This document shows, piece after piece, positions 1-64,000 of a stretch of 64,000 bases of DNA; positions within the stretch are counted from its first letter, which is position 1, and the number at the start of each line of letters is the position of its first letter. A program made the position numbers and the translations under genes. The stretch lies in IMG/VR virus record IMGVR_UViG_3300017613_002261; one strand, 5' to 3'. Under the pieces are notes generated by a model, which saw only the letters and a program-made list of their open reading frames with translations, was not told where the DNA came from and did no database searches. The DNA is from a virus.

Positions 1-116
1 ATTTTCTTTAAAGATTTATCCATTGATACTACATTTTCATATATTGCAGATATCAATAAGCCAAACACGATACTAATTAAAATACAAAATAACACTAAAA
101 TAACTGTATTACTCAT
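1..116 (-). CDS. small membrane protein, N-terminal part only (3' end lies beyond window start)
   Basis: ATG at 116-114 preceded by ttaaaggagaaaaa RBS. Reads MSNTVILVLFCILISIVFGLLISAIYENVV with one hydrophobic helix and stays open to position 1. Confidence 0.4.
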   Translation of the reverse strand, partial: MSNTVILVLFCILISIVFGLLISAIYENVVSMDKSLKK

Positions 117-303
117 TTTTTCTCCTTTAATTCGTTTATTTCGCTTTTCAATACTATAAGGTTTTCACACACTTTGCTTAAAGAAAATATCAGTCGAGTC
201 TTTTCATTCGTTCTGAAAATAACATCGTATAGTATAGCACCTAACATTCCAAAGATAATACTGAAAAAATATAAATAAGAATTAAAACGCCTGGATTATT
301 CAT
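113..303 (-). pseudogene. small single-TM protein interrupted by a frameshift near a homopolymer run
   Basis: ATG at 303 with AAGGAG RBS gives MNNPGVLILIYIFSVLSLEC then TAG (241-243). A second frame continues the hydrophobic helix (FSIIFGMLGAILYDVIF...KEKK) to TGA at 113-115. The span is 191 nt, not a multiple of 3. An A6 run sits at 264-269. Confidence 0.3.
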
Positions 304-583
304 TGTCTAACTCCTTTAAGTTTAAAATTATTGTTTTTAGTTTGTAGATAGCTAAGGGATAACAATTAACACAATCTCCATACATTATTATATTAGTCCT
401 CATATCAAACCGATATTCCCATCCAAAAAGATCAAATAAGACTAGTAAAAACATAGTAATTATATTATGTACTATTTTTCCTATTCTAGTTTTTCACTTA
501 TATAAAAACCAGTATTAGGGCAATAATGAAGATAGTTATCTGGAAAAGGTTCTGACATTTGCTTATAAAATAAATTAAAAAAA

Positions 584-943
584 CTATTCATTGCCTGAAG
601 CCTGTAATAATTCTGGATTCTTATAAATATTTCCTCTAACTTCTAAAAATAATATGTGATTAAATAAAAAATAGTGATGGTTATATTCTTCATTGTGTAT
701 TTCTATTGCTTTGCCTGCCTCATTAGTCATTGTGTATAAAACATTGTTTGATTTTAGTATATCACCGTCATAGATATCTTTTCCGTTTTTATCCTTTAAT
801 CTAGCATCTTTCATTAATATAGGCTTATTTCCATATTCTTTTAATAATTCATACTTCTTAAAAAATGATGATAATTTTTGCCCATCACTATAGGACATAA
901 CTTCATTGTATGGATCATAATATCTATACTTTGGTTCATCCAT
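584..943 (-). CDS. YopX-family phage protein
   Basis: Motifs DKNGKDIYDGDIL and C-terminal EVRGNIYKNPELL are typical of YopX. Confidence 0.6.
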   Translation of the reverse strand: MDEPKYRYYDPYNEVMSYSDGQKLSSFFKKYELLKEYGNKPILMKDARLKDKNGKDIYDGDILKSNNVLYTMTNEAGKAIEIHNEEYNHHYFLFNHILFLEVRGNIYKNPELLQASGNE

Positions 944-1409
944 TGTCTAACTCCTTATTTTCACTACCAGCAATTGGAACACCTTCGAGAGCGTCCTTAT
1001 AAACAGTCTTGAACTCTCTTTCAATTTTTCCTTGAGTGAAATTATCAGCTTCTATCACGTCGGTCAGCCCATTAAGAGTAACCATTTTAAGTATTTTCTT
1101 AATATTATGATCTAATCCGGCTGAACTGCCTTTATCCGCTGACTGAAGGACGTGAACCCACGCTGTGGCGGCTCTGGAGGCCTTCTCAGGTGACTTTTCT
1201 ATCAATTTAATAATCTTAGGCAAGGAAGGGAAATCGTCGCCGTATAGACGATAATGAGTGAATGCACGTTCTATATCTGGATAATTATATTTATACAAAA
1301 GATCCTCAAGCCAAGAAGTCATTAAGCCTTCAACTGATATTTGATTTCTACTAGCGAATAATCTCTTAATGTGGTTCGTTACTTTTTCTACTTTTTCTTT
1401 AGGTATCAT
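936..1409 (-). CDS. hypothetical protein
   Basis: 157-aa ORF in the co-directional array. Its start overlaps the stop of the upstream frame (TAATTATG). No motif recognised. Confidence 0.6.
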   Translation of the reverse strand: MIPKEKVEKVTNHIKRLFASRNQISVEGLMTSWLEDLLYKYNYPDIERAFTHYRLYGDDFPSLPKIIKLIEKSPEKASRAATAWVHVLQSADKGSSAGLDHNIKKILKMVTLNGLTDVIEADNFTQGKIEREFKTVYKDALEGVPIAGSENKELDNG

Positions 1410-1411
1410 AA

Positions 1412-1729
1412 TTAATCCTGAAATTTTGATAATATCATTTCTTGTTCACGATCCATTGATGACATATCACGTTTTTTATTGTTTCCAATAATTTCATCAT
1501 TCCAAGATTTATTATTAAGATATGTTTCAGGATTTTTCCTATACTGTTTATCAGGAGTAGAGTTCAAATAATTTGGCAATGTTTCAAATATTTTATCTAT
1601 ATCTTCTTTAGATAATTTAACGAACTTTTTATAACATTTTTCTTTAGATGCTTTTTTATCATACAGATCCCAAAAACGATTAAACGATTCTATGTCAGGC
1701 TGATCTATACTAACCTGATCTAATCTAAT
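1412..1729 (-). CDS. conserved phage protein (FNRFW..YDKK...NPETYLNNKSWNDE type), no canonical start codon
   Basis: 105-codon open frame with protein-like sequence (DQPDIESFNRFWDLYDKKASKEKCYKKFVKLSKEDIDKIFETLPNYLNSTPDKQYRKNPETYLNNKSWNDE). The first in-frame ATG/GTG/TTG comes too late, so the ORF track missed it. Confidence 0.45.
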   Translation of the reverse strand: MRLDQVSIDQPDIESFNRFWDLYDKKASKEKCYKKFVKLSKEDIDKIFETLPNYLNSTPDKQYRKNPETYLNNKSWNDEIIGNNKKRDMSSMDREQEMILSKFQD

Positions 1730-1790
1730 CTAATCTGATCTATACTAGACTGATCTAATCTAATCTGGGTTTCCATTTGGTTTCCATTTG
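1700..1790. repeat. iteron cluster: 4 x CTGATCTA-type units (15/20/15 nt spacing) plus 2 x 11-nt GTTTCCATTTG
   Basis: Read directly: ctgatctatactaac ctgatctaatctaatctaat ctgatctatactaga ctgatctaatctaat, then gtttccatttg gtttccatttg. Confidence 0.85.
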
Positions 1791-1868
1791 GTAAACCATC
1801 TTTTTTCCTAATTCTATATACGTTTTATTAGCGTCTAAGCCTAAATTTTTTAAATGTTCCTTATACAT
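1755..1868 (-). CDS. 37-aa ORF ending at a TAG inside the first iteron
   Basis: MYKEHLKNLGLDANKTYIELGKKMVYQMETKWKPRLD. It has an ATG but a weak RBS, and it is offset by +1 from the downstream open frame 1412-1729. Confidence 0.3.
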   Translation of the reverse strand: MYKEHLKNLGLDANKTYIELGKKMVYQMETKWKPRLD

Positions 1869-1935
1869 AGAGTCTTGTTTTCTGTCTGTTCTAATAGTAT
1901 TATTGACTAACCAATGTTTAATCCTCTATTAATTA

Positions 1936-2376
1936 TTAATACAAAGTAAATTGAAGTATGTTCCCGTTTAGAGTAAACATAATGAGGCCATTATTAAATC
2001 TATATAAAACTGAAGCAAGTAACATGGAACTGCTCAGACTTATATCCGCTTTATTTTTAAAAGAGACTATCTCCTCAAAGGAAGCATCTTTCTTAGAGAA
2101 AAACTCTTTAACATCGTCATAAGTACATTGTATCTTGATGTTAAATAATAGTTCGTTCATTCCTTTAAAGAAGCTATAATCCTCAGGGGAAAGCCCTTCA
2201 TATAAAAGCCTCTCTTCTTTTGTTAGATAAGGAAATTCTTCTTCTGTTAATGGATGACTGAAATTACAAGATTCTTTAGGGCATTTTAAAAAATGAAGAG
2301 TATTGTTTGTATCAGCGATAAATGCGGAACCATATTTTAGATACGTACCACAGTTATCACATGCTTTAAAACTCAT
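1936..2376 (-). CDS. hypothetical protein with N-terminal zinc-ribbon-like CxxC...CxxxxC
   Basis: 146-aa ORF with CDNC...CPKESC near the N-terminus. Confidence 0.55.
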   Translation of the reverse strand: MSFKACDNCGTYLKYGSAFIADTNNTLHFLKCPKESCNFSHPLTEEEFPYLTKEERLLYEGLSPEDYSFFKGMNELLFNIKIQCTYDDVKEFFSKKDASFEEIVSFKNKADISLSSSMLLASVLYRFNNGLIMFTLNGNILQFTLY

Positions 2377-2385
2377 AAATTACTC

Positions 2386-2568
2386 CTACCAAGTAAAACT
2401 TTTAAAAGATCCAGAACCTTTAGGCATATATCTTTTAATTTTTGTTGAATTACACTCAGGACAAGAGATAGAGTAATTTCCTACTCTCCATTGCTCATAT
2501 CTTGCTATTCCTAATCTAAACTTCTCAAACACGTGAGAACACTCACACCTGAAATAATACGAAATCAT
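2386..2568 (-). CDS. FmdB/CxxC_CxxC_SSSS-like zinc-ribbon protein
   Basis: YYFRCECSHVFEKF...SCPECNSTKIKR pattern. Confidence 0.5.
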   Translation of the reverse strand: MISYYFRCECSHVFEKFRLGIARYEQWRVGNYSISCPECNSTKIKRYMPKGSGSFKSFTW

Positions 2569-2577
2569 AAAATCACC

Positions 2578-2763
2578 TTAAAAACCGAAATAATCTTTCC
2601 AAAACGTTCGATAAGTAAATCTATCATAAAAGCTATACTGTTTCTTTCCACACTTAGTACAAATTCGAACTCCAGTAGACTTACCATGCTCTTCTTCGCC
2701 TTTCCTAACAAAAGGTATCCACCGATGCTCATGCTTTATTAATCTACCAATAAATTTAAACAC
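2578..2763 (-). CDS. small zinc-ribbon protein
   Basis: 61 aa with a CTKCGKK motif. Tightly packed with neighbours. Confidence 0.45.
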   Translation of the reverse strand: MFKFIGRLIKHEHRWIPFVRKGEEEHGKSTGVRICTKCGKKQYSFYDRFTYRTFWKDYFGF

Positions 2764-2796
2764 TATGTTTCCTTACTAAATATTAAAATAAAACAG

Positions 2797-3012
2797 TTAA
2801 CAATTAATTATCTCTTTACGAGAAAGTAAGTTAGTTGAATTATTCCGGACTTGTTTATCACTTGAGTCTCCTTTAGAGAAGTTAGGTGGAGTAGTATAAT
2901 AACAAACATGACAATAAAATCCCTCTGATAAATGCTGACCAAAGGAATAGCAATTACAGTTAGAGCAAAAGCCTATAATAGGAGATACTGCAGATGTTCC
3001 CGAGGAAGTCAT
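2797..3012 (-). CDS. small Cys-rich protein
   Basis: 71 aa with CSNCNC...CHVC. Overlaps the start of the next gene by 4 nt. Confidence 0.45.
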   Translation of the reverse strand: MTSSGTSAVSPIIGFCSNCNCYSFGQHLSEGFYCHVCYYTTPPNFSKGDSSDKQVRNNSTNLLSRKEIINC

Positions 3013-4007
3013 ACATCTATCTCCAATCCTTCTCGCGCCATTTCGATATTAAAAATGTTATCTCTTTCGAATTGACTTACGCCCAACATAATTGTGACAT
3101 CACTTTTAATTTGATCAAGCTTAGAATCTGAATGTGCTGGATTATAATGAGTGCATATAAGTTTATCTCTAATATTTGCTTGTATTGCATTCTCGATTGC
3201 CATGTCATAAGTACTGTGTCCAAATCCTTGAACAACCATTTTATATGATTCGTATTCTTCATGAGTATATTGAGTATCATGGATCATTACATCACAGTCT
3301 TTAGCAAAGTTTATTACTGCTTTATCTCCGCCTGTTTTTGATTCATTATCCCATATGCACGCTACTGACTTACCTTTGAATTTATCAAAATTAGTGTTGG
3401 ATCCACATAAATCAAGATGTGGATCCACATTACATTCTTTATTATCTAACTTACAGTTAGCACAATCTTTGTTGTGTAGAGCTGTAACTTTAAAATATAA
3501 AGCACCTTGCTGTGGATGGGAAGGTGCATAGGCTTGCATAACATCTATTTTCATACTACCTAATGGCGATGTGATTTTGTCTCCATCTTTTAATACGTTA
3601 TGTTTTCTTTCTGACTTTAAATCTTTATATTCAATAGGAAACGTTGGAGGAAGCATGCTTTTATCAAGTACTTTACCTACATGCATGTTTAATGCTTTCA
3701 TTCCATAAAGATTTAACTTTGCATTTGGAAAATAATTAGGAGCAAAAAATGGAAATGCTTGGGTATGGTCTGGATGAAGATGTGTAAATAACATCATGAT
3801 ATTAAGATCTTCTTTACCTGCAAAATGGTTACCAATAATATCTTTACCTAGTCGTATTGCACCTGTTCCACAATCAATAATTACTCTATCTATTTTGCCA
3901 TCTACTTCATTAGTAAAAGTAACACAAGTTGTATTGCCTCCGTACTCATTTGTATCTTTACCTGGTGTTGGGTAAGAGCCCCGAACTCCGTAAAACTTAA
4001 TTTTCAT
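3009..4007 (-). CDS. metallo-beta-lactamase-fold hydrolase/phosphodiesterase with Cys-rich insertion
   Basis: N-terminus KFYGVRGSYPTPG...GGNTTCV, DCGTG, and HxHxDH motif (FTHLHPDHTQ). Insertion CANCKLDNKECNVDPHLDLC. Confidence 0.75.
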   Translation of the reverse strand: MKIKFYGVRGSYPTPGKDTNEYGGNTTCVTFTNEVDGKIDRVIIDCGTGAIRLGKDIIGNHFAGKEDLNIMMLFTHLHPDHTQAFPFFAPNYFPNAKLNLYGMKALNMHVGKVLDKSMLPPTFPIEYKDLKSERKHNVLKDGDKITSPLGSMKIDVMQAYAPSHPQQGALYFKVTALHNKDCANCKLDNKECNVDPHLDLCGSNTNFDKFKGKSVACIWDNESKTGGDKAVINFAKDCDVMIHDTQYTHEEYESYKMVVQGFGHSTYDMAIENAIQANIRDKLICTHYNPAHSDSKLDQIKSDVTIMLGVSQFERDNIFNIEMAREGLEIDV

Positions 4008-4174
4008 AATTATTCTCCTTTATATTCTTCTGCGCAACATTGCCAGTGTACTGAAATTGCTAAGGCATTATATGCTTCGCCTGATGCTACTTTTCCTTAT
4101 CTTCTCTACTACGAAGGCCTAAAGGGATAAGAGTAATATCATCCCTCTTTTAAATGGCTCCTCACAAAATTGAG

Positions 4175-4204
4175 ATATATATATATATCTATCTATCTAT
4201 CTAT
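4175..4204. repeat. compound microsatellite (AT)7(CTAT)4
   Basis: Read directly: atatatatatatat ctatctatctatctat, in a 390-nt intergenic gap. Confidence 0.9.
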
Positions 4205-4398
4205 CCTTTCACTACTAAGGAGATGTTCTGAATGTAAAGGATCGAATTTTCTAAGCATAAAATTCCTGTATTTTTAAATAACATATAACTACTTCATAAG
4301 ATTTATGCCGTAAAATATTAATTGAATTATAAATTCGCTTTGCAAGTTTAAATGCAATATCTATAAAAGATATAATATACTCTATACCTATGAATCTC

Positions 4399-4806
4399 CT
4401 AATAATAAGTTAAAATAGATTTAGAAAAATGTCTCTTCTCTACATAAGAATATAAATAATATACATAATACTTATGCATACTTATATACACTAAAGAAGA
4501 AAGTAATACTAAGAAAAATATAAAATGTTTAACGGTCATTCCACCAAAGAACCTTTGAATTAACTTTCTTTCCGTTACGATAAGTCCATTTATGAGACTT
4601 AGATGAATAAGATGCAGTGGAAGGATGCCCGTATCTAAAATAATGTTTACCCATCTAGTGTTAGATGGAATTGCATAGAAAGTTGAATATTTTGATCTAA
4701 TGTCATGAGATCTTCCTGACTTACATTTACCACAAATACCTGAGATATCGGACCAGCTAGCTCCGTATTTTGTGCCACAATGAGAACAAACTGATGGAAA
4801 ACTCAT
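4399..4806 (-). CDS. zinc-ribbon plus transmembrane protein
   Basis: N-terminal CSHCGTK...CGKCKSG followed by hydrophobic segments. Confidence 0.5.
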   Translation of the reverse strand: MSFPSVCSHCGTKYGASWSDISGICGKCKSGRSHDIRSKYSTFYAIPSNTRWVNIILDTGILPLHLIHLSLINGLIVTERKLIQRFFGGMTVKHFIFFLVLLSSLVYISMHKYYVYYLYSYVEKRHFSKSILTYY

Positions 4807-5219
4807 TTACGTTCCCATTCTGTGTAACCCGCTTTCCATCGAGGAAGAACTTTAGAATTGTCTCCAACAAGAACTTCTTTGTTCCAGTCAATCTTCTTTG
4901 ATCGACCTTTATGGTCAACATGAACAAAGATGGCATCACACTCACAGACTCTCTTAGCTTCTTTAGTAACCCAAATGTGAATCTTAAGAGAAGAATTTCC
5001 TTTAGAAACTTCTTCAGAATGAAATTGCAAGATGTCTCCTACTTTAACTGGATACTTAAATGCAATATTTGAAATATTGGCGATTACATTAAGCCCCTTG
5101 ATAATAAGAGATGCATGGATTGCCGCTGCTTCATCTACCCATTCGAGTAGTTTTCCTCCAAAGAGGTTTCCATTGACTCCGATATCTCGAGTAAAACATA
5201 TATGTCTAGTTATTAACAT
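4803..5219 (-). CDS. acyl-CoA thioesterase (hotdog fold, YciA-like)
   Basis: GNLFGGKLLEWVDEAAAIHA motif, about 138 aa, GGGAG RBS. Confidence 0.7.
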   Translation of the reverse strand: MLITRHICFTRDIGVNGNLFGGKLLEWVDEAAAIHASLIIKGLNVIANISNIAFKYPVKVGDILQFHSEEVSKGNSSLKIHIWVTKEAKRVCECDAIFVHVDHKGRSKKIDWNKEVLVGDNSKVLPRWKAGYTEWERK

Positions 5220-5258
5220 AGACTCTCCCTAGAACTATAAATAAGATAACATTCTAAT

Positions 5259-5591
5259 CTATCTAAGAAAGGCGGATATGTTTCGATGAAAAATATCAAA
5301 ATCTACAAAGCCTGTACATCCAACATATTTACCGAACATGTCCAAAGATCTTAATTTATTCAAATCCATATTAAATTCAAAAGCAAAAGGATCCTTTACC
5401 CAATCAATAGGTTTATAAATCACGTGTTTCCCTGAATTATCCCGCTCAAAAAGAGGAGAATTATCAAAAAGCTCATAACACTTAACTAAATCTTCGTCAG
5501 ACATCTCACGAGGATATCTTGTATCCTCTTCAGAAACATGTGCGGGAGTATTACATGATTGATCTCGTTTTCCCGTTTCTTCCTCTAACAT
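5259..5591 (-). CDS. hypothetical protein
   Basis: 110-aa ORF, co-directional, no motif recognised. Confidence 0.5.
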   Translation of the reverse strand: MLEEETGKRDQSCNTPAHVSEEDTRYPREMSDEDLVKCYELFDNSPLFERDNSGKHVIYKPIDWVKDPFAFEFNMDLNKLRSLDMFGKYVGCTGFVDFDIFHRNISAFLR

Positions 5592-5736
5592 TTCTATAAA
5601 AAGGTTGTCTTCTCTCTCGTATTCAGTATTCGTTCATTATTAGACATTTATTACTCCTTAAAATTATTTTGATCTGGTTCTGGATAACTTCATATTAAAT
5701 TTCTGTAAAAATCTATCACTACAAAAAATAACATTC

Positions 5737-6336
5737 CTAAGCGATAAAGAGATTCACTGGATTATCTTTATGAATATCATGGTCGTAATCACGCTTAAAA
5801 TGATCTACTCTAAAAGGAGTTGTTATTAGATGGAAACCTGACTTTGTCGGAAGAGTTAATAATACTTTCTCCCCTACAGGTGCTAATGTAGATAAATAAG
5901 ATTTTAAATCTTCCATATCACTTGCGTCCGTACAATTATCAACATCAACAATCCACTTCTTAGAGGACTCGTTTGATTTCTTTCCACAAGAGGATGCATA
6001 AACTCGGCGGGCTGCTCTATAGTTGGAATCCTGAGAAACAAGCTTAGCTAGTTCAGACAAGCTTGATAATGCAGTCTTTCTAAAAGATCTTCTGTTTAGA
6101 TTTATTACCGCTCTTGCATTGAAAATCACGCATAACTTCTTTATTTCATTGTAATGTTCATTAAGATAATTAAGATTATTAATGAAGTATTCCTTAATTA
6201 CTCTGACACTGCAGGACTGCGTTAGATTATCTTTCTTTCTCTGCAGAATTTGTAAGAAATAAAAATCATCTTCCGAATCGAAAGATAGTAAAGGAGATAT
6301 TCGTTCTAAATTGTCTATCATAATACTCACATACAA
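5737..6336 (-). CDS. hypothetical protein with prim-pol/AEP-like motif order (tentative)
   Basis: WIVDVDNC (DxD), TKSGFHLI (sGxH) and IHKDNP occur in the order expected for AEP motifs I-III. Assignment is weak. Confidence 0.3.
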   Translation of the reverse strand: MYVSIMIDNLERISPLLSFDSEDDFYFLQILQRKKDNLTQSCSVRVIKEYFINNLNYLNEHYNEIKKLCVIFNARAVINLNRRSFRKTALSSLSELAKLVSQDSNYRAARRVYASSCGKKSNESSKKWIVDVDNCTDASDMEDLKSYLSTLAPVGEKVLLTLPTKSGFHLITTPFRVDHFKRDYDHDIHKDNPVNLFIA

Positions 6337-6345
6337 ATAAAGGCA

Positions 6346-6567
6346 TTAAGAATTAGCTTCACAGATAGTGTACCACTGCTTCTTAGAGTCAATAAGAGTC
6401 CTTGGAAGACTAATTTTAGACTCATTGACAAGGCTATTGTTTCCGTTTACTCTAATAGATTTAAACTTGATTAAACCAGACTTTCTATTACGTCGAGCCA
6501 TAACTATATACTCTGCATCAGAATATGTATAATAGCTTAGAGGCTCCCATTTGTTCCATTGTGACAT
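6346..6567 (-). CDS. hypothetical protein
   Basis: 73-aa ORF. Its AGGAG RBS is embedded in the end of def. Confidence 0.5.
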   Translation of the reverse strand: MSQWNKWEPLSYYTYSDAEYIVMARRNRKSGLIKFKSIRVNGNNSLVNESKISLPRTLIDSKKQWYTICEANS

Positions 6568-6568
6568 A

Positions 6569-7063
6569 TTAACTCCTTTGAGGCCCTTCGTCGGACTTGA
6601 ACATAAAAAAATATTTACTTAAATCTGATTCTGAAATATTTAAATCACGGTCTGATATTCCGTTTAAATGATCTATTTCGTGCTGAGCAATTACTGCAGG
6701 TAATCCTTCAAGCTTAACTAAGCTAGATGTCTTATCACGAGGATCCTCATACTGTAATTGAATTTCTTTATATCTAAGAATAATAAATGACTCTCCTGGA
6801 TATGATAAGCAGCCTTCGCGAACTAACTCTTTATCATGAAATCCTACATAAGCAGGATTAAAGAAAATATCTGTAGGTAGTTTAAGAGATTTGAATTTAC
6901 GTGCAACAAAGAAACGATGGTTTAATCCGACCTGATTAGCACTTAATGCATACGCAGCCTTGTTCTTAATAAATTTTAAAAGTTGAATAGATGATTTAAA
7001 AGCTTCCTTATTGTCTGTAATCTTAGGTATCTTTGTATATAATAAAGCATTCGTGAAATTAAT
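6569..7063 (-). CDS. def: peptide deformylase (start codon unresolved)
   Basis: My own translation of a gap in the ORF track shows all three Def motifs: SANQVGL (motif 1-like), EGCLSYPG (motif 2), QHEIDHLNG (motif 3). No in-frame ATG/GTG/TTG; the frame opens after TAA at 7073-7075. Confidence 0.75.
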   Translation of the reverse strand: MNFTNALLYTKIPKITDNKEAFKSSIQLLKFIKNKAAYALSANQVGLNHRFFVARKFKSLKLPTDIFFNPAYVGFHDKELVREGCLSYPGESFIILRYKEIQLQYEDPRDKTSSLVKLEGLPAVIAQHEIDHLNGISDRDLNISESDLSKYFFMFKSDEGPQRS

Positions 7064-7086
7064 TCCCCTAAATTATCCTTTATAAG

Positions 7087-7329
7087 TCATGTCTGATATT
7101 TAATATATCTACCATTACATCTTGGGCAACGTTGCGTACCTACCATATCAGATATCTTCCATTCAGTATAACAATCAAAACATTTAAGGCGATTAGAGGT
7201 ATTATCAACTTCTGAAGCATCTAGAGCCTCTTTAAACATCTTATAAGATTCTTTACTTCGGGCAACATTTATCTCGCATTTGTAAATAAATCTTTCTGCC
7301 GCTTCTATTAATAATCTTTTATTAGCCAT
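7087..7329 (-). CDS. small zinc-ribbon protein
   Basis: CFDC...CPRCNG pair. Overlaps the upstream gene by 8 nt. Confidence 0.5.
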   Translation of the reverse strand: MANKRLLIEAAERFIYKCEINVARSKESYKMFKEALDASEVDNTSNRLKCFDCYTEWKISDMVGTQRCPRCNGRYIKYQT

Positions 7330-7717
7330 TGAAACTCCCTTCTCTTTCCTGTCTCGCTGTTTCTTCTAGTAACAATGGTTCGGGGTCTTGCCAGGTATCT
7401 GGTTTCATTATCTTTCCGTCTTGTCTACGGATGACCTTGCCATCAACGACTTTCTGCATATTAGCTCGGTGAACAATTTCAAACAGTGGATCAAGGTTCA
7501 TACCATGTCGGGCTGCTGTGTCACATATATAATATATTGCATCGACTAAAGCATCAGTTTGTTCAGTTATATTACCTGCTTCGGCTAACTCTTGCATTTC
7601 ATCATTAACCATATTCTTAATAAAAGAAACCTTTTCTTCTGAAAGTAATATTGGTTTCTCCGGAACGTCTCCATCACAACATGCTTTAGTAAATTCCCTA
7701 ACTTTCTCTGAATACAT
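7322..7717 (-). CDS. all-alpha NTP pyrophosphohydrolase (MazG/HisE-like)
   Basis: EMQELAEA...TDALVDAIYY...RANMQKV...DGKIMKPDTWQDP pattern. Confidence 0.65.
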   Translation of the reverse strand: MYSEKVREFTKACCDGDVPEKPILLSEEKVSFIKNMVNDEMQELAEAGNITEQTDALVDAIYYICDTAARHGMNLDPLFEIVHRANMQKVVDGKVIRRQDGKIMKPDTWQDPEPLLLEETARQEREGSFNG

Positions 7718-8076
7718 AATTATTTCCTTTTACATTTTAAAATTCTGTACAATTTGTTCTTGACATAAGAGATTAGGCTGTAGAAGTGTGACATAAATGA
7801 GGAAATCAACCTAGGAGACGTAGGCTTCTCTGCTAGATCAGAAGAGGAAAGTCCATCTGAGAAGAAAACTATCGGAGGTGGAGGATAAACTGTCACACCG
7901 AACTTTGTTCTGTATTTGTACATATCTAATCTGAATGAATCATCCTCTTGCATAAAGAATCCTAAATAGATCAATACTATTCCGCCCCGAGAAACAATGC
8001 TTCTCTTCCGGATATTTTTCAAGGCAAGTAAAATTGTACTTAAAGCTTTTATTGGATCAATCGCATATACCGGCAT

Positions 8077-10001
8077 TTCCTACGGTAGCCTAAGTCTTAC
8101 TCGTTATCTTTACTCAATAGAAAGTTTCTGGTGCTCCGACGCCATTTCATAAATACTGTTGGGTTAGCTATTTGAACCAGGTATTTATTTACTTGAACCG
8201 AATTATAGTTATTGTAAGGATTGCTCATCCCGACCTATCCTTCCGAGCCATTCCTCTTGAGGAATAAACTTTCAAAACCATGAGGTTCTAATTCCGCATA
8301 GTATACTGGCCGTCCATCATTCCGGCACATGAATTAGTTATTGAAATTGGGAGTGGGGCTATCGTTTATCGCCTCAATAACAAAGTTGGATAAAGATGTT
8401 TCTGTATTGTCCCGGTTATAAATTATAGAATTCAAATGTCCTATACAGAACTAATTCCGTTTGAATACTGTCAGAGTTACGCTATTAATAAGTCTCTGGT
8501 CTAAGAAATCGAAGGACTCACACCTCTTCAAACGCTACCATCGTACTAAGTATAATAGATTCCTCTACTATCACTGTCTTATTATAATAATTATCTCTTA
8601 TCCTTTTCAGAGTTTTATCTAGTAGCTATTACGACTCAGGTAAATAACCAGGCTTCTCTAGCATTCGATATCCAACCTCTTAATCAAGGGAGACACCTAA
8701 TTTCGTTTAAACTTGGTGAACAGTCTTGCAAGTTTAAGTCCGTTAGGATTTTATAGGTAATAAAAACGGCTTGTTTTTACACTAAAAGAACCTGCCTCAT
8801 TTATCTCTAACGAAAGGTATTTAACTCTATTACCGAGCTAAACCATACAACAATTAGAGTGTCAATTCTACTTATTAAAGGATGGCGACTCCAAGGCCTG
8901 CCTACCCTAATTACCTATTTGCAGAAGTGAGGAATTGAACCTCACATGATCTCAATTTTAGGCTTATTTACTGCAGATATTACATTCGAAAATGTATCTC
9001 TACATCTGAGAACTCATCCTCTCGACCCCGTCGAGCCTTACGGATTAAATCTGTAGCAATAACCATTCTGCGATAATATAATACATAAAGGAGGAGCGTC
9101 TTAACATTAGACCATGGACACAAGAGATGGATAATCTTGGATCGGTCCGGATTCTAACCGGCATCTCTCCTTTTAGATAAAAGGGCATGCTTTACGGACA
9201 TAACCTACAAGAAAGACGTTCCTCTCTTTCTCTGCCGATAGAATATAATAGTCAGTGCTTCTCTACTTATTCACTATTATATGCATCTCGCTATCAATCC
9301 TAGAAGTGAAGATATCCTGCAAAATATCTATTAAGATTGAAGGGGATCGAACCCAAATAGAAATGTAAATAACATTCTATTCTCCAAAGACAATCTCACT
9401 CTTTAACATACTTAAAATAAACCGGGGCAAACTTGAAGCCTTACCATGGCGACTTCTAACGAGCTTTGCCGAAACCCGAGATACTAATCTCTCAACGGAG
9501 ACCCTGCCCTATGCAGGCGAAATTGAGAGTATCAATAAATCAATGACGGATTCTTGTAATGCCTTCCGTCTCAGGCTCTTTCGCTCAGTAACTAATGTTA
9601 CTGGCATGGCAGAGAACCATCTCCTGTTGTTATGATACAAACCTAGGGAGAGGTATTTGCAGAATAAATGAATTTACTCTGACCCATATATCTATACAAC
9701 CTTACAGGATAAAAGGCTTTGAAGAGTATCAAATAAATGATAAGCTAGGAATCACCCTAGTAGGGAATTACTTACTGTTACCCTCTTTCTCTTCGCCGTT
9801 TCACAGAGAGTGACTTGCTAGTGCAGTGGTATCATCTGAGAGAGGTAAGTATAGCATCCCGCATATGTAGATGTCTCACATTACGTAATCACCTAAGATT
9901 CAACCATTCAGAAGTTAATTAAGCTTCTGTAATGGAATTGAGACTTCCATATTCTGCGATGCTATGCTTAATATATAAATTAAGGTTTTATTTTATAACA
10001 C
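8077..10001 (-). ncRNA. unclassified large structured-RNA candidate or degenerate tRNA array
   Basis: No credible ORF on the coding strand, and visibly higher G+C than flanks. Many perfect local helices: 9489-9495/9523-9529 enclosing 9503-9507/9513-9517; 9586-9592/9597-9603; 9545-9550/9565-9570; 9210-9216/9225-9231; 9169-9175/9178-9184. T-arm-like modules at 8928-8944, 9147-9161 and 9342-9354. Confidence 0.4.
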
Positions 10002-10148
10002 TCAATCTTCTACATTTTCAGTGTTTGTACAGTTTAAACAAATAAACCTGTCTTGATCATAAGGACCTTCGTTTCCTTCTTCACAGAATATCATACCCTG
10101 CCAATGACATACAGGGCATTTTCTAATTGTATCTGAATAATTACACAT
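10002..10148 (-). CDS. 48-aa zinc-ribbon protein
   Basis: MCNYSDTIRKCPVCHWQGMIFCEEGNEGPYDQDRFICLNCTNTENVED, with an AGAGGA RBS. Below the track's length cut-off. Confidence 0.5.
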   Translation of the reverse strand: MCNYSDTIRKCPVCHWQGMIFCEEGNEGPYDQDRFICLNCTNTENVED

Positions 10149-10170
10149 AATATCCTCTTTTATATAATAT

Positions 10171-10236
10171 TTTAATGGGTTGGAGAGCTTATTATTAATT
10201 TCTCCTACTATCAGTTCTTGGATACCCGTTAATTTC
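10171..10236 (-). promoter_or_regulatory. copy A of the conserved intergenic element (candidate phage promoter plus 5' hairpin)
   Basis: Minus strand reads AAATTAACGGGTATCCAAGAACTGATAGTAG GAGAA-loop-CTCTCC AACCCATTAAAA. Lies upstream of the 48-aa ORF and the ORF-free block. Confidence 0.45.
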
Positions 10237-10279
10237 TCAAACTAAACAAGAGTCCTTTTTGAATATTAAAAACATCCGC

Positions 10280-10636
10280 CTACGTCTGCTTATCTACTAA
10301 TTTTAAATACATATCTTTACACTTAGAGCATCTTGATAAGAGGTCACGTAGGGATAATAGTCTATCTACCTTGGCATAACGCAAATCATCTGATAGATAT
10401 TCTAAAGATGGTTGCTCATAAGGTGACTTATGATTAACTCCTCTTAAGATTAACTCCTCTACAAGAGGATCATGACGAGACTGCATCGCATCCGGTTCTA
10501 TCTGAGTAACAGGTCTTATTCTTCCCGATATATTATGCATCTTTACAAAATTATGGCGATGTTTATGAATCTCAAAATGCTCTCCTAGAAGGTGCTGAAT
10601 ACATAAAATTTTAGGGTTTACCCTCCACATTCTCAT
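10280..10636 (-). CDS. pyrimidine-dimer DNA glycosylase-like (DenV/Pyr_excise family)
   Basis: N-terminus MRMWRVNPKILCIQHLLGEHFEIH resembles the family signature. Confidence 0.55.
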   Translation of the reverse strand: MRMWRVNPKILCIQHLLGEHFEIHKHRHNFVKMHNISGRIRPVTQIEPDAMQSRHDPLVEELILRGVNHKSPYEQPSLEYLSDDLRYAKVDRLLSLRDLLSRCSKCKDMYLKLVDKQT

Positions 10637-10898
10637 AAACCACTCTCCTTTAAATTAACGAAATCAAATACACTGATTTATAAACCTCTTTAATGCTTTC
10701 ATGATTTAATCCTTTTAGATGCAATTGATTTACGTCTGAAATCGTTATTTGTATCTCTTTCACAGAGCTTTACGAAAATATATTTGTCATACTAGTACTT
10801 ATTTGATAATGCTCTAGTGAAATCAATACTCTCTGACTTAGTATAAAAATCTGCATACAGATAAGCCACACATAAAGGAGCATCTACTATTAATATTT

Positions 10899-11141
10899 TC
10901 ATATCATATGAAATGAGCTATGACCATTAATACGACAGTCTACTAAGATATAACCCTCAGTATAAATAACCTTATGGAATCCAGGACAAACATGACCTTT
11001 CTCTCTTTCTAAACATAATGGAGTGTCTTTAACTACGAGATAAGCTGAATCTAAAGCCTGTTTATAGGACAAAGGACAATTAGCACATGAAACTATAGCT
11101 GTAGCTCCTTCTGAAACCTCTAAATAATCTTTTTTATTCAT
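10899..11141 (-). CDS. Cys-rich hypothetical protein
   Basis: 80-aa ORF with a TAAGGAG RBS and multiple Cys (CANC, C, CPG, C). Confidence 0.5.
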   Translation of the reverse strand: MNKKDYLEVSEGATAIVSCANCPLSYKQALDSAYLVVKDTPLCLEREKGHVCPGFHKVIYTEGYILVDCRINGHSSFHMI

Positions 11142-11233
11142 AACATACTCCTTATGTAAATAATTTGAAATTATATACTGGTTTCACAAAATTTATAACA
11201 TCAATTGTTTCTTTGTAAAGTATATCCATGCTC

Positions 11234-11326
11234 CTACCCTATTAAATAATGACAGTTAGAGCATAATAAATCACATTTATCAACCTCTTCTTTTAATCTT
11301 TCTTTCTGTCTCGCTGTTAAAGCCAT
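11234..11326 (-). pseudogene. HNH endonuclease C-terminal remnant (30 codons)
   Basis: MALTARQKERLKEEVDKCDLLCSNCHYLIG contains the C-terminal CxxC..CH part of an HNH motif and nothing else. Confidence 0.4.
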
Positions 11327-11367
11327 ACTCTTATTATTTAAATAAAGGATAAAAATAACAAACAATA

Positions 11368-11523
11368 TCATTCTTCTTTAATAGGCATAATAGATATATA
11401 ATATTTAGCAAATGTTGGATGATTTAAAAATGAGTACATCTGTGATTTAGTAGTAGAGTCGATATAGGACTCATCAGGGAGCATTACATTTGCATTGTTA
11501 TATTTCGCTTTAATATTAAACAT
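11368..11523 (-). pseudogene. rtcB: RtcB RNA ligase N-terminal remnant (51 codons)
   Basis: MFNIKAKYNNANVMLPDESYIDSTTKSQMYSFLNHPTFAKYYISIMPIKEE stops exactly where RtcB proteins continue with MPDxHxG. Confidence 0.45.
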
Positions 11524-11534
11524 TCTCCAGGATA

Positions 11535-12509
11535 TTAGTTGATTACTTTAAAAGGTCTGTTTGCTTTCTTACGAGGAGCCGGAGTGTTATCTTCGGGAGT
11601 GCCTAAATCAATGTTAGTGGCATCCGCTCCTGATACAAACTGACGTAGAACATTGTAATCATTGTCGATTCCCTCATCAGATCTTCTTTCTAAGATCATC
11701 GGGACATATTTGAATACCTGAATCAGTCGAAGAATATTTGAGAGGCCAAGACCTCCTTCTCTTCCGATACCTGCATGACGATCTTTCTTATTGCCTAGCT
11801 TGCATACTGTTGGTTCTACATCATTTAAGTGAACTAGTGATAAGACATCATTTACTTCGTAATATACTTCCCGAACGAACTCTTCCGTGGTTACGTCATA
11901 GCCAGCTGCAAATGCGTGCGCTGTATCAATACATATTCCAGTAGCATCTCGACCTAAATATTTATTTACACCCCTAGATAGCTTTGCTAGTTCTACTATA
12001 TTAGATCCTATACGTGTTCCGTCTCCTGCAGCGTTTTCAAAAATAAGTTTAACAGATCCTGAATACGATTCAAATATCTTTAATATAGAATCATCTACCT
12101 TAGCTCTCGCTTCTTCAGTAGTAGCTTCTTTACCCGCTGACCCTATATGAATATTAACACCTTCTATACCTAATTTCTCTGCTAGATATAAATGGGCAAT
12201 AACACCTTTGTAGGATAAGATACGATGTTGTTCCTTTGCTGAGCATAGATTAATGTAAAAGGGAGCATGGGCAAATATTCTTAATCCATCAACATGAGTA
12301 CGGAATTCATGTATAGTATCTTTATCAAACTTGGAGGGGAACCATGACTGAACAGGGCCTAACATTATTTGATAAGTTGATACACCATCCCTCTTAGCTC
12401 TTGCAATAGAGTTTAAGATTGAAGGTTCACTTGAATAATGTGCCCCTATGAAATAGGGAGCACTTAAATTGGATAACGATTTTAATAAGTCTGTAACTAG
12501 ATCATTCAT
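11535..12509 (-). CDS. nfo: endonuclease IV (AP endonuclease family 2)
   Basis: HAPFYINL, IHIGS, FENAAGDG, CIDTAHAFAAGYD, VHLNDV...DRHAGIG motifs. I prefer the ATG at 12509 (AAAGGA RBS) over the GTG at 12563 used by the track. Confidence 0.85.
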   Translation of the reverse strand: MNDLVTDLLKSLSNLSAPYFIGAHYSSEPSILNSIARAKRDGVSTYQIMLGPVQSWFPSKFDKDTIHEFRTHVDGLRIFAHAPFYINLCSAKEQHRILSYKGVIAHLYLAEKLGIEGVNIHIGSAGKEATTEEARAKVDDSILKIFESYSGSVKLIFENAAGDGTRIGSNIVELAKLSRGVNKYLGRDATGICIDTAHAFAAGYDVTTEEFVREVYYEVNDVLSLVHLNDVEPTVCKLGNKKDRHAGIGREGGLGLSNILRLIQVFKYVPMILERRSDEGIDNDYNVLRQFVSGADATNIDLGTPEDNTPAPRKKANRPFKVIN

Positions 12510-12562
12510 TTCAAATCCTTTGATATTATTAATAATATTTATATTAAATAAAGGAGGTAGCA

Positions 12563-13444
12563 CTACTTATCATAATGAACGATATACTTGCATCCGTCAT
12601 AAGATGCTTCGTTAGGGCCTGTCCAAACAGAATCGACAGTGATTATCTTTCCTCTATTCTCGAGTTTGTAATAATCAGACATTAATCTACGGTTATGACC
12701 TCTAATATATCTAGGAACGGGTAATTGGGATGAAGGTGAATCTTTCTTAGCTAAATTATATCGTTTTCTAATCTCTGGAAGAGATAAGAGATTAAAGGTA
12801 GGACGTGATTGAAGGTTAATCATCTTCTTATCTCGTTTTCTTCTTTTAACATTCAAAGGGTTACAGGAGACTATCCACTTAGCTGGGCCGTATAAGTATC
12901 TTAAATGCCATACTAAATCACTTACATTAGCATTGAAGGACCCTATAGAACCCTCATCAATATTAGGAGACGATGAAGAAAGTAAAGGAGATTTTCTTAC
13001 TTTATAGTTTCTATCAGAATCTCTGTAGTACATTTCATATTGGAGAGGGATTATTCTGCTCTTCTCTTTAGGAGAACATAAATCAAATAAACCTATCATA
13101 CTCCCTATGCTCTCTGCAAGACATAACGTTATCTCAAAATATACAGGATTATTCATAACTTCTGAGATATTCTCTAATATAAGTATCTCTTCTGGAGACA
13201 ATGCTCTCATATAATAAGCAGAAAAGCTGTCCTCAGTTAATACAGGGTTTGATAAATTGTCGATATACTTCTCAACAATAAGTGTTTCAGGGAAAGGTAA
13301 TCCGATTTCGTAAGCCGGCTCTTCTTTTTGAATATTAGTAATTTCTGGAACTATAAATAACGAACTACTATTATATGCTGGAACTCTTTCAGGGAAAAAT
13401 CTATTGATAATAGAACTAAATTCTTGGTATGATGATTTATACAT
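12563..13444 (-). CDS. hypothetical protein
   Basis: 293-aa ORF, co-directional, no motif recognised. Confidence 0.6.
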   Translation of the reverse strand: MYKSSYQEFSSIINRFFPERVPAYNSSSLFIVPEITNIQKEEPAYEIGLPFPETLIVEKYIDNLSNPVLTEDSFSAYYMRALSPEEILILENISEVMNNPVYFEITLCLAESIGSMIGLFDLCSPKEKSRIIPLQYEMYYRDSDRNYKVRKSPLLSSSSPNIDEGSIGSFNANVSDLVWHLRYLYGPAKWIVSCNPLNVKRRKRDKKMINLQSRPTFNLLSLPEIRKRYNLAKKDSPSSQLPVPRYIRGHNRRLMSDYYKLENRGKIITVDSVWTGPNEASYDGCKYIVHYDK

Positions 13445-13495
13445 TGCATACTCCTAGAGTATAAAATATATAAATTAATTGTAAAGATTATAACA

Positions 13496-14143
13496 TTAAA
13501 ACCCGCGTAACATGTATATAGTATCTTCAGCGACCTCTTTAATATTTTCTAGATATATCGCTGCTTCACTATCTTTGTTCTTTACGGCTATCTTTAAATT
13601 AGATAAGGACATTTCAATCTCTTCGATACCGTCTATAACAGCATCCTGATGAGATAAAACACCTGATTTAGACTTCATTACTTTAGCGAAGTTAAGTTGA
13701 CGGAAGAATTTTAGATCGTCTTTATCCCACTTCTCATCAGTATCTTCATACTTCTTCTTTAATCTATCTGCCTCTGCATTTATCTTAGATACTGGAATAT
13801 CTTCTTTCTCTGAAATGTTTAATTTCTTATGAAGATCTCCTTTGACTAAGTCTTTAGGAATCCACTCCTCCGACTGGAAGGAGTCATAGGAAGATTTTAG
13901 TAAATCCGATACTTTAAATAATGTTAGAAGATTTCCTTCGACAGTATAATCAAATCCCATAAGATTTAATTCTCTCTCCATCTGATCATAAACCCGAGTC
14001 ATACTCTTAGCTTTTGATTTTATATGGTAAATGATAGAACCATTCTCGAGTTTCTCGGGAGATCCTAAAGAAAATAATTCGCTTACCTTATTATAGGCAG
14101 TGTTAAATGCATTATCATTGGAAATAAATGGTTTTGATTTCAT
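13496..14143 (-). CDS. hypothetical protein
   Basis: ORF track 13496-14179. The ATG at 14143 gives a TAATG overlap with the upstream stop. Confidence 0.55.
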   Translation of the reverse strand: MKSKPFISNDNAFNTAYNKVSELFSLGSPEKLENGSIIYHIKSKAKSMTRVYDQMERELNLMGFDYTVEGNLLTLFKVSDLLKSSYDSFQSEEWIPKDLVKGDLHKKLNISEKEDIPVSKINAEADRLKKKYEDTDEKWDKDDLKFFRQLNFAKVMKSKSGVLSHQDAVIDGIEEIEMSLSNLKIAVKNKDSEAAIYLENIKEVAEDTIYMLRGF

Positions 14144-14511
14144 TAAATAAGATCCTGATATTCTTTGAATACTGAACATGTATTAGGATTCTCTGAGTTA
14201 GCAATCCATGACTTAACTTCTTTTATAGAATGGAATGAAACTGCAGAGGAGTAAACCGCACATTTTGCTGAAATAAAGAAAGAGCAGTTGTCACAACAAT
14301 GACAGTCAGACGCTATAAAAGAATCTGAAGTTAATGATACTTTAGAAGTACTCTTTAGTAACTTCAGTGCCTTAGCATATAAATATGGTTCTGAAACTTC
14401 TAATACATAAGCCCCTTCTTCCTCAGAATCACGAAGATTGCCGAATAGTTCTAACGTTTGGAAATGATGATTGACCCAGTCAGAGTCTGCCTCGAATTTA
14501 ATATAATTCAT
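14143..14511 (-). CDS. hypothetical Cys-rich protein
   Basis: 122-aa ORF with a CHCCDNC cluster. Confidence 0.55.
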   Translation of the reverse strand: MNYIKFEADSDWVNHHFQTLELFGNLRDSEEEGAYVLEVSEPYLYAKALKLLKSTSKVSLTSDSFIASDCHCCDNCSFFISAKCAVYSSAVSFHSIKEVKSWIANSENPNTCSVFKEYQDLI

Positions 14512-14513
14512 GA

Positions 14514-15002
14514 TTATTGAATTCCTCCAGCATCACGTGTCCATGGCGAATAATGATACTCAGATCCGTTAGAAGAGGATTTCCAATACTGTTGCTCGAA
14601 TCCTTCTCCCCAACCGTCTGATAATTGTCCGTTGAAATAATCTGAGATGGTTGAAACAATTTCCATGTTCTCCTTGTCAGTCTCTCCTGGAATGTAATAA
14701 ACCGTAATAGCAAAAGCTGAAGAACGTAACCCACTCGCATATGCTTTCTTAGCATGTTTGAAAACTGTGCTGTCATATTTCTCTGATGCATAATTTAGCA
14801 AACCATTAGTCTCTTGAAAGTCTTTCTTTAACTGAGAAGATGCTTCGGACATGACGTCTGATGGAACGTCTCTATATGAAACAGGAAAAGATCTTCCTGT
14901 TTTTCTTGATACACGAAACCATCTACCCCTTACCAGAAATTTCTCTTTCTCTAATCCCGAGGAGTTAAATTCTTCTGGTGCTTTAAATGCTTTTGCTTTC
15001 AT
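14514..15002 (-). CDS. hypothetical protein
   Basis: 162-aa ORF, co-directional. The nested ORF 14498-14791 was discounted. Confidence 0.55.
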   Translation of the reverse strand: MKAKAFKAPEEFNSSGLEKEKFLVRGRWFRVSRKTGRSFPVSYRDVPSDVMSEASSQLKKDFQETNGLLNYASEKYDSTVFKHAKKAYASGLRSSAFAITVYYIPGETDKENMEIVSTISDYFNGQLSDGWGEGFEQQYWKSSSNGSEYHYSPWTRDAGGIQ

Positions 15003-15046
15003 AATGTTATTCCTTAAATCTAACTTACATAATAAATTGTTATCAA

Positions 15047-16462
15047 CTACTCAAATAACTCGTTTAAATGAGACTTCGCAATGAAAGAATCCTCTCCCAT
15101 GTAGAAGTCTAATGTTTCTTGATTCTCTAAAAGTCTCTTGTATATCCATGCCTCCACAGTGTTTAATTCATTTGAATTATCGGGATAAACTGAGAGTAAT
15201 GTGTAGTAAAACTGTTTCAATGTCTGTCCTATACGAGATATTCTATCTTGAGACTGAATATACTTTTCGTTGGATAGTGGAGGCGTGTAATATAACGCTC
15301 TGCTGCAATTGACAAATGTGTGACCATGAGTTAAGCAGCTCATTATCGCTACTAAAACCTGCTTATCCCCTTTTATGAAACTCTCTTTATTTGATTCGAA
15401 ATCTGCAGATCTCATATTTCCTTTAAGGAATGTAAATGAAATTCCCATCTCGGATAATACTTCTTTTACCTGATTGAATTCATGAGTCCACTCGCACCAT
15501 ACTATAAGCTGGTTATCTCCAAAATCTTCCATGATATCCCGAAACATATCTCTCTTTGATGATTGCTTCGTGAATTTACCTATACAAACCTGTCTTAATC
15601 TAGTTATCTGAGCCAATAAGTGTTTTATTGGGATGTATTTCCCTTCAAACTGATCTATCCAAATCTTGAAGTCATTTAATATTGAACGGTATACTGAGTA
15701 TTCTTCATCATTTTGCTGACAATCGATCTTTATGAAGTTCTTTGGTGGAAGATCCAGGCACTCATCCTTTGTAAATGTTATTGCATACCGGTCTACAACT
15801 TTCTTCACTGCATAATGATCATATCTAAAGTCACGGGAGAATTCCCTTATAGAGCCACACTCAAAGGCACAAGAACCTTTCATTATATAAAATTGGTTAC
15901 GAATGTTTAAAGTATCACTGACGTAAGGAGTTCCTGTAGAAATTACTTTGATAGGAATAAGTTCTGTTCCTTTATATAAAGATTTGAAGATGGATGTTGT
16001 ATGATACTTAAATTTAGTCGACTCATCGAAAGCTGCCATCGAATATTTCTTTCTACGGATGACTCTCCAAAGGTTTATAAATGCCTCATAGTTAATTATG
16101 TTTACCTTATACCTATTTGATGATATTAATCTAGTCTTTCTCTCCCTATTTCCCATAATCACTAAAACAGATAATTTAGGACAAAACTTCTTAATCTCAT
16201 TCTTAAAGTTTATCATTAAGGACTTTGGAACTACTATTAATATATTTCTAGCTTCTCTCTTTGAAAGTCTATCTAAGAATAAGGAGAGAATTACAAGAGA
16301 TTTCCCTAGACCTGGATGCAGGAATAATGCTGAATGGTTTCTTTGAGAGGAGAAATGGAAAGACATCTTCTGATGATCGTAAAATGACATATCTCCCTTA
16401 AAATGAGATAATACATCATCAGGGATAGGAGCTAAATAATTTTTACGTGGATCTCGAGTCAA
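15047..16462 (-). CDS. SNF2/RAD54-family helicase
   Basis: LHPGLGKS (motif I), AFDEST (DExx box), and a C-terminal helicase lobe (LTHGHTF...QSQDRISRIGQ). TTG start. Confidence 0.8.
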   Translation of the reverse strand: MTRDPRKNYLAPIPDDVLSHFKGDMSFYDHQKMSFHFSSQRNHSALFLHPGLGKSLVILSLFLDRLSKREARNILIVVPKSLMINFKNEIKKFCPKLSVLVIMGNRERKTRLISSNRYKVNIINYEAFINLWRVIRRKKYSMAAFDESTKFKYHTTSIFKSLYKGTELIPIKVISTGTPYVSDTLNIRNQFYIMKGSCAFECGSIREFSRDFRYDHYAVKKVVDRYAITFTKDECLDLPPKNFIKIDCQQNDEEYSVYRSILNDFKIWIDQFEGKYIPIKHLLAQITRLRQVCIGKFTKQSSKRDMFRDIMEDFGDNQLIVWCEWTHEFNQVKEVLSEMGISFTFLKGNMRSADFESNKESFIKGDKQVLVAIMSCLTHGHTFVNCSRALYYTPPLSNEKYIQSQDRISRIGQTLKQFYYTLLSVYPDNSNELNTVEAWIYKRLLENQETLDFYMGEDSFIAKSHLNELFE

Positions 16463-16496
16463 AATAATTCCTTTTACACGGTTATTTATATATAAA

Positions 16497-16563
16497 TTTA
16501 ATGGGTTAGAGAAGATAACATGGAATTTCTCCTACTGTCAGTTCTCCCGTACCCTGTTAATTT
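16497..16563 (-). promoter_or_regulatory. copy B of the conserved intergenic element
   Basis: Minus strand reads AAATTAACAGGGTACGGGAGAACTGACAGTAG GAGAA-loop-TTCTC TAACCCATTAAAT, 35 nt upstream of the SNF2 start. Confidence 0.45.
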
Positions 16564-16738
16564 GTCTCTTGAGAATATCCCAATCGCTTTGAATATCTTT
16601 AGGACAATAACGCATCAGTTTCATGTTGATAAATTCTATTAAATCATATTTATCGCGAAGAAGTTCTTCGAGTTGATTTACAAGAGACTCATTAGTTAAA
16701 TCACTCATCAAGAATCTCTTTAACCTGTTTAAGATCAT
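16538..16738 (-). CDS. hypothetical protein
   Basis: 66-aa ORF. Its TGA stop lies inside element B. Confidence 0.5.
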   Translation of the reverse strand: MILNRLKRFLMSDLTNESLVNQLEELLRDKYDLIEFINMKLMRYCPKDIQSDWDILKRQINRVREN

Positions 16739-16932
16739 GCCTCATAAAAAGCTCGTTAGCCCAAGTGAATAAGAGATTTAAATACTTAATCTTTATTGTA
16801 GAGAACAGAGCGTATAAGACATAACAAAGCTCATACTGAGTTATGTCTTCCTCTTGAATAATGTGGTTAAATTACTTGATTAATTTAATTATTCTTTTAT
16901 GTCCTTCTGATGATATGACCATAGATAATTCC

Positions 16933-17919
16933 TTACTTTAATAAGTAAGTAACTAAACCTCTCTTATTAGTCTTAGCTTTATACTCAGATGATATGTTAA
17001 TTATACCTTTTGAGGAATACTCTTTAAATTTCTTCTGAGCCCAATTAATACGAAATAAATCACTCTTTACTTCTCTTGAGGTGTTAATATTAGTATTATT
17101 AAATTTGTAAGGGTTTGTATCATTACAAAGATTAGTAGCAACAATATTAAAATTCTCTGGAGCTATCTGATAAACCCATAACTCCCTATGATGAAAAAAT
17201 GAATAGGAAGATCTTATTCTCTCATACTTCCCTGGATAAATAGACCATACAACTTTCTTATTCTTAAATGAAGAGATTAAAGGAGTAACTTCTTCGGAAT
17301 TCTTAATATCTGTGGCAATTGATTTGCTAAGAATAAGAGATAATAAAGACTTGGATAAAGGTAGTTTCTTCATTATTCTTAGTGATCTCTGTAAATATGA
17401 CTGTACTCTAAATTGACGTCCAATCTCCATCTTAATAGTTTTACGATGTCTTATCCAGGATTCATCTTTAGAATTCTTATTAATAAATGGAAGTGATTTG
17501 ACAATATCTCTAAATCCAGAAAGATCTACAGCGTAGAAATTATCTATATTAATATTGAATATATGTTCTAACGCTCTTACTGCTCCAAATGCAGTAAGGA
17601 AAGGGTATAAACCATTGATTCGGTAATATCCTTTTGTTGGGATGTCTATTAGAGTTTCTCTAGGAAATCCGATAACATGAATATGATTTGAATAGTCTAA
17701 GATTAACATCGTCACATCATTCCGGCCACGAACACAATTAGATGCTTTATCATCTATTCCCATAAATAGATATGTAGAGGGTTCTGAACTAGTATTAACG
17801 TTAACAGTCTTTGTATCTTTAGAAGGTACTAAGAAATAAAAAAGATATAGAAGTACTACAGAGTAAAATAAAACTCGAAGAGACAGATGTAACCAAAATT
17901 CTCTAGATAATTTAAACAT
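16933..17919 (-). CDS. LytR-Cps2A-Psr (LCP) family protein with N-terminal TM anchor
   Basis: YLFMGIDD...RNDVTMLILD...GFPRETLIDIP...INGLY...IDNFYAVDLSGFRDIV pattern. Confidence 0.6.
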   Translation of the reverse strand: MFKLSREFWLHLSLRVLFYSVVLLYLFYFLVPSKDTKTVNVNTSSEPSTYLFMGIDDKASNCVRGRNDVTMLILDYSNHIHVIGFPRETLIDIPTKGYYRINGLYPFLTAFGAVRALEHIFNINIDNFYAVDLSGFRDIVKSLPFINKNSKDESWIRHRKTIKMEIGRQFRVQSYLQRSLRIMKKLPLSKSLLSLILSKSIATDIKNSEEVTPLISSFKNKKVVWSIYPGKYERIRSSYSFFHHRELWVYQIAPENFNIVATNLCNDTNPYKFNNTNINTSREVKSDLFRINWAQKKFKEYSSKGIINISSEYKAKTNKRGLVTYLLK

Positions 17920-17921
17920 AT

Positions 17922-18815
17922 TTAAATCCTCTTTGTTAGAGAAACTTTAGGTTTAGATAATACTTTCCAAGGAATCTGATCATGCTTAACAATAAAGCCA
18001 CAGGCTTTAGCATGACCCCCACCATCATATTTCTTTGCTGTAACTGAAAGATCAATGTCTTTATCAGTGTACATAGAACATTTAAACTTATCTCTTTTAT
18101 GAAAATATGCAAGCATGCCGTCATACTTCTTCGGATCCCACTTAGATTCAAATGCGGTAGAACCTAAGACACCACAACACGCAAGAAGTTTTAAACCGTC
18201 CAATGTTACATCAAAACTTGCTTTCATAGCTCTTTTGTTATTATTCTTTAAATAAGATTGGATTATTCTGCCTTGTGCCAAGGTCTTGTCTATTAAATCT
18301 TGCTGAGATAATATTTCCCACATCTGAGGATCTTTAGCAGAAGTAACTAAGATCTCTGAACCATACTGAAAAGGAATTACGAAATTCTCCCAATAATCTT
18401 CACTCCTCTTCTTCCAGATATCAAAATCTGCGAAAAACTGAAGTCCTATAGGAATAGATACTTCTGGATAAAAGAATTCCCACGTCAATTGACATGCTGC
18501 TTTTGTAGTGTTATATGACCCTGCAATACCTGTTAAGTCTAGCTTCTCTCCTACTGTCTTATGATGATCTATTAAGAAGAAATACGGTGAATAGCTCACT
18601 AATTTATCTAGTAGTTCCTGGTTCTCGGGGCTAAAGTCTACCATATAAACGGCAGTATCTTTGTCTATGAGGTTAAACGGAATCTTTTTTCCATAAGACA
18701 TTTCTTCAAATATAAAATCATATTTCGGATAACAAACTTTATAAAAGTTCTTTACTATCGCTGCTGAAGCCCATCCATCAAAGTCCCCATGATAGAGACA
18801 TAAAACTTTATTCAT
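17922..18815 (-). CDS. DHH-family phosphoesterase
   Basis: HGDFDGWASAA (DHH motif I/II region), LIDHHKT and GGGHAKACGF (DHHA1). The ATG at 18815 overlaps the upstream TAA. Confidence 0.7.
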   Translation of the reverse strand: MNKVLCLYHGDFDGWASAAIVKNFYKVCYPKYDFIFEEMSYGKKIPFNLIDKDTAVYMVDFSPENQELLDKLVSYSPYFFLIDHHKTVGEKLDLTGIAGSYNTTKAACQLTWEFFYPEVSIPIGLQFFADFDIWKKRSEDYWENFVIPFQYGSEILVTSAKDPQMWEILSQQDLIDKTLAQGRIIQSYLKNNNKRAMKASFDVTLDGLKLLACCGVLGSTAFESKWDPKKYDGMLAYFHKRDKFKCSMYTDKDIDLSVTAKKYDGGGHAKACGFIVKHDQIPWKVLSKPKVSLTKRI

Positions 18816-19911
18816 CTGCTTCTTCCTCTTCAACAACAGATACTGTCACTGGTTCGAACTTCTGTGAATAAATTGGTGGAGTAAAGAAAAACGTCCCTAC
18901 CTTCTTTTGAATTTTAAGATTCAATTCGACAGTATCTCCAACACGAGAACTATATGATAAGTATTTCTCATAAAAATCATAAGATGGAATCTCTACATCA
19001 AATGTTAATTTCCAAAATGACGACTTTCTACAAGGAAAAGGCATATTTCTTTCTGCAAGATATCTGGAAAAGTTGAAGTCTTCTAAAAGATTTTCTGCTA
19101 AAGTCCCATCTATAGAACGTAGACCATAGTAACCTCCTTCAACATCTTTGTAAGAAATGGTAAAATCTTTGTGAGACTTGATAAGCTCAAATAACTGAAC
19201 ATTAAATTGATCGAATAATTGCATTGGATTTTCGGAATAATGATTCATTATACCAAATATTTTACTTGGTGTTGCTGTCTTCTCTAACTTAGCAGGGGAT
19301 TCAAATCCAAGATTTAAGTCATTGTTAAAGAAATAAGGTCTTAAAGCCATAGGGGAAAATGCAACACTCGAGAAATCAAAAGAGAAACCCATGCGATAAG
19401 AGCCGCCAATGTCTAGTTCGCTATCTGTATCACTGAATAAGAAAACATATCTTACTGCTTCATCAGAAAGATATGCTCTAAAATCTGAGCATCTATCAAG
19501 CATTGGTTGGATCTTCTCAAAGGAATTATGAATCATCATTGCTGTTACATGTTCAGCCCAAAATCCTAAAGCTGTTAAGTCTATTCCGAATTTAAAATTG
19601 ATCACTAAATCCTGGTCTGCCTGATTAAAAACATCTGCAACAGCGTTATAAATGTTTACTGAACCCTCAGGAATTATTTCATCTGCTTTTAAAATACTAT
19701 TTGAAAGACATGCGGTCTTAAGTAAACTACTAAAAGCTGCTTTTGATGAAATCTCGTAGGATGCATCACCTACCACAAGACTAGGAAATACTGAGCCCTC
19801 ACTCGGGATCAGTTTAGCATTCCTCAAATTAAATGATGAATATGTGCCTTCTATAAAAGAAGCTTTAAAAGTGTTAAATGATTCTTTATCCCTACAAATT
19901 AAATCTAACAT
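18808..19911 (-). CDS. hypothetical protein
   Basis: Long ORF. I prefer the ATG at 19911 (GGAG RBS) over the GTG at 19944. Confidence 0.55.
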   Translation of the reverse strand: MLDLICRDKESFNTFKASFIEGTYSSFNLRNAKLIPSEGSVFPSLVVGDASYEISSKAAFSSLLKTACLSNSILKADEIIPEGSVNIYNAVADVFNQADQDLVINFKFGIDLTALGFWAEHVTAMMIHNSFEKIQPMLDRCSDFRAYLSDEAVRYVFLFSDTDSELDIGGSYRMGFSFDFSSVAFSPMALRPYFFNNDLNLGFESPAKLEKTATPSKIFGIMNHYSENPMQLFDQFNVQLFELIKSHKDFTISYKDVEGGYYGLRSIDGTLAENLLEDFNFSRYLAERNMPFPCRKSSFWKLTFDVEIPSYDFYEKYLSYSSRVGDTVELNLKIQKKVGTFFFTPPIYSQKFEPVTVSVVEEEEADE

Positions 19912-19972
19912 AATTATCTCCAAATATGAGTTATAATATTCCACTCATTAATATATAAATTAAAATTATTAA

Positions 19973-20146
19973 TTAAAACATCTGTTTAGATGCTTTAGAA
20001 GAGTCTCCCTCTGGTACTGCAGTAGAGGAGCTCTTAAGATTCTCCTGAAATTCTTTTTCCTCCAATTTATTATCAGGATGAACTCGTACTCTACGAATCT
20101 GCCCGTTCTTGTCTATAACCTCTTTAATGGGCCAATCTCTTTTCAT
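19973..20146 (-). CDS. 57-aa hypothetical protein
   Basis: MKRDWPIKEVIDKNGQIRRVRVHPDNKLEEKEF... fills the gap between two long genes. Below the track's cut-off. Confidence 0.4.
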   Translation of the reverse strand: MKRDWPIKEVIDKNGQIRRVRVHPDNKLEEKEFQENLKSSSTAVPEGDSSKASKQMF

Positions 20147-20155
20147 AAGAAAACC

Positions 20156-23100
20156 TTAATCATCCTTTATCTGATGGTAAAGACATTTTCTTCCTACAGG
20201 CTTTCTTGAGAAAGATGTCTGCTCTACCGGTTTAGAGCAGACATCACAGTAATCTGTTTCTTTCCCTGTTAAGATTGATTCTTCCAGAAATTCCCCCATA
20301 CAAAGAATAATATTCTTATAAAGAGACTTTCCTTTAAGACCTATAGCTTCTAAGAAAAGATAAGGATTAACAGAAGTTGGGATTTGAAAATAAAGAAATA
20401 AAGCATCCTCACCTTGTCTGTTCTTCCCCCATGCGGGAACTACAAGTTTAGGTTCCCAATCTGCGTCGTATTCAAATACTTGCATCTTGGATCTTGTTAC
20501 TTCCTTCTTTTTCTTGAGCTTAATTGACTTCTCTAGATTGGACATACTATCGAAGAAATCAGCCGTATTAGAATGACCTTTAAGCTCCGCTCTGTATAGA
20601 GACCAGTAAGGAGATGATTTTGGCATTCTTTCGTACTCGAAATCCCGAACATCATTTATAATAAATCCCTTATTGATTACTTTATTCATTTCAGGAATTA
20701 AAGATTTAATCCAATCAAGATCAATTCTCTCTTTCATTTCAATAACAAAGTGCATTTCTCCATAAATCCAATCGAAAAAACCACTACTCTCACATTTGTC
20801 TCTTGTAGATCCTAAGACTCTAACAAAATCCTTGTGAGTAAATGTATAGCCATCATGTTCTTTTCCTTCCATTACTTGCAAAAAAGAAGTTCCTACAGCT
20901 CTTGACTGAGATACTCTTGATATTACACGATACTCTGGATTAGTTATTTGAGTTTTGAAAAGAAGACGATGTTTAACCCTATTTCTATCTCTTATAATAG
21001 ATATTAAACCATTCGGATCTATCTTTGATATATCAGGTAATCTTCTATGAGTCTGTCTCTTAATCGTCTTCTTATCCTTGCAATAACCACAAGCAAGACA
21101 ATTCGGTTTCTGATTTGCTAAAGTACGGAGACAATAATTAGTTGAAACATTACCTACACAATTTTTGTAAATTCTATAAAAATACTTCTTCGTTTTAACA
21201 ATATCAATGTAATCCGTTGGAAAGATGAAATCTTCAGGTTTCTCTTTAACATACTCTTCTAGATTGATACCTGCTTTTCGAACAAGATACTCGAATAGAG
21301 GGGCTTCTTTATCTTTACACGCCCAGTCTGTTGGATGACGTAATCCCTCAAATAAAAACTCCATGGATGCTTGCGTAAATCTTCTATCACAAAATGTGTA
21401 AACCTGAGTGAATAAAGAATGAGCTAATCGTCCAGAAGTTCTTACTCTCATGTTATGCTGGTATAAAATCTCTAATATATCCCCAAGAGAATTAACAGGT
21501 TTTTGATGAATCATTCTCTCAACAGTAGTCATAGGAGCCCAACGAAGAGCCGTGTAGGGAGACATATTAAGAGTAGTGAAACTCCAACGTAATGTTGTAG
21601 GAGAACCATATTTAAGTTTGCAGTAATTCATATGCCTACATAATCTTTCTAATTCTTCTGAATCCTCTGCAGTTTCCATACCCGAAGCAATACAATAAAA
21701 CTTTATCTCCGTATATCTCTTCTTAATGAAATGCTCTGTGGCAATACATATTTCTTCAAAGGTCAGTACCTTATTAAAGTAATTTCTAATACGCTCACTA
21801 ACTCCTTCTAGTGCAAGTGTTACCTGCCGTGAGCCACATATTCCTTGATAATCAGCTAAAACAGGGTAACTGGCAATCATATCTGTTCTCTGGGACATAA
21901 ATGTCTCAGATCCATATATCTTCGCCGTCTCCATAATTAACTCAGGGAATTCAGAATAATAACTGAAATTAAATGAGAATGCATTCCCTTCATCGGCTGC
22001 TGTACGGATGTGAGATCTTTCCATCGCCTTGAGAACATTGTCTAAAGATTTCTCTCGCCATCTACCTGAGGAGGATCCCTCAATACAAAAAGAGCAATTG
22101 CCTCCAGGAGTACATGCCTTCGATATTATAATATCAGAGGATACTGACTGAGAATGTGCATGGAAAACGTTCATATCCATATTAGGAACATCATCGAAAT
22201 TATCTGTCTCGATGAAATATTTCTTTATCTTTCCGTCAGGATAGAATTTCTCAAGTTCTGAGTATTTCTCAACATTCAGTCTTGTAGTCTTCTGGATCCC
22301 TTTGTCATGATCAATCCACTCCGCAATCCACTTCTCTCCTTCAAAATATCCAGTAGATAATGGAAAATGTTTGTATAGATTTAATAAAGTCTCTTCCTTA
22401 TGTAATCGATGATCCTCACCTTTGACTTTCCATTTGTCGATATTCTCGCATAACCCTGAAAGTAAATCAGGAAAAATAACTTCCCCGTCGCCTATACAAG
22501 TCGCATCAATAATCCCTCGATGAGTCTCTTCAACTCCTTCAGGGTTCTTATATTTAATATCTCCATAAAGATATTCTGACATCTGAGCTGATACTCCGCC
22601 CATGATTAATAATGGTTCGTTTGTTTTCATTCTATTTTCTTTAAGAATGTTCATACCACCGTGCCATAATATTAAAGGCACATTCAATGCTTCAGCACAA
22701 ATACTATGACTAAAGCCTATAACATCGAAATCTTCCATAGGTTTGGATGACATACGACCAAATCCCATACGGATATTTCCTTTCTTGCATATCTTATGAT
22801 AATCATTGGTCTTACATGGAAAGAAGCTAACATCTAGAAATATCTTCTTTCCAGAAGTCTGTTCCCAAGTTCTGATAATAGTATATAGTGATTTAATTGT
22901 AGAGGACATCCCTTTTGTCTCGAAATCAACCATATAATGAAGTAAGAATTTTAAATCAGCTTCTTCCCAAGATGGGTTATCGAAATTCTGATAAAAATCA
23001 GTAAAATCTTGCTGACAACATTCTAAGCTATGACGGTTATCTCGAAAGTATTTTAACGACTCCTCTACACTGAGAGGAGTATTTCTTACTGAAAAATAAG

Positions 23101-23281
23101 GATATAGATCAGACTCCCAAGATTGCCCTGGTAAGGGAGAGAAATTACGAGGTTTCTTAAACTTAGCCTCTTGTGTCTTTACTCCCTCCTCAAAGGGATC
23201 TCCTGATAATGTTTTAGGAGTGGCTTCCTGTGGTCGAGGAGTAACTTCTTCTTTGATTATTTCTTCTTGAGAGTCTGACAT
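20156..23281 (-). CDS. large fused radical-SAM protein (B12-binding-like N-domain + radical SAM core + DUF2344-like C-domain; TIGR03960/TIGR03936-like)
   Basis: IISKACTPGGNCSFCIEGSSSGRWREKS resembles the EISRGCxxGCRFCQAG...RERS core of that family. The N-terminal GFSHS...LLIMGG resembles a Rossmann-type domain. 1041 aa. Confidence 0.65.
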   Translation of the reverse strand: MSDSQEEIIKEEVTPRPQEATPKTLSGDPFEEGVKTQEAKFKKPRNFSPLPGQSWESDLYPYFSVRNTPLSVEESLKYFRDNRHSLECCQQDFTDFYQNFDNPSWEEADLKFLLHYMVDFETKGMSSTIKSLYTIIRTWEQTSGKKIFLDVSFFPCKTNDYHKICKKGNIRMGFGRMSSKPMEDFDVIGFSHSICAEALNVPLILWHGGMNILKENRMKTNEPLLIMGGVSAQMSEYLYGDIKYKNPEGVEETHRGIIDATCIGDGEVIFPDLLSGLCENIDKWKVKGEDHRLHKEETLLNLYKHFPLSTGYFEGEKWIAEWIDHDKGIQKTTRLNVEKYSELEKFYPDGKIKKYFIETDNFDDVPNMDMNVFHAHSQSVSSDIIISKACTPGGNCSFCIEGSSSGRWREKSLDNVLKAMERSHIRTAADEGNAFSFNFSYYSEFPELIMETAKIYGSETFMSQRTDMIASYPVLADYQGICGSRQVTLALEGVSERIRNYFNKVLTFEEICIATEHFIKKRYTEIKFYCIASGMETAEDSEELERLCRHMNYCKLKYGSPTTLRWSFTTLNMSPYTALRWAPMTTVERMIHQKPVNSLGDILEILYQHNMRVRTSGRLAHSLFTQVYTFCDRRFTQASMEFLFEGLRHPTDWACKDKEAPLFEYLVRKAGINLEEYVKEKPEDFIFPTDYIDIVKTKKYFYRIYKNCVGNVSTNYCLRTLANQKPNCLACGYCKDKKTIKRQTHRRLPDISKIDPNGLISIIRDRNRVKHRLLFKTQITNPEYRVISRVSQSRAVGTSFLQVMEGKEHDGYTFTHKDFVRVLGSTRDKCESSGFFDWIYGEMHFVIEMKERIDLDWIKSLIPEMNKVINKGFIINDVRDFEYERMPKSSPYWSLYRAELKGHSNTADFFDSMSNLEKSIKLKKKKEVTRSKMQVFEYDADWEPKLVVPAWGKNRQGEDALFLYFQIPTSVNPYLFLEAIGLKGKSLYKNIILCMGEFLEESILTGKETDYCDVCSKPVEQTSFSRKPVGRKCLYHQIKDD

Positions 23282-23308
23282 CTTATATCCTATATAAATT
23301 AATTGCTT

Positions 23309-24814
23309 TTAAGCAGGAGCTGTTTGTGCTTCAGCTGCGGCTTCCTTCTTTGCTTTCTCTGCAGCTATTACCTTACGTGATTTAAGTACAGACGATTTAT
23401 CTGACGCTGAAATATGAAGAATAGACTTGCGGTCTAAATCATTCATACAGGAAGTGAATCCTGAGATATTCTTATACACAGTGAGATTGAAGTTTTCTGG
23501 GTCAATACACTTGAGCGTATCAGTGAACTTCTTAATATCAATAAAGGTTACAAAGTCTTTTGGATTGAAACCATCAACAGTTTTCAGCATTTCTATAGGA
23601 ACCCTTTCACTAGAAACACGGCGACCTTGAGTCTCTGCCGATATAATAAGGAATTTTAAACTGTCTGTAACTGAAATATCTAAGGTTGTTTTACCTTCAA
23701 GAACTAAAGAAAGTATCTTCAAAGCTCTCTTAAATAGAACAGTGTTTATGTTAAATGACATCTCAATTTCATTCACAGTATCATACGTCTTCAATGCATT
23801 AACTGTTATAAAACCATCAGTAGTGATAGGAAAGCTAATATAATTAGTAAACTCATCACCTGATAGAGAAATATACATCATACCACTGTCTCCAGGGTTA
23901 ACATAATATTTCACATCAATACCAGAGGTTTTAAAAACTGAGAGATACATAATAATCTTTTGAATATCTCCAGGTAAAATGGAAAATGCCTTATCACCTG
24001 CTTCAGGAAATTTATAACTAAGAACCAGTCCTTTATCATTCGCAAAAAGATCGCTCTCTTTAACTACCACATTTTGAAGAGTTCCTCCACTACAAATGAA
24101 CTTGCTGATAAAGTAAAAACCATTATAAGCAACATCCATCTTAGAATTAAACCACTCTTCCATAGCTTCAGGGATAATCTCTGAGAAATGGTTAGGAATA
24201 CCAACAACATTTCGATCCATATGAACCTTACTAACGCCCGCTGCATATTCCAAAGTAATGTGTTTATCATAAATTAAAATTCTCTTCCGTGATTTAATCA
24301 GTTTAAACAGTTCCCATACTTTAAAAGCGTCTAAATCAATAGAAACACCTTCATCTTTAAGAACTTCAAAACTCTCTAAAGTGAACTCCTTATAAATGTT
24401 ACACTGCATGCTAGTGGCCATACAATAACATTTCTTTTTCGACAGATGAACATGAACGGATCTAAGAATAAGATCCTTGCTTGTACTGTTAAGCACAGAT
24501 ATACAAGCACCTAAAGAGGATATAAACTCATTATTTACATAAAAATAATCTGTATCCGGATCTGGGAAATCTACACTAACTGCATTTGGTTTAGGCTCGC
24601 CCTCTAAAGCAGCTGATACATCAAAAGGACTTTCAAAATCTTCTGCAAAATCAGGTCTCTTATCATCACCAAATGTTTTAAGTTCAGGAGCTGAAGTAGT
24701 TCTGCCGTCAGGCAGTGTTCTCAACTGCTGATTATTTTCATTAGTATCTCCAATTTTATCTTCTTTAAGAACATCAACGCCGTCGACTTTCTCAAACTTT
24801 TCTTCTGTTGTCAT
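23309..24814 (-). CDS. hypothetical protein, possibly a beta-clamp-like processivity factor with N-terminal extension
   Basis: About 370 aa after a charged N-terminal extension. The LILRSVHVHLSKKKCYCMATSMQ segment resembles the start of DnaN. Weak. Confidence 0.3.
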   Translation of the reverse strand: MTTEEKFEKVDGVDVLKEDKIGDTNENNQQLRTLPDGRTTSAPELKTFGDDKRPDFAEDFESPFDVSAALEGEPKPNAVSVDFPDPDTDYFYVNNEFISSLGACISVLNSTSKDLILRSVHVHLSKKKCYCMATSMQCNIYKEFTLESFEVLKDEGVSIDLDAFKVWELFKLIKSRKRILIYDKHITLEYAAGVSKVHMDRNVVGIPNHFSEIIPEAMEEWFNSKMDVAYNGFYFISKFICSGGTLQNVVVKESDLFANDKGLVLSYKFPEAGDKAFSILPGDIQKIIMYLSVFKTSGIDVKYYVNPGDSGMMYISLSGDEFTNYISFPITTDGFITVNALKTYDTVNEIEMSFNINTVLFKRALKILSLVLEGKTTLDISVTDSLKFLIISAETQGRRVSSERVPIEMLKTVDGFNPKDFVTFIDIKKFTDTLKCIDPENFNLTVYKNISGFTSCMNDLDRKSILHISASDKSSVLKSRKVIAAEKAKKEAAAEAQTAPA

Positions 24815-24861
24815 ATATAAAACTCCTATTTAATATTAATTATTACAAAGCACAAACAAAC

Positions 24862-25332
24862 TTATTCTTTCTTTTTATCTATAAAATCTACCGACACTTC
24901 TTCCTTTACATTTAAAGTATCCATAGCTCCTTCCTTAAAAGGAGATTTTCCTTCTTTCCAATCTTTCTTATCCCAATCTACATTTTCAAACATCTTTGAA
25001 ATTAGTAAATGGTATTGATACCACGTAAGGTTATCCAACTTATGGACTTTAGAAACAGGGAATTTAATTATTGATAAATCAGCTTTTACTTTGCTCAGGT
25101 TAACTTTAACTAAGCATTTATCACATGCTTTGATAACAGAAACTACCCAGGGATCATTCTTAACTGCCACCTGAATTAATGTTTCATGAACATCCTTAAC
25201 ATGCTTTCTACAAATCATACATCTATTAGATTTTACAACTTTGTCCTCAGTCTCTTCTTTACCTACAGAAGATTTCTCTCTTTCAGGCATAACTACTTTA
25301 GAATAAGGTTTGACATTTCTTTTCTTCTGCAT
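24862..25332 (-). CDS. hypothetical protein (CxxC...CxxC)
   Basis: 156-aa ORF with CMICRK...CDKC. Confidence 0.55.
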   Translation of the reverse strand: MQKKRNVKPYSKVVMPEREKSSVGKEETEDKVVKSNRCMICRKHVKDVHETLIQVAVKNDPWVVSVIKACDKCLVKVNLSKVKADLSIIKFPVSKVHKLDNLTWYQYHLLISKMFENVDWDKKDWKEGKSPFKEGAMDTLNVKEEVSVDFIDKKKE

Positions 25333-25335
25333 TGT

Positions 25336-26382
25336 TTAATCCTTAACAAGAGAGCTTAGTACTCCCTTCTTGAAATCTATCTTTGGGTTAATACAGTGAT
25401 CCTTAACAGAACATCTCTTACACCAACGTCCATTAGTATCGAATTTATTCTTATTTGGATAATTTAAACATTTCTTCAATAATTTGAATTGTACTGCAAA
25501 TAAGTGTTGAAGATCTTCAAATTTATCCCATTGGTACAATTCAACTTGACCTGTATTAAAATAATAAAAGCCCACGTGCTTTACTCCATGAAGCATTGCA
25601 GGAAATAATGGTTGAAATAGATTAGGAGACTTGACCTTCTGATCATCCGATAAAAGAGTCACAGATGCAAAATCTTCTGGAAATATATTCTGGTTAAATA
25701 TACCCGGTCTTGAAGGAATGTTCCGAGAGGGAGTGTTCTTGCCGTCGAATGAAATTAAAGGATCATCCCCGCTGTAAATAATAAAATCTGCTGCTCCCGC
25801 AATAACCTGTCTCATGTATTCTTTCTTTGATCTTGAAACATAATAAACTGGGAAATCCCAATTAACCTCAGGATGGATAAAGATATTAGGAGATAAACCA
25901 TACATCTTAAGGAAAAAGTCTAAAGAATTACGGATTAAATCTAGATTGAAATCAGGAGCATTTCCCTCCCCATTATATTCTGATACAGGAACTTCTTCTA
26001 TAACTTCCTGCATAATGCCTGTTAAGATTTCCTCTGTATAAGCTCTGAAATGATTGTAATAAGCACAAAACTTATGGAAAAATAATTGAAGTCGGCTGCC
26101 ATTAAATGTAGTGTCAGTTTGAATGAATGGATCTTGCTTTACACACTCTCCATATTTTAACCAGAAATCTTGTTCACAGCTAAGGAAGTTTCCTAACGAT
26201 GAAGGAGATATTGCTTTTATTTTAGGTTTGAGGAAAATTGACTTATTCTTAAACTCATTGACACATGAACTTAAAAGGAAACTATCTTTCCTATCCATAA
26301 TATTTGGAATGTACACATCATAATTAGAATATGTAAGTAACTTCTTCTCTGCTAAAGCAGCATAAACATCTTTATTTATCAT
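25336..26382 (-). CDS. PD-(D/E)XK Cas4/RecB-like exonuclease
   Basis: One N-terminal Cys (LSCEQDFW) plus a C-terminal CKRCSVKDHC cluster (C-x2-C-x5-C), typical of Cas4-type Fe-S nucleases. Confidence 0.5.
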   Translation of the reverse strand: MINKDVYAALAEKKLLTYSNYDVYIPNIMDRKDSFLLSSCVNEFKNKSIFLKPKIKAISPSSLGNFLSCEQDFWLKYGECVKQDPFIQTDTTFNGSRLQLFFHKFCAYYNHFRAYTEEILTGIMQEVIEEVPVSEYNGEGNAPDFNLDLIRNSLDFFLKMYGLSPNIFIHPEVNWDFPVYYVSRSKKEYMRQVIAGAADFIIYSGDDPLISFDGKNTPSRNIPSRPGIFNQNIFPEDFASVTLLSDDQKVKSPNLFQPLFPAMLHGVKHVGFYYFNTGQVELYQWDKFEDLQHLFAVQFKLLKKCLNYPNKNKFDTNGRWCKRCSVKDHCINPKIDFKKGVLSSLVKD

Positions 26383-26385
26383 AGA

Positions 26386-27450
26386 TTAAAATCCTCTGTT
26401 CTGTAACTTAACGTCTAGATAATCTCTTACGCCCTCATCGGGAGAGTGTTCAGCAATAAGATCTCTTATCCGTTTACCACTTCTTTCTTTATTAGAGTCA
26501 GAAGCTGAAAATATTACCTCTGATAAAGATCTCATAGAATCTCTAAAAGAGTCAATATCATTCTTGACCTCTCTTCTTGTCATATAAAATACCCTTCTAG
26601 GCTCTTCAATAGGAATCTTCGTATACTCTACATCCCAAGTACCTGAGGACTGCTTTACTGATACTACAGCAACTTTAGGAGCTCTCTTATGCTCGTCCTC
26701 TGCGTTATGATATCTAGATAAGGCCCCCGGCTGGATAAAAGTCATTCCGTTATGTTCGTAAGTGCCTTTATCTGCATGCTCATGACCAACAAGCGTTGCG
26801 GTAGGATTGAAGGATTTTAATAGCTTAAAGTTTACACCGTATTTAGCGTAGTAATCTGATTCTATCAATTGATGAACCATAAAGAATAAATACTGATAAG
26901 GATGATCCTTCATTTCCTCTAAATAAGAGTAACACTGCTTATGAACAAATGAATCTACTTCAATATTCTGAGAAGAATAAGGAAGAGCAACTACACGGAA
27001 GTAGTCTCCTATTTCTAAAGATGTGAATGGAATAAGACTGCCATCATTAATATACCATGATATAGGAGATTCAAATAAAGTCGCATAACTAGTTAGTGTA
27101 TCATGGTTTCCTGGATTAAAGAAAATGGATAATCCATATTTCTTCACCATATTTGAAATAAGGAATTTATGTTCTTCTCTGTTTGACTCTCTAGATACCG
27201 AAGTATTGAAGTCTCCTCCACAAAGAACAAAACGACATCCCTGAGCCTTCGCATGATTTAATGCCCAATCTAATTTACGTATTATTGTCATCGGGTAATT
27301 ATCATATCTACCTGCAGGAGGAATTGAAGACATATGAGAATCTGAAAAATATAAGAATTTGAAATCTCCCGCAGAGTTATACCTATAATTAAAATTGTAA
27401 TTCTGTAGAAGATTATTTGATATATCTTTATTAGACGTTATATTTTCCAT
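26386..27450 (-). CDS. sbcD: SbcD/Mre11-type nuclease (calcineurin-like phosphoesterase)
   Basis: YFSDSHMS, LCGGDFN, GNHD and GHEH motifs in the canonical order. Confidence 0.8.
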   Translation of the reverse strand: MENITSNKDISNNLLQNYNFNYRYNSAGDFKFLYFSDSHMSSIPPAGRYDNYPMTIIRKLDWALNHAKAQGCRFVLCGGDFNTSVSRESNREEHKFLISNMVKKYGLSIFFNPGNHDTLTSYATLFESPISWYINDGSLIPFTSLEIGDYFRVVALPYSSQNIEVDSFVHKQCYSYLEEMKDHPYQYLFFMVHQLIESDYYAKYGVNFKLLKSFNPTATLVGHEHADKGTYEHNGMTFIQPGALSRYHNAEDEHKRAPKVAVVSVKQSSGTWDVEYTKIPIEEPRRVFYMTRREVKNDIDSFRDSMRSLSEVIFSASDSNKERSGKRIRDLIAEHSPDEGVRDYLDVKLQNRGF

Positions 27451-28068
27451 TTATTTAACTCTCTTCAAAGCGGATGAATCTCCCCTAGGATCTTTAATTA
27501 CTTCATAATGTAAGTTTGCGTGATTTGCAAAATTCTTGTTGTGAGTTACTAAAAAGACATCTAGTCCGTGATCTTTACAAAGAGTATTTATAAACTCTGA
27601 AACATCAGGAACGTACTCATCTGCTATTTTAGCTAGGTGCTCATCAAGAATAAGCAAGGGAAGCAGCCCTTTATTTGAAATGTAAAAAATACGAAGTACT
27701 AATGAAATAAATTCAATAACTCCGGCCCCATTACCTGACTTAGTAGGTACTGGACTCATATCACCTTTTATTAAAGTAATATCCGCTCTCTTACTTGTTT
27801 CTGATATCTCAAACTTAACAATATACTTATCTCGAAATATCTTAGAAACAGCATCAGATAAAATAGTCTCTAACTCTGTCTTGTCTTCGTCTAAATATGC
27901 TTTGCTTATTGTCTTAAGCACATCTCTCGAAACATCAGAAACCTTCTCAACTTTACGCATGTCCTCAATGTCATCATACATATTTTTAACATGCTGATAA
28001 GATTCATTATTTACTGTTTCTACTTTTGAGATAAGAGTGCCTAAATCTTTTGAAAGATCTAAAATCAC
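27451..28068 (-). CDS. sbcC: SbcC/Rad50 C-terminal ATPase lobe
   Basis: SGNGAG signature-like motif, LLILDEH Walker B, and LVTHN H-loop. GTG start one nt after the preceding stop. Confidence 0.65.
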   Translation of the reverse strand: MILDLSKDLGTLISKVETVNNESYQHVKNMYDDIEDMRKVEKVSDVSRDVLKTISKAYLDEDKTELETILSDAVSKIFRDKYIVKFEISETSKRADITLIKGDMSPVPTKSGNGAGVIEFISLVLRIFYISNKGLLPLLILDEHLAKIADEYVPDVSEFINTLCKDHGLDVFLVTHNKNFANHANLHYEVIKDPRGDSSALKRVK

Positions 28069-28069
28069 A

Positions 28070-28483
28070 TTAAATTCCTAAGCTTGACTTAACCTGTTCG
28101 AATTTATCACAAATACCAATAACCTCTGGAAACTTCTCTTTAGTGTCCGGATCCCATTGCTGATACACATTACGTAAACTTGAAACTAAGTTGTTTAAAT
28201 TTACAATAGCATTAGAAACAGCAACTTTCTTGTCTTCAAATAACTTGCTTAAGTCATCTTTAGTTCTGATACCAAACATCTCTTGTGCTTTGGTAAATAA
28301 CTCTTTCTCTTGAGTTTTAAGATTAGAAATTCTCTCTTCGTACTTGGAGATATTCTTTGTTAAATCTTCTTTCAAGGTTACTATATCGCTAATGTTCTCT
28401 GGATTAACTTTATCCATCACTGCCTGTACATTCTCTGGAATGTTACCTGTTAAAACATTCTCTCTTAAAGTTTTACCTTCCAT
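28070..28483 (-). CDS. sbcC: SbcC/Rad50 coiled-coil segment
   Basis: 137 aa of heptad-like, charged sequence between the hook-ending ORF and the C-terminal ATPase lobe. Confidence 0.45.
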   Translation of the reverse strand: MEGKTLRENVLTGNIPENVQAVMDKVNPENISDIVTLKEDLTKNISKYEERISNLKTQEKELFTKAQEMFGIRTKDDLSKLFEDKKVAVSNAIVNLNNLVSSLRNVYQQWDPDTKEKFPEVIGICDKFEQVKSSLGI

Positions 28484-28497
28484 TTAAAATCTCCTAA

Positions 28498-29883
28498 TTA
28501 TTTGCCACATAAAGGGCAGTTGTCTAAACTATTTATTTTATTATCTATTATATCTAAAGATAGATACATATCTTTAGATAACTTTTCTAAAGATAATAAT
28601 TCCTTTGTGAAAGTACCTATTGACTGATACATAGAACTTATACGAATAAAATTCTCAAAAACGATTAAATCTTTAACCTGTTCTTGAGAAAGAGACTGAC
28701 ACTGTTCTAAAGATCGTAAATAAGTATCGTCGAACATTACTCTGGCAATGTTCTGATAATCAAACATTATATCTATCTGATGGTTAAAACCTAAAATAGA
28801 AGATTTTAAGGTATTATTTAAGTATATTTCTTTCTCTACAAGATTTAATCCAGTAACTTCGGACTCCATAAGTTTATAAGACTCATACTCATCTATAATA
28901 GGTAATAGACTCTTAAGAATAGGAACTGCGTTGGTACATGCTCGAAGATATGAATCATCATAAGAAAAACTCATTAACTCAAAGAATTCTTGAAGACATG
29001 TGACATCTTTCTCCACATCTTTAAAGGAATCCTCTGACCCCCTAACTACAGAAATTGTATATTCTAAATCTAAAATCTCTTTCTGAATAGAGAATAAATC
29101 ATTAAAATCTGCAATCTTTGTTAAAGTGTCTGAAAAAGAAGTCATAGTAGAAACTACTAATGATGAAAAAGAAGTATTCTTTTCTAATTCTTGTAATGAT
29201 TTATCTAACTCTATAAAAGAATCCAAGCTCTGTAAGTCATTGTATACTCCCTCATACTGAGAGGAGAAAAACTCTAATTGTTTTTGTGCACTATTCAAAT
29301 CTCGTTGATTATACTCAGTGTAAGCTTTGTCATAATCTGAAGATAGTTTAGATAATAAAACCTTAGTACTATGATTCTCTGAATTAATATCCGCATCTAT
29401 CTCTGATAGAACAGAAAGATTGAATACGAGTAGCAGTGCTCGATGTAAATTCTCTTTAGAGTCTATTAATAAAAAAGGAGGATCATACCACTGAGCAATT
29501 TGAGGGTTGATAGATAGTTTGTCATTTACTTTAAGCTCACCTACATTAATACGCTCATCAAATTCTCTAATGTTTGAATACTTCTCGAAGAATTGGCCTG
29601 TAGCGACATCTTTATATAATTGTTTACTTTTCTTCTTTTTCTTCCAAAGAACTTCTCGATTGTTAAGACCGTGTGAAGGATAATTGAAAATTTGCTTAAC
29701 CGATGTTTCATTCTCCCCATCTCTAATGAAGAAATCCCCTGTTTGTCCCTGAATAGGATAAGTAACCGCACGGATAAGTGCAGATTTACCTAAATCGTTT
29801 AATCCTGTAACTACAGTAAAACCATCTATGTCAAAATCAGCTTTCTTAAAAGCCTGAAAATTAGTTAATGAAACATTAATCAT
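28498..29883 (-). CDS. sbcC: SbcC/Rad50 N-terminal ATPase lobe plus coiled coil, ending at the zinc hook
   Basis: GLNDLGKSA Walker A, a long coiled coil, and the last residues are NCPLCGK-stop (CxxC hook). Confidence 0.75.
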   Translation of the reverse strand: MINVSLTNFQAFKKADFDIDGFTVVTGLNDLGKSALIRAVTYPIQGQTGDFFIRDGENETSVKQIFNYPSHGLNNREVLWKKKKKSKQLYKDVATGQFFEKYSNIREFDERINVGELKVNDKLSINPQIAQWYDPPFLLIDSKENLHRALLLVFNLSVLSEIDADINSENHSTKVLLSKLSSDYDKAYTEYNQRDLNSAQKQLEFFSSQYEGVYNDLQSLDSFIELDKSLQELEKNTSFSSLVVSTMTSFSDTLTKIADFNDLFSIQKEILDLEYTISVVRGSEDSFKDVEKDVTCLQEFFELMSFSYDDSYLRACTNAVPILKSLLPIIDEYESYKLMESEVTGLNLVEKEIYLNNTLKSSILGFNHQIDIMFDYQNIARVMFDDTYLRSLEQCQSLSQEQVKDLIVFENFIRISSMYQSIGTFTKELLSLEKLSKDMYLSLDIIDNKINSLDNCPLCGK

Positions 29884-29886
29884 ATA

Positions 29887-30114
29887 TTAAAACCTATTAG
29901 AAATTCGCAACAACACCGGAACACCTGCTATAAACTTTATGTTAAAGTCAGAAATAGCATTTCCCTTCTTTATGAATAATACAATTTTATTAGTATCATA
30001 ATCAATAATATGATCCGCATACCACTCTAAAAATGAATACCTATCTTTAATAATAGATACTGCTTCTTCTATAAGTTCTTTAATAGGTTTCTGTTTCTTG
30101 TAAAAACCTCGCAA
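29887..30114 (-). CDS. hypothetical protein
   Basis: 75-aa ORF, tightly packed. Confidence 0.5.
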   Translation of the reverse strand: MRGFYKKQKPIKELIEEAVSIIKDRYSFLEWYADHIIDYDTNKIVLFIKKGNAISDFNIKFIAGVPVLLRISNRF

Positions 30115-30115
30115 A

Positions 30116-30319
30116 TTACTCTCCTTTTAAAATAAAATCTATACAGTATAATGCTCTCGCTAAGAAAGGAGAGAAAGGGTTTAAAATAGGTAAATTCTCT
30201 TTAAGCCATTTGTAGTCTTTCATCTTTGAAATAGGACAAGACATCCTCTTCGTATAATCAGATAAAGAAATTATGGCTGTTCGCACTGATATCTTCTTCA
30301 ATAGTTTCTTATCTCCCAA
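30116..30319 (-). CDS. hypothetical protein
   Basis: 67-aa ORF, tightly packed. Confidence 0.45.
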   Translation of the reverse strand: MGDKKLLKKISVRTAIISLSDYTKRMSCPISKMKDYKWLKENLPILNPFSPFLARALYCIDFILKGE

Positions 30320-30819
30320 ATCATTAAAGGTTCATTAAGAATGCCCTGGCCCTTACTATAAAATGAAAATTCAATAATGTGATTAGGAAAGTAATCTAAC
30401 CAAGAGTCCATCACATCAAACCAAGGTCCCATAAGTATCTTCAATTGAAGCTTTCCTAATCTCTTATTTAGTAGAGTATCTTTAATTACAACTTTATCAA
30501 ATGAACATTCTGCAAACATTCCGTTCCAATGACCTTGAACAATTATTGCATCATCATCAAGTACTTTGGTAATAGTAGTAAAGGGTAATAAAGAACGTTC
30601 CTGCTGATTTATAAAAAAGACCATATCTAAAGTGTAGAAAACAGGAGACTTGCCTCCAATCTGTTTCTTATATCGAAACATCCACTTAGTATTAAAATCG
30701 AATGAGAGATACTGTCTCAAGAAATCATTTGTACTGTACATAACCGCAGAGTTTAATACCCCCTCTTTTTCTTTTAAGAAAGAATACCACTGCGCTTTAT
30801 TGTCAATAGATTTAAGCAT
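30298..30819 (-). CDS. hypothetical protein
   Basis: 173-aa ORF, no motif recognised. Confidence 0.55.
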   Translation of the reverse strand: MLKSIDNKAQWYSFLKEKEGVLNSAVMYSTNDFLRQYLSFDFNTKWMFRYKKQIGGKSPVFYTLDMVFFINQQERSLLPFTTITKVLDDDAIIVQGHWNGMFAECSFDKVVIKDTLLNKRLGKLQLKILMGPWFDVMDSWLDYFPNHIIEFSFYSKGQGILNEPLMIWEIRNY

Positions 30820-31567
30820 GTCTGAAGGACCGATACTCGATTTCTTCTTCTATAAATTTACAGCATTCTGTAAATTTACGATTAACAAATAAATATTCTA
30901 AGACATCTATCATTGATACTACAGAAATAACCGGAATATCAATAACATCTTTTAAGAATGAAGATGCCCTATTCCTCTTTTTGAGGGAAGAATTACTTAA
31001 ATAAGAAACTTCAGAATCTTCCGGGTTAATAATATTCATCCTATCAAGGAATACAATAACCGCAACAGGTTTACCTCCCTGAGAAATAACATCATTATAA
31101 GCTTCATAAATTGAAGATCCTGTGGTTAGTACATCATCAATAAGGACGACATCCTTACTTTCTAAAATCTCTCCACAATAAATGTCCGTATCTTTCTTTT
31201 TAAAGGAATAAGATAAACGGCAATTATATGTTCCACGACCTTCTCTCTCCTTATGGAGAAATTCCGATTTAGCGTCGCGGGCTGATTCTTGAAATAATGT
31301 TAATGAAATTGCTAAAGGAATTGCTTTATAAGACACTCCATAAATTACTTTATCCCCATAAAGTAATTCGTTCTGATATAATGTTTCATAAAAGAACTTT
31401 CCTACTCTACCTAAATCATAATCCGTACAAATCCGACTAAAATCAAAATAATATCGAGACTTTATTCCCGATTTTAAAATGAAATCATTCTGCGAAGAAA
31501 AGGATAAAACATTACTTTCTCTAAGCCAACTTACAATTCTTTCTTTTTTAAAAGTGTTTAAAGACAT
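30812..31567 (-). CDS. type I phosphoribosyltransferase (orotate PRTase-like)
   Basis: VVLIDDVLTTGSSIYEA PRPP-binding motif and an N-terminal SRYYFDFSRI segment like PyrE. Confidence 0.6.
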   Translation of the reverse strand: MSLNTFKKERIVSWLRESNVLSFSSQNDFILKSGIKSRYYFDFSRICTDYDLGRVGKFFYETLYQNELLYGDKVIYGVSYKAIPLAISLTLFQESARDAKSEFLHKEREGRGTYNCRLSYSFKKKDTDIYCGEILESKDVVLIDDVLTTGSSIYEAYNDVISQGGKPVAVIVFLDRMNIINPEDSEVSYLSNSSLKKRNRASSFLKDVIDIPVISVVSMIDVLEYLFVNRKFTECCKFIEEEIEYRSFRHA

Positions 31568-31607
31568 ATTCAGTAGAACTCCCTATTAATCTCTTTATTA
31601 TAAATAA

Positions 31608-31640
31608 TAGAGATTAAAGTTTAATTACCTTTAATCTCTA
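31608..31640 (-). terminator. 12-bp perfect hairpin followed by a U-rich tract on the minus strand
   Basis: TAGAGATTAAAG-9 nt-CTTTAATCTCTA, then TTATTTAT on the coding strand, directly after the gene 31660-31911. Confidence 0.4.
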
Positions 31641-31659
31641 ATTTATTATACAAATTACT

Positions 31660-31911
31660 TTAAGAAACAGAAAGGAATTCTTCGTCTGATAGATTGTCAA
31701 TGCTCTCATCAAAATCACCTGCTGCAAACTGCTTCATAACTTCAAGATTATCCAGAACCGCTTGAACTTTCTTTTGGGAAAGTTGAAATTGTCCCCTAGG
31801 AAACGATCCCTTGATCGAAACCATCCGATGGCCTTTAAATAGTAAAAAACCGCTTACTTCAGGTTTTACTTCTCCAGGTGATGTTCCTCTTTTGACTGTT
31901 TTTAGTTCCAT
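31660..31911 (-). CDS. hypothetical protein with acidic C-terminus
   Basis: 83-aa ORF ending DFDESIDNLSDEEFLSVS. Confidence 0.5.
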   Translation of the reverse strand: MELKTVKRGTSPGEVKPEVSGFLLFKGHRMVSIKGSFPRGQFQLSQKKVQAVLDNLEVMKQFAAGDFDESIDNLSDEEFLSVS

Positions 31912-31934
31912 AATGGACTCCTTGTTGTTATATT

Positions 31935-33014
31935 TTAAGCCAATTGCAATACACGATTCTTCATGTATTCTGCTGATTTACTATTAGGACATGCATCCTC
32001 AATTAGATTGTTGATATTTGTATATACTTTACACGAATTAGCCAGAGATAGTTTTACTATACCCTGAATGAATATTAACCAATTCCCTGTCTTCTCAAAA
32101 TTAGTAGTGCCCGCTGCCTGTCTGAATTCTACTGTTCTACCTACTTTATGATAATTTCTGAAAGAAATTTTAGAGTATTTCTCAGAGGAAATAAAATAAT
32201 GTTTTAAGTTATTACAGTAACAATTGCCGGTTCTTCTTGATTTAGGAAGTAATTTGTCTATCAGGTCCTGATTACGATAATAAAAGGAATGTAATTGACG
32301 ATCTGTGTTTGAAGGAAAACTTCTTCTTCTACTAAAGCCTATATGAATGTGTAAACCACATGTTTTGTTAACAGTAGCGTTAGAATTAATTAGACTCATC
32401 ACCTCTTTAAGTTTCTTGAGATCGTTTTTTGTCTTCATGATAGGAGTAGATAATTCTTGGCCTCTGGTGTAACCTTCGGTTACTTGAGCATTAGTTGGTC
32501 GAGGAGTGGTATCATATTGAAATGACCATTTACTGTTGCTACCGTGACATGTAGTAATTAATTCATACTTTGATTCCCCTACAGCACGCTTTACTGAGTT
32601 GAACCAGTTAGTGTTTCTTTTTGAGATAAATTCAAATTCAACACCAAAAGTCATTTGAGTATCTAGACCTTGGTATATGTAATCAAGGTCTTCTTCAGAT
32701 TCCTCTACTACTTCAGGAGTAATTGTAGGAGATACAGGACTAGCTGGCGCAAAGTTTAAGTCAACAAACTGTACGCCTTCTTTTAAAGAGATGCTGTATA
32801 CGCCCGGGAATAATTTAGTAATAGTGAATTTCGCATCAGGTTTTCTTGATAAGACAGTGTAATGTCTAATTAAGTTTAGGAAATCTGCTTTAGAGGAGAC
32901 TACATCTTGCATGCCAGAATATTCAAAAGACATGGCAGGATATTCAAAAGAAGCGTTACATGATGGATCTCCGAGGGCTCTCATGAAAAAACCTCTATTT
33001 CTTAATAAAGTCAT
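31935..33014 (-). CDS. amidoligase (Amidoligase_2 / GS-like) family protein
   Basis: FGVEFEF...WSFQYDTT...GQELSTPI...CGLHIHIG pattern. Confidence 0.5.
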   Translation of the reverse strand: MTLLRNRGFFMRALGDPSCNASFEYPAMSFEYSGMQDVVSSKADFLNLIRHYTVLSRKPDAKFTITKLFPGVYSISLKEGVQFVDLNFAPASPVSPTITPEVVEESEEDLDYIYQGLDTQMTFGVEFEFISKRNTNWFNSVKRAVGESKYELITTCHGSNSKWSFQYDTTPRPTNAQVTEGYTRGQELSTPIMKTKNDLKKLKEVMSLINSNATVNKTCGLHIHIGFSRRRSFPSNTDRQLHSFYYRNQDLIDKLLPKSRRTGNCYCNNLKHYFISSEKYSKISFRNYHKVGRTVEFRQAAGTTNFEKTGNWLIFIQGIVKLSLANSCKVYTNINNLIEDACPNSKSAEYMKNRVLQLA

Positions 33015-33116
33015 TTAAATCTCCAAACTCTAAATTATATACAATATATAAACTAAGTTAATAGTTTATAACACTTAATATAATTAAATTTATTTTATAT
33101 TATAATTTTATAACAT

Positions 33117-33554
33117 TTAAGAGGATTTAATTGATTTAATGGATAAGATATCATGTCTATCCTTGTATCTGCGGTTGTTGACATTCTTCTCCGAACGAGA
33201 GCAGTTAACAATCTTGATGTCTTCCTCTTTGAGGAAGACATGCTCTCCATTAACTTCTATAGCCATTAACGTGTCTTTATTGTAATTTAGGCATAGCCTA
33301 CGGAATTTATCTAAAGATAAGAATTGATCTTCGTAATGAAGATTAGGTAACTCAAGCCATTGAGTCTTACCATAAATGTAGAAGATGTTTTCTCTTGCCA
33401 CATAAACAGCATCATAAATAGATGGAAATATCTTGTCTAAATCTTCAGGATGTATAACAGGTTCTAGGTAATTCGGTTCTTCTATATAGTACATGGAATC
33501 GGGATCAATGATGCCTTCTTTAATGTACACTGAGAAATAGTCAATCGGATTCAA
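33117..33554 (-). CDS. hypothetical protein
   Basis: 145-aa ORF. Confidence 0.55.
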   Translation of the reverse strand: MNPIDYFSVYIKEGIIDPDSMYYIEEPNYLEPVIHPEDLDKIFPSIYDAVYVARENIFYIYGKTQWLELPNLHYEDQFLSLDKFRRLCLNYNKDTLMAIEVNGEHVFLKEEDIKIVNCSRSEKNVNNRRYKDRHDILSIKSIKSS

Positions 33555-33805
33555 TCGTTCTCCAAATCCCTAATCAAAGAGATTATATCACATTTTACTT
33601 TTGAAATAGGTAAATTAATTACCTTCTTTAATCGATGAATAATATGAGTCATATCATTCCGCAAAGTCTCATTATCACGAATAACAGGTGACTGCAATAA
33701 ATTTAGATTATTATACAATAATTGTAGATTATCGTATTTAGATTTTAGTTTATTGTATTCTATACGAAGAGTATCGTTCTCTTTTATTAGATCTTGGTCT
33801 TGCAT
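33551..33805 (-). CDS. hypothetical coiled-coil protein
   Basis: 84-aa ORF with a 4-nt overlap to the neighbour. Confidence 0.5.
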   Translation of the reverse strand: MQDQDLIKENDTLRIEYNKLKSKYDNLQLLYNNLNLLQSPVIRDNETLRNDMTHIIHRLKKVINLPISKVKCDIISLIRDLEND

Positions 33806-34020
33806 TTAGGATCCTTGTCTATATTTAACATGGCAAAATGCAATCTCTTCACATCTGCATAAAATTCAGCTTTTAGTACATTGAAGGTATATTCATATAA
33901 AGAGGCCCTCTCGTCTATCTTAATGAAGATAGACGGAGTTAATCTTTTTGAGAATAGTGCTGGAAACAAGGTTAGGGTCTCCACCAGGAATTTGTATTTC
34001 TCTGAAATATTCTCCATCAA
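33787..34020 (-). CDS. hypothetical protein
   Basis: 77-aa ORF. Confidence 0.45.
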   Translation of the reverse strand: MMENISEKYKFLVETLTLFPALFSKRLTPSIFIKIDERASLYEYTFNVLKAEFYADVKRLHFAMLNIDKDPKCKTKI

Positions 34021-34328
34021 ACAAAAGAAAGAGATGGAACACTTTTCTCTAGAGCTAGAGTGAAAGCATTCTCTTTTAAATGAAATGACTTTAAAGTACG
34101 GATAAGGTAATCACGAATTTTGAAGAAGATACCTTGATACTTAGCACAAATGAATATTATGTCTTCCATACTTAAAAGTAATTTAGAATTTGAAAGCTCT
34201 TTACAGAAGTCTATGACCATCTTTTGAACTAATCTTACCTGATCTTCAATATACATTGATACTACTGATTTATTTATGATATCATAACTCTCGAAAATTG
34301 ATATATATGATTTAAATTCTTTATTCAT
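34017..34328 (-). CDS. hypothetical protein
   Basis: 103-aa ORF with a 4-nt overlap to the neighbour. Confidence 0.5.
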   Translation of the reverse strand: MNKEFKSYISIFESYDIINKSVVSMYIEDQVRLVQKMVIDFCKELSNSKLLLSMEDIIFICAKYQGIFFKIRDYLIRTLKSFHLKENAFTLALEKSVPSLSFV

Positions 34329-34690
34329 ATAAAAATCCCTCCTTTAATATAATTAATATTAATAATTTATTTATAATTAAATACAGTTAAATTATAACAC
34401 TTTAAATAGTTAAGCCACGGATTCTATTACTTGAGGAGGGATACCCCTTCTTTTCTTCATTATAAATCCACTTTGATTTTTATACTCAGTTGAATAGTGA
34501 GATAATGCTACCAAAGCTCCTCATCCATACCCCGCCACATTTAAAGCAGATGTACAGAATATCCCTCAAGCATTTCTTTCTTTCCGTCGTTCCAATAAAA
34601 TGTAAATTTCTTCACGATTAATTAATATCCTTCATGTTGTTCGTCTTCAGAGCCGTCCTCGAAATAATTATACTCTATAAGGAATTAAAA

Positions 34691-35410
34691 CTAATGTTTT
34701 CTTTCCTCCCTGTCTTTACGGAAAGATCTTCTGTCGAATCCTTTTGATAGGATTATGATATCATCCCCACCTACGGGGACATCTGAGTCCGGTCTAATAT
34801 TCTGGTTTGAAATAAACATATCTATTTCTTGAAAGGCTAGAGGGGCGGTGAACTCAGTATGGAATTTGATTTTATGTAAAACAGGATTTACTATAACACA
34901 GGACTTTGATACGTAGAAGACAGGAGTATCGTATTTATTGAAGTACGATAGATACTTATCAGGGCTTGATATAAAATTTCGCCAGTATCTCTTTTCTTTA
35001 AAAATGATTGATTTGTTTATTTTTGTAAGGAATGCATTACAGTTACTTAAGGGAGCGTTAGCTCGTGATAATGATAAATATTCATTTTCGAGGTTATTTC
35101 GTAAAGTATAAAAGGATCTTCCTTTATCTCTGTAAGTATATACTCGTTCTTCGGAAAATGGAACTATTCTCAGATATCTTTTACATAATTCTATAGCAAG
35201 TGGAGATGGGGAAGGAGCGTACGGAAGGATTTCTAAAGGGGTTATTATTCTATAAAGCTTCCCACAAAATCCAAGAATTTGATCATCAGAGACGGGCTTC
35301 GGAATATCATCTGTGAATTCCTCAGTCTTTCTAATGTAGAAGTGCTTCGGGTCAATACCAAAGCACGATGCATAATCGTAGTAATCTTTATATGATGAAA
35401 TTATTCTCAT
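34691..35410 (-). CDS. hypothetical protein
   Basis: 239-aa ORF. Confidence 0.55.
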   Translation of the reverse strand: MRIISSYKDYYDYASCFGIDPKHFYIRKTEEFTDDIPKPVSDDQILGFCGKLYRIITPLEILPYAPSPSPLAIELCKRYLRIVPFSEERVYTYRDKGRSFYTLRNNLENEYLSLSRANAPLSNCNAFLTKINKSIIFKEKRYWRNFISSPDKYLSYFNKYDTPVFYVSKSCVIVNPVLHKIKFHTEFTAPLAFQEIDMFISNQNIRPDSDVPVGGDDIIILSKGFDRRSFRKDREERKH

Positions 35411-35703
35411 ATAGTCGTAAAAAACTCCTTTACTTCGTTAAAGTCTGCTGGCATATCGACGGCTACAACGTCATTATCTAATATTCTAAAAAATAACCGC
35501 CATAAAACCGCATCATCAGGGATTTTATCTTGAAGATCATGATATTTTCTAAGGATACTATCTATTACAGAGAGATGTCTTACTATCTCGTAAGACGATT
35601 TAAGAGATAAAGAGTTCTTATGAATCATAATATGCATAATATCTTTAAAATGAACGTATACAGACGTCATGTCCTGCTCTTTGATTTCTCTACTTAATGA
35701 CAT
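35407..35703 (-). CDS. hypothetical protein
   Basis: 98-aa ORF with a 4-nt overlap. Confidence 0.5.
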   Translation of the reverse strand: MSLSREIKEQDMTSVYVHFKDIMHIMIHKNSLSLKSSYEIVRHLSVIDSILRKYHDLQDKIPDDAVLWRLFFRILDNDVVAVDMPADFNEVKEFFTTI

Positions 35704-35754
35704 AATTGTTTCCTCGGTTTAAGATAAATTTCTTTTTATAATAAGACAGAAATG

Positions 35755-36153
35755 TTATAATACCGTGAACCGTGAATTGAAATGTGATATTCTATTAAGA
35801 TTTACCTTCTCTATACAATTAATTGATTCAAATGGGAGAATTCGAGTCATGCCATCAGCAATGAATTTTATTGCATAAAAATAGCCAGCGTCCCATATTT
35901 TATGAACCTCGAGAATCTCATAAGTTTTTAATGTTTTTGTATCTTGAACCTGCCTGCCTATGAAGACGTGTGAAGATAATTTCGTTGGAATCTTTGATGT
36001 TGAATCGGGCGTGGTTGCCTGAAGATATCTTTGATAGGCTGACATATTTATTTTACATGAGCTGTTTCCTGAACGTACGTGGACGATGTCGTCTGAACGT
36101 AAGGAACCGTCGTATACCCTTGATGAATCTATCTCGTTGAAATAATTTAACAT
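35755..36153 (-). CDS. hypothetical protein
   Basis: I prefer the ATG at 36153 (GGGAGG RBS). The track's start at 36198 lies inside a 22-nt AT palindrome (36177-36198). Confidence 0.5.
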   Translation of the reverse strand: MLNYFNEIDSSRVYDGSLRSDDIVHVRSGNSSCKINMSAYQRYLQATTPDSTSKIPTKLSSHVFIGRQVQDTKTLKTYEILEVHKIWDAGYFYAIKFIADGMTRILPFESINCIEKVNLNRISHFNSRFTVL

Positions 36154-36295
36154 ATTTACCTCCCAATAAATATTTATTGTTATATATATATATAACAATT
36201 TACTGTATTATAATCTATAATACCCTCTTATGGAATATTTAAGTATTTACGAATATTTGATACCTCTATCGGAGTTAAGTATATGAATTTTCATA

Positions 36296-36334
36296 ACAAG
36301 TATAATCATCCTAGATAAAGATGATTATACTTGT
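36296..36334. terminator. 15-bp perfect inverted repeat (hairpin)
   Basis: ACAAGTATAATCATC-9 nt-GATGATTATACTTGT in the 295-nt gap after gene 36494-36703. The T-rich run follows on the plus strand only, so its function is uncertain. Confidence 0.3.
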
Positions 36335-36493
36335 TTGTTTATCTCTTTATGAGATTCTAATATTATTTTTCTACAAGCATTACACATACCTTTAAATTAA
36401 ACTAATTTATTGGCGGGTGGAGATTTATGCCATATAGAAGTAATCTCCATTTATAATGAAATAGGAGTTCGCTTATTCCGGCTCTGACATATC

Positions 36494-36703
36494 TTAATAT
36501 GATTTAATTCTGTCGAGGTAGGGCTGGTATTCTTTAAAACATTCTTTGTAAAATTGCTCAACATCGAAACTCTGTTTCATGTATAAGATCTTATTGGAAA
36601 CAATCAGGTATAGATAATCCCCATCGTTGATGTAGACATATGATAAAGATTTTCCTCTATACTTTCCAAAAGTGAAAATGTAATCATGACTAATTTCTAT
36701 CAC
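36494..36703 (-). CDS. hypothetical protein
   Basis: 69-aa ORF. Confidence 0.5.
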   Translation of the reverse strand: MIEISHDYIFTFGKYRGKSLSYVYINDGDYLYLIVSNKILYMKQSFDVEQFYKECFKEYQPYLDRIKSY

Positions 36704-36939
36704 TTACTAATCTCCTTGAGATAAATTATTTCACAAAGAAAACTAACATACCTTAATTCAGTAGATCTATAATCAGGTACTGGTTCATATGAAGTGAATG
36801 GAGTATATCTTATTGATATTACATCAATTGGATGGTCAGAAAGGAAAGAGTTTACCTTTTCCTCTAACCTATTCAAATCACAGTCCTCTATAAGTTTAGT
36901 TACTATAGGGTGTTGTAAAGTACTTCGTACTCTAATCAT
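36700..36939 (-). CDS. hypothetical protein
   Basis: 79-aa ORF with a 4-nt overlap. Confidence 0.5.
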   Translation of the reverse strand: MIRVRSTLQHPIVTKLIEDCDLNRLEEKVNSFLSDHPIDVISIRYTPFTSYEPVPDYRSTELRYVSFLCEIIYLKEISK

Positions 36940-37011
36940 TGTTATCTCCTAATATTAATATAATTATATACTATATACTATATATAAAAGGAAAATAACA
37001 TATATTAACCA

Positions 37012-38073
37012 CTACTCGATATGATTGAAGATCTGATTGAAGATGAAATTATTTATTGCTATACACATTTCTGCCTTTATTTCCTCAGGGCAAGATGTTA
37101 TGTTGAAGAAATTCATTGGAATCTTTGCGGCTCCTGCTCCTGATTTGCCTCCAGCGTATTCCTTGCCGAAGATTTGCTGACAAAGCATATGGACGTCTAC
37201 TGCTGTTCCTACGGAGCGAACGGATACCTCTACGCAATCGTCTACAATGGCAAAGACAAATGCAGTATCTGTACCTTCAACCCGAGCACGTTCATCTGCA
37301 AGGACTGGAAGGGAGTCTCGCTTTGTTCGTGGAATAAAGCCTAATCCTCCCGCGAATGTACTCGTTCCTTTACGGAAATTTACTTCTTTATCTAGCCTTG
37401 ATCTTAGCTCGAATAAGTAATTTGGAATGGAATAATTTATTATTGCAGATAGATGACGTCTGTTGACATATTTCAGTAAGTCCATGTAAGCTTCAAAATC
37501 AAGATTCTTCACTGTATCTGATACAAGGTCTTGAGTGTCTGTCTTAATTCCTATTAGCATTGCGGTGGCTATATTACAATCTGTATCAGAGTTCTTATCA
37601 AAGGATATTCCCTCGTGCTGGAGGTATTCCCATATGATAGAGCACGTTGCTCCTACGTCACGAATGTCTACTAAGTCTGATTTAGGAGACTTGTCTTTGT
37701 GGTGGTCGATGCAAAAGGTACATTTTAGTTTCTCTGGCAAGGACTTCTCTGGTGTGGAGTCAACCACAACGTTTAAATCGAATTCCAAACTCTTTAAAAG
37801 ATCCGCCGAAGGAAGATCAGGTAATGGGAGAATTGGGACATTTAGTACGTTTACGAATGTTTTATTTTGAGAATGGGATATTTCCCCTGTATAGTATACA
37901 TCACATTTAATAGAGCTATTAATATGAGTAATGAATTTTATTAAGCCTAAGGCGGCAGCCATGGCATCAGGATCCGGAGTGTAATGGAGAAAGATATTCA
38001 CCTTTTTTACATTATCCTGAATAAGAATGCTTTTAAATTTAGATAAAATAGTCTTTATCTTTTCTTTAGTCAT
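37012..38073 (-). CDS. DHH/DHHA1 phosphoesterase (NrnA-like nanoRNase / pAp phosphatase)
   Basis: HYTPDPDAMAAALG, CIDHHKD and GGKSGAGAA (DHHA1-like). 353 aa. Confidence 0.7.
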   Translation of the reverse strand: MTKEKIKTILSKFKSILIQDNVKKVNIFLHYTPDPDAMAAALGLIKFITHINSSIKCDVYYTGEISHSQNKTFVNVLNVPILPLPDLPSADLLKSLEFDLNVVVDSTPEKSLPEKLKCTFCIDHHKDKSPKSDLVDIRDVGATCSIIWEYLQHEGISFDKNSDTDCNIATAMLIGIKTDTQDLVSDTVKNLDFEAYMDLLKYVNRRHLSAIINYSIPNYLFELRSRLDKEVNFRKGTSTFAGGLGFIPRTKRDSLPVLADERARVEGTDTAFVFAIVDDCVEVSVRSVGTAVDVHMLCQQIFGKEYAGGKSGAGAAKIPMNFFNITSCPEEIKAEMCIAINNFIFNQIFNHIE

Positions 38074-38088
38074 AAAGAATCCTTTGCA

Positions 38089-38122
38089 ATATGTAAGTAT
38101 AATTAAATTTATACTTACATAT
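38089..38122. terminator. 14-bp perfect inverted repeat between genes
   Basis: ATATGTAAGTATAA-6 nt-TTATACTTACATAT, 16 nt upstream of the start of the NrnA-like gene. Could be a terminator or an operator. Confidence 0.3.
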
Positions 38123-38135
38123 TAAATAATCGCTA

Positions 38136-38522
38136 TTATAGTACCTCATCACTAAAATTATATCTATCTAGTGGAGATGATGCAAGGACTTTTCTCTTAG
38201 AGGGATTTAAAGATGTGTCAACCTCAATCTTCTTATCTCCTAAAAACATAATGACTGTTTCTACCACTACTTTTGGATGGAATAAAGCTAGCTTGTAATG
38301 TACTGCGGATTCCCAATCAGGGTCTCCAAAAAGAAGATGTTTAGATGAGACATAAGGACATTGAGTGGGAGTGCTATGATCTATTTTAACAGGGGAATTC
38401 ATTTCCTCTGCTAATTCATGATCGCAATACCTCACATCGTTATAACAAGAACATCTACCTGAAGAGGTTCTATGAATACAAAATACTCTTTCCTTTCGAG
38501 TAGGGATTTTATTGCAAATCAT
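38136..38522 (-). CDS. hypothetical Cys/His-rich protein
   Basis: 128-aa ORF. Confidence 0.5.
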   Translation of the reverse strand: MICNKIPTRKERVFCIHRTSSGRCSCYNDVRYCDHELAEEMNSPVKIDHSTPTQCPYVSSKHLLFGDPDWESAVHYKLALFHPKVVVETVIMFLGDKKIEVDTSLNPSKRKVLASSPLDRYNFSDEVL

Positions 38523-38805
38523 TTGAATAATCCTTCACAGGCATAAACGATTTTTGAGTATCAGGCATCCTAGGTCTTCCTGATGAGGAATAACTATCTC
38601 TCCAATTGTGCTCTTTCCAAGTAGCTATCTGATCAGGAGAGTCTATAACGCATAAGGAATAATCACTTTTACTTGAAGCGGCGATGAATCCTTTTAGTCT
38701 AAAAGACTTCCTCTTAGATGAACATGAAACACATAACTTCGTATTCGGAAGAATCTCTAACCTTGAATTAGGGATTAAATTACCGCAAGAACATTTCTTT
38801 GACAT
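38509..38805 (-). CDS. TraR/DksA-type C4 zinc-finger protein
   Basis: CSCGNLIPNSRLEILPNTKLCVSCS pattern. Confidence 0.5.
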   Translation of the reverse strand: MSKKCSCGNLIPNSRLEILPNTKLCVSCSSKRKSFRLKGFIAASSKSDYSLCVIDSPDQIATWKEHNWRDSYSSSGRPRMPDTQKSFMPVKDYSNDLQ

Positions 38806-38865
38806 AATATCTCCTTTAAAAATTATTTAAATAAAAATAAAATTTAACCGTTAGTTATAGCATAT

Positions 38866-38931
38866 TTTAATGGGTTAGAGGAATGATATGGATTTTGTTC
38901 TACTGTGAGTTCTTGGGTACCCTGTTAATTT
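38866..38931 (-). promoter_or_regulatory. copy C of the conserved intergenic element
   Basis: Minus strand reads AAATTAACAGGGTACCCAAGAACTCACAGTAG AACAAAATCCATATCATTCCTCT AACCCATTAAAA, 60 nt upstream of the ATG at 38805. Confidence 0.45.
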
Positions 38932-38941
38932 AACAGATATA

Positions 38942-39181
38942 TTATTTTATATAATTTTTTATATTCTCACGTGTAATAAAATCTTGGTGCAAGGATAATA
39001 CAGGTAGTTTATTTAAATCTCCAATATCAACAAAACCAAAGTTAAGTCGTTGTTGATCGTCTAACATAAAATCTGAGTTGTAATAATTGATACGATCTAA
39101 AAGATCCTCAACTGTTTCCAGTATTTCTTCATCAATCTCTTTTCTTCCCTCACTATCAACAGTATAAAGTATGAATGCCAT
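38942..39181 (-). CDS. hypothetical acidic protein
   Basis: 79-aa ORF. Confidence 0.5.
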   Translation of the reverse strand: MAFILYTVDSEGRKEIDEEILETVEDLLDRINYYNSDFMLDDQQRLNFGFVDIGDLNKLPVLSLHQDFITRENIKNYIK

Positions 39182-39218
39182 ATTATACTCCTTTAATTAT
39201 AACCATATAAAAATAATG

Positions 39219-39707
39219 TCATCCTATTGTCTCATATAATCCTGATAAAATACGGCACGCCCTATAAACAGTATTTGGAGTTATCCCATAATAGGTATCT
39301 ACATGAATAAAATGAGATGCTTGATATAATAGGAAATCGGAGTCGTCATCAATGATGACATATTTATTATAGTCTCTTGAGTAATCGAACGTAGGTGCAG
39401 AATTATAGAGCCATGATTTAATCTCCGCGCCTCTGCAAGTTATAGCCCCTCCCACAGGAGTAACCGATATAATATTTCCGGTAAATCCATGAAAAGAGAA
39501 GAAGTACCTCAGTTCATCTAAAGTGTGGCCCTTTCTCCAAGTGGAGGATATCACTATTTCTGCTGACGCCTCTTTACATAATTCGTTTAAAAGGTTAACT
39601 GCTTTAGGGTCTATATCATCTGTAGGGGAATATTCGCCTTTGCGACGAGATTTATAAAAAGAAGTACTGTTAAGTACTCCATCTATATCTAGGAATATTA
39701 AAGACAT
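39219..39707 (-). CDS. HAD-superfamily phosphatase (HAD_SAK / polynucleotide 3'-phosphatase-like)
   Basis: Starts MSLIFLDIDGVLN (DxDG nucleophile motif) and has a later VIIDDD. Confidence 0.55.
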   Translation of the reverse strand: MSLIFLDIDGVLNSTSFYKSRRKGEYSPTDDIDPKAVNLLNELCKEASAEIVISSTWRKGHTLDELRYFFSFHGFTGNIISVTPVGGAITCRGAEIKSWLYNSAPTFDYSRDYNKYVIIDDDSDFLLYQASHFIHVDTYYGITPNTVYRACRILSGLYETIG

Positions 39708-39711
39708 CTAA

Positions 39712-40200
39712 TTAAAATCGATATTTATGTTTTGCGTCTGCGTATTTCTTGTAACAACATCTCTTATACTTATTGCCTGAGCCACACGCACATTTTTCAT
39801 TACGTCCAATAGAATGGAATTTTGTAGCATACTCTTCACGTAATTTAGCTCTTTCTGTCTGCCACTGTTTCTTCAATTCTTCTTGCTTAGCTCTTTCTTT
39901 TCTATTGATCTCTTTTTGGCCTGCATCATCTTCTGTTAATGAGATATCTGATTCAGGTAGATTATGTAATGAAGATGCCATAAATATCAATTTAACATAT
40001 TCTTGCACATCTTTTTCTCTATATCTAGCTCTCTGCTCTAATAACTTCTCTTCGGGGATCTCTGAATGGTCTGTTGATTGATATTCTCCATTACAGTCTA
40101 AGCAAGTTAACTTAGATGGAGACTCATTTCCTACCGTTGGTTCGAATATCTTAAAATCTTTACAACTAACACACCATGCTCTACGTAATACTATTCTCAT
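39712..40200 (-). CDS. SEC-C motif protein with N-terminal zinc ribbon
   Basis: C-terminal CACGSGNKYKRCC (SEC-C metal-binding motif). N-terminal CVSC...CLDC. Confidence 0.55.
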   Translation of the reverse strand: MRIVLRRAWCVSCKDFKIFEPTVGNESPSKLTCLDCNGEYQSTDHSEIPEEKLLEQRARYREKDVQEYVKLIFMASSLHNLPESDISLTEDDAGQKEINRKERAKQEELKKQWQTERAKLREEYATKFHSIGRNEKCACGSGNKYKRCCYKKYADAKHKYRF

Positions 40201-40466
40201 TTATACCTCTTATTTGTTTTTATAATTATAGGGAAATTCTTGATTTTATAACCTTCCTCACGTAATAAAGATAAGCTATATTTCTCCAAATGGTTTATAA
40301 TATTTGATTTACATTTGACAAAGTAATTACTGACATCCGTAAAGTTAGTGGAGTATGTCTTTGAAGCAAAACATAAACTATTACACCCATAAAATAATTC
40401 GTAATGAATGTTCCCCCCCCACCAAAGGAATTTGTATAAAGAATGACCTTGTCTAAGAATAAACAA
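40197..40466 (-). CDS. hypothetical protein
   Basis: 89-aa ORF with a 4-nt overlap. Confidence 0.4.
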   Translation of the reverse strand: MFILRQGHSLYKFLWWGGNIHYELFYGCNSLCFASKTYSTNFTDVSNYFVKCKSNIINHLEKYSLSLLREEGYKIKNFPIIIKTNKRYK

Positions 40467-40683
40467 TCAAGAAAATCAAATGAAAGGTCAAAAGAGGAAA
40501 GAGATGAAAAGGAGTATAAATAAATGTTTCATAAGTCATAATTTTGAACCACAGATTCTTTTTCCTTCTCACATCTAACACATTTTTCTTTTACGTAATA
40601 AGAAGCAGGGTCTATCATGTGAAATGCTATAGTATCCCATTCGTGGAATCCTACCTTACATAAAAAATCAAAAAATAACTCTA

Positions 40684-41091
40684 CTAATCTAACCATATCT
40701 TATCCTCGTAAATATCTTTACCTTCATCATCAAACCTGCTAGAAATGAGAGTATATCCTTCGTCTGAAAGCTGGTAATTTCCATAATCGACATCTAATGC
40801 TTTAATAAAGAAGGAACCTTTATCAAAAAGAACTATACCGTAATAATCCTTGAATTTTAGGCCTTTTCCGTATTGAGGAGATACCTTAACTATATCATTA
40901 TCATAAAGCTCTCTATTGTTAGAGATAAAGCTAGTCCACTGTGATACGGTATCACCAATGACCTCATATATCAGGGACTCATCTGAAATATAATGAATTA
41001 CTCTGCCTTCTGAATCAACTACTGCAGAATAAAATCCGTAAACCCACTTACTAGACATAATTGAAATCGCTTTAAATTTTATATCTCTCAT
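40684..41091 (-). CDS. YopX-like protein
   Basis: From the ATG at 41091: MRDIKFKAI...KWVYGFY...LYDNDIV pattern, as in YopX. GGAG RBS. Confidence 0.45.
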   Translation of the reverse strand: MRDIKFKAISIMSSKWVYGFYSAVVDSEGRVIHYISDESLIYEVIGDTVSQWTSFISNNRELYDNDIVKVSPQYGKGLKFKDYYGIVLFDKGSFFIKALDVDYGNYQLSDEGYTLISSRFDDEGKDIYEDKIWLD

Positions 41092-41093
41092 AA

Positions 41094-41354
41094 TTAATCT
41101 CCTTCTCTCGGAATTATTGAAATACTGGCATAACACCATTTAGTGAACTTACATCCCTTAGTGCAGGAGTAGTCCTCGCTTCGATCTTTACATTTACTGA
41201 AAAGTCCAGCCATTAGACTCGATACAGAATTTTCAGCTTCTTTTATCGCACACGGGAGACATAGAAAAGCTCTTTTATCTCCTGAGAATTCGGCACCACA
41301 CGTATCACACTTACAATGATAATCCCCGTCGGCATATCCTAATAACTTAGTCAT
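41094..41354 (-). CDS. small zinc-ribbon protein
   Basis: From the ATG at 41354: CKCDTCGAEF...CLPC. The track's TTG start at 41444 is less convincing. Confidence 0.45.
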   Translation of the reverse strand: MTKLLGYADGDYHCKCDTCGAEFSGDKRAFLCLPCAIKEAENSVSSLMAGLFSKCKDRSEDYSCTKGCKFTKWCYASISIIPREGD

Positions 41355-41535
41355 AAACTTCCCAAGAACTTTATAAAAAATATAGCAGATGTAAAGAAGA
41401 GTGCAATATAAAGAGAAGAAAGAAGATAAACCTTCCCTTTCCAATCTTTTAATGAAAGATTAACAAGATACAAACCAAAAATACAACATAAACAAATAAT
41501 GCTAAGAAATAAAAACATGCAAACTCCAAATATAC

Positions 41536-41871
41536 TTAATCATCTACATTACTATGAATATCTTCCCATTTAAACATATGATGTTCTGCGATCTCCGAAG
41601 TGAAGTAAATACTGGAAGAGTTTAGCCATAAAATATTTATATTACTGTAATGTGTAGACGTCTCCTTTATAAAATTAGTGCCTTTAAAGTGTCGATACTC
41701 TACTATCACAATATTATCTGATAAATTAATACCTACTTCTGACGTTTTATAAGTTAACAGCGGTGAAGGAATTTCTTTTCCTATCCTAACCGACGCAAAA
41801 TAAAAAACACCTAGAAAAATAAGCACAATCATTACCGTGCTTACTATACGTAAAAGGGTATATGCACTCAT
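41536..41871 (-). CDS. membrane-anchored hypothetical protein
   Basis: N-terminal TM helix (IVSTVMIVLIFLGVFYFA). Confidence 0.5.
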   Translation of the reverse strand: MSAYTLLRIVSTVMIVLIFLGVFYFASVRIGKEIPSPLLTYKTSEVGINLSDNIVIVEYRHFKGTNFIKETSTHYSNINILWLNSSSIYFTSEIAEHHMFKWEDIHSNVDD

Positions 41872-42251
41872 ACTTTATCCTTAATAAGAGGGTACACAGA
41901 ATTTTCTATTCTACGAATTATTTGGTGAATAGAGTGCTCTATAACCACTTCTGAAATAAATCTTTCTCTTGAAATCTTATTTATTTCTTGTAAAAGACAT
42001 TCACATACCTCATGAAAAGCAATCTTATCTATTTCATACTTAGTAACTTCCCCGGAACTGATCCACCCATTAGAATAACAGATAGTACACATCGCGGATG
42101 CTTCTTCGTAAGAATGCCAATATGCTGAGCCCCTCGTATCAAATTTATCTTGACCCGTAATAGTAAGCTCATAATCAGATAATTTGAAAAAATCATAGAA
42201 ATAATATGACACCCTGGATTTAAAGTATTTTATCTTATCTAACTTCGTCAT
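41868..42251 (-). CDS. hypothetical protein
   Basis: 127-aa ORF with a 4-nt overlap. Confidence 0.5.
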   Translation of the reverse strand: MTKLDKIKYFKSRVSYYFYDFFKLSDYELTITGQDKFDTRGSAYWHSYEEASAMCTICYSNGWISSGEVTKYEIDKIAFHEVCECLLQEINKISRERFISEVVIEHSIHQIIRRIENSVYPLIKDKV

Positions 42252-42254
42252 AGA

Positions 42255-42824
42255 CTATCCCAACAAACCGAAGATATTCTTGCATAGCCATCTAATGAAC
42301 GTTCCTAAATTCTTCTTTCTTATTCTTCTAGATAAGGCAGAGTTAGAAAAAGAATGGTCATAGGATATCTTGGATGCTCTGGATAAGAACGGAGGATAAA
42401 CGAAGGTTTCATTCCCCTCTTTTAATTCTATTTCTGCAATAACAATGTCTTTCAATTGATCATTTAAGAATTCATCAATCTCCCATATATGGCCGTCAGA
42501 TGCTTTATACTTGTAACGGACTTTAACTAAGGAGTTCTTTCCTATAAATGAAAATAGAAACTCACTTATCTCTTTAGAGACCTCCATCTCAAATTCTTGA
42601 CATGAAATTCCTTCTTTCCGTCCTTTCACCGTAATAAATGAAATGTTCGAAGGAGGGTGTGGTTCAGTGGTTAAAGAAGATCTAATTCGAAGAGTACACT
42701 CCGGATCTGAAATTAAATATGCTTGACGAATGAATATCGACACTGAATGACGATCAATATGTTCTTTGGAGGAATTAAATTCCTCTTTGGGGATTAAGAA
42801 TCTCTCCTCTATTTCTACTGGCAT
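42255..42824 (-). CDS. CYTH-domain (triphosphate tunnel metalloenzyme) protein
   Basis: Starts MPVEIEERFLI (ExExK-type signature) and has a later EIELKEG strand. Confidence 0.55.
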   Translation of the reverse strand: MPVEIEERFLIPKEEFNSSKEHIDRHSVSIFIRQAYLISDPECTLRIRSSLTTEPHPPSNISFITVKGRKEGISCQEFEMEVSKEISEFLFSFIGKNSLVKVRYKYKASDGHIWEIDEFLNDQLKDIVIAEIELKEGNETFVYPPFLSRASKISYDHSFSNSALSRRIRKKNLGTFIRWLCKNIFGLLG

Positions 42825-43345
42825 GAACAGCCTCCTCTCTTCTTAATAGACTCTAAATAAAGTAATGCAATCTGATACTTATCTTCCTTTACCTTAATCA
42901 GTTTCTTTCGAGATTCTGATTTATCTGGGTCATCATGAAATGATTCCAGATTGTGGGTTATATCAAAGATCTTTACTTCTAAAGCTATCGTATTATTTCC
43001 GACACACTTTATGTAGTCTAGATAAGATTCTCCTCTCTTCTTTGTTAGAGCAAATACTGCATCCGCTATATCAGACGGGAAACTCTCCTCAATATTCGAG
43101 TGCCCTACCTTATCAGAGCAATCCTCAACTACATCATGAAGTAAAGCCGTGCAAAGATGTTTATAGTCATATTCAATAAGATTCTTCATTCGATTAAAGA
43201 TAATATAAGGATGAAACTCGAAGTAATCATAGCCGTTCCAACGTTTTTGTCCTGTATGAGCAAATGCTGCTAAATTACCCGCTAATTCTACCAACCCCTT
43301 ATCAAAAGGTGTTGCTGCAGGGTAATCATAATTTAAGTGAACCAT
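42815..43345 (-). CDS. small HD-domain (p)ppGpp hydrolase-like (SpoT/Mesh1-type)
   Basis: FAHTGQKRWNGYDYFEFHP...ALLHDVVEDC matches the RelA/SpoT hydrolase HD signature. Confidence 0.65.
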   Translation of the reverse strand: MVHLNYDYPAATPFDKGLVELAGNLAAFAHTGQKRWNGYDYFEFHPYIIFNRMKNLIEYDYKHLCTALLHDVVEDCSDKVGHSNIEESFPSDIADAVFALTKKRGESYLDYIKCVGNNTIALEVKIFDITHNLESFHDDPDKSESRKKLIKVKEDKYQIALLYLESIKKRGGCSCQ

Positions 43346-43617
43346 TATAATTCCTTCCAGTATACTACATAAGTATTTTCTATATTAAAATCTATAAGAT
43401 CCAACTTCATACTATGTGTTTTAATCATCTTAGGGACTACCACTAATCTATGAGTAGACCACCAAGAGTTTCCTCCTAAATGCTGATTAGCTAGTTTGTA
43501 GTGATCTGCTATGAAGTTAAGGGCCTGCTGCATATCAGTAAAGGACTTATACCTTAATCTTGAAGGATATAAAGATATTCCCGTAAGTAGAACCAATATT
43601 AAAAGTAACTTCATCAC
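43345..43617 (-). CDS. secreted hypothetical protein
   Basis: N-terminal signal-like MMKLLLILVLLTGISLY. Confidence 0.5.
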   Translation of the reverse strand: MMKLLLILVLLTGISLYPSRLRYKSFTDMQQALNFIADHYKLANQHLGGNSWWSTHRLVVVPKMIKTHSMKLDLIDFNIENTYVVYWKEL

Positions 43618-43853
43618 AACTCCCTTATAGCTGAGCTAAGCTTTGGAGACTCCAAAGTTACCTCTCTTACTACAAACCCTTCGTCAGGAAATCTGCTCAT
43701 ACTGTATGAATAGGCATCCTGATAATTACTATGAATGCTGTATTTATCCTTATTTAAGAAGGATATCCACATCCCATTATACTGATCGAGTAAAGTGTTT
43801 ATAAAAGCATCGAGCTTCTTCGTTGTTGTTATTACTTCAGACTCTCTTGACAT
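43614..43853 (-). CDS. hypothetical protein
   Basis: 79-aa ORF with a 4-nt overlap. Confidence 0.5.
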   Translation of the reverse strand: MSRESEVITTTKKLDAFINTLLDQYNGMWISFLNKDKYSIHSNYQDAYSYSMSRFPDEGFVVREVTLESPKLSSAIREL

Positions 43854-43854
43854 G

Positions 43855-44004
43855 TTAAATATCCTCCACTTTTGCTAATTCCATAGCATCATCGTAACCT
43901 ATCCAATTGTCTACACCAAGAACTTCTAATGCTCTATATTTCCTTGCTTCCGTCTGAATCTCATCTAACTGTTCTCTGTTGATTACTACGTCTTCTTCTG
44001 CCAT
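43855..44004 (-). CDS. 49-aa hypothetical protein
   Basis: MAEEDVVINREQLDEIQTEARKYRALEVLGVDNWIGYDDAMELAKVEDI. Its stop abuts the next ATG. Below the track's cut-off. Confidence 0.4.
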   Translation of the reverse strand: MAEEDVVINREQLDEIQTEARKYRALEVLGVDNWIGYDDAMELAKVEDI

Positions 44005-44056
44005 AAATATTTCCTATATGTAAGTACCTTTCATAACTTATCAGCATTAGACTCTT

Positions 44057-45070
44057 CTAAGAAGATCTTCCAAAACCTAGAGTAGTATACGGAAGCTTCT
44101 TATCTAATAAATAAGCCTCTGTATTCTCTAATAGATCTTCCATGTATAAAACATCCATACAATCAGAGCTTTGCCATTTAGCAATATCATTTGTAGGTCT
44201 CTTCTTTAAATCAGGGCTTAGAGTATCTACCACGTATCTTACTCCAAAGAAGAATAAGTAATTTACAATGTCATCTATCAATCGCCAATTTAATGATTCT
44301 ACATGACACTTACTCTTTCCTCTGTAAAAAGAAGTTAAGAACTGTCTTCCTGCTTTAGTCCAGAATAATGCTTCTGAGATCTTTTGGTTTTCATCAGGCA
44401 CGGCTCCCATACGCATGAACTCATCGTCATAAGTATAGAACTTCTTTTGCTCATTTATGGACATCATAGGATCAATAAAAGTCTTCTCCTGTTCTAAGAA
44501 AGATTCGCCTTCTATGGGCTTATTTCTTCTCTTAATTCGAAACCACTTCATAGCAGATTTAAAGAAAGGAGGAATACCAAAAAATAGAGAATAGGATAAA
44601 AATCGGAAAATTAAATTGAATAATAAAGCTACTGCTAATCTATCTACTACAAGACCGAGAACACCTATTACGAATAAGAAATAGATTGCCCAACATATAA
44701 TAAATTCAGATATAATAAAAATGAAGATTTTATCTCTCTTCTTGAAGAAAGTATGATAAAAAGCGAAGGCAGGGAGTGATGTAAAGGTAAATACCAAAAA
44801 TACATAAACAACGTTAAATAGCCAGGAGGTTAAAACTAAAGATCCTCTCAAAAGATCTGAAAGGATATTGTCTAGAGGTATCATATTGTTTATCCTGATA
44901 CAAAACCAGGAGTCCTTGCCCTCTAATAAAGAAACCATAAAAGGAAGAACTCTGCTAATCCCTATCAATACTGCTAATAATACTAAAGATATCAAAGTTG
45001 GTTTTAGTATCCTTGTGATAGAAGATTTAAATAAAGATTTTAGATAAATCGAAATTATATTAATTAACAT
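44057..45070 (-). CDS. polytopic membrane protein
   Basis: About 6 hydrophobic helices in the N-terminal 200 aa, followed by a soluble C-terminal domain. Confidence 0.55.
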   Translation of the reverse strand: MLINIISIYLKSLFKSSITRILKPTLISLVLLAVLIGISRVLPFMVSLLEGKDSWFCIRINNMIPLDNILSDLLRGSLVLTSWLFNVVYVFLVFTFTSLPAFAFYHTFFKKRDKIFIFIISEFIICWAIYFLFVIGVLGLVVDRLAVALLFNLIFRFLSYSLFFGIPPFFKSAMKWFRIKRRNKPIEGESFLEQEKTFIDPMMSINEQKKFYTYDDEFMRMGAVPDENQKISEALFWTKAGRQFLTSFYRGKSKCHVESLNWRLIDDIVNYLFFFGVRYVVDTLSPDLKKRPTNDIAKWQSSDCMDVLYMEDLLENTEAYLLDKKLPYTTLGFGRSS

Positions 45071-45133
45071 TTTAATGCCTAAATATTACTTTAATACAAT
45101 CAGGGAAGAAAGTTATCCTTCCCTGAGTTAAAA

Positions 45134-45832
45134 TTAAATTGCAGCTCTTTCTCTCACCTGAGAAAGAGTAGACTCATTGAAGATAGCTCCTGTATCGTAA
45201 ACAACCTCTAGAATATCTTCTGGAACGTTTCCTTTAACCGTTTTGAAAGAATCTCCTTCAGGTACTAGAGATAATTTCCCTTTCTTAGAGATCTTGCCCT
45301 TGTCGGTAACAGGGTCTTTGAATATATCAACTTCTCTGCCATCAATCTCTGCCCAAGAGCATTTAAACGCAAACTTATTAGTATCACGGTTGAAGTCTTT
45401 TTGTAGAAGACCTCCTCCCATACCGAAAGCCATGTTCTCTGCGGAGAACCCAAGCCTTGTTAGTTTATTAAGGATATTTTCGATATCATCTTTATTGATG
45501 CCATCTCCTTGAATAACTCTAACATTATTAAGAACTTTATACCCTTTCTTATTAGAAGTACTGCCAAACTTAGATTCTAAATCAATCACACAGTCTATAG
45601 GAACTTGTATAGGATCGCCGCTATCAGGGCGGACTACTAACATAGCATTCATATTTTCAACCTTTTCCTTTAAAGTACCTCCCCATAGGTTTTCTACGGC
45701 ATTATAAATATCATAGCTATCAGATACACAGGCGAATATGCCTTTATTTCCGAATTGGTCTATCATATTTTTATATGCACCCGTTTCATTGTCTTTGCCC
45801 CAAGATGTTATAATCTTTCTGTACTCAATCTT
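45134..45832 (-). pseudogene. nadV: nicotinamide phosphoribosyltransferase (NAMPT/NadV) C-terminal fragment
   Basis: ITSWGKDNETGAYKNMIDQFG...VSDSYDIYNA...VVRPDSGDP...VIQGDGI...AFGMGGGLLQK...FKDPVTDKGKISKKG aligns by eye with the C-terminal ~45% of NAMPT. Similarity continues 22 codons upstream of the ATG to a TAA. No N-terminal half is present. Confidence 0.7.
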
Positions 45833-45915
45833 TTAGTAAACAACTAATAATAAACCTGATACAACGTGAAAATCCGATAAGGATTCTAAGAACCAATATA
45901 TATTTAAATGTTTCT

Positions 45916-46179
45916 TCATGAATTATCTCCCTGTACCAATAAGGTTTTTATAAAAAATATATCCGATTCCTTAGAATCGATATTCAAAGTAGAAGATCTA
46001 CCAAAGACAGTAACATCACATTTCCTCTTCTTTGAAGAAGAGTCGATGCCTATCTGAAACTTACAAAATCCCGCCCCAGTTACTTTGGAAGGGTTTACAA
46101 CATCACAATGATTGCACTGAGTATCTAATAAAAGTGCAAAAGAATTATCGACTATAATATATTTAGATCCAAGTCCCAT
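45916..46179 (-). CDS. hypothetical protein
   Basis: I prefer the ATG at 46179 (AGAGG RBS). 87 aa. Confidence 0.5.
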   Translation of the reverse strand: MGLGSKYIIVDNSFALLLDTQCNHCDVVNPSKVTGAGFCKFQIGIDSSSKKRKCDVTVFGRSSTLNIDSKESDIFFIKTLLVQGDNS

Positions 46180-46225
46180 TTTAAGCACCTCTTTTATATA
46201 GATTTTATATATAAGAAATAACATA

Positions 46226-46270
46226 AACAGTGTTCCGACCTACTGTCAGTTCTCCAGTACCCTGTTATTT
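46226..46270 (-). promoter_or_regulatory. copy E (core only) of the conserved intergenic element
   Basis: Minus strand reads AAATAACAGGGTACTGGAGAACTGACAGTAG GTCGG, 60 nt upstream of the ATG at 46179. It lacks the AACCCATTAAA end. Confidence 0.4.
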
Positions 46271-46930
46271 TATAACATGGCCTCTACTAAGAAGATACTC
46301 CTTCTTTGTAGCTACTCTACCGACTGTATTAATCGCTTCAAAAATAACTTCTAGATTAGATAATATATAAGTATTTACATGAATTAATAACACACAAAGA
46401 TTTCTTCTATAAGGGAAATGATAATTAAAATAAGAGACTAATTCTTCTTTGGATAATTGATAGGAAGAATCCTTACGGGAATTCTCTTTTGGAATTTCTA
46501 GGTTCCATACGCAGATATCGTAATCCATATACATTACTGCTTGAAGTACTCCATTATTCATGAAGCCATAAGGAGCTCTAAATAAAGAAATGGAGTAATT
46601 GTAATTGGATTTGAAGAATTTATGAATATAAAGCATGTCCCGCTTGATAACGTGGCAGTTAGAATATTTTAACATTGATATGCTATGTGACTTTGTATGA
46701 TTTCCTATTAAGTGATTTGTATAAGAATCAAAACAAATGTTGAAGTCATTCGTTGATAAGGGTAATATCTTCTCTGTGACAAATAATATAGAAAAATAAT
46801 TATTTGACTGGAGAAAGGATATTAGATTATTAAATCCCGGTGCTGGAACATCATCCACCGTTATTAAGAATAACTTCTCTGGATAAAGGAAAATACTGAG
46901 ATAAGTTAGAGCTATAAGAAGATATTTCAT
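46265..46930 (-). CDS. polysaccharide deacetylase (NodB homology domain), secreted
   Basis: ITVDDVP, GNHTKSH and FRAPYG motifs. N-terminal signal-like helix. Confidence 0.6.
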   Translation of the reverse strand: MKYLLIALTYLSIFLYPEKLFLITVDDVPAPGFNNLISFLQSNNYFSILFVTEKILPLSTNDFNICFDSYTNHLIGNHTKSHSISMLKYSNCHVIKRDMLYIHKFFKSNYNYSISLFRAPYGFMNNGVLQAVMYMDYDICVWNLEIPKENSRKDSSYQLSKEELVSYFNYHFPYRRNLCVLLIHVNTYILSNLEVIFEAINTVGRVATKKEYLLSRGHVIK

Positions 46931-47082
46931 AAGGGAATTCCTCTAATACAATTTAGAATGAGAGTGACACAAACAAGTAATAAGAATAAGATAGTTAATC
47001 AGATTCTTAAAGATCGCGACATCATGTTAAACTCCTGTAATTCTAGAAGGTGTCTTAGGTAAGGACTTTGTTACCTCTCTCA

Positions 47083-47277
47083 CTATGAATGGTTTCTCTT
47101 CCATCTAGAGGGACGAGAATGAATACTGTCTTCATCATCATCATCCTCGTCTTGCTGATCGAGGTCAGGAGTGAAAGTAATTGGAGTGCTAGGATATGTT
47201 AGTTGAAGGGATGAACTATCAGTGGAAACGTTTGAAATAAGTAATCTGGTAGATCCGTCTGAATCGTAAGATGTCAA
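47083..47277 (-). CDS. hypothetical acidic protein
   Basis: 64 aa with a DQQDEDDDDED run. Confidence 0.4.
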   Translation of the reverse strand: MTSYDSDGSTRLLISNVSTDSSSLQLTYPSTPITFTPDLDQQDEDDDDEDSIHSRPSRWKRNHS

Positions 47278-47534
47278 GAGTATCTCCTCATATGAGAGTT
47301 GGACTGAGTAGTATCAGTACTTGAATGTAAATCTTTTACTTTCTTTAATATTGATTGTAACTGATGATGAGTATGTCCACATTCCCTTAATTGAATAAGT
47401 TCATGTTTCTTTAAAGATTTTAAAGAATGTAAATCGTCTTTTAATGTCTTGTCCACTACGATACAAGGGGAGAAGAATATATTGTATATTCTATAGAATA
47501 TACTGTATAACATTGTTGCGATAAATAACCTCAT
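47274..47534 (-). CDS. hypothetical membrane-anchored protein
   Basis: 86-aa ORF with an N-terminal hydrophobic helix. Confidence 0.45.
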   Translation of the reverse strand: MRLFIATMLYSIFYRIYNIFFSPCIVVDKTLKDDLHSLKSLKKHELIQLRECGHTHHQLQSILKKVKDLHSSTDTTQSNSHMRRYS

Positions 47535-47552
47535 TAGTCGTCCTAAGATATA

Positions 47553-47768
47553 TTATTCTTTTGCTTTATATACAAAGTTAGAGTATTCTTTAGACATAAG
47601 CTTATTCTTAACGTACTCAGTCTCTAAACGTAAACGAAGTTGCTCTGTCTTCTGCTTCTCTATTTCTACCCGATCTGTAGAGTGGTTAAATAATGCCTGA
47701 CAGCCTCCTATACCTAAACACATAACTGCGATGCCTAGACCAAACCAAAATGAATCATCTATCTTCAT
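47553..47768 (-). CDS. small membrane protein
   Basis: 71-aa ORF with one TM helix (FWFGLGIAVMCLGIGGC). Confidence 0.45.
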   Translation of the reverse strand: MKIDDSFWFGLGIAVMCLGIGGCQALFNHSTDRVEIEKQKTEQLRLRLETEYVKNKLMSKEYSNFVYKAKE

Positions 47769-47790
47769 AATCTGTCTCCTGAGTTGAAAT

Positions 47791-47860
47791 CAACTGCTCT
47801 ATTAATATAGCAACTGCTCTATTAATATAGCAACTGCTCTATTAATATAGCAACTGCTCT
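47791..47860. repeat. 3.5 tandem copies of a 20-bp unit (caactgctctattaatatag)
   Basis: Read directly. The repeat spans the last codons of gene 47822-48217 and the gap before gene 47553-47768. Confidence 0.9.
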
Positions 47861-48217
47861 TTCTCTTATATGATAATTATAAACCTTGTTTGTTTTGAAA
47901 TATTGTTGGAGCTGGTATAAGGTATCTAAATCAAAGTTTGCAAAAGGCTGGTAATTATTTTCATAATAACGGTATGAAAGGTGTTTTACGTTTGTAGGAT
48001 ATGAAAGAGATACAGAATTGCTGAAATAATTTATATGACCTGAACTATAGAAAATCGACTCTTTGTAAAATCCCTTACCTGATTTGGTGCCAAGAAAATG
48101 GGAATATACCATGCAATCTAGATTATGGACAGCGTCACGGATATCAAGTTTGTATTTTCTCTGACACCCTAATAAGGATAGTAGAAGGAATAGAATCAAT
48201 AAATGTTTTATTCTCAT
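47822..48217 (-). CDS. putative lipoprotein
   Basis: MRIKHLLILFLLLSLLGC has a signal peptide and an LLGC lipobox. Confidence 0.5.
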   Translation of the reverse strand: MRIKHLLILFLLLSLLGCQRKYKLDIRDAVHNLDCMVYSHFLGTKSGKGFYKESIFYSSGHINYFSNSVSLSYPTNVKHLSYRYYENNYQPFANFDLDTLYQLQQYFKTNKVYNYHIRERAVAILIEQLLY

Positions 48218-48240
48218 ATCAAAGTCCCTTGGATGAGGAT

Positions 48241-48507
48241 TTAATCCTCTAAAACCTGATAGGAAAAATGAGAATCACTAAACTTGGGTAAGAGGATGAA
48301 TCTCGTTTTACGTTCTTCCTTTATTATTCCGCCACGAAAGCTTAGTAAGTAATTCGTTCCATTGATATTAGCCCTATAAACAAATATAGAGCCTTTTAGA
48401 ACAACTGAGAAGAAGGCTTCTCCTGTAGATTCTACACAAGGACTTCTTGAAGGTTCTGCACATGAACAGAGGAGATATATTGCTATTAATAATAGTAAGA
48501 ATCCCAT
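48241..48507 (-). CDS. secreted/lipoprotein-like hypothetical protein
   Basis: MGFLLLLIAIYLLCSC N-terminus. Confidence 0.45.
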   Translation of the reverse strand: MGFLLLLIAIYLLCSCAEPSRSPCVESTGEAFFSVVLKGSIFVYRANINGTNYLLSFRGGIIKEERKTRFILLPKFSDSHFSYQVLED

Positions 48508-48764
48508 TAAGGGTTCCTACCGTACATCTCACGAGCAATTTTATTGTCGTAAAATAGACGGATATGTTTTAAAATAAGATCTAATTTGTTAGACGGAATA
48601 TTGAAATTAGTAATATCACCTTTACAATCCTGTTCTGAGGTTAATGTAATGATTTCTTTCTCAGAGTCAAATGAAATATCTTTGATATTAATTTCTCTAG
48701 AGAGATTAACGAATGGCTGAGGTAATGAAGGAGTATTAGTTACTTGTTCAGGTATGTTTATCAT
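48507..48764 (-). CDS. hypothetical protein
   Basis: I prefer the ATG at 48764 (AAGGAAAA RBS) over the TTG at 48791. Confidence 0.5.
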   Translation of the reverse strand: MINIPEQVTNTPSLPQPFVNLSREINIKDISFDSEKEIITLTSEQDCKGDITNFNIPSNKLDLILKHIRLFYDNKIAREMYGRNP

Positions 48765-48975
48765 TTGTTTTCCTTTGCCAAAAAGAGGCAATTGCTAATT
48801 TTAAATATATAAAGGATATTCTCCAGTATGATAAAGATGTAGAGTGTTCCCATAATTCGCCTTCGTAGCAAATTACAAGAGTTCCTTTTGTCTCTGCCTA
48901 GAAGGTGCCTACAGTACATCTGTCGAAATCTTCTCTGAATCTACATTCAATACATTTTCTAATACATTTAGACAT
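48748..48975 (-). pseudogene. 75-codon Cys-rich ORF interrupted by one in-frame TAG (codon 26)
   Basis: GGAG RBS, then MSKCIRKCIECRFREDFDRCTVGTF-TAG-AETKGTLVICYEGELWEH... The frame stays open for 49 more codons and ends overlapping the next gene's start. Confidence 0.35.
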
Positions 48976-49469
48976 TAGACTCTCCAAATAAGTTAAATAT
49001 AATTTATTATTATATGTGTACAATAATTTAAAACATTCAGTAATTTAATACTATCCCCCAACCCCCGTGAACTGTCTTTTCTTTCTCTAATTCGCAATAA
49101 ACGCATTTAAATTTGAATCACGTTGCATAAGGTAATTCTACTCTATTTAACTGCTTGAAATGATGAATACGTAATTTACAGATTAATTTTATCCTTACTT
49201 CAGCTTTATTATTGCTTTCTTTCATTAGACCTTTCGTTGAAGATTCTTGATAGGAATGCTATGACCTTTAATCGAGATAAAAGATAAAATCTTTTATCTC
49301 GTACTAATATTGAAACAAAAAATAATTAAATAATATTATTATTCCTGAGGATGTATGGGAAAACATGAGAATAACTATTAAAGTCATTATTGATAATGAA
49401 GATATTATTCCAAGTTTCTGCGATAAATACATAAATTACTCCTGATTAAGATTAAAACAATTAATGAAG

Positions 49470-49790
49470 CTCTGTGCAAAGGACACGAACCTTGAAGGCC
49501 CAGTTACTGCTTATGCTTGCTTCGCCTACTGTATTCGTGAAGTCTTCTTCAGGAAAATACCTGAAGAAGCCCAAAATTGATGCTGCGTTGAACGCAGCAT
49601 CAAAAGATGAGAATACTCGAAGGTCCTCGGGGATGATATGGCTCCTGGACCCTCGTTTGATAGAATCCATACCTTTTTAGGGTTAGTGGACTTAGAGATA
49701 GAGGGAGCCTCTTTATTGCAATTGCATTTATGTGGGATGGATGAATGATCCACCGTCTTTAGTACTGATACTGCCCCACATGAACATTTT
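49470..49790. ncRNA. G+C-rich structured island (unclassified RNA candidate; strand unresolved)
   Basis: 10-bp perfect hairpin 49544-49553/49560-49569; 11-bp perfect hairpin 49578-49588/49592-49602; helix 49618-49626/49647-49655; 49731-49736/49775-49780. Three mutually overlapping track ORFs on both strands argue against coding. Confidence 0.3.
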
Positions 49791-49824
49791 ATTTCAAATA
49801 TAGGAACTTCTTAAAATAAAGTAA

Positions 49825-50229
49825 TTAATCACTGTCGGAGCGAAGGGTTTCAGATAATTCCTTGTCAGGACACTTCTCTGTAGGCGGTTGATACTTAGCT
49901 CTTGCAAGAACTGTTATAACTCTGTCGGTATTTGATGAGACAGTCATTTCTACATTCTTTCCTGAGAAAGGGTCGGTGACATCTGCTTCAAGGCGCTGCT
50001 TGCTGATGCGATCTATTACCCCACGGTATGCTGATCCGTCGGAATGAGATATTTCAATGAAATCTCCTACAAAGATTAAGGAGAGATCAAAGATATTCTC
50101 GCTGCCCTGCTTTATGACGGCAGTTTCCTGTTCCTTTATTTTATTGAGATAGCATAATTCCATCTCCTCGTTGGAGGGAGCCGTTTCTGATACTGCATCA
50201 TTTACTCTCTTTTCGGTTTTGTTTATCAT
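49825..50229 (-). CDS. hypothetical protein
   Basis: 134-aa ORF. Confidence 0.5.
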   Translation of the reverse strand: MINKTEKRVNDAVSETAPSNEEMELCYLNKIKEQETAVIKQGSENIFDLSLIFVGDFIEISHSDGSAYRGVIDRISKQRLEADVTDPFSGKNVEMTVSSNTDRVITVLARAKYQPPTEKCPDKELSETLRSDSD

Positions 50230-50266
50230 TTATAATCCTTTTAAGTTAAAAGTACAGAAGATATGC

Positions 50267-50419
50267 TTATTTCTTTTTATTAAGCTCGCTAACTGATTCG
50301 ATGTTAATATCAGATGCGTGTACGAGATACTTCTTCGCACACTTCTTACAGAAGAGTTCTTTCGTTTCTGTCTGATAGTATTTTGACTTCTTTCCACACG
50401 AACAAATTTTATTTGACAT
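50267..50419 (-). CDS. 50-aa zinc-ribbon protein
   Basis: MSNKICSCGKKSKYYQTETKELFCKKCAKKYLVHASD... Below the track's cut-off. Confidence 0.45.
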   Translation of the reverse strand: MSNKICSCGKKSKYYQTETKELFCKKCAKKYLVHASDINIESVSELNKKK

Positions 50420-50495
50420 AACTATTTCCTAGGTTATTTATAAATATATAAAAGTAGGGTATTAAATGTAACATTATTGAGATAATGATATTACG

Positions 50496-50730
50496 TTAGG
50501 TCCTGTCATAGTAAATGACATTCTGCTGAATTAATTTACTATATAAGATTGAGACACGCTCAGGGAAGGAGAATATCGAAGATAAGTTTCTCCATGATAA
50601 GCCACAAAGGTGTTCCATCATTGAACGAAGATAGACTCGGTGTTCGGAAGTCAAGCTTCGGTACCAGCGTTGACCACGGAGGCGACCTCTCTCGTCTCGA
50701 AGGATGAAAGAGGAAGGTTCAGTGAAGCTG
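50496..50730 (-). other. G+C-rich segment directly 3' of thyA: either a structured RNA or a small Arg-rich ORF
   Basis: Helices 50650-50654/50670-50674, 50568-50573/50588-50593 and 50505-50509/50515-50519. The track ORF 50496-50771 overlaps the thyA end by 41 nt in another frame. Confidence 0.25.
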
Positions 50731-51675
50731 TTACACAGCAACGTCAAAATAGATTTTTGGGAAGGATTCATAATTAGTTAGCTCCGCATCAGCGTATTGG
50801 AAATCGAACGGCGTGTCATCACTTCCGTAGGATTTCGAAAAGGTTAATTTAGGAAGAGAGTATTTCATCGGGTCTCTTGATAACTGCTCGCGTAGGCCGT
50901 CAATATGATTATCATAAATATGTGCGTCAAGGAATGTTCCAGTGACTGTACCTGGAGATAACCCAGATAATTTACATAAGATTGATAGTAATAAAGCGTA
51001 GCTTGCCATGTTAAATGGGACGCCAAGAGCCCAATCTGCTGACCGCTGTGTCCATGTTAAATGAAGTTGGGATGTATCATACATTAAACCAAATGAAAGG
51101 TGACATGGTGGAAGAGCCATTATATCAATCTGTTCTGGACTCCATGCCGAACAAAACATTCTGCGGTCGAGTGGATTCTCCTTTAACTTCTTGAAGATTA
51201 ATGGAAGTTGGTTACTTTGGGATGGAGTGTCCCATATAAGATCGTCACGTACTGGAGCTTGTACTTGGTCTGATGGAAGGATTGGAGTATAAGGCTTATT
51301 GAAATGAAGCCATTGGTACCCATATATTGGACCAAGGTCTGGAAGCTTCGATTGAAATTCGTTCCAAGATTCTCCAACAGGGAGTAATGTCTCTTTATGG
51401 ATTGGCGAAGCCCATTCGTCCCAAATATGACAATTACGTTCTTGATACCAACGCTTATCCGTGACTCCTTTAAGGAATCCTTCCAGTTCTATTGCTATAA
51501 GCTTAAATGGTTTCTTGCAAGTAGTTATCATCGGGAATCCCTCATTAAGGTCAACCGTGATTGTTGCAGGTCCTCTGTGTACTAGCGTGTCAACGCCTGT
51601 GCGATTGGACTTGCGTATACCCTTTTCTAGTATATCTGAAATTACTTTACTGTACTGCTGATTATAATCTGACAT
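50731..51675 (-). CDS. thyA: thymidylate synthase (ThyA family)
   Basis: DLGPIYGYQW, ALPPCHLSF (catalytic Cys), WTQRSADWALGVPFNMASYALL, DAHIYDNH and the C-terminal FPKIYFDVAV. Confidence 0.85.
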   Translation of the reverse strand: MSDYNQQYSKVISDILEKGIRKSNRTGVDTLVHRGPATITVDLNEGFPMITTCKKPFKLIAIELEGFLKGVTDKRWYQERNCHIWDEWASPIHKETLLPVGESWNEFQSKLPDLGPIYGYQWLHFNKPYTPILPSDQVQAPVRDDLIWDTPSQSNQLPLIFKKLKENPLDRRMFCSAWSPEQIDIMALPPCHLSFGLMYDTSQLHLTWTQRSADWALGVPFNMASYALLLSILCKLSGLSPGTVTGTFLDAHIYDNHIDGLREQLSRDPMKYSLPKLTFSKSYGSDDTPFDFQYADAELTNYESFPKIYFDVAV

Positions 51676-51846
51676 TTATATGTATCCTAAAAATTAAAAT
51701 AAAAGTGATCCAGTCTATCACTGTGTATCTCCATCATATATTACTAATGCTTCCATATTCACATGATTAGTTAAATCACTCCTACATGACTGAAAGTGCT
51801 TCCCTTCTGCATAAATAAACATAATGGTTAGTCTATTATTAATAGA

Positions 51847-52059
51847 CTACATCTTCTGGAGAACAACTGAAACATGACCACTCTTAAGATCTTTTACTTC
51901 CATAGCATGGATAACCCTACCACTATTTGTAATAGTGATAAAATTCTTAATGAAAAATCCCTTATAAGGGTCCAGTTCTTCCGCGACTAAAACTCCTATA
52001 AAAATGACCAATACTAATAAACTTTTTAACATAATAAACCCATTTAAAATTGTTGACAC
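51847..52059 (-). CDS. small membrane-anchored protein
   Basis: 70-aa ORF with one TM helix. Confidence 0.45.
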   Translation of the reverse strand: MSTILNGFIMLKSLLVLVIFIGVLVAEELDPYKGFFIKNFITITNSGRVIHAMEVKDLKSGHVSVVLQKM

Positions 52060-52895
52060 TCTGGACAGAAATAACTAGACCTTCCTGCCACTTTAATGTT
52101 CCTTATTACAGTTGAGCATCTTAAACATTTCTTACCTGCTCTAGAATACACTTTAAACTCTTCACTAAAAGAACCTTTGCCTCCGTCTAAGTGGTAATAA
52201 TCTCTTACAGATACTCCTCCGTACTTAAATGATAAAATCAGAATATTGTTTAAAGCACTGAATACGTAATCCCATTGTTTAAAATGCAAGGACTTAAAAG
52301 GAGTTTCCGGATGGATTCTTGCTTGAAATAGAACCTCGTTAATTAAATAATTTCCTAAACCTGCTATAACTCTCTGAGAATGCAGTAATCCTTTAATTGA
52401 TTTACCTTGACCAAATCTAAATCTATCTAAGTACACTAAGAAGAACTCAACATTAAATAATAAACCACGATAAGAAGGAGGATAAATATCATAATCTACG
52501 ATTTCATATCCCATGTTCTTAATCATAGGAACATCATTTAAATCACTAACGTAATAAATCTTCGAAAACATTCTAGGATCGAAATAGTGAAAAGAAAGCT
52601 CTTCTTTCGAAGATTTAAACACCATATCAAATTTATGGTGAGGTGAAAATAAAGGGTAAATAGGTTCTGTTGAAATACATCCTGTCATACTAAAGAAAAT
52701 AACAAGATGCTTACCACTTTGAAAATGGAGAATTAAAACTTTACCTCTAGTTGTCACATCCTTTATTCTTCCTTCTACAAATTCTAGAGGGAATTTAGGG
52801 TGATATGATCTAATATATACTTCGCCTTCTTTAAAGAAGGTATGTATCTTTTGATAGATAGCAGAAGCAAGGATCTTTGTCTCGACTACTTCCAT
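52044..52895 (-). CDS. Fpg/Nei-family DNA glycosylase
   Basis: H2TH motif GLGNYLINEVLFQARIHP and a C-terminal zinc finger CLRCSTVI...GRSSYFCPECQ. The N-terminus is MEVVE, not MPELPE. Confidence 0.7.
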   Translation of the reverse strand: MEVVETKILASAIYQKIHTFFKEGEVYIRSYHPKFPLEFVEGRIKDVTTRGKVLILHFQSGKHLVIFFSMTGCISTEPIYPLFSPHHKFDMVFKSSKEELSFHYFDPRMFSKIYYVSDLNDVPMIKNMGYEIVDYDIYPPSYRGLLFNVEFFLVYLDRFRFGQGKSIKGLLHSQRVIAGLGNYLINEVLFQARIHPETPFKSLHFKQWDYVFSALNNILILSFKYGGVSVRDYYHLDGGKGSFSEEFKVYSRAGKKCLRCSTVIRNIKVAGRSSYFCPECQQF

Positions 52896-52896
52896 A

Positions 52897-52924
52897 TTAA
52901 TTAAATTTAATTAAATTTAATTAA
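52897..52924. repeat. 2.8 tandem copies of a 10-bp AT unit (ttaaatttaa)
   Basis: Read directly, in the junction between gene 52907-53437 and the Fpg/Nei gene. Confidence 0.8.
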
Positions 52925-53437
52925 CCCATTCTCTGCTTCGGGTCTAACGGAGGATTTCCATGTAGTATCACCATACAAAGAAAATCTGCTATTAAGCATA
53001 GTAGATTTCTCCGGGACGTAAACATCTATTTCTAACATATGAAGAATCGCCATCCAATACATAACACAAGGTAAAAATACTGCGTATTCATCTGGATTAT
53101 GAAGATCAACTCCGTATAGATTAATTCTGTCCGGCTCTATCCACGCAGCATAGGCAATAACATATGACACAGAAGAAGTAAAGTACTTTAAAGCTCCTTC
53201 AACAGATTTTAGAATACTTGGCAGAGGATAATTATAAAAGTTAATGATCTTAGATTTCTCTACAAAATTAAAATCTGGTAAAGTTTCGAAGATTCTATCG
53301 AAATAAAATATTTTATCATAACGTACTATATGAGGGTCAAAAGCTATTGAATTAATACACCAGACCTCTTCATCTTGAAATTCTTTATCAAAAGCTAAAT
53401 GACTACTCTCTCCCTTACCTATCACATTTACTATCAT
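52907..53437 (-). CDS. hypothetical protein
   Basis: 176-aa ORF, no confident motif. Confidence 0.55.
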   Translation of the reverse strand: MIVNVIGKGESSHLAFDKEFQDEEVWCINSIAFDPHIVRYDKIFYFDRIFETLPDFNFVEKSKIINFYNYPLPSILKSVEGALKYFTSSVSYVIAYAAWIEPDRINLYGVDLHNPDEYAVFLPCVMYWMAILHMLEIDVYVPEKSTMLNSRFSLYGDTTWKSSVRPEAENGLIKFN

Positions 53438-53446
53438 AAATAATCC

Positions 53447-55069
53447 TTATAAGATATCTTCAACATTCAGTTCTGTAGGAGCATTAAATGTGTCAGTGTC
53501 TGCCTCGTATCTCTCATCAATTTCTAATAAAGCATCTGTATATTCTAACAGACCTTTCTCTTTAAGCTCTCCTACCAAGGAAGTAAGAACAGTTTTATTC
53601 TCCCTCATAAACTGTTTAAATCCAGATTTGCCTACTAGAGACATAGGGACTTCTGTTAATCCTTTTCCTGGAACCTTTCGTTCGACTTTAGGAGCCCAAT
53701 CTCTATTAATCTGATAAGCTCCTCCTACCTGTTTAATAATTCCAGAGTATAAACCTAAGTCTAAGATAGACATAAGGTTATCAATACCTTTTCCATACGA
53801 AATGTAAAATCTACAAGGTACTGGAGGAAACATCTTCTGTTTCTCTGGATTAAATATTGCTTCATGACAAACTTTAATCTTCTTTGAAGTATTCATCGAA
53901 GGAATATAAACATCCTCGGTAATAACCTCACCTCTCTTCAATTTAACTCTAAGCTGAGCTAAATATTTCATTGTTCCATCCGAGTAAGTCTTTTCTGGAG
54001 GTGGAAGATAGCTAGGTCTTCTCTTATCCCACATCATGCGAGATACGTCTACGCGAATGTGATTAATAACTAAACAAAAACTGTTCCATATAGAGTTTAA
54101 AGTATTCATCTTCTTTAAGAAATAAGATCCGACAGAGCCCATCGTCATCATACCTGCTGATTCTAAATCAGCAGCTGGAAGCATTGAAGCATAGGAGTCT
54201 ATAGCTATCATCTTAACAGGCTTAATTAAAATCTTATTAAGAAAATGAATAATGTCTTCTCCTTCCTCAAATGAAGATGGCCAGAATATGAAAACTACTG
54301 CTTTCTTAGAAGCTACAATAGAGTCAAGTTTGTCTTTATAGATAAGTTCTTTTAAAGTCTCTCTTTCCTTACCTTCTTTAGTCTCTCTTATCTTTGCTTC
54401 TTCCTCTTCTGTATATGATAGATCTGCAAAAGGGATTCCTAACTGCTCGAGGTAGTCATACTGAATACCTCGCTCGTAATCCAAAATTAAAACATATTCG
54501 CCATAAACTAAAGTCATTCTCTTGGCTGCATCAAGAAGTAAAGATGTTTTTCCTACACCTTCGTCTGATGATAATTCAATAATTAGTGGACTAGGCCATC
54601 CGCCTTTAGTTACACTGTCGATAGCCAAAGATCCTGTTGAATAATGACTGAATTTCTTAATAATAGGGGAAGCCTTTCTAAGGCCTGCAGCTGAATTAAC
54701 CTTTTTATAAGTCAGAGGGAAGGAACTTTCTTTATCCTTCTCTTTCTTCATATTGTCTCCTTTTACTTTCTTTGCTTTCTCTGCAGCTTTCTCATAAAGA
54801 GCTGCTTGTCTACCTCCTAGAGGTATACTATCCTCTGATTCTTCTTCTGGATCTACCTCAGGTTTCATAGACAACATAGGATTATCGCTAACAGGTGCGG
54901 AATCACTATTCGATGTGTTTAGCTTATCTTCTTCCAATACTTTAGAAATATCTAAAGTAAATTCTTCTTTTAATGCTTTCGCATTTCCCTCTTTCTTTTC
55001 TTCTTTAGGTTTTTCATTTGAAGGATCTGAACTATTTATTGCGGTCATTAAATTACCTAACTCTGACAT
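53447..55069 (-). CDS. RecA-superfamily recombinase-like ATPase with a long charged N-terminal extension
   Basis: STGSLAIDSVTKGGWP...IIELSSDEGVGKTSLLLDAA (Walker A) and LILDYERG resemble the RecA core. Confidence 0.6.
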   Translation of the reverse strand: MSELGNLMTAINSSDPSNEKPKEEKKEGNAKALKEEFTLDISKVLEEDKLNTSNSDSAPVSDNPMLSMKPEVDPEEESEDSIPLGGRQAALYEKAAEKAKKVKGDNMKKEKDKESSFPLTYKKVNSAAGLRKASPIIKKFSHYSTGSLAIDSVTKGGWPSPLIIELSSDEGVGKTSLLLDAAKRMTLVYGEYVLILDYERGIQYDYLEQLGIPFADLSYTEEEEAKIRETKEGKERETLKELIYKDKLDSIVASKKAVVFIFWPSSFEEGEDIIHFLNKILIKPVKMIAIDSYASMLPAADLESAGMMTMGSVGSYFLKKMNTLNSIWNSFCLVINHIRVDVSRMMWDKRRPSYLPPPEKTYSDGTMKYLAQLRVKLKRGEVITEDVYIPSMNTSKKIKVCHEAIFNPEKQKMFPPVPCRFYISYGKGIDNLMSILDLGLYSGIIKQVGGAYQINRDWAPKVERKVPGKGLTEVPMSLVGKSGFKQFMRENKTVLTSLVGELKEKGLLEYTDALLEIDERYEADTDTFNAPTELNVEDIL

Positions 55070-55077
55070 AAAATATC

Positions 55078-55770
55078 CTAATTAAAATTTTCTGGAATGA
55101 AATTAATATACCATGAATCAACAGCATTCATCCACGCTCTGGCCCACTTCAATAATGAGTAAAAATCATCTTTGGGAATACATGAATGATTAACATCCAC
55201 AAGCATCACAGATAAATAAACAAACAGCATTGACTCAGAAACATGATTATTTATAGGAGATCGTGAATTATATGGAATCCATTTATCTCCTAACAATTCT
55301 TTCCACTCTTTTCCCTTGTCTAAAGATGCTTTCTTGCCTGTATTCCTATTGCCTCCGAAGAATCCTCTAGTATAATTTGGGTGAAATTGCAAACACTTGA
55401 AACCTTTCTTCAAAAAGAAGGTTAAAATCAAAATAAAAAGCTGAGCCAAAGTATTATTAGAAGTAACATTAGTACCTCTATACTTTGAAAACTTCTTGCC
55501 TGCATAAGCTACTGACTCTAAGGGAGCCTCAATACCTAGATATTTCTCTTCATCTGCAAGAAACTCTTCCCAAATTCCAAAACTCTTCACTACTCTCTCA
55601 AATTGAGAAACAAAATTATTATAGCAAAATAAAACTTCATTTACTTTAGAAAAATCATTAGTATCCGTATTTGAGGTAAAACTATATACTTTATATTCTT
55701 CTATATTTTTATAATGAAAAATTGAGACTCCAGAATGTCTCCTCGACTGGTCCACACCAACTACTATCAT
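55078..55770 (-). CDS. RuvC-like Holliday junction resolvase (tentative)
   Basis: N-terminal IVVGVDQS (catalytic Asp strand) and a later LGIEAP (Glu). RNase H-like order. Confidence 0.4.
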   Translation of the reverse strand: MIVVGVDQSRRHSGVSIFHYKNIEEYKVYSFTSNTDTNDFSKVNEVLFCYNNFVSQFERVVKSFGIWEEFLADEEKYLGIEAPLESVAYAGKKFSKYRGTNVTSNNTLAQLFILILTFFLKKGFKCLQFHPNYTRGFFGGNRNTGKKASLDKGKEWKELLGDKWIPYNSRSPINNHVSESMLFVYLSVMLVDVNHSCIPKDDFYSLLKWARAWMNAVDSWYINFIPENFN

Positions 55771-55826
55771 AAAATCCCCATAACAAATGGGCAGATGAAG
55801 AGTATCATTTCTGCATCTGCTCTATA

Positions 55827-56894
55827 TTAAAAATTACTTGGGTTACCTGCGTTAAAAGGAGAACCACCGCCTTGAGGAGGATTGCCTCCTTGAGGAAATG
55901 CTGTGGCATTACCCTGACCACCAGGAGTTTTTGATGCATTATTAAAATTAGGCATCCCTCCCGACTGTTGACCATACTGCTGGTCATTACTTCCGTAGTT
56001 CTTCATCATATTTAAAAACTGTTCTTTAGAATAGGATTTAGCTACCATATCTGATAAGTGAGCCCATTTCTCTTCTATCTTCTGTTCTATCTCAGCACGA
56101 TTACTAAAATTCAACCAATAAGCTGAATTATCTTGCTGTACTAAAACCTGTTCAAAAGAAGGAGTAGGGTACATGCCATTTGCATGAGTTGTTACTACAT
56201 CAACATAACGAGGATACATACTCTTTGTACCTGGGTCAAAACCAGTAACAAAATTCTGTAACTGTTTTGCTTGATTCTGGCCTACAATAACAGCTTCTAA
56301 TTCATAACTCTCAGACAGAGGCTGGTAACTATCATCAATAGCCGAATATCTTAGAACTACTACACCATAACGAGGCTTTGAAGATCCATAATACTGCTCT
56401 GTAATAACACCTAATTCTTCAATACTCTTCCTTAAATGAGTAGAGAAAACGGTATTCTTAACTATAAAATCATACTTTACTAAAGAAATTAAATCATATC
56501 TTCCTTTAATAGGAGAATACTTAGGTAAAGGATCTTTAATCTTCGTCATAAAAGACATAGTAGTTCCTTTAGAAGCCGATGGTGCTGGTTTTGATGGCAC
56601 TGAGGACTGCATTGAAGGAGCTGATTGAATAGGATTATTTACCTGAATACCTGTAGATATATGACTCTCCCTCGCTGGCGGTGCTGTTGTAGAAACAGCC
56701 TGTGCTGGCGCCTGTGCTGGCGGTGCTGTTGTAGAAACAGCCTGTGCTGGCGCCTGTGCTGGCGGTGCTGTTGTAGAAACAGCCTGTGCTGGCGGTGCCT
56801 GTGCTGGCGGTGCCTGTGCTGGCGCCTGTGCTGGCGCCTGTGCTGGCGGCATCTCGTTTGTTTTCTTAAATAATGAAGTTAAATTGCTTTCCAT
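55827..56894 (-). CDS. hypothetical protein with N-terminal PAQA/VSTTAPPAQA repeats and a Q/G/N-rich tail
   Basis: 355-aa ORF. The N-terminal low-complexity repeats are encoded by the 42-nt tandem repeat. Its position next to recombination genes would fit an ssDNA-binding role, but that is unproven. Confidence 0.55.
   Translation of the reverse strand: MESNLTSLFKKTNEMPPAQAPAQAPAQAPPAQAPPAQAVSTTAPPAQAPAQAVSTTAPPAQAPAQAVSTTAPPARESHISTGIQVNNPIQSAPSMQSSVPSKPAPSASKGTTMSFMTKIKDPLPKYSPIKGRYDLISLVKYDFIVKNTVFSTHLRKSIEELGVITEQYYGSSKPRYGVVVLRYSAIDDSYQPLSESYELEAVIVGQNQAKQLQNFVTGFDPGTKSMYPRYVDVVTTHANGMYPTPSFEQVLVQQDNSAYWLNFSNRAEIEQKIEEKWAHLSDMVAKSYSKEQFLNMMKNYGSNDQQYGQQSGGMPNFNNASKTPGGQGNATAFPQGGNPPQGGGSPFNAGNPSNF
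56674..56850. repeat. 3 x 42-nt tandem repeat followed by 12-15-nt sub-repeats (coding)
   Basis: gctggcggtgctgttgtagaaacagcctgtgctggcgcctgt repeated at 56674, 56716 and 56758. Confidence 0.9.
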
Positions 56895-56905
56895 TTAAAA
56901 ATCCT

Positions 56906-57310
56906 TTATTTACTAGAAATCTCTTTCTTTTGCTCTTCAGACAAACTGTTAAAAACAGATAGTAATAATTCACCCATTCGTTTATTCTGCGAGTAAGAAA
57001 ATCTCACCTTCTCTGGAATGTCTACTTCTTTTCCTCCTAAAACCTTACGCCGAGTCTTAGGATAATAAACCGTCTTTACTTTACCTAACTTGCCTGGAAC
57101 TTGAAATGTTCCACGCGGTGATTGGACTGCACATCCTGCAAGTGCAAGGATAGATGCTTCTACAAGCTTAAGAACATCTGCTAAACTATCTGACAAAGGA
57201 ACTACTCCTTCACCGCTGTCAACATGTAATGATAATCCCTGCTTCTTTAAAAAGTCCTCTATATTAATAGCCACACTCTTTTGTTTGTTTGTTAATTTTA
57301 CTTGAGCCAT
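56906..57310 (-). CDS. hypothetical protein, possibly HU/IHF-like DNA-binding fold
   Basis: GTFQVPGK...YPKTRRKVLGGKEVDIPEKVRFSYS resembles the HU beta-arm region. Weak. Confidence 0.3.
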   Translation of the reverse strand: MAQVKLTNKQKSVAINIEDFLKKQGLSLHVDSGEGVVPLSDSLADVLKLVEASILALAGCAVQSPRGTFQVPGKLGKVKTVYYPKTRRKVLGGKEVDIPEKVRFSYSQNKRMGELLLSVFNSLSEEQKKEISSK

Positions 57311-57336
57311 GTAATCTCCTTATGCTTCAAAAATTA

Positions 57337-58347
57337 TTACGAAAAATGAATACCTTTTAATGAAGATAAACGCTTATGAAAATTCTCTGTCTCCGTCTTA
57401 AAAGGTTTAATAAACTCTTTATAATCTAAATGATTTATATATACAACATCACCCTCCACGTAACCAATTAGTTTTTGTACCGACACTTCAAAGGAATAGA
57501 AACTGTTAAAAAGGTCTAAACAAGAAGTTCCCTGACACAACTCAGTATCTCTCAATACCTCCTTTAGAAAATCGTTAGATATAAGAATAAAAAAGTTTAC
57601 TTCATTATCCAGCATTCTTTTGTAATTGTCTCCACAGAATTCTTTGAAAAATCCCGTAAAGAAAGCACTAGATCTCGTATCAAACTCCGAAAGAAGTTTA
57701 GAAAAATTATTTAAATCATCATAAATAGTTAAAGTTTGAGTGTATACGAAAGAAAGAAAATTAGCGAAACTTCCCAATTTAAAAGTATAATACTCTTCTA
57801 AATCTATATTTCCATTGAAGAAATCTCTTAGACTCATCCATTCTTCTGTATCGAAAACGGTATCAACCTCATCAAAGGTTTCTACAAATTGCTGAATAAT
57901 ATCATCTGTTAAGAACATAGAATTACATAAAGTGTTTACAATATCTTTAAGCTTCATTAAGTATAGAGTATCTCGATAATCCTTGTAAAAAGATAAGTAC
58001 TTAGAAAATAAAATGGTACATAGAGTTATTATATTACTTTTACTTAAATTAAAGGATTTGGATATTGTTAGATTGCCCTCTCCTACTGAAAAAAGCGGAA
58101 ACAATGATGATTCAAAAAGTTTAATATAATTCAATATAACTATACTGTTATATCTAACCTTAATAAAATAACTATTCAATTCTTTATAAAAATTATAAGT
58201 TGAAGAAGCGTTTAAGTGTTCAAATATCTGATGACTATCATTGCACAAAGTCAAAGACTTTGAAGAAAAACCTCTTATATGATTATAAATATTAGAATAT
58301 TCTGCAGGAGATAGAGAAGAATATTCATGATTAATAATATTAGTCAT
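57337..58347 (-). CDS. hypothetical protein
   Basis: I prefer the ATG at 58347, which overlaps the upstream TAA (ATGACTAA), over the track's start at 58473. Confidence 0.55.
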   Translation of the reverse strand: MTNIINHEYSSLSPAEYSNIYNHIRGFSSKSLTLCNDSHQIFEHLNASSTYNFYKELNSYFIKVRYNSIVILNYIKLFESSLFPLFSVGEGNLTISKSFNLSKSNIITLCTILFSKYLSFYKDYRDTLYLMKLKDIVNTLCNSMFLTDDIIQQFVETFDEVDTVFDTEEWMSLRDFFNGNIDLEEYYTFKLGSFANFLSFVYTQTLTIYDDLNNFSKLLSEFDTRSSAFFTGFFKEFCGDNYKRMLDNEVNFFILISNDFLKEVLRDTELCQGTSCLDLFNSFYSFEVSVQKLIGYVEGDVVYINHLDYKEFIKPFKTETENFHKRLSSLKGIHFS

Positions 58348-59002
58348 CAGTAGTCGTTCCTGTACCATTACCTCCTTCGAAGGTATAACCACGGTCTCCC
58401 CCTGTAAAGGAGTCTCCCGCGGGGTTAGAATCTGATGGCTTAGGATCCACATTATCAAATGGAGGTTTTTCATACATGTTTAAAGCACCTAAAGCTTTAT
58501 CTAATTCAGATGTTATTTCCTTTCTTAAAGAGCTAAACGATCTATTCCCTTTCAACATCAAATCAAACTTAAGCCATTTGCTACCACCCAGTCCTTGAGA
58601 GAATACCATACGGTAACTTCGCTGAAACTGACCTCCTATCTCGTTATGCTCATGAGAAGAAGCTTCTACCGGTGATATATCAGTTATCTCGTAACGATGA
58701 TTAACTTCATCAAAAACAAGCTCCATCTCGATCTTAAATAAATCAATTAGAAAATTATAAATCTCATCTAAAACTTCTCTGTTAAGATAATCAAATAAAG
58801 GTACTGTAACTCTACTTCCTTCTACAATAGAAGTAGCAAAGTACAAATTTGTACCATGATTAAAATAAAGGATAAGACCAGTAGAAGTTGTAAAAGTAGC
58901 CGTAAAAGTAGGTACTGATATAAAATTCTTGCACATAATCTTATCACTAGGATTTCCCTCGGAATCTAATCCCCCGGGAAGAAAAACTAAACCAAAATTC
59001 AT
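58340..59002 (-). CDS. hypothetical protein
   Basis: 220-aa ORF with a Gly/Thr-rich C-terminus. Confidence 0.55.
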   Translation of the reverse strand: MNFGLVFLPGGLDSEGNPSDKIMCKNFISVPTFTATFTTSTGLILYFNHGTNLYFATSIVEGSRVTVPLFDYLNREVLDEIYNFLIDLFKIEMELVFDEVNHRYEITDISPVEASSHEHNEIGGQFQRSYRMVFSQGLGGSKWLKFDLMLKGNRSFSSLRKEITSELDKALGALNMYEKPPFDNVDPKPSDSNPAGDSFTGGDRGYTFEGGNGTGTTTDD

Positions 59003-59628
59003 ACGTTCTCCTTCTGAACTTCACTATAATATTTCTTAAGTCTAAAAAATAGAAAACTAACCATACCCGCGAGGATACTTAGCTCCACATTTCGGAGCTT
59101 TGCTTCCTGGACATTCTCTGGACTCTCTGCAACACTAAAACCTTGATAAGAGGATACTACATATAAAAATAGTGCTGAAAATAATGATATTACGCTAAAC
59201 TTACGCATCTTCAATACAAGGACGTTCTTATTATCAACAATAAAATCCATTTTTGATTTCATAGAATCATCTATAACAACATTAATAATAGCTAGATTAA
59301 AAGTACTGCAAAAGAGTCCCGCAGACATGTTAAAAATATCCTGTTTATCATTAAATTCCATATCATAAAAATAAAGACAATCATCCCGTTTCTGGAAAAT
59401 AATCTGAGTAAATCTATTTAATAGATGAAATAGTGTATCAGAGGATATCATCCTATCAAATGACTCAAATACTCTGTTACTTAAATCAGATACCACTGAT
59501 CTGCTAGTCTCCATCACATTAAGGAAGTCAAAATAAACTTTATCCGGGTAAGAATAATCTCCCGCTAGAACCTTTGAATAATTCTTAAACAAAAATTCAA
59601 TATCTTTTTCCATAGAACTTAAAGGCAT
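58999..59628 (-). CDS. hypothetical protein with C-terminal TM segments
   Basis: 209-aa ORF, first gene downstream of element D. Confidence 0.55.
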   Translation of the reverse strand: MPLSSMEKDIEFLFKNYSKVLAGDYSYPDKVYFDFLNVMETSRSVVSDLSNRVFESFDRMISSDTLFHLLNRFTQIIFQKRDDCLYFYDMEFNDKQDIFNMSAGLFCSTFNLAIINVVIDDSMKSKMDFIVDNKNVLVLKMRKFSVISLFSALFLYVVSSYQGFSVAESPENVQEAKLRNVELSILAGMVSFLFFRLKKYYSEVQKENV

Positions 59629-59700
59629 AATAACTCCAAATGATTCATATAACTATATATATAAATTAAAAAAGGAATAACATACTCATTTAAAGAGTCT

Positions 59701-59766
59701 TTTAATGGATTGAAAAAATGATATGGATTTTGTTCTACTGTGAGTTCTTGGGTACCCTGTTAATTT
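59701..59766 (-). promoter_or_regulatory. copy D of the conserved intergenic element
   Basis: Minus strand reads AAATTAACAGGGTACCCAAGAACTCACAGTAG AACAAAATCCATATCATTTTTTC AATCCATTAAAA, 72 nt upstream of the ATG at 59628. Confidence 0.45.
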
Positions 59767-60176
59767 CTACCATTAACAGAATTTAGGATATAACTCGCTG
59801 CCATTATAAGTAATATCGATCCTGCTGATCCTACTGAAACTCCGATAATAAAACCCTTTCTATCTTTAGCATGTAGATCATCGAATTTATGAGTTAAACT
59901 AGTGACCCTATCCCGTTCTAAAGATATCGACATAGCCATAGAATTAGTTAAATTTGAAAATGAGAAGATTGCCTCTTCTAAAGAAGCAATCTTCTCTTTG
60001 TAAAGAAGTTCCATCTTCCAGCTAGAGTATAAAATCTTCATCGATCTATCAGGAACAATATGAACAGCAGACTTCGTTGACAGAGTATCAAATCCTTCAG
60101 GAAAGAACTTAGTATTAGTAAAAGACTCTCCTAATAGAGAACAAAGAAGAGCCAAAAGAAATAAAGATACTCTCAT
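59760..60176 (-). CDS. secreted protein with C-terminal TM anchor (spanin-like position)
   Basis: Signal-like MRVSLFLLALLCSLLG and a C-terminal hydrophobic helix. 4-nt overlap with the upstream gene. Confidence 0.35.
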   Translation of the reverse strand: MRVSLFLLALLCSLLGESFTNTKFFPEGFDTLSTKSAVHIVPDRSMKILYSSWKMELLYKEKIASLEEAIFSFSNLTNSMAMSISLERDRVTSLTHKFDDLHAKDRKGFIIGVSVGSAGSILLIMAASYILNSVNGRN

Positions 60177-60502
60177 AGACCCGAACCATTTAAATCATTC
60201 TGAATGTCAGTCCCAGATGCCTTATCTACACCTTCTTTAATACTCTTAATCTTCTTATTAAGTTCTTCAACCTTATCCAAATCTTTTTTAACTTTTTCAT
60301 TCTTTTCTGCAACCTCGTTATTAGATGAAGATATGGCATCGACATAAGCATCTCTATCTTTCTTATCTTCCTCAGGGACACCTCCACGAAGCATTCTAGA
60401 AATCTTTCCTAGACCTAAGAATCCTATACCCGCTAAGATCAACCACTTCAACCAATACATATTCTTACCTGCCCATAACATTAATAACTTTAAACTCTTC
60501 AT
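60173..60502 (-). CDS. type II membrane protein with coiled coil (i-spanin-like or holin accessory)
   Basis: N-terminal TM (WLKWLILAGIGFLGLG) followed by charged coiled-coil sequence. Confidence 0.35.
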   Translation of the reverse strand: MKSLKLLMLWAGKNMYWLKWLILAGIGFLGLGKISRMLRGGVPEEDKKDRDAYVDAISSSNNEVAEKNEKVKKDLDKVEELNKKIKSIKEGVDKASGTDIQNDLNGSGL

Positions 60503-60513
60503 AAGCTCTCCTA

Positions 60514-61221
60514 TTATAATGCTTCTAACTCTGAATCTGCCACTACCTCATCCCACGGAAATTTATTAGGTCCGGTGCCTGCAAGAACATCTACCTTACG
60601 AGAAGGTGATATAGTACTATGGTCAGTAATTTTAATCCCGGGATGACGTGTTTTAATATCTCTACATAAAGATGTTAGTGCCTCCATCTGTCTCTTAGGC
60701 CATTTCGTTAAATTTAAGCTAGACGGAGGGCCTACCAGCTCGATAGAAATAGCTATCCGATTTAAACTTCTTGTGAAATAAGGGAAACTAGGATGGGAGG
60801 ACTTGCCACACGTCCAAGCTGATCTGGTCTCGTCAACTGTCTTTAATATTTCGCCTTTTGGAGAAATGAAGTAATGAGAAGATATCCCTACTTTCTCCAG
60901 ATACTTGGCATTACCATTCATTGTGCCTCCACCCGTATAATGTACTACTACTATCTCAGGAACAACGCCTTTTCTAGAAGAATGGTTGACATTCGTAGAA
61001 GTCTCACGAAATGAAAAAGAACTTAAAGGAAGCTTTTCGAACTCTCCCTCATCTATAATTTCTTCCTCATCTACCGGAACTCCCTCATCATCGGTTGAAA
61101 TTACCTTAATATCATCCTCTACCAGATCATCCTCTGAAACCGTCTTCAGAGGATGATCTGGTTTATTCTTCTTCACAAAATTAATTAAAGCTATTAAAAC
61201 CTTTATTATATTATTTAACAT
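60514..61221 (-). CDS. N-acetylmuramoyl-L-alanine amidase (Amidase_2/PGRP, T7-lysozyme type) endolysin
   Basis: VVVHYTGGG...SSHYFISPKGEI...RSAWTCG...ISIELVG...ITDHSTISPSRKVD pattern. Confidence 0.7.
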   Translation of the reverse strand: MLNNIIKVLIALINFVKKNKPDHPLKTVSEDDLVEDDIKVISTDDEGVPVDEEEIIDEGEFEKLPLSSFSFRETSTNVNHSSRKGVVPEIVVVHYTGGGTMNGNAKYLEKVGISSHYFISPKGEILKTVDETRSAWTCGKSSHPSFPYFTRSLNRIAISIELVGPPSSLNLTKWPKRQMEALTSLCRDIKTRHPGIKITDHSTISPSRKVDVLAGTGPNKFPWDEVVADSELEAL

Positions 61222-61273
61222 CTATTAATCTCCTTTTACTAAATCCTTTTCATCTACATTAGTAGAACTTGAA

Positions 61274-61681
61274 TTAGAGTTTTCTTTTATCTTTCTGTTC
61301 AAATGCTTTAACGCCTGCAATACCCATATAAGCAGTTGTAGCCGCTCCTGCGTTTAATATAACCGCTCTGAGTAAACCCACATCAGCCTGTTTAAACTGA
61401 TTCAAATAAACGTATAGAATAAAACCAATAACCGCGTAACCTACTTGTAAAATTGTTACCCAAAACTTCCTCGACTTCATTCTTTCCTGCTCTATTTTCT
61501 TAACATCTGATATACCTTGAGCAACTAAGTAAGCTGCAGTAGCTAAAGCAGAATAGTTCAATACATCCCCCAAAACTGATACATACTTCTTTAAAGCAAA
61601 CATCAGAATAAAAGAAGTGATTATAAATAACTGCCATACTATCATTAAAATGAACTTCCGCGATTTAAATTTATCTTCCAT
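61274..61681 (-). CDS. four-TM membrane protein with internal duplication (holin candidate)
   Basis: Two ~65-aa halves, each SRKF-TM-...-A(T)AAY..G(I)..VK. Adjacent to the amidase. Confidence 0.35.
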   Translation of the reverse strand: MEDKFKSRKFILMIVWQLFIITSFILMFALKKYVSVLGDVLNYSALATAAYLVAQGISDVKKIEQERMKSRKFWVTILQVGYAVIGFILYVYLNQFKQADVGLLRAVILNAGAATTAYMGIAGVKAFEQKDKRKL

Positions 61682-61690
61682 TTGAAACTC

Positions 61691-62455
61691 CTATTTCTTT
61701 ATCTTTAATGCATTATCTAAATAATAGAAGGAATAAATAAAACTTAACTCCTTTGATAAATTAGTTTCTGCTAATAAAGCTATTGTTTTTAATATTCTTT
61801 TCTCATCATGTCTTCTTAAGAAATTCTCTATAATATTTGTGTAAAATCTAGATAATTGAATATTCTCCCCAGTAGTATAATCTACTAATCTCTCATAGAA
61901 TCTATAAATACTTCCAGAGACATCATTAATTCCATACCTCTTAATAAGTTTGAAATAATAATCTATTATTACTCTAAGTGACCCTGTTGCAATTAATTCA
62001 AAGAAAGAATATATCTCTGGCTGCTTGCCTCCCCTCTTCATCGGGTCAATAGCTCCTACAGACTTCTTAAACAGATAATTATATATGAAGCCATAACCGG
62101 TAAAGTTTAATTGAAGAGTGAACTTCTTACATTCAAAAGCCGATACTTTAGTACCCATAAGCGAAGCTACTTTAGCATAATAATCATCCTCGAAATATTT
62201 CTCTGTTTCGAATCCATGCTCCTCTAATAAGTCATTAGATACAACAAGTGTAGAACATACCACGTTCCAATCTAGATTAAATGATACAACGTGAGTTAAA
62301 AACTGCATAAAAGAAGAACCTTCCAGAACTCCCTCACTAGGTAAATAAACATTACCTAAGACTATAGGCTCTATAGAATAGGTTAATCTCTTCCTTAATA
62401 AACTTACGAAGAACGCTTCTTCGCCTTTAGGAACTACATAAATCTTTTTAGCCAT
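61691..62455 (-). CDS. hypothetical protein
   Basis: 254-aa ORF. Confidence 0.55.
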   Translation of the reverse strand: MAKKIYVVPKGEEAFFVSLLRKRLTYSIEPIVLGNVYLPSEGVLEGSSFMQFLTHVVSFNLDWNVVCSTLVVSNDLLEEHGFETEKYFEDDYYAKVASLMGTKVSAFECKKFTLQLNFTGYGFIYNYLFKKSVGAIDPMKRGGKQPEIYSFFELIATGSLRVIIDYYFKLIKRYGINDVSGSIYRFYERLVDYTTGENIQLSRFYTNIIENFLRRHDEKRILKTIALLAETNLSKELSFIYSFYYLDNALKIKK

Positions 62456-62470
62456 ATAAATATATACAAC

Positions 62471-62839
62471 TTACTGTTCTGATGATCCCGATCCCTCATA
62501 AAGAAAAGCTGTAGCTGTACCTAAGGCCGCCCACCATTCTCTTCCTAATTCTAATGAATAATACACGCTAAGGCCAACCATTAATATCAGAATAATAGTA
62601 ACCCCTCCTTTAACATGACTAACAAAAGATCCCGACTTAGCCGTTACTTTTATACCTGAAACAGAAATAAAAGTATTTGTTATAATATTAGTAATGATCG
62701 TCCACATTTCTTTTGGTACTGATATAGATAAAAAGGCTCCTGCTTCTCTATGAAACTGACATATTGCCATAGTACCTAATACCAGGAAGATTCCTGTAAT
62801 CTTATAAAAATTCATAACATTAATCTTCAACATAATCAA
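62471..62839 (-). CDS. membrane protein
   Basis: 122-aa ORF with 3-4 hydrophobic helices. Confidence 0.5.
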   Translation of the reverse strand: MIMLKINVMNFYKITGIFLVLGTMAICQFHREAGAFLSISVPKEMWTIITNIITNTFISVSGIKVTAKSGSFVSHVKGGVTIILILMVGLSVYYSLELGREWWAALGTATAFLYEGSGSSEQ

Positions 62840-63039
62840 CTCTTTAAGTAGATGATGCTAATACAGTCCCAACAAATACGTTCATCTATTAGAATCATCT
62901 TAATTAAAACTCTCCAGTAAAACTGTTCCTCTGGATAATCTGTTAATGAAACATTTCCAGAACAAAAGGAGCATACGTCGCCATCTGTATTAGCGATCTG
63001 TGGGTACCCAGCACCGTTAAACTTAGCTACAGACATCAT
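62836..63039 (-). CDS. small Cys-containing protein
   Basis: 67-aa ORF with a 4-nt overlap. Confidence 0.45.
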   Translation of the reverse strand: MMSVAKFNGAGYPQIANTDGDVCSFCSGNVSLTDYPEEQFYWRVLIKMILIDERICWDCISIIYLKS

Positions 63040-63040
63040 T

Positions 63041-63550
63041 TTATTTTCCTGTAAGCATTCTCTTATAAATATCTAGAATCGAGTACATCTTAACGTCTTT
63101 AAGAACTTTCTTAACTAAATCGTCAAACCACATAGCAAAAGGGGAGATGAAGTAATATGCGATAGAATTCTTAAGACATATGAGACCTTTGAAATTCAGT
63201 AATTCTTCTGAATAATCCCAAAAAGGCATTTTAAAACCTTTTATTAGAATAAAGCCAGTAATAAGTTCTATTGAATCAATAAATATCACAGCTAGAATAG
63301 CCATAACTGCTATTGGCAACTTTGATGACCACTTCCATTCGTTTAAATATCCTATAAAAATACCTGCTACGCCGCCTATAGGAATCATCCATAAAGATGT
63401 CCAAGATACAAAAGAAGAAAAAGTAATTGGATGTCTGTGAATAATCATACCTACTAAATCTCCTCTAGGCGCCCTAAAGAAGAGTTCTAATAAGAGATAA
63501 CAGCATCCCACGGTAATAAATAATATAACAAATCTTAAAAATCTTTTCAT
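63041..63550 (-). CDS. polytopic membrane protein
   Basis: 169-aa ORF with 4-5 TM helices. Confidence 0.5.
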   Translation of the reverse strand: MKRFLRFVILFITVGCCYLLLELFFRAPRGDLVGMIIHRHPITFSSFVSWTSLWMIPIGGVAGIFIGYLNEWKWSSKLPIAVMAILAVIFIDSIELITGFILIKGFKMPFWDYSEELLNFKGLICLKNSIAYYFISPFAMWFDDLVKKVLKDVKMYSILDIYKRMLTGK

Positions 63551-63578
63551 AATAACCCCCTATTTTATATATAAAAGA

Positions 63579-63776
63579 TTATCTATTTTGATGTATCTCA
63601 TCCAGGATAGATGAATTTACTTGAGATAATATATCTAAAAAATATTCATCATTGTCAAAAAGCATGTCACCACTCTCCAGAAATTCATATATTTGATCTG
63701 ATAAATCTGTATTAAGAAAAGATAAAGAAGCGATATTTGATAAAAGAGATTTGACCTCTTTCAAAGTACTTGCCAT
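63579..63776 (-). CDS. small acidic hypothetical protein
   Basis: 65-aa ORF. Confidence 0.45.
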   Translation of the reverse strand: MASTLKEVKSLLSNIASLSFLNTDLSDQIYEFLESGDMLFDNDEYFLDILSQVNSSILDEIHQNR

Positions 63777-63783
63777 AATAACC

Positions 63784-64000
63784 TCAATAATTCCTAAAAA
63801 ATAAACCTATAAATACTTTATGCACGGACTTCTTAAAGTCAATACCCGTATTTATATCATAATAGTATAAATACGAAACTTTAAATCCAATAAAATCAGG
63901 GATTTTAAAAATTAAACTTACATCTGAGTCTATAATAAAAGAGGAAAAATCGTACGGAATTGGCTTATAGAAAATCGTCCATGTAATATTAGCATTCCGA
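63784..64000 (-). CDS. hypothetical protein, C-terminal part only (5' end beyond window end)
   Basis: The frame is open from 63999 down to TGA at 63784-63786 (…ITWTIFYKPIPYDFSSFIIDSD…FFRNY). Confidence 0.4.
   Translation of the reverse strand, partial: RNANITWTIFYKPIPYDFSSFIIDSDVSLIFKIPDFIGFKVSYLYYYDINTGIDFKKSVHKVFIGLFFRNY

Follow-up and report, generated by a model that had tools for sequence, protein, structure and literature searches.

A conserved initiator module without a start codon behind a pentanucleotide repeat tract: a probable slippage frameshift in a large phage

Introduction

How does a conserved phage reading frame come to open inside a cluster of short direct repeats, with no usable start codon of its own? 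This question is raised by a locus in the window analysed here, a stretch of 64,000 nucleotides that represents the final 64 kb, read on the minus strand, of a 164,540-bp IMG/VR virus record (IMGVR_UViG_3300017613_002261), which is linear, has a G+C content of 34% and is estimated to be 74% complete. An earlier note on this DNA, made from the sequence alone, had offered three readings of the arrangement: a replication origin inside or next to an initiator gene, a gene disrupted by the repeat block and, more speculatively, a site of ribosomal bypassing.

The first of these readings has well-known models. In phage lambda, ori-lambda, with its four 19-bp iterons, lies inside the O gene, and gene P comes next. 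In SPP1, oriL lies inside gene 38 and combines direct repeats with an AT-rich unwinding element, and genes for a loader and a helicase come after it (PMC6316719). Here we compare the locus with its relatives in other phages and propose that it is the 3′ half of a lambda-O-like initiator gene that has been thrown out of frame by repeat slippage, either in the phage itself or in its assembly. We put the probability of this reading at about 0.62.

Results

Reading frames and repeats at the locus

Three reading frames on the minus strand share the locus (Table 1). Two of them had been described before: the 37-aa ORF (frame B), which indeed runs into a TAG at 1757-1755 inside the first repeat unit, and the 105-codon conserved frame (frame C), which opens directly after a TAG at 1732-1730 and has no usable start, its first ATG, GTG or TTG being a TTG at 1579, well within the conserved domain. 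A third frame (frame A) had been overlooked; it starts at ATG 1776-1774, which lies inside the second 11-mer with a GGAAA 6 nt upstream, and it carries the first half of the repeat block in the register of the homologues.

Judged by codon usage, the segments of frames B, A and C each score as coding in their own frame. The first 26 codons of frame B reach 0.50 per codon (real genes, 0.41 +/- 0.18), a score attained by none of 166 off-frame, ATG-started, stop-free windows, and frame A has 0.24 per codon, where the other frames give values of about -1.6 to -1.8. The ATG at 1868 has no Shine-Dalgarno sequence; the best one in the region, AGGA at 1809-1806, lies 6 nt upstream of a later ATG of frame B (1799-1797). 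Removal of one 11-mer, or a skip of 5 nt at 1757-1753, joins frame B to frame A, and taken together the segments suggest a single former ORF that is now divided among three frames (B to A to C), each step being +2. A phmmer search of 1.84 billion representatives with the 37-aa peptide gave no homologue bar one marginal match, which was judged to be due to chance; the matched protein is an unrelated tandem-repeat protein, the repeats of which we take to be S-layer-like.

The repeats themselves are arranged as the earlier note had described. Four CTGATCTA-headed units start at 1700, 1715, 1735 and 1750 on the plus strand, at spacings of 15, 20 and 15 nt (extent 1700-1757), and two tandem 11-mers, GTTTCCATTTG, occupy 1769-1779 and 1780-1790, a range previously given as 1768-1790. 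What had escaped notice is that the whole block has a pentanucleotide period: Tandem Repeats Finder (TRF) calls a 35-nt period (1.9 copies), a 5-nt period (11.4 copies, 1710-1766) and an 11-nt period (2.3 copies). A direct-repeat cluster at helical-turn spacing is present, in the form of the two 11-mers at 11 nt together with the units at 15/20/15 nt. Outside the block, CTGATCTA has three further copies in the 64-kb window, and no second cluster of the block motifs exists in the 164.5-kb contig. Looked at as a possible unwinding element, an 80-nt segment (1662-1583) is 82% A+T, compared with a genome mean of 66%, but it also encodes the lysine-rich start of the conserved domain. A promoter and terminator scan of the locus returned nothing relevant.

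Table 1. Positions of the features at the locus, in window coordinates
Feature	Position	Strand	Description
Frame C, conserved frame without a start	1412-1729	-	105 codons and stop; core from FNRFW, at about 1684
Frame A, short ORF	1720-1776	-	ATG 1776-1774, 18 codons, stop TAG 1722-1720
Frame B, 37-aa ORF	1755-1868	-	First 26 codons protein-coding-like
Pentanucleotide-period tract	1700-1766	-	13 AGATN-like units; TRF period 5 (x11.4) and period 35 (x1.9)
(ATTAG)x3 run	1720-1734	-	One unit apparently surplus; +2 shift of frame C versus frame A
Tandem 11-mers, CAAATGGAAAC on the coding strand	1769-1790	-	At the position of the family's 11-nt iteron-like repeats; an ATG in each
Formal +5 stop-hop site 1	1753-1760	-	GAT 1760-1758, TAG 1757-1755, GAT 1755-1753, then CAG, in frame A
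Formal +5 stop-hop site 2	1718-1725	-	GAT 1725-1723, TAG 1722-1720, GAT 1720-1718, then CAG, in frame C

Identity of the conserved frame

Frame C matches phrog_270, annotated "replication initiation protein", with an E value of 1.7e-14 over profile positions 172-264 of 383, and tblastn detected 461 relatives in viral contigs; identities to relatives are 44-69%. It keeps all 10 residues that are invariant in the family, within the motif F-x-x-F-W...Y-D/G-K-K ... PDKQYRKNP...W-N-D-E, and its leader aligns with the homologues without a gap from the very first codon, ATT 1729-1727. Neither Pfam nor NCBIfam has a model for the domain; a match to DUF7175 (E 0.045) fell below threshold. The AlphaFold model of the domain consists of four helices (pLDDT 74). 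A Foldseek search of the PDB with this model found nothing, and a wide fold search returned weak helical matches (Z <=6.2), among them the SPP1 loader G39P (4.6) and DnaD-like folds (3.2-4.2), which were set aside as too weak and non-discriminating. Judged by its sequence, frame C encodes the C-terminal module found in lambda-O-like phage initiators (phrog_270).

In this family the module is fused to an N-terminal DNA-binding domain of approximately 100-170 aa. No such domain was found upstream of the window copy, where the 37-aa ORF has no Pfam match, and neither a helicase loader nor a helicase is encoded directly downstream.

Linker repeats in relatives

The ortholog comparison that the earlier note had called for was carried out on 80 loci; frame continuity was scored in 79 relatives, and 60 were left after the removal of near-duplicates. 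In the relatives, the domain forms the C-terminal part of proteins of 165-350 aa (mostly 220-300 aa), the N-terminal domains of which are mutually unrelated and include Lin1244_N/DUF4373, DUF6291, HTH_36 and others. Cultured carriers include Nahant-collection Vibrio phages as well as phi11-like S. aureus phages, in which the gene is annotated as a replication initiation protein or replisome organizer. In most of the loci checked, the gene downstream codes for a loader of the IstB/DnaC type, a homologue of lambda P or a Toprim-DnaB primase-helicase; in one relative (L008), this gene matches the Pfam model Phage_lambda_P. There are also stand-alone family members of 91-120 aa, with a Met 5-15 residues before the domain, and the stand-alone relatives with short N-termini have no repeats.

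The comparison shows that what is split in the window is fused in the relatives, and that the repeats are present there as well: one continuous ORF runs through the linker repeats in 79 of 79 loci, with neither a gap nor a frame break. H9-H11, in which two annotations lie under the match, were considered as split genes and rejected, being instead neighbouring genes with a 4-nt overlap. Of the 79 relatives, 57 carry tandem repeats in the 250 nt that directly precede the domain, against about 11 expected. In the reduced set, repeats with a period of 10-12 nt or a multiple of it are found within this distance in 43/60 relatives and in 65/1141 controls (5.7%; p about 5e-40), and tracts with a period of 5 or 6 nt in 26/60 relatives and 20/1141 controls (1.8%; p about 9e-30). 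The 11-mers, of which relatives have up to 5.8 copies, lie ahead of the short-period tract in 19 of the 24 loci with both. Because the repeats occur in most relatives and are read through in one ORF, they belong to the gene family.

Several properties suggest that these repeats matter as DNA. Since neither 11 nor 5 nt is a multiple of three, the peptide that they encode differs from copy to copy, and the periodicity must be kept for a reason at the DNA level. The sequence of the 11-mer varies by locus and is common only to loci with closely similar N-terminal domains (10 pairs), while the similarity of the C-terminal domains is flat; such covariation fits what a module of a binding domain and its iterons would be expected to show. 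The family gene would thus lead from a variable N-terminal DNA-binding domain, through a linker with 11-nt direct repeats and then a tract of 5- or 6-nt period in its DNA, to the conserved C-terminal module. A candidate origin would lie within this gene and consist of iterons one helical turn apart and a flanking repetitive or unwinding tract. The linker repeats are therefore native to the initiator gene family, and they would suit an origin embedded in its coding sequence; since their layout is like that of the lambda origin in O and of SPP1 oriL in gene 38, they are probable in-gene origins. We found no paper on this family, and a shallow literature search found none describing the linker-repeat signature (11 + 5 nt).

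An apparently surplus pentamer in the window copy

The closest guides to the original register are the relatives L007, L010 and Vibrio phage 2.095.A, the linkers of which share the AGATN phasing of the window. In the DNA alignment of the tract with three relatives, AGAT recurs invariantly every 5 nt, and in the gap-free protein alignment L007, L010 and Vibrio phage 2.095.A have IRLD or IRSD exactly 12 residues before the domain. In the window, the first 30 nt of the tract read QIRLD-QSSID in frame A and the next unit again opens with QIRLD; after a shift of 5 nt, frame C continues IRLD-QVSID into the conserved domain. As 3 pentamers make 5 codons, a version of the tract with 12 pentamers would encode QIRLD-QSSID-QIRLD-QVSID in a single frame.

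This points to the run of three ATTAG units, the equivalent of which in the first repeat unit (1764-1755) consists of two. With two units, the IRLD of the window comes exactly 12 residues before F-x-x-F-W and shares the frame of the peptide upstream, which is the arrangement found in L007, L010 and L082; in other words, when 5 nt are deleted from the window sequence, the upstream frame falls into the register of the relatives. A single 5-nt unit, which the earlier note had not recognized, is thus the whole difference between the frame that starts at ATG 1776 and the conserved frame. One surplus ATTAG within 1734-1720 would move the conserved frame by +2 relative to the ATG1776 frame, so that the conserved frame opens after a TAG without a start codon, and the same surplus pentamer, as the proposed lesion, would explain why a 20-nt spacing stands among spacings of 15 nt. 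Without the extra pentamer, frame A would encode a protein of ~122 aa, comparable with the stand-alone family members of 91-120 aa. The original start may have been ATG1868 (coding-like, without a Shine-Dalgarno sequence), ATG1799 (with the best one) or ATG1776 (which needs one lesion only); if it was either of the first two, there could be a second lesion, either an extra 11-mer or an extra pentamer at 1764-1755. As assembled, no normal start allows the gene to be translated.

These findings bear out one half of the suggestion that the repeat block had disrupted a gene. The gene does appear to be broken; the block is not the intruder, because it is native to the family, and the lesion would be an extra ATTAG and possibly an 11-mer. 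The C-terminal module of the window copy shows no decay. Because the domain is undecayed, with all invariant residues in place, the break should be recent, not real, or compensated; an old pseudogene would not be expected to look like this, and an assembly artefact, a mutation of very recent date or recoding may be involved. Within the frameshift reading, we lean, at slightly better than even odds, towards a real and recent frameshift in a gene that is decaying or variable in length; an assembly error, or a minor allele of an otherwise intact gene of ~122-147 aa, is distinctly less likely, and what is left falls to compensation by low-level recoding.

Genomic setting

The locus lies in the genome of a large, otherwise unrelated phage. 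Gene orientation is near-uniform (169 ORFs of 80 aa or more on one strand, 15 on the other), most genes have an AGGA/GGAG Shine-Dalgarno sequence, and stop-codon usage in the contig is normal, with TAG ending 35 of the 169 long ORFs. Most genes of the window are orphans; among those with PHROG matches are genes for a helicase, a DHH phosphoesterase, an exonuclease and a UvsX-like recombinase. The proteins of both neighbouring genes are recorded on two contigs, and the longer of these (223,005 bp) is probably the parent of the record; neither flanking gene has relatives in viral contigs. The downstream neighbour of the conserved frame is an orphan ORF of 157 aa without relatives among 5.8 billion proteins. 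The upstream neighbour (146 aa), which stop codons separate from the locus, had no family match in Pfam and PHROG profile searches and has at most a weak zinc-ribbon resemblance in a structure search of the ESM Atlas (TM <0.5).

The locus is also isolated in its DNA. Against 50,697 phage records its sole match was 84 nt of a Streptococcus phage initiator, and an exact 26-mer from the conserved domain was absent from the metagenome and viral contigs searched. The conserved module occurs once in the contig. The phage encodes a DnaB-type helicase ~100 kb from the locus, the only one in the contig; no IstB/DnaC-like loader gene was found in the contig (~74% complete), no Lin1244_N domain anywhere in it, and no protein with a suitable DNA-binding domain near the locus. 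GC skew, which the earlier note had proposed as a check on origin position, was computed and is monotonic without an inflection, a result that is uninformative about an origin on a one-strand, incomplete contig.

This setting bears on an alternative in which the repeats form a working intergenic origin, and the 37-aa ORF and the module are separate genes, the latter starting at the ATT at 1729-1727 or at an ATA that lies two codons ahead of the F in FNRFW. The family does have stand-alone members, the ATA is at the position of their Met, and the phage has a DnaB-type helicase of its own; a deformylase homologue (6569-7072) in the same region likewise has only ATT-type candidate starts. However, neither ATT1729 nor the ATA has a Shine-Dalgarno sequence, unlike most genes of this phage, and the leader codons before the ATA are colinear with the homologues and score as coding, as expected of gene sequence rather than of a spacer. 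Moreover, the neighbourhood encodes no protein with a suitable DNA-binding domain, and the stand-alone relatives with short N-termini have no repeats. We consider this alternative quite improbable.

Two further irregular genes lie at most 7 kb from the locus: a gene for a small membrane protein, interrupted at a T6 run, and the deformylase homologue, which has no ATG, GTG or TTG start. Together they favour indel errors or relaxed selection in this region of the genome. A genome-wide scan found two convincing conserved frames without a start in 164.5 kb. These observations are relevant to the possibility that the contig is a slipped variant, produced in assembly or representing a minor allele, of a phage that really has (ATTAG)x2, perhaps a single 11-mer, and an intact small initiator-module gene. 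The proposed lesion is a change in the copy number of a short tandem repeat, the domain is undecayed, and two irregular genes within 7 kb are the expected pattern of indel errors. On the other hand, single short reads would span the 67-nt block, a de Bruijn assembler cannot invent a k-mer with three ATTAG units, and two start-less conserved frames per 164.5 kb mean that the assembly is not riddled with indels. Taken as an explanation in its own right, a slipped variant is possible, though unlikely.

Discussion

The simplest reading of these results is that the phage has acquired part of an initiator gene of the siphophage type and that this fragment is no longer in frame. The 3′ half of such a gene would sit in a large phage (about 220 kb) that is otherwise unrelated, and the window would retain two 11-mers, a pentamer tract of 13 units and an intact C-terminal module. 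The puzzle posed by the locus would then have an ordinary solution, a normal linker module with a 5-nt slippage frameshift, whether real or artefactual. The window copy thus belongs to a known kind of system, in a form that is broken or was mis-assembled, and it does not represent a new mechanism.

The proposal of an origin within the gene was well founded as regards layout, which by comparison recurs inside the initiator genes of most relatives; as regards function, it may not carry over to the window copy. Because the window has two 11-mers only and no DNA-binding domain of an initiator, the repeat block may be inert in this phage. The broader interest lies in the family. A conserved C-terminal initiator module that has no Pfam model is present in hundreds of phage contigs, and it is mostly preceded, within the coding sequence, by repeats of 11-nt and 5-nt period (43/60 and 26/60 relatives, respectively), a signature that could serve as a simple predictor of in-gene origins in uncultured phages.

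Recoding offers a different account of the broken frame. Ribosomes with peptidyl-tRNA-Asp on a GAT and a TAG in the A site would hop +5 to the next GAT, once (1725-1718) when starting from ATG1776 or twice (1760-1753 and 1725-1718) when starting from ATG1868 or ATG1799; alternatively, they would bypass 37 nt. In either case a full-length protein would be made at some efficiency. The two stop-hop sites are identical, with matched GATs around a TAG that is in frame for the arriving ribosome, a 6-bp hairpin covers the take-off codon and stop of site 1, and the domain downstream is wholly undamaged. Synthetic constructs have yielded stop-hops of +5 and +6 (Weiss et al. 1987, cited in PMC5009743), and in the terminase gene of phage Hau3, which has two 10-nt inserts, bypassing is supported by experiment (PMC10732093). 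However, a tandem repeat yields matched codons for free, and no relative out of 79 has a gap or frame break, so the arrangement is not conserved. Folds of 41 nt, with z of -1.4 and -1.25, do not stand out significantly from those of shuffled sequences, and the hairpin is missing at site 2. The stop-hops that have been described work inefficiently and are not known to have a natural use (PMC5009743). The two other genes within 7 kb that look broken or start-less are also more readily explained by indels or errors than by a dedicated signal. We therefore hold recoding to be very improbable.

The 37-nt form of this idea, from GAT 1760-1758 to GAT 1720-1718, was the bypass that the earlier note had put forward. 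Both codons are where it had placed them, and the proposal itself is not supported: matched GATs arise automatically in such a repeat, a gap occurs in 0 of 79 relatives and the hairpin is weak. It is further disfavoured because the 5-nt explanation is simpler and restores the register of the homologues. The locus resembles T4 gene 60 and the synthetic stop-hops in having matched take-off and landing codons around a TAG stop. It differs from T4 gene 60 in that the gap would be 5 nt in the simplest reading rather than 50, and in that the window has neither a significant take-off stem-loop nor conservation in relatives.

Two other translational devices were considered and rejected. If TAG were reassigned, frame B would be read through to a TGA and frame A would gain ~50 more codons in the wrong, non-conserved frame, and TAG is a normal stop in this phage; for an 11-nt hop across the duplicated 11-mer, there is no slow or stop codon in the A site. 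It is also conceivable, at a very low probability, that the pentamer tract acts as a switch in an origin-and-initiator module, either through slippage that turns the gene on and off by ATTAG copy number or through one or more natural +5 stop-hops from GAT-TAG-AT to GAT that set a low level of expression. A natural +5 stop-hop, if true, would be the first case in which a phage replication gene naturally uses a short stop-hop.

Returning to the slippage frameshift in an initiator gene, we can compare the locus and its family with known replication modules. By position and architecture, the module of the relatives is lambda O/P-like: origin-like direct repeats lie in the linker of the initiator, which leads from the N-terminal DNA-binding domain to the C-terminal domain, and the loader gene follows directly after the initiator, being a lambda P homologue in L008. 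In contrast to the 19-bp iterons of lambda, the repeat units of the family are of 11 nt and are followed by a pentamer tract, and the window copy in particular is frameshifted and has neither the N-terminal domain nor the loader. SPP1 gene 38, which encodes G38P, is similar in being an initiator gene that contains direct repeats flanked by an AT-rich element; there, binding and origin activity have been demonstrated, whereas the linker origins of the phrog_270 type are predicted from sequence, and no relationship is detectable between the sequences of SPP1 and the family of the window. Further counterparts are the phrog_270/DUF4373 (Lin1244_N) proteins of Vibrio phages and other siphophages. 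Although the window ORF differs from these in being broken, in having no N-terminal domain and in residing in a large unrelated phage, its C-terminal module is 46-69% identical to theirs, and it shares with them the AGATN-phased tract, the IRLD motif and the register.

Repeats within the initiator genes of relatives

Among the relative viral loci that carry the C-terminal module of phrog_270-type replication initiators (L002-L081), the 250 nt upstream of this conserved domain, inside the initiator genes, hold repeats of 11-nt period followed by a tract of 5/6-nt period, an arrangement that is family-wide. The 11-nt-period repeats occur in 2 to 5.8 copies and vary in sequence by lineage; relative to control windows they are enriched ~12-fold and the 5/6-nt-period tract ~25-fold. 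Among the relatives, changes in the 11-mer seem to go with changes in the N-terminal domain and not in the C-terminal one.

Neighbouring genes and start-less or probably interrupted frames

The two proteins encoded beside the window's initiator locus are both singletons among 5.8 billion clustered proteins, and each is present on two contigs, the longer of 223,005 bp. This length agrees with the full size expected were the 164.5-kb record 74% complete. The IMG/VR record does not include the window's first 22 bases.

Genome-wide on the 164.5-kb contig, the only convincing start-less conserved frame besides the window's initiator module is that of a peptide deformylase homologue. ATG, GTG and TTG are absent from this open frame until near its end, and an ATT (7063-7061) immediately adjoins AGGGGA; the ATG at 7050-7048 is out of frame, and a T run would have to change by 1 nt to bring it into frame. 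A gene for a small hydrophobic protein opens at ATG303 with a good Shine-Dalgarno sequence and ends after 20 codons, and the protein's helix resumes in a different frame beyond a T6 run (~269-264), which is likely a 1-nt indel or slippage site.

Helicase delivery

The sole replicative-helicase candidate found in the contig is a DnaB_C-type ORF (E 1.7e-21) outside the window, and no IstB/DnaC-like loader was found there.

Coordinates of the genes discussed
Feature	Source	Position	Strand	Remark
Small hydrophobic protein	window	113-303	-	
Downstream neighbour	window	936-1409	-	157 aa
Upstream neighbour	window	1936-2376	-	146 aa
Peptide deformylase homologue	window	6569-7072	-	
DnaB_C-type helicase	164.5-kb contig	63607-64386		470 aa
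Lambda P	L008	3291-3989		downstream of C-terminal module
IstB/DnaC-like loader	L003	3273-4043		downstream of C-terminal module
Toprim-DnaB fusion	L034	3279-4919		downstream of C-terminal module

In different phages, the same C-terminal initiator module is followed by three different helicase-delivery solutions, and the module is therefore probably not restricted to one loader type, be it lambda P, an IstB/DnaC-like protein or a Toprim-DnaB fusion.

Follow-up and report, generated by a model that had tools for sequence, protein, structure and literature searches.

Results

The window analysed here is the whole stretch of viral DNA, 64 kb in length, and every gene in it lies on the minus strand. 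Its biggest ORF-free gap runs from position 8077 to 10001 (the block). Read in the direction of the genes, the block follows a promoter-like element on the minus strand (element A, 10171–10232, TTAACRGGTAY..AGAACTSAYAGTAG..TCYAACCCATTAAA) and a 48-aa Cys-rich, zinc-ribbon-like ORF (10002–10148, minus strand; codon-usage log-likelihood ratio, LLR, 0.197) with a weak Zn_ribbon match. An earlier reading of the letters alone (the sequence-only reading) had described this arrangement, which we confirm. Element A has five copies in the window, each of them minus-strand, compared with 0 expected in shuffles; the other four stand directly ahead of protein genes, with no such block. No minus-strand terminator was found after the 48-aa ORF, whose stop codon lies ~32 nt ahead of the structured domain described below.

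At its far end the block is bounded by a doubtful 118-aa orphan ORF (7720–8076, minus strand). Its LLR of 0.126 is below that of every trusted gene, it has no match in Pfam, PHROG or NCBIfam, and a search against 1.84 billion representatives returned only the ORF itself and three weak matches (best E 6.5e-8), which are multi-stretch and to very long proteins. The suspicion already voiced about this ORF was thus well founded. Further along, 5.3 kb downstream of the block, lies an RNase Z-like ORF (3009–4007; TIGR02651, E 5e-13, under the curated cut-off). The RtcB RNA-ligase remnant reported just upstream was not recovered: Pfam gave no match for it in the upstream ORFs tested (out to 5 kb) or in the minus frames of 10637–11540, and the RtcB signature motif is absent from the whole window.

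Four independent tests show that the block is non-coding. As the sequence-only reading had it, there is no credible minus-strand ORF between 8077 and 10001 (0 of at least 50 aa). TAA, TAG and TGA are each dense in all six frames, such that reassignment of a stop codon opens no frame and a recoded gene is ruled out. The best block frame reaches an LLR of at most 0.07 per codon, compared with at least 0.22 in real genes, and there is no period-3 signal. Checks for hidden coding were negative: none of the six frames matched Pfam, none of the three minus frames matched PHROG, and querying the block by tblastn with 3,529 ORFs, taken from other phage loci and from elsewhere in the window, gave chance-level matches only. 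The longest quasi-open minus frame (8099–8453) has no homologue among 5.8 billion proteins, and open stretches as long are present in other frames of the block too. A protein-coding gene, standard or recoded, is rejected on the grounds of open frame, codon bias and protein homology alike.

The G+C content of the block is 0.379 compared with 0.336 for the window. The raised G+C noted earlier is therefore real, with the qualification that the block ranks 7th of 311 same-size windows; the contrast is larger with the other intergenic gaps of this phage (0.25–0.31 against 0.38). Raised G+C in A+T-rich genomes is a classic signature of structural RNA genes. The value is even across the whole block (~0.37–0.39), with 0.373 in its first third (8077–8700) and 0.392 in 9412–9997, and the doubtful ORF 7720–8076 has 0.36. 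The tRNA arrays of other phages have a G+C of 0.36–0.43 against locus averages of 0.33–0.40.

All the helices previously listed for the block were verified at their coordinates. Whether helices are dense depends on the measure. By counts they are at chance, with 18 perfect 6-bp hairpins compared with 13.8 ± 6.8 in other windows, and 72 helices of at least 8 bp compared with 75 in shuffles. By folding energy there is a significant excess, confined to 8701–10001 (z -3 to -6). The folding z is -2.9 on the plus strand and -1.7 on the minus strand for 8701–9350, -5.7 and -3.4 for 9351–10001, and -6.1 and -4.1 for 9398–10001. The doubtful ORF 7720–8076 and the segment 8077–8700 carry no structure signal (z > 0; +0.6/+0.7 for the latter), and z is close to 0 in the flanking genes. 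For comparison, a true GOLLD RNA gave -3.5 and -1.3 by the same measure, to which 9351–10001 and its sub-domains (-3.4 to -6.7) are at least equal. The proposal of a structured non-coding block downstream of element A thus stands for 8701–10001 and, as regards structure, fails for 8077–8700, which with its LLR of at most 0.07 we regard as unstructured spacer or fully decayed sequence.

Within the structured part, a multi-helix domain of no known class occupies 9412–9997 (~590 nt), assigned to the minus strand from context. It is covered by the strong z of 9398–10001, has no relevant Rfam match at E≤10 and is closed by an A/U-rich long-range helix (9412–9423 with 9985–9997) in folds of both strands. 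Its strongest sub-domain (9840–9975, minus strand) has a z of -6.7 on the plus and -4.1 on the minus strand, a stability reached by none of 200 shuffles, and consists of a 13-bp closing helix (9846–9858/9958–9970) around a branched hairpin; a covariance model built from this single sequence found no analogue in 941 kb. A second sub-domain (9480–9625, minus strand; z -3.2 minus, -3.3 plus) contains the nested helices 9489–9529, 9545–9570 and 9574–9618 noted by the sequence-only reading.

Immediately beyond the domain, beginning 14 nt past its end, lies a tRNA-like element (9331–9397, minus strand). It was detected with a tRNA model built in this analysis (R1), whose E-values are rough: 17.1 bits, E 0.0065 for the whole window on both strands and 0.0002 when the block alone was searched. 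This is the best R1 match in all 64 kb and the sole significant one in the 128 kb of searched sequence. The element has a 7-bp acceptor stem, a 5-bp anticodon stem with the loop UUAUUUA (anticodon AUU, U37), a T-loop UUCGAUC on a 3-bp stem and a vestigial D arm; CCA is not encoded. ARAGORN detects it at -ps90 only, and it falls under the Rfam tRNA reporting level.

Other tRNA-arm-like modules had been pointed out in the block, and their strings were verified. Only the unit around 9342–9354 proved significant, as a part of the tRNA-like fold just described; the others are near chance. The hairpin CCGG-UUAGAAU-CCGG (9147–9161, minus strand; R1 4.4 bits) departs from the T-loop consensus solely at the invariant C56, which is replaced by A, and the branched fold of ~100 nt around it (9135–9236) is not significant (z -0.9). 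A weak tRNA-like match with the consensus D-loop AAUGGUUA (9008–9080, minus strand; R1 7.2 bits, E 7.8 window-wide) is at chance level taken singly. The perfect T-arm-like hairpin UGAGG-UUCAAUU-CCUCA (8928–8944, minus strand; R1 8.7 bits, local match 8929–8943) counts among the five T-arm patterns of this 5-bp type found in 128 kb, and the D-arm-like string UAGCUCGGUAAUAGAG (8825–8840, minus strand) gave no R1 match on that strand. Overall, two T-arm-like hairpins were observed compared with 0.66 expected, and five of the 16 R1 matches at E≤10 in the window fall within 3% of it, two of the five on the plus strand. The tRNA-like remnants show no primary-sequence likeness to the tRNAs of other phages beyond that of shuffled controls.

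Known RNA families were covered by Rfam scans with all 4227 families of Rfam 15, at gathering thresholds for the window and at E≤10 for 7500–10400 and 9320–10010. No relevant family matched the block even at E≤10, which refutes membership of the families that had been suggested for it (GOLLD, ROOL, introns, tmRNA, RNase P RNA). The conserved 3′ domain of GOLLD (RF02032, gathering score 150 bits) has no match in the window, and none at E≤10 in the two relaxed scans, whereas the gathering-threshold scan recovered real GOLLD RNAs in two other phage loci (318.7 bits in L083, 254 bits in L088). Similarly, nhmmer with the GOLLD regions of L083 and L088 found nothing in the window, and the same queries matched L006/L067, L073 and each other. 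GOLLD membership is therefore rejected. As for the tRNA-adjacent phage site typical of GOLLD, the context is that of a phage, and what adjoins the domain is an aberrant tRNA-like element rather than a tRNA. ROOL, for which a positive control was absent, gave no covariance-model match in any Rfam scan and is rejected too.

ARAGORN finds 0 tRNA genes in the 64 kb by default, and the count stays at 0 when introns are permitted or -ps is set; the Rfam tRNA model (RF00005, 29 bits) has no match in the block at E≤10. With the best R1 score at 17.1 bits, a plain tRNA array is excluded. So is a tmRNA, found neither by ARAGORN, even relaxed, nor by Rfam (RF00023 and related models), which detected the tmRNAs of L083 and L088 as positive controls. 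Group I and group II introns, RNase P RNA and Y RNA-like (YrlA) RNA gave no Rfam match at E≤10. RNase P RNA had come into consideration through the plus-strand string GAGGAAAGTCC (7843–7853), which has no Rfam match, lacks a P4 partner and falls in a segment of z +0.6. Of the interpretations that the sequence-only reading had offered, intron or ribozyme debris thus finds no support in the Rfam scans, and a GOLLD- or ROOL-like RNA is contradicted by models that gave 254–319 bits with GOLLD controls and no match here. Its further suggestion, a new class of large ornate RNA, is possible; no homologue was found in the collections reached.

Homologous regions for a covariation analysis, as the sequence-only reading had envisaged, were not found: the block has no nucleotide match in the GenBank phage collection (50,697 records) or in 95 phage and metagenome loci (~0.97 Mb), and the phage itself has no relatives above ~50% protein identity among 5.8 billion proteins. 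Used as a probe, the MazG-like neighbour led to bacterial contexts only, and three other phage proteins to nothing in IMG/VR. A 199-aa neighbour recruited 89 loci at 40–49% identity. These loci share no other gene with window positions 1–16500 and show no nucleotide similarity to the block. Nor does the 199-aa gene mark tRNA islands: in only 5 of 59 loci does a tRNA or tmRNA lie up to 3 kb away, and the density is no higher there than farther off. The k-mers that the block has in common with other loci (0.93 Mb) are A/T-rich or coding coincidences, and an all-against-all comparison of ORF-free gaps linked other loci to one another by GOLLD and tRNA similarity but gave nothing for the block. 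Lastly, element A as a probe identified one IMG/VR contig with three copies, which has no shared genes and no block homologue, and three single matches in Bacteroidales MAGs, within a rough chance estimate.

Discussion

Taken together, the block is truly non-coding, its right-hand 1.3 kb folds above chance and it holds one tRNA-like element; therefore, it is probably the site of a structured RNA locus. Specifically, our preferred reading, to which we give a probability of roughly 40%, is that 8701–10001 is a locus for structured non-coding RNA outside the described families, likely read on the minus strand and comparable to the large RNAs that phages carry in tRNA islands. The locus would be transcribed on the minus strand from element A, together with the 48-aa ORF. 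Along such a transcript the ~590-nt domain (9997 to 9412) would come first, followed by the tRNA-like element (9397 to 9331) and degenerate arm-like hairpins to ~8825, with 8077–8700 as presumed unstructured spacer or decayed sequence. By analogy, the tRNA-like element may be non-decoding and offer RNase P and RNase Z a handle by which the 3′ end of the large RNA is defined; the RNase Z-like gene downstream may be noted in this connection. Such a locus could be a functional counterpart of GOLLD and ROOL while being a member of neither family. More tentatively, and with a good chance of being wrong, we suggest that 9412–9997 and the linked tRNA-like module are the first representative seen of a novel class of large ornate RNAs in phages, functionally parallel to GOLLD and ROOL but sharing neither sequence nor fold with them, in which the module would serve processing or the recruitment of tRNA-binding factors.

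The main rival, which we hold to be doubtful, is that the block is what is left of a tRNA island (once an array of tRNA genes, and perhaps a large RNA or tmRNA too) that lost its function and is eroding by point mutation, its arms being fossils and its folding energy inherited. An aberrant tRNA-like element and T- and D-arm-like pieces on one strand, spaced as tRNA arrays typically are, would fit such a relic well, as would a T-loop at 9147–9161 that is off consensus at C56 only, the lack of an intact tRNA in the 64-kb window, a G+C content like that of other phages' tRNA arrays, and a segment (8077–8700) in which G+C is raised yet structure is absent. However, a single unit is significant, T-arm patterns number 2 compared with 0.66 expected, and the remnants are no closer to real phage tRNAs than shuffled controls. 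Moreover, the strongest structure (9412–9997, z down to -6.7) is without any tRNA likeness. Phage genomes lose useless DNA fast; for all 1.9 kb to be kept through such deep erosion would be unexpected. The sequence-only reading had proposed a tRNA array that degenerated together with its RtcB gene; the one significant element at 9331–9397 survives of this proposal, but the other arms are near chance and the co-decayed gene was not found. Were the block a fossil tRNA island after all, it would be a record of tRNA-gene loss in a giant phage.

We consider it unlikely that the block is eroded coding DNA or functionless filler, for example dead genes or a mobile element from a G+C-richer source, with incidental structure. 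The evenness of the G+C content (~0.37–0.39 including the unstructured third, 0.36 in ORF 7720–8076), the orphan status and poor codon usage of that flanking ORF and the lack of RNA family matches agree with such an origin. Nevertheless, dead genes left no trace in Pfam (six frames), PHROG (minus frames) or tblastn beyond chance level, the longest open stretch has no homologue and period-3 signal is missing; z-scores of -4 to -6.7 are unexpected for dead coding sequence, and those of the flanking genes are around 0.

Still less probable is an antisense-oriented non-coding RNA of ~1.4 kb on the plus strand, running from near a sigma-70-like site (8527–8556, score 10/12) to a weak hairpin and T-run (9966–9997), convergent with the 48-aa ORF, in which case the minus-strand tRNA-like match would be fortuitous. 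The folding z is indeed stronger on the plus strand in every segment (-5.7 vs -3.4, -6.1 vs -4.1 and -6.7 vs -4.1). Nonetheless, native folding energies are about equal (-175.9 vs -181.8 kcal/mol) and the asymmetry is mostly background, because the G-rich minus strand yields better-folding shuffles. Two U-G wobbles, in helices 9846–9858/9958–9970 and 9909–9916/9922–9929, favour the plus strand and would become A-C mismatches on the minus strand, but over all helices the counts of G-U against A-C are at chance and were rejected as a means of assigning the strand. The same counts, and the two plus-favouring wobbles in the strongest domain, undo an earlier argument for the minus strand that had relied on a single U-G pair. 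Promoter-like sites are no commoner than in shuffles (17 vs 14.3), the terminator-like stem has one G-C pair only, all genes in the 64 kb are on the minus strand, and so are the tRNA-model match and all strings with a T-loop consensus. A cis-acting mRNA element (a structured 3′ UTR, a stabiliser, a processing region of the element A/48-aa transcript, or a leader of the genes that follow) appears equally improbable: the strongest domain does start ~32 nt past the 48-aa stop, and no separate minus-strand promoter or terminator is assignable, but 1.3 kb is well above the length of known phage UTR elements and the other four copies of element A lead straight into protein genes.

Returning to a structured RNA locus on the minus strand, its interest would lie partly in its setting. 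GOLLD and ROOL have recently been shown to assemble into RNA-only cages and their function is not known; each independent RNA class found in that niche next to tRNA genes restricts the range of possible functions. If the locus is as we propose, an RNA of ~600 nt coupled to a non-decoding tRNA-like fold and an RNase Z-like enzyme would offer a testable mechanism of processing. It is a single orphan sequence at present, and its value is therefore that of a seed for deeper metagenome searches.

The architecture suggested here has parallels elsewhere. In phage tRNA clusters such as that of T4, tRNAs set the 3′ ends of embedded RNAs, as mascRNA does for MALAT1. MALAT1-mascRNA and the small stable RNAs of the T4 tRNA cluster would share with the locus a long structured RNA followed by a CCA-less tRNA-like fold, a likeness that is purely one of architecture. 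With phage tRNA arrays that carry a tmRNA the block shares a tRNA-like fold and T- and D-arm-like strings on the gene strand, and with the arrays of L005, L069 and L088 its raised G+C; it differs in having no recognised tRNA, tmRNA or primary tRNA similarity, and its best unit scores 17 bits compared with 38–70 bits (Rfam) for real phage tRNAs.

GOLLD and ROOL are reported near tRNA islands, and tRNAs sometimes lie within GOLLD (bioRxiv 10.1101/2024.12.08.627333). ROOL is of similar size (~580 nt), of phage or prophage origin and likewise near tRNA islands (bioRxiv 10.1101/2024.12.08.627333), but its model has no Rfam match here and the block is without homologues from which a comparable consensus could be derived. 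GOLLD differs in its conserved 3′ domain, which matches RF02032, and resembles the block in being phage-borne, several hundred nt long and multi-helix, with a G+C content above its surroundings and a tRNA or tRNA-like sequence adjoining it. In L088, GOLLD is flanked by a tmRNA and an array of 25 tRNA genes and ends ~10 nt before a tRNA-Met, compared with the 14 nt that separate the domain from the tRNA-like element here.

The gene-free block

The block at 8077–10001 is real, unusual, partly structured, truly non-coding and outside known families. It can reasonably be put forward as a candidate new large RNA of phages that includes a tRNA-like module, a proposal that rests on one sequence. It is the biggest ORF-free gap within the window. 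The sequence-only reading had seen no credible minus-strand ORF here, and this holds: none reaches 50 aa, a period-3 signal is absent and codon usage is not of the coding type in any frame (log-likelihood ratio ≤0.07, compared with ≥0.22 in trusted genes). Pfam searches of all six frames, PHROG searches of the minus frames and a homologue search with the longest open stretch were negative, and tblastn of 3,529 ORFs from other loci and the window itself yielded chance-level matches only. Recoding cannot open the block, because each frame holds 37–57 stops with all three stop codons represented. The adjoining odd-composition ORF 7720–8076 is doubtful, as had been suspected, yet it is without RNA structure (folding energy against shuffles, z, +0.6 plus and +1.5 minus).

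Known RNA families and other phage loci

ARAGORN detected no tRNA or tmRNA over the 64 kb, and Rfam 15 at gathering thresholds gave no match in the window. At E≤10, 7500–10400 and 9320–10010 returned only meaningless low scores to unrelated families (microRNAs, snoRNAs, viral or plastid cis-elements, hairpin ribozyme). The gathering-threshold scan of other phage loci detected GOLLD (318.7 bits in locus L083, 254 bits in L088), tmRNAs and dozens of tRNAs, so the library can pick out these families from phage DNA of a comparable kind. Moreover, nhmmer with the GOLLD regions of other loci recovered the other GOLLDs and nothing in the window. Therefore, GOLLD, ROOL, tmRNA, RNase P, introns, Y RNA-like RNAs and a plain tRNA array are excluded as memberships; this covers the GOLLD and ROOL families named in the earlier proposal, and its intron debris is unsupported. 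At 7843–7853 (+), antisense inside the doubtful ORF 7720–8076, GAGGAAAGTCC agrees letter for letter with the core of conserved region I in RNase P RNA; we judge this a coincidence because Rfam gives no RNase P match, a complementary P4 strand is absent and the segment shows no sign of structure.

Judged by its sequence, the phage is an orphan. The window is part of a large phage genome of low G+C (0.336), has all its genes on the minus strand and encodes, among others, a helicase, a UvsX-like recombinase and a radical-SAM protein. A 223-kb JGI contig carries proteins identical to two window ORFs; a conserved neighbouring protein has its top non-self match at 49–51% identity among 5.8 billion proteins, and the helicase is <30% identical to those of GenBank phages. 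Blastn of 7700–10300 against 50,697 phage records gave no match, and no homologue of the block was found by any search route tried.

The neighbouring 199-aa protein (5737–6336, −) is a member of phrog_14949, a widespread phage family with at least 469 confirmed loci in JGI metagenomes and an invariant FDSEDDFY motif. It is without sequence match in Pfam, NCBIfam or PDB, and some JGI records label its relatives 'phosphoglycerate mutase'. Relatives at 40–49% identity are encoded in 89 loci (L003–L091), ~10 of which hold tRNA arrays or tmRNA. GOLLD occurs in four distinct loci, Rfam-detected and complete at L083:11677–12672 and L088:8214–9127, and cut at the contig end at L006/L067:12825–13404 and L073:3917–4402. 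The order in L088 is tmRNA (7212–7594), GOLLD, then a 25-gene tRNA array, with the GOLLD 3′ end ~10 nt ahead of tRNA-Met. Here a big structured RNA abuts a tRNA; the parallel with the block is architectural, and agrees with published descriptions in which GOLLD and ROOL lie close to tRNA islands and GOLLD sometimes contains tRNAs (bioRxiv 10.1101/2024.12.08.627333). Synteny was not relied on, because these loci have no gene in common with window 1–16500 besides the 199-aa gene and tRNAs are no denser near that gene than farther away (5/59 loci within 3 kb). Two ORF-free stretches, L066:16360–17213 (z −5.8 for 16360–16790, +) and L070:10893–11867 (z ~−2.4; directly upstream of a tRNA), match no Rfam family at gathering thresholds, the latter having no relevant match at E≤5 either. 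Both are candidate RNAs of no known family, and neither is similar to the block.

A tRNA-like element

Fifty tRNAs from other phages that share the 199-aa gene were used to make a covariance model, R1, which was run over the entire window with its filters disabled. The sole significant match was 9331–9397 (−; 17.1 bits, E 0.0065); for comparison, R1 gives 18.9 bits to the tRNA-like end of a genuine tmRNA. In this element the acceptor stem is 7 bp and the anticodon stem 5 bp, the D arm is vestigial, a 3-bp stem carries a canonical T-loop, and the anticodon is AUU with U37. It is without CCA, and a decoding role is not plausible. Thus one of the tRNA arm modules first described belongs to a significant unit, whereas the T-arm at 8928–8944, the T-arm-like piece with A56 at 9147–9161, the D-arm-like piece at 8825–8840 and an R1 piece with D-loop AAUGGUUA at 9008–9080 (all −) are individually at chance level. 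Compared with real phage tRNAs, the likeness of the candidates never went beyond shuffled controls. A decaying relic of a tRNA island, which would accommodate the element at 9331–9397 beside such pieces, is somewhat unlikely; the RtcB remnant said to have degenerated with it is not confirmed, since the ORFs tested in the 5 kb upstream and the minus frames across 10637–11540 gave no Pfam match, and an RtcB motif occurs nowhere in the window.

Folding and composition

Every helix and arm string named in the sequence-only reading is present at the coordinates given there. Its dense helices stand in part: their counts are at chance, but folding energy exceeds chance, though solely in the right-hand 1.3 kb. 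The plus and minus z are +0.6 and +0.7 for 8077–8700, −2.9 and −1.7 for 8701–9350, and −5.7 and −3.4 for 9351–10001; within the last, they are −6.1 and −4.1 for 9398–10001, −6.7 and −4.1 for 9840–9975, and −3.3 and −3.2 for 9480–9625. By the same measure, own-strand z-scores for a bona fide GOLLD RNA are −3.5 and −1.3, and flanking genes lie at ~0. The raised G+C (0.379, even throughout) is clear against the phage's other intergenic gaps, 7–13 points lower, but modest against the genome average (rank 7/311). The A+T-rich intergenic gap 36199–36699 (G+C 0.285) also has moderately significant folding energy (z −3.4 and −3.1 on the two strands). Dead coding or filler DNA would suit the unstructured 8077–8700, fits the right-hand 1.3 kb poorly, and is on the whole decidedly unlikely.

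Strand

The putative RNA is more likely on the minus strand, where every gene, element A, the strings with T-loop consensus and the R1 match lie. Folding z-scores favour the plus strand, but native energies are about equal on both, and the plus-strand advantage arises largely because G-rich minus-strand shuffles fold better. The strongest domain (9840–9975) holds two wobbles favouring plus; the U-G pair from which the minus strand was first argued does favour it, but overall G-U versus A-C counts are at chance. A plus-strand RNA is improbable: a weak hairpin with a T-run (9966–9997) and a sigma-70-like site (8527–8556) would fit it, but such sites occur at chance frequency.

A proposed RNA locus

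We favour, at a probability of roughly 0.4, the reading that 8701–10001 is a locus for a structured RNA outside every described family, transcribed together with the 48-aa ORF (10002–10148, −) and carrying a tRNA-like handle cut by RNase P and RNase Z. A ~590-nt domain (9412–9997) would be followed, 14 nt on, by the handle, at which the two cuts would set the 3′ end of the large RNA; we infer this processing, and any function of the RNA. A long cis-acting UTR element, which the position behind element A and the 48-aa ORF would allow, is a slim prospect.

The window, which has no tRNA gene, encodes an RNase Z-like, tRNA 3′-processing-like enzyme. ORF 3009–4007 (−; 332 aa) has a metallo-beta-lactamase fold and is matched best by RNase Z models (TIGR02651, E 5e-13, positions 28–280/302, far under the equivalog cut-off).

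Other features of the window

The promoter-like element A and the 48-aa ORF, already noted upstream of the block, are both real. Element A (~62–70 nt; AAATTAACAGGGTAC-NNN-AGAACTSACAGTAG ... TCTAACCCATTAAA) lies upstream of genes at 10171–10232, 16497–16559, 38866–38927, 46240–46267 and 59701–59762, all minus, where 0 copies are expected by chance. Contig IMGVR_UViG_3300017527_000423 of IMG/VR (L092–L094) has three copies, ≤87% identical over 69 nt, and its fetched parts have no protein similarity to the window. Element A may act as a promoter read by a transcription factor or polymerase specific to the phage, or may be a regulatory cassette that is mobile.

The 519-nt 'ORF-free' gap 6568–7086 holds a peptide deformylase gene (~6570–7079, −; Pfam Pep_deformylase, E 2.6e-25), missed by the ORF lister because no ATG, GTG or TTG lies near the 5′ end of the open frame; the gene may use a non-canonical start codon. 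At 47799–47868 (−), just upstream of a ribosome-binding site and ATG, the 20-nt unit TATATTAATAGAGCAGTTGC forms a tandem array of three copies and a degenerate fourth, and looks like an operator or iteron. Lastly, ORF 55827–56894 contains nine copies of CGCCAGCACAGG at 12–30 nt spacing (56699–56848, −), a coding repeat rich in G+C although the genome is otherwise A+T-rich.

What the first reader, a model, noticed from the sequence alone, without database searches (positions are those of the whole stretch)
38866..38931. Five-copy 65-nt intergenic element with a T7/SP6-like core and a covarying hairpin: candidate promoters for a phage-specific RNA polymerase
Copies lie at 10171-10236, 16497-16563, 38866-38931, 59701-59766 and 46226-46270 (core only). 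All are in the gene-sense orientation, 35-75 nt upstream of a start codon. They often overlap the stop codon of the preceding gene.

The minus-strand consensus is AAATTAACAGGGTAC-nnn-AGAACT(G/C)ACAGTAG, then a hairpin, then AACCCATTAAA. The core ACTCACAGTAG/ACTGACAGTAG resembles the -10..-1 region of single-subunit RNAP promoters (T7 GACTCACTATAG, SP6 GTGACACTATAG). The AATTAAC start recalls the T3 promoter.

The hairpin sequence differs between copies while pairing is kept. The stems are GGAGA/TCTCC in A, GAGAA/TTCTC in B, and AGAAC.AAAAT/ATT(C/T)(C/T)T.. in C and D. This mirrors the stem-loop at the 5' end of T7 class III transcripts.

The genes that follow are the 48-aa ORF plus ORF-free block, the SNF2 helicase block, the TraR-like gene block, a block of unknown genes, and gene 45916-46179.
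Basis: partly seen in the sequence, partly recalled or inferred. Interest (0 to 1): 0.7.

Follow-up and report, generated by a model that had tools for sequence, protein, structure and literature searches.

The report
Repeated promoter-like motif in jumbo phage
A nearly invariant 32-base motif sits just upstream of gene blocks nine times, always in the gene direction, in an uncultivated phage of about 223 kb; it is most likely a phage-specific promoter, probably read by the host RNA polymerase carrying a phage-encoded sigma factor and not by a T7-like enzyme, and the claimed covarying hairpin is not supported.

Summary
The repeat is real. All five window copies exist at the stated places, and the core has 5 hits against 0.05 expected by chance.

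The window joins IMG/VR contig 3300017527_000423 through a 60-nt exact overlap, and genes from both lie on one 223,005-nt JGI contig. The joined 117.4 kb holds nine copies. All are on the gene-sense strand, at gene ends or in spacers, 28-112 nt before a start codon. A profile search scores them 34-43 bits, and the next best hit scores 5.7 bits.

The conserved unit is a 32-bp bipartite core, AAATTAACAGGGTAY-NNN-RGAACTSAYAGYAG. The downstream module is optional: full in six copies, partial in one, absent in two.

- **Hairpin:** RNAalifold gives no consensus pairs. 77% of cells pair against 74% in shuffles, and single folds are no better than shuffles.
- **T7/T3/SP6 resemblance:** this is at chance level, 9-12 of 23 positions.

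No RNA polymerase gene or catalytic motif occurs in the 117 kb. The genome does encode a sigma-70-family factor and a DksA/TraR-like protein. The core's length and two-block layout fit a -35/-10 promoter.

Best reading: a phage-specific promoter for host polymerase with the phage sigma (0.45). A phage polymerase encoded in the unseen ~105 kb remains possible (0.2).

The parts
59735..59766 (-). Copy D core: AAATTAACAGGGTACCCAAGAACTCACAGTAG
   Evidence: 40.6 bits. The TAA stop of upstream ORF 59760-60176 lies inside AATTAAC.
59699..59734 (-). Copy D downstream module: AACAAAATCCATATCATTTTTTC followed by the 3' box AATCCATTAAAAG
   Evidence: The next gene, 58999-59628, starts 106 nt after the core.
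46240..46271 (-). Copy E, core only: AAAATAACAGGGTACTGGAGAACTGACAGTAG
   Evidence: 37.3 bits. It has no 3' box. The stop of upstream ORF 46265-46930 lies inside the core. The next gene starts at the ATG at 46179, which has an AAGAGG ribosome-binding site.
38900..38931 (-). Copy C core (the finding's own coordinates): AAATTAACAGGGTACCCAAGAACTCACAGTAG
   Evidence: 40.6 bits.
38864..38899 (-). Copy C downstream module: AACAAAATCCATATCATTCCTCT followed by the 3' box AACCCATTAAAAT
   Evidence: The DksA/TraR-type gene 38509-38805 follows 94 nt after the core.
16532..16563 (-). Copy B core: AAATTAACAGGGTACGGGAGAACTGACAGTAG
   Evidence: 39.0 bits. The TGA stop of upstream ORF 16538-16738 is the TGA within ACTGAC.
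16495..16531 (-). Copy B downstream module: GAGAAATTCCATGTTATCTTCTCT followed by the 3' box AACCCATTAAATT
   Evidence: The SNF2 helicase gene 15047-16462 (TTG start) follows.
10205..10235 (-). Copy A core with a 1-nt deletion: AAATTAAC-GGGTATCCAAGAACTGATAGTAG
   Evidence: 33.7 bits.
10169..10204 (-). Copy A downstream module: GAGAAATTAATAATAAGCTCTCC followed by the 3' box AACCCATTAAAAT
   Evidence: It is followed by the 48-aa zinc-ribbon ORF 10002-10148 and then an ORF-free block of about 1.9 kb.

Best explanation
The 32-bp core is a phage-specific promoter that heads transcription units of a jumbo phage of about 223 kb. It is most likely read by the host multisubunit RNA polymerase after the polymerase is redirected by the phage's own sigma-70-family factor (P0001, 476 aa).

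**Proposed layout (inferred, not shown).**
- Block I, AAATTAAC(A)GGGTAY, covers the -35 region.
- Block II, RGAACT-SAYAGT-AG, covers an extended -10.
- Within SAYAGT, the invariant A would be the -11 base and the T (8 of 9 copies) the -7 base.
- Transcription would start about 5-8 nt after the core, in the purine-rich GAGAAA/AACAAA stretch.

**The downstream module.** It consists of AAAATCCAT, a pyrimidine tract and AACCCATTAAAAT. It is full in six copies, partial in one and absent in two, so it is an optional leader or regulatory add-on and not part of the promoter proper.

**Shown:** the motif, its copy number, strand, placement and conservation pattern; the absence of conserved RNA structure; and the sigma and DksA/TraR genes.

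**Inferred:** that the motif initiates transcription, which factor reads it, and the register.
For: **Placement**
- There are nine copies in 117.4 kb. All are on the sense strand and end in a spacer 28-112 nt before a start codon.
- They precede blocks for replication or repair genes, for tail fibres, for the clamp loader through sigma, terminase and portal, and for the capsid.

**Conservation**
- The score distribution is all-or-none: 34-43 bits for the nine copies against 5.7 bits for the next hit.
- Conservation starts abruptly at AAATTAAC and ends at GTAG.
- Three central positions vary freely (CCA, GGG, TGG, CTA, TCA, CAG, TTA), which argues for selection on the flanks rather than recent copying.
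- Core-only copies (E, r1) show that the core is the functional unit.

**Fit to a sigma-type promoter**
- The conserved span of 32 bp in two blocks, centres about 18-23 bp apart, matches the -36 to -5 footprint of a sigma-70-family holoenzyme (established knowledge). It is about 13 nt longer than T7-group promoters.

**Transcription genes in the genome**
- The same genome encodes a sigma factor. All the best PDB hits are RpoS or SigA. There are 49 library hits, and 8 of the 10 scanned carry both Sigma70_r2 and Sigma70_r4 in Pfam; one more carries Sigma70_r4 only and one has no Pfam hit.
- SNF2, sigma and TerL are all recorded on one 223,005-nt contig.
- A DksA/TraR zinc-finger gene, a family that binds bacterial RNA polymerase, lies directly behind copy C.
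- No RNA polymerase family or catalytic motif was found in any ORF of the 117 kb.
- Perfect TTGACA-N17-TATAAT promoters occur elsewhere, so host-type transcription is used.
Against: - There are no transcript data, so promoter activity is inferred only.
- The proposed -10 (SAYAGT) is a poor match to TATAAT, and its register is assumed.
- The 'spacer' bases GGGTAY and RGAACT are as conserved as the putative -35 and -10 elements. That is unusual for sigma-dependent promoters and more typical of the long, near-identical promoters of single-subunit phage polymerases.
- A second sense-only intergenic motif, TGTTAYAWW-N12-TTTATATATT, could equally be the phage sigma's target.
- The motif precedes both replication and structural genes, so it is not a simple 'late' class.
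- About 105 kb of the genome was not seen.
Confidence: 0.45

Rival explanations
1. The core is the promoter of a phage-encoded RNA polymerase, either single-subunit T7/N4-like or a phage multisubunit enzyme. That polymerase would be encoded in the part of the genome not seen, with the start at the G after GTA.
For: The placement and orientation evidence is the same as for the best explanation. The information content is very high, about 49 bits over 36 positions, with no degenerate copies. From general knowledge, this is typical of T7-group promoter sets. The motif serves both replication and structural genes, as T7 class II and III promoters do. About 105 kb of the ~223-kb genome is unexamined.
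Against: - No RNA polymerase Pfam family, T7-type motif B or C, or DFDGD-type motif occurs in 117.4 kb.
- Similarity to the T7, T3, SP6 and K11 consensus sequences is at chance level.
- The conserved span of 32 bp exceeds the -17 to +6 of T7-group promoters.
- The genome carries a sigma factor and a DksA/TraR-like gene, which make sense only with the host polymerase.
Confidence: 0.2
2. The element is not a promoter. It would be a cis-acting site read on the transcript or on the DNA of long read-through operons. Candidates are a cleavage site for a sequence-specific endoribonuclease, an antitermination or regulatory protein-binding site, or a strand-specific nick site of the kind known in phiKMV-like and T5-like phages.
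For: No terminator precedes any copy, and upstream ORFs run into the core, so the element is probably also transcribed through. The strict strand bias and long sequence-specific conservation without structure suit a protein-recognised site. In full copies the ends form an inverted repeat, TTAA..GGGT / ACCC.TTAA, with 94% of cells complementary. That could be two half-sites.
Against: Every copy sits immediately before a gene start, not at random gene junctions. Core-only copies lack the second half-site. No antisense or complementary partner exists in 117 kb. There is no Rfam hit. Nothing in the gene content identifies a matching nuclease or nickase.
Confidence: 0.2
3. The element is a MITE-like or recombination-spread selfish repeat, or a mobile promoter cassette similar to the PeSL cassettes of T4-type phages. 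Its present positions would reflect insertion history.
For: - Full copies are about 65 nt with imperfect terminal inverted repeats and TTAA at both ends.
- Copies C and D are near-identical over about 60 nt and 80% identical over 103 nt, which suggests recent copying or gene conversion (family D2).
- The element occurs only in this genome among the IMG/VR, metagenome and GTDB scans.
Against: - All nine copies share one orientation and a pre-gene position.
- No target-site duplication is conserved; r2 and r4 have CTAA.
- Truncated copies keep a perfect core, which is the opposite of decay.
- The three central positions vary while the flanks are invariant, which indicates selection.
- No transposase family was found in the window ORFs.
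Confidence: 0.1

Closest known systems
Phage sigma-factor-dependent promoter sets, such as Bacillus phage SPO1 gp28 and gp33/34 promoters, phiEco32 gp36 promoters and T4 gp55 late promoters (from general knowledge)
   Same: They are phage-specific, differ from the host consensus, are repeated before gene blocks in the sense orientation, and have the cognate sigma encoded by the phage. SPO1-type promoters share the bipartite layout with a spacing of about 17-18 bp.
   Different: Here 29 of 32 positions are nearly invariant, including the 'spacer'. The putative -10 (SAYAGT) resembles none of the known ones. The sigma has a C-terminal extension of about 230 aa with no known family. No experimental link exists between this sigma and the motif.
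T7-group single-subunit RNA polymerase promoters (T7, T3, SP6, K11)
   Same: They are long, near-identical promoters scattered through a one-strand genome ahead of both DNA-metabolism and structural genes, and they often overlap the end of the preceding gene. There is local word identity (ACTCAC, AATTAAC, TAGGAGA).
   Different: The overall match is at chance level. The conserved span is 32 bp against 23 bp. AATTAAC is displaced by about 13 nt relative to its position in T3. No cognate polymerase gene was found in 117 kb.
PeSL (promoter-early stem-loop) cassettes of T4-type phages (from general knowledge)
   Same: Both are repeated intergenic modules that combine a promoter with a downstream element, and both may be spread by recombination.
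   Different: PeSLs carry host sigma-70 early promoters and a genuine stem-loop. Here the promoter-like part is not sigma-70-like, and the stem-loop is not supported.

Membership tests
T7-group single-subunit RNAP promoter | Sequence similarity to the T7/T3/SP6/K11 consensus (-17 to +6) | tested here: not met
   The best ungapped match is 9-12 of 23 positions, which 22-99% of shuffled cores reach. The consensus sequences were taken from general knowledge.
T7-group single-subunit RNAP promoter | One contiguous conserved block of about 23 bp ending at +6 | tested here: not met
   The conserved unit is 32 bp in two blocks (15 and 14 bp) around 3 free positions.
T7-group single-subunit RNAP promoter | Cognate single-subunit RNA polymerase gene in the same genome | tested here: inconclusive
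   None was found in 117.4 kb by Pfam or motif scans. About 105 kb of the 223-kb genome was unavailable.
T7-group single-subunit RNAP promoter | Transcription starts at the conserved G | not testable with these tools
   This needs 5'-end mapping.
Sigma-70-family-dependent promoter (phage sigma) | Two conserved elements about 16-18 bp apart, spanning roughly -36 to -7 | tested here: met
   The blocks AAATTAACAGGGTAY and RGAACTSAYAGYAG are separated by 3 free bases. TTAAC..(16-17 nt)..SAYAGT fits this geometry.
Sigma-70-family-dependent promoter (phage sigma) | -10 element with A at -11 and T at -7 | tested here: inconclusive
   In SAYAGT the A is invariant (9 of 9) and the T is present in 8 of 9 copies (alignment). 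The register is assumed, not determined.
Sigma-70-family-dependent promoter (phage sigma) | Cognate sigma factor encoded by the phage | tested here: met
   P0001 best matches RpoS and SigA in the PDB. Eight of its 10 scanned homologues carry both Sigma70_r2 and Sigma70_r4 above Pfam cut-offs; one more carries Sigma70_r4 only and one has no Pfam hit. It is on the same 223-kb contig as the window's SNF2 gene. P0001 itself has no direct Pfam hit.
Sigma-70-family-dependent promoter (phage sigma) | Holoenzyme with that sigma initiates at the site | not testable with these tools
   This needs in vitro transcription or footprinting.
Structured cis-regulatory RNA / 5' stem-loop | Conserved secondary structure with compensatory changes | tested here: not met
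   RNAalifold finds 0 pairs. 77% of cells pair against 74% in shuffles, with 1 compensatory cell. Fold z-scores range from -1.9 to +1.8. There is no Rfam match.
MITE-like mobile repeat | Terminal inverted repeats, target-site duplication and insertion in either orientation | tested here: not met
   An imperfect inverted repeat is present in the 6 full copies. There is no conserved duplication, 9 of 9 copies share one orientation and a pre-gene position, and truncated copies keep an intact core.
Intrinsic terminator | G+C-rich hairpin followed by a T run | tested here: not met
   No stable hairpin and no T run follows the element. Terminator scans place none at the copies.

The most novel reading that the evidence does not exclude
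The 32-bp core might be read in an unusual way. One possibility is a sigma factor whose uncharacterised 230-aa C-terminal domain contacts the conserved 'spacer' bases, giving a promoter as long and specific as those of single-subunit polymerases but on the host enzyme. Another is an unrecognised phage polymerase encoded in the unseen half of the genome. A variant is that the full 65-nt form, bounded by the inverted repeats TTAAC(A)GGGT / ACCCATTAA, is a mobile promoter cassette.
Probability: 0.15. Interest if true: 0.6.

Novelty: new member of a known kind. Interest (0 to 1): 0.35.

Why it matters
If the motif is a promoter, it gives an operon map for a deeply divergent, uncultivated jumbo phage; most of its proteins have no family. 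It also provides a clean, very specific promoter and sigma pair that could be tested in vitro. The correction matters too: a local word resemblance to T7 promoters and a purine/pyrimidine tract that looks like a hairpin do not by themselves indicate a T7-like transcription system.

Tried and rejected
- **Closest genomes and RNA families.** Megablast of 20 kb against GenBank phages found no match. Rfam at gathering and E-value thresholds found nothing.
- **Metagenome scan.** A degenerate core pattern gave 56 loci, all chance or coding matches without the flanking boxes.
- **IMG/VR scans.** Only contig 3300017527_000423 carries true copies.
- **GTDB genomes scan.** The single hit lies antisense in the rplA-rplJ spacer of a Yersinia MAG, and I judge it chance.
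- **Extending the window.** Exact-protein look-ups were not on record. An end-sequence scan of IMG/VR found no overlap.
- **Structure of the sigma.** The single-sequence AlphaFold model had pLDDT 37 and was unusable, so no fold search was run.
- **Related phage.** The related 213.6-kb phage (TerL 47% identical) has 61.6% G+C. The 21.8 kb retrieved shows no copy of the motif and no analogous repeat.
- **Literature.** A string search for the core words returned only unrelated primer sequences. The Ma-LMM01 transcriptome paper (PMC5780444) reports only sigma-70-like motifs and is not informative here.
- **Other readings of the element.** Neither a small ORF starting in the leader nor a sigma-70 promoter formed by the 3' box TAAAAT is conserved among copies (by inspection).
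- **tRNA search.** Relaxed ARAGORN settings gave only noise.

Full report
**1. Observation**

The 23-nt core pattern GGGTAYNNNAGAACTSAYAGTAG occurs 5 times against 0.05 expected from shuffles. The 27-nt pattern occurs 4 times against 0.00 expected. Copy A carries a 1-nt deletion (AAC-GGG).

All ORFs of the window are on the minus strand, so every copy is in the sense orientation. The stop codon of the preceding ORF lies inside the core in copy B (the TGA of ACTGAC) and in copies D and E (the TAA of AATTAAC/AAATAAC). The gap from the end of the 65-nt element to the next start codon is 22-72 nt, and the gap from the end of the core is 55-106 nt.

**2. Wider context**

An exact-pattern scan of IMG/VR found true copies only in contig IMGVR_UViG_3300017527_000423, which is 53,524 nt. 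I retrieved the whole contig in four overlapping loci and assembled it.

- Window bases 1-60 are 100% identical to the reverse complement of contig bases 1-60, so the contig continues the window on the gene-sense strand.
- The window's SNF2 helicase (P0053), the contig's sigma-like protein (P0001) and its terminase (P0050) are each recorded on a JGI contig of 223,005 nt.
- G+C is 33.6% in the window and 33.4% in the contig segment that was sampled (L067).

I therefore treat the window and the contig as 117.4 kb of one jumbo phage of about 223 kb, with all genes in one direction.

The window encodes replication, repair and nucleotide-metabolism functions. These include SNF2, a RecA/UvsX-like protein, an SbcC-like protein and a radical-SAM protein from family searches. 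Several others (SbcD-like, thymidylate synthase, Fpg/Nei and endonuclease IV) I read from the translations.

The contig encodes tail fibres, DNA ligase, primase, a family A DNA polymerase, clamp loader, a 5'-3' (flap-type) exonuclease, the sigma-like protein, terminase, and putative portal, NUDIX and capsid proteins.

**3. Copy number and conservation**

The joined sequence has nine copies: five in the window and four in the contig, at 6216, 24534, 31064 and 46592. A profile built from the nine cores scores them at 34-43 bits, and the next best hit on either strand scores 5.7 bits. There are no degenerate copies and no antisense copy. All nine lie at gene ends or in spacers, which together make up about 10% of the sequence.

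The consensus is (A/T)AA(T/A)TAAC(A)GGGTA(C/T)-NNN-(A/G)GAACT(C/G)A(C/T)AG(T/C)AG. The sequence upstream of it is unrelated among copies. The three central positions differ freely (CCA, GGG, TGG, CTA, TCA, CAG, TTA). That pattern indicates selection on the flanking 29 positions rather than mere recent duplication. Copies C and D, however, do share 60 identical nucleotides and 80% identity over 103 nt.

The downstream module consists of GA(G/C)AAAATCCAT, a pyrimidine tract, and the box AACCCATTAAAAT. It is full in six copies (A-D, r2, r4). Copy r3 keeps only its first part and lacks the box. Copies E and r1 lack it altogether; in r1 the start codon follows the core after 28 nt. The core is therefore the functional unit.

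**4. The hairpin**

- RNAalifold on the six full copies predicts no consensus pair.
- Single-sequence folds are not more stable than dinucleotide shuffles, with z from -1.9 to +1.8. Copies C and D fold worse than their shuffles.
There is one compensatory cell, and 68% of cells still pair when the register is slid by one or two columns.

The apparent stems are a purine tract facing a pyrimidine tract, not a covarying helix.

One real feature emerged. In the full copies the two ends are complementary, TTAA..GGGT with ACCC.TTAA. 94% of cells pair against at most 69% when slid, and all positions are invariant. This is an imperfect terminal inverted repeat of unknown meaning.

**5. The T7/SP6 resemblance**

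The best ungapped alignment of the core to the T7, T3, SP6 and K11 consensus promoters (sequences from general knowledge) matches 9-12 of 23 positions, which 22-99% of shuffled cores reach. The shared words cannot be aligned together. AATTAAC and TCAC are 2 nt apart in T3 and 15 nt apart here.

**6. Which polymerase?**

No ORF in the 117.4 kb hits an RNA polymerase family. None has T7-type motifs B or C, or a DFDGD-type metal-binding motif. The large ORFs of 600, 987, 1476 and 835 aa look like tail-fibre proteins from their repeats and, for the 835-aa one, its F5/8 type C domains.

The contig does encode P0001.
- Its best PDB matches are all RpoS or SigA, covering regions 2 and 4 (E = 0.0016).
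- A full HMMER scan of 1.84 billion representatives gives 49 hits. Most are proteins of 170-260 aa aligned over residues 71-245.
- Of the ten hits scanned, eight carry both Sigma70_r2 and Sigma70_r4 above Pfam's cut-offs, one more carries Sigma70_r4 only, and one has no Pfam hit.

P0001 is therefore a divergent sigma-70-family factor with a C-terminal extension of about 230 aa.

The gene directly behind copy C has a DksA/TraR C4 zinc finger (26.9 bits against a cut-off of 24.9). That family binds the secondary channel of bacterial RNA polymerase (general knowledge). Two perfect TTGACA-N17-TATAAT promoters occur in the contig, one of them before a tRNA gene. Strong intrinsic terminators follow the capsid genes. 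Everything seen points to use of the host polymerase.

**7. Mechanism proposed**

The core is a phage-specific promoter.
- Its conserved span of 32 bp, in two blocks, equals the -36 to -5 region contacted by a sigma-70-family holoenzyme.
- With SAYAGT as the -10 hexamer, the invariant A falls at -11 and the T (8 of 9 copies) at -7. These are the two bases that sigma region 2 flips out (general knowledge).
- TTAAC then lies 16-17 bp upstream, an AAC-containing -35 like those of group 4 sigma factors.
- The start would lie 5-8 nt after the core.

This register is inference.

The weak points are the strong conservation of the 'spacer' bases, which is more like single-subunit-polymerase promoters, and the existence of a second sense-only motif that could be the sigma's real target. 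I put the sigma model at 0.45. A phage polymerase encoded in the unseen 105 kb gets 0.2, a non-promoter protein- or RNase-recognised site 0.2, and a selfish or mobile repeat 0.1.

**8. Comparison and novelty**

The element works like the promoter sets of phage-encoded sigma factors or phage polymerases. It is not a member of the T7-group promoter family: two defining features were tested and not met, and one was inconclusive. It matches no Rfam family. It is found nowhere else in the IMG/VR, JGI metagenome and GTDB collections as scanned. No paper in the library contains its core words.

It is a new member of a known kind, a lineage-specific phage promoter motif in a very divergent jumbo phage. 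Its interest is moderate. The main value is an operon map and a testable sigma and promoter pair, plus the correction of the T7 and hairpin reading.

Noticed in passing
window 8077-10001 (sense = minus strand): An ORF-free block of about 1.9 kb lies just downstream of copy A and a 48-aa zinc-ribbon ORF. No ORF longer than 72 aa exists on either strand. G+C is 37.7% (2-kb window 8001-10000), against about 33% elsewhere. There is no Rfam hit. It contains a tRNA T-arm-like sequence, GTGAGGTTCAATTCCTCAC, near 8920-8941, and relaxed ARAGORN calls a weak tRNA-Asn(att)-like structure near 9331-9398. It may hold unrecognised non-coding RNA genes.
   Followed up: partly
window 9970-10006, 13465-13501, 19948-19980, 33043-33079, about 50443-50470 (minus strand): This is a second intergenic motif found only on the sense strand, TGTTAYAWW-N12-TTTATATATT, lying 15-55 nt before start codons. 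TTTATATATT occurs 9 times on the sense strand and 0 times on the antisense strand of the 117 kb. TGTTATAAW has 12 hits against 4.3 expected. It is probably another promoter class, either an extended -10 type or a bipartite one.
   Followed up: partly
L074 240-268 and 1537-1565; tRNA at L074 1578-1650: Two perfect TTGACA-N17-TATAAT promoters occur in the adjoining contig. The second lies directly before a tRNA that ARAGORN calls tRNA-Asn with the unusual anticodon ATT.
   Followed up: no
window 47791-47860: Three and a half tandem copies of a 20-nt unit, CAACTGCTCTATTAATATAG, sit in a spacer before gene 47553-47768. They look like iterons or operators.
   Followed up: no
window 1700-1766 and 4169-4203: Short tandem repeats of CTGATCTAATCTAAT type, and a (GATA)n/(TA)n tract, lie in long spacers.
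   Followed up: no
window 56674-56841, inside gene 55827-56894: 42-nt tandem repeats encode PAQAPAQA... in the N-terminal part of a 355-aa protein with no family hit.
   Followed up: no
window 1-60 and L074 1-60: The window's first 60 bases are the exact reverse complement of the start of IMG/VR contig 3300017527_000423. Genes from both lie on a 223,005-nt JGI contig, so the source is a jumbo phage. The only detectable relative is ENA ERZ13693045 NODE_305 (213,587 nt; TerL 47% and portal 43% identical), which has 61.6% G+C.
   Followed up: yes
the four full window copies, e.g. window 38864-38931, and the two full copies in the adjoining contig: The two ends of the 65-nt form are an imperfect inverted repeat, TTAAC(A)GGGT ... 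ACCCATTAA, with TTAA at both extremities. It is invariant, so it gives no information on RNA pairing, and its meaning is unknown.
   Followed up: partly
window ORFs between 38136 and 63776 (alignment set A4): Besides the DksA/TraR-like gene, single ORFs hit HD_4 and CYTH domains. Together these hint at phage interference with host stringent-response or RNA polymerase control. The exact ORFs were not resolved.
   Followed up: no
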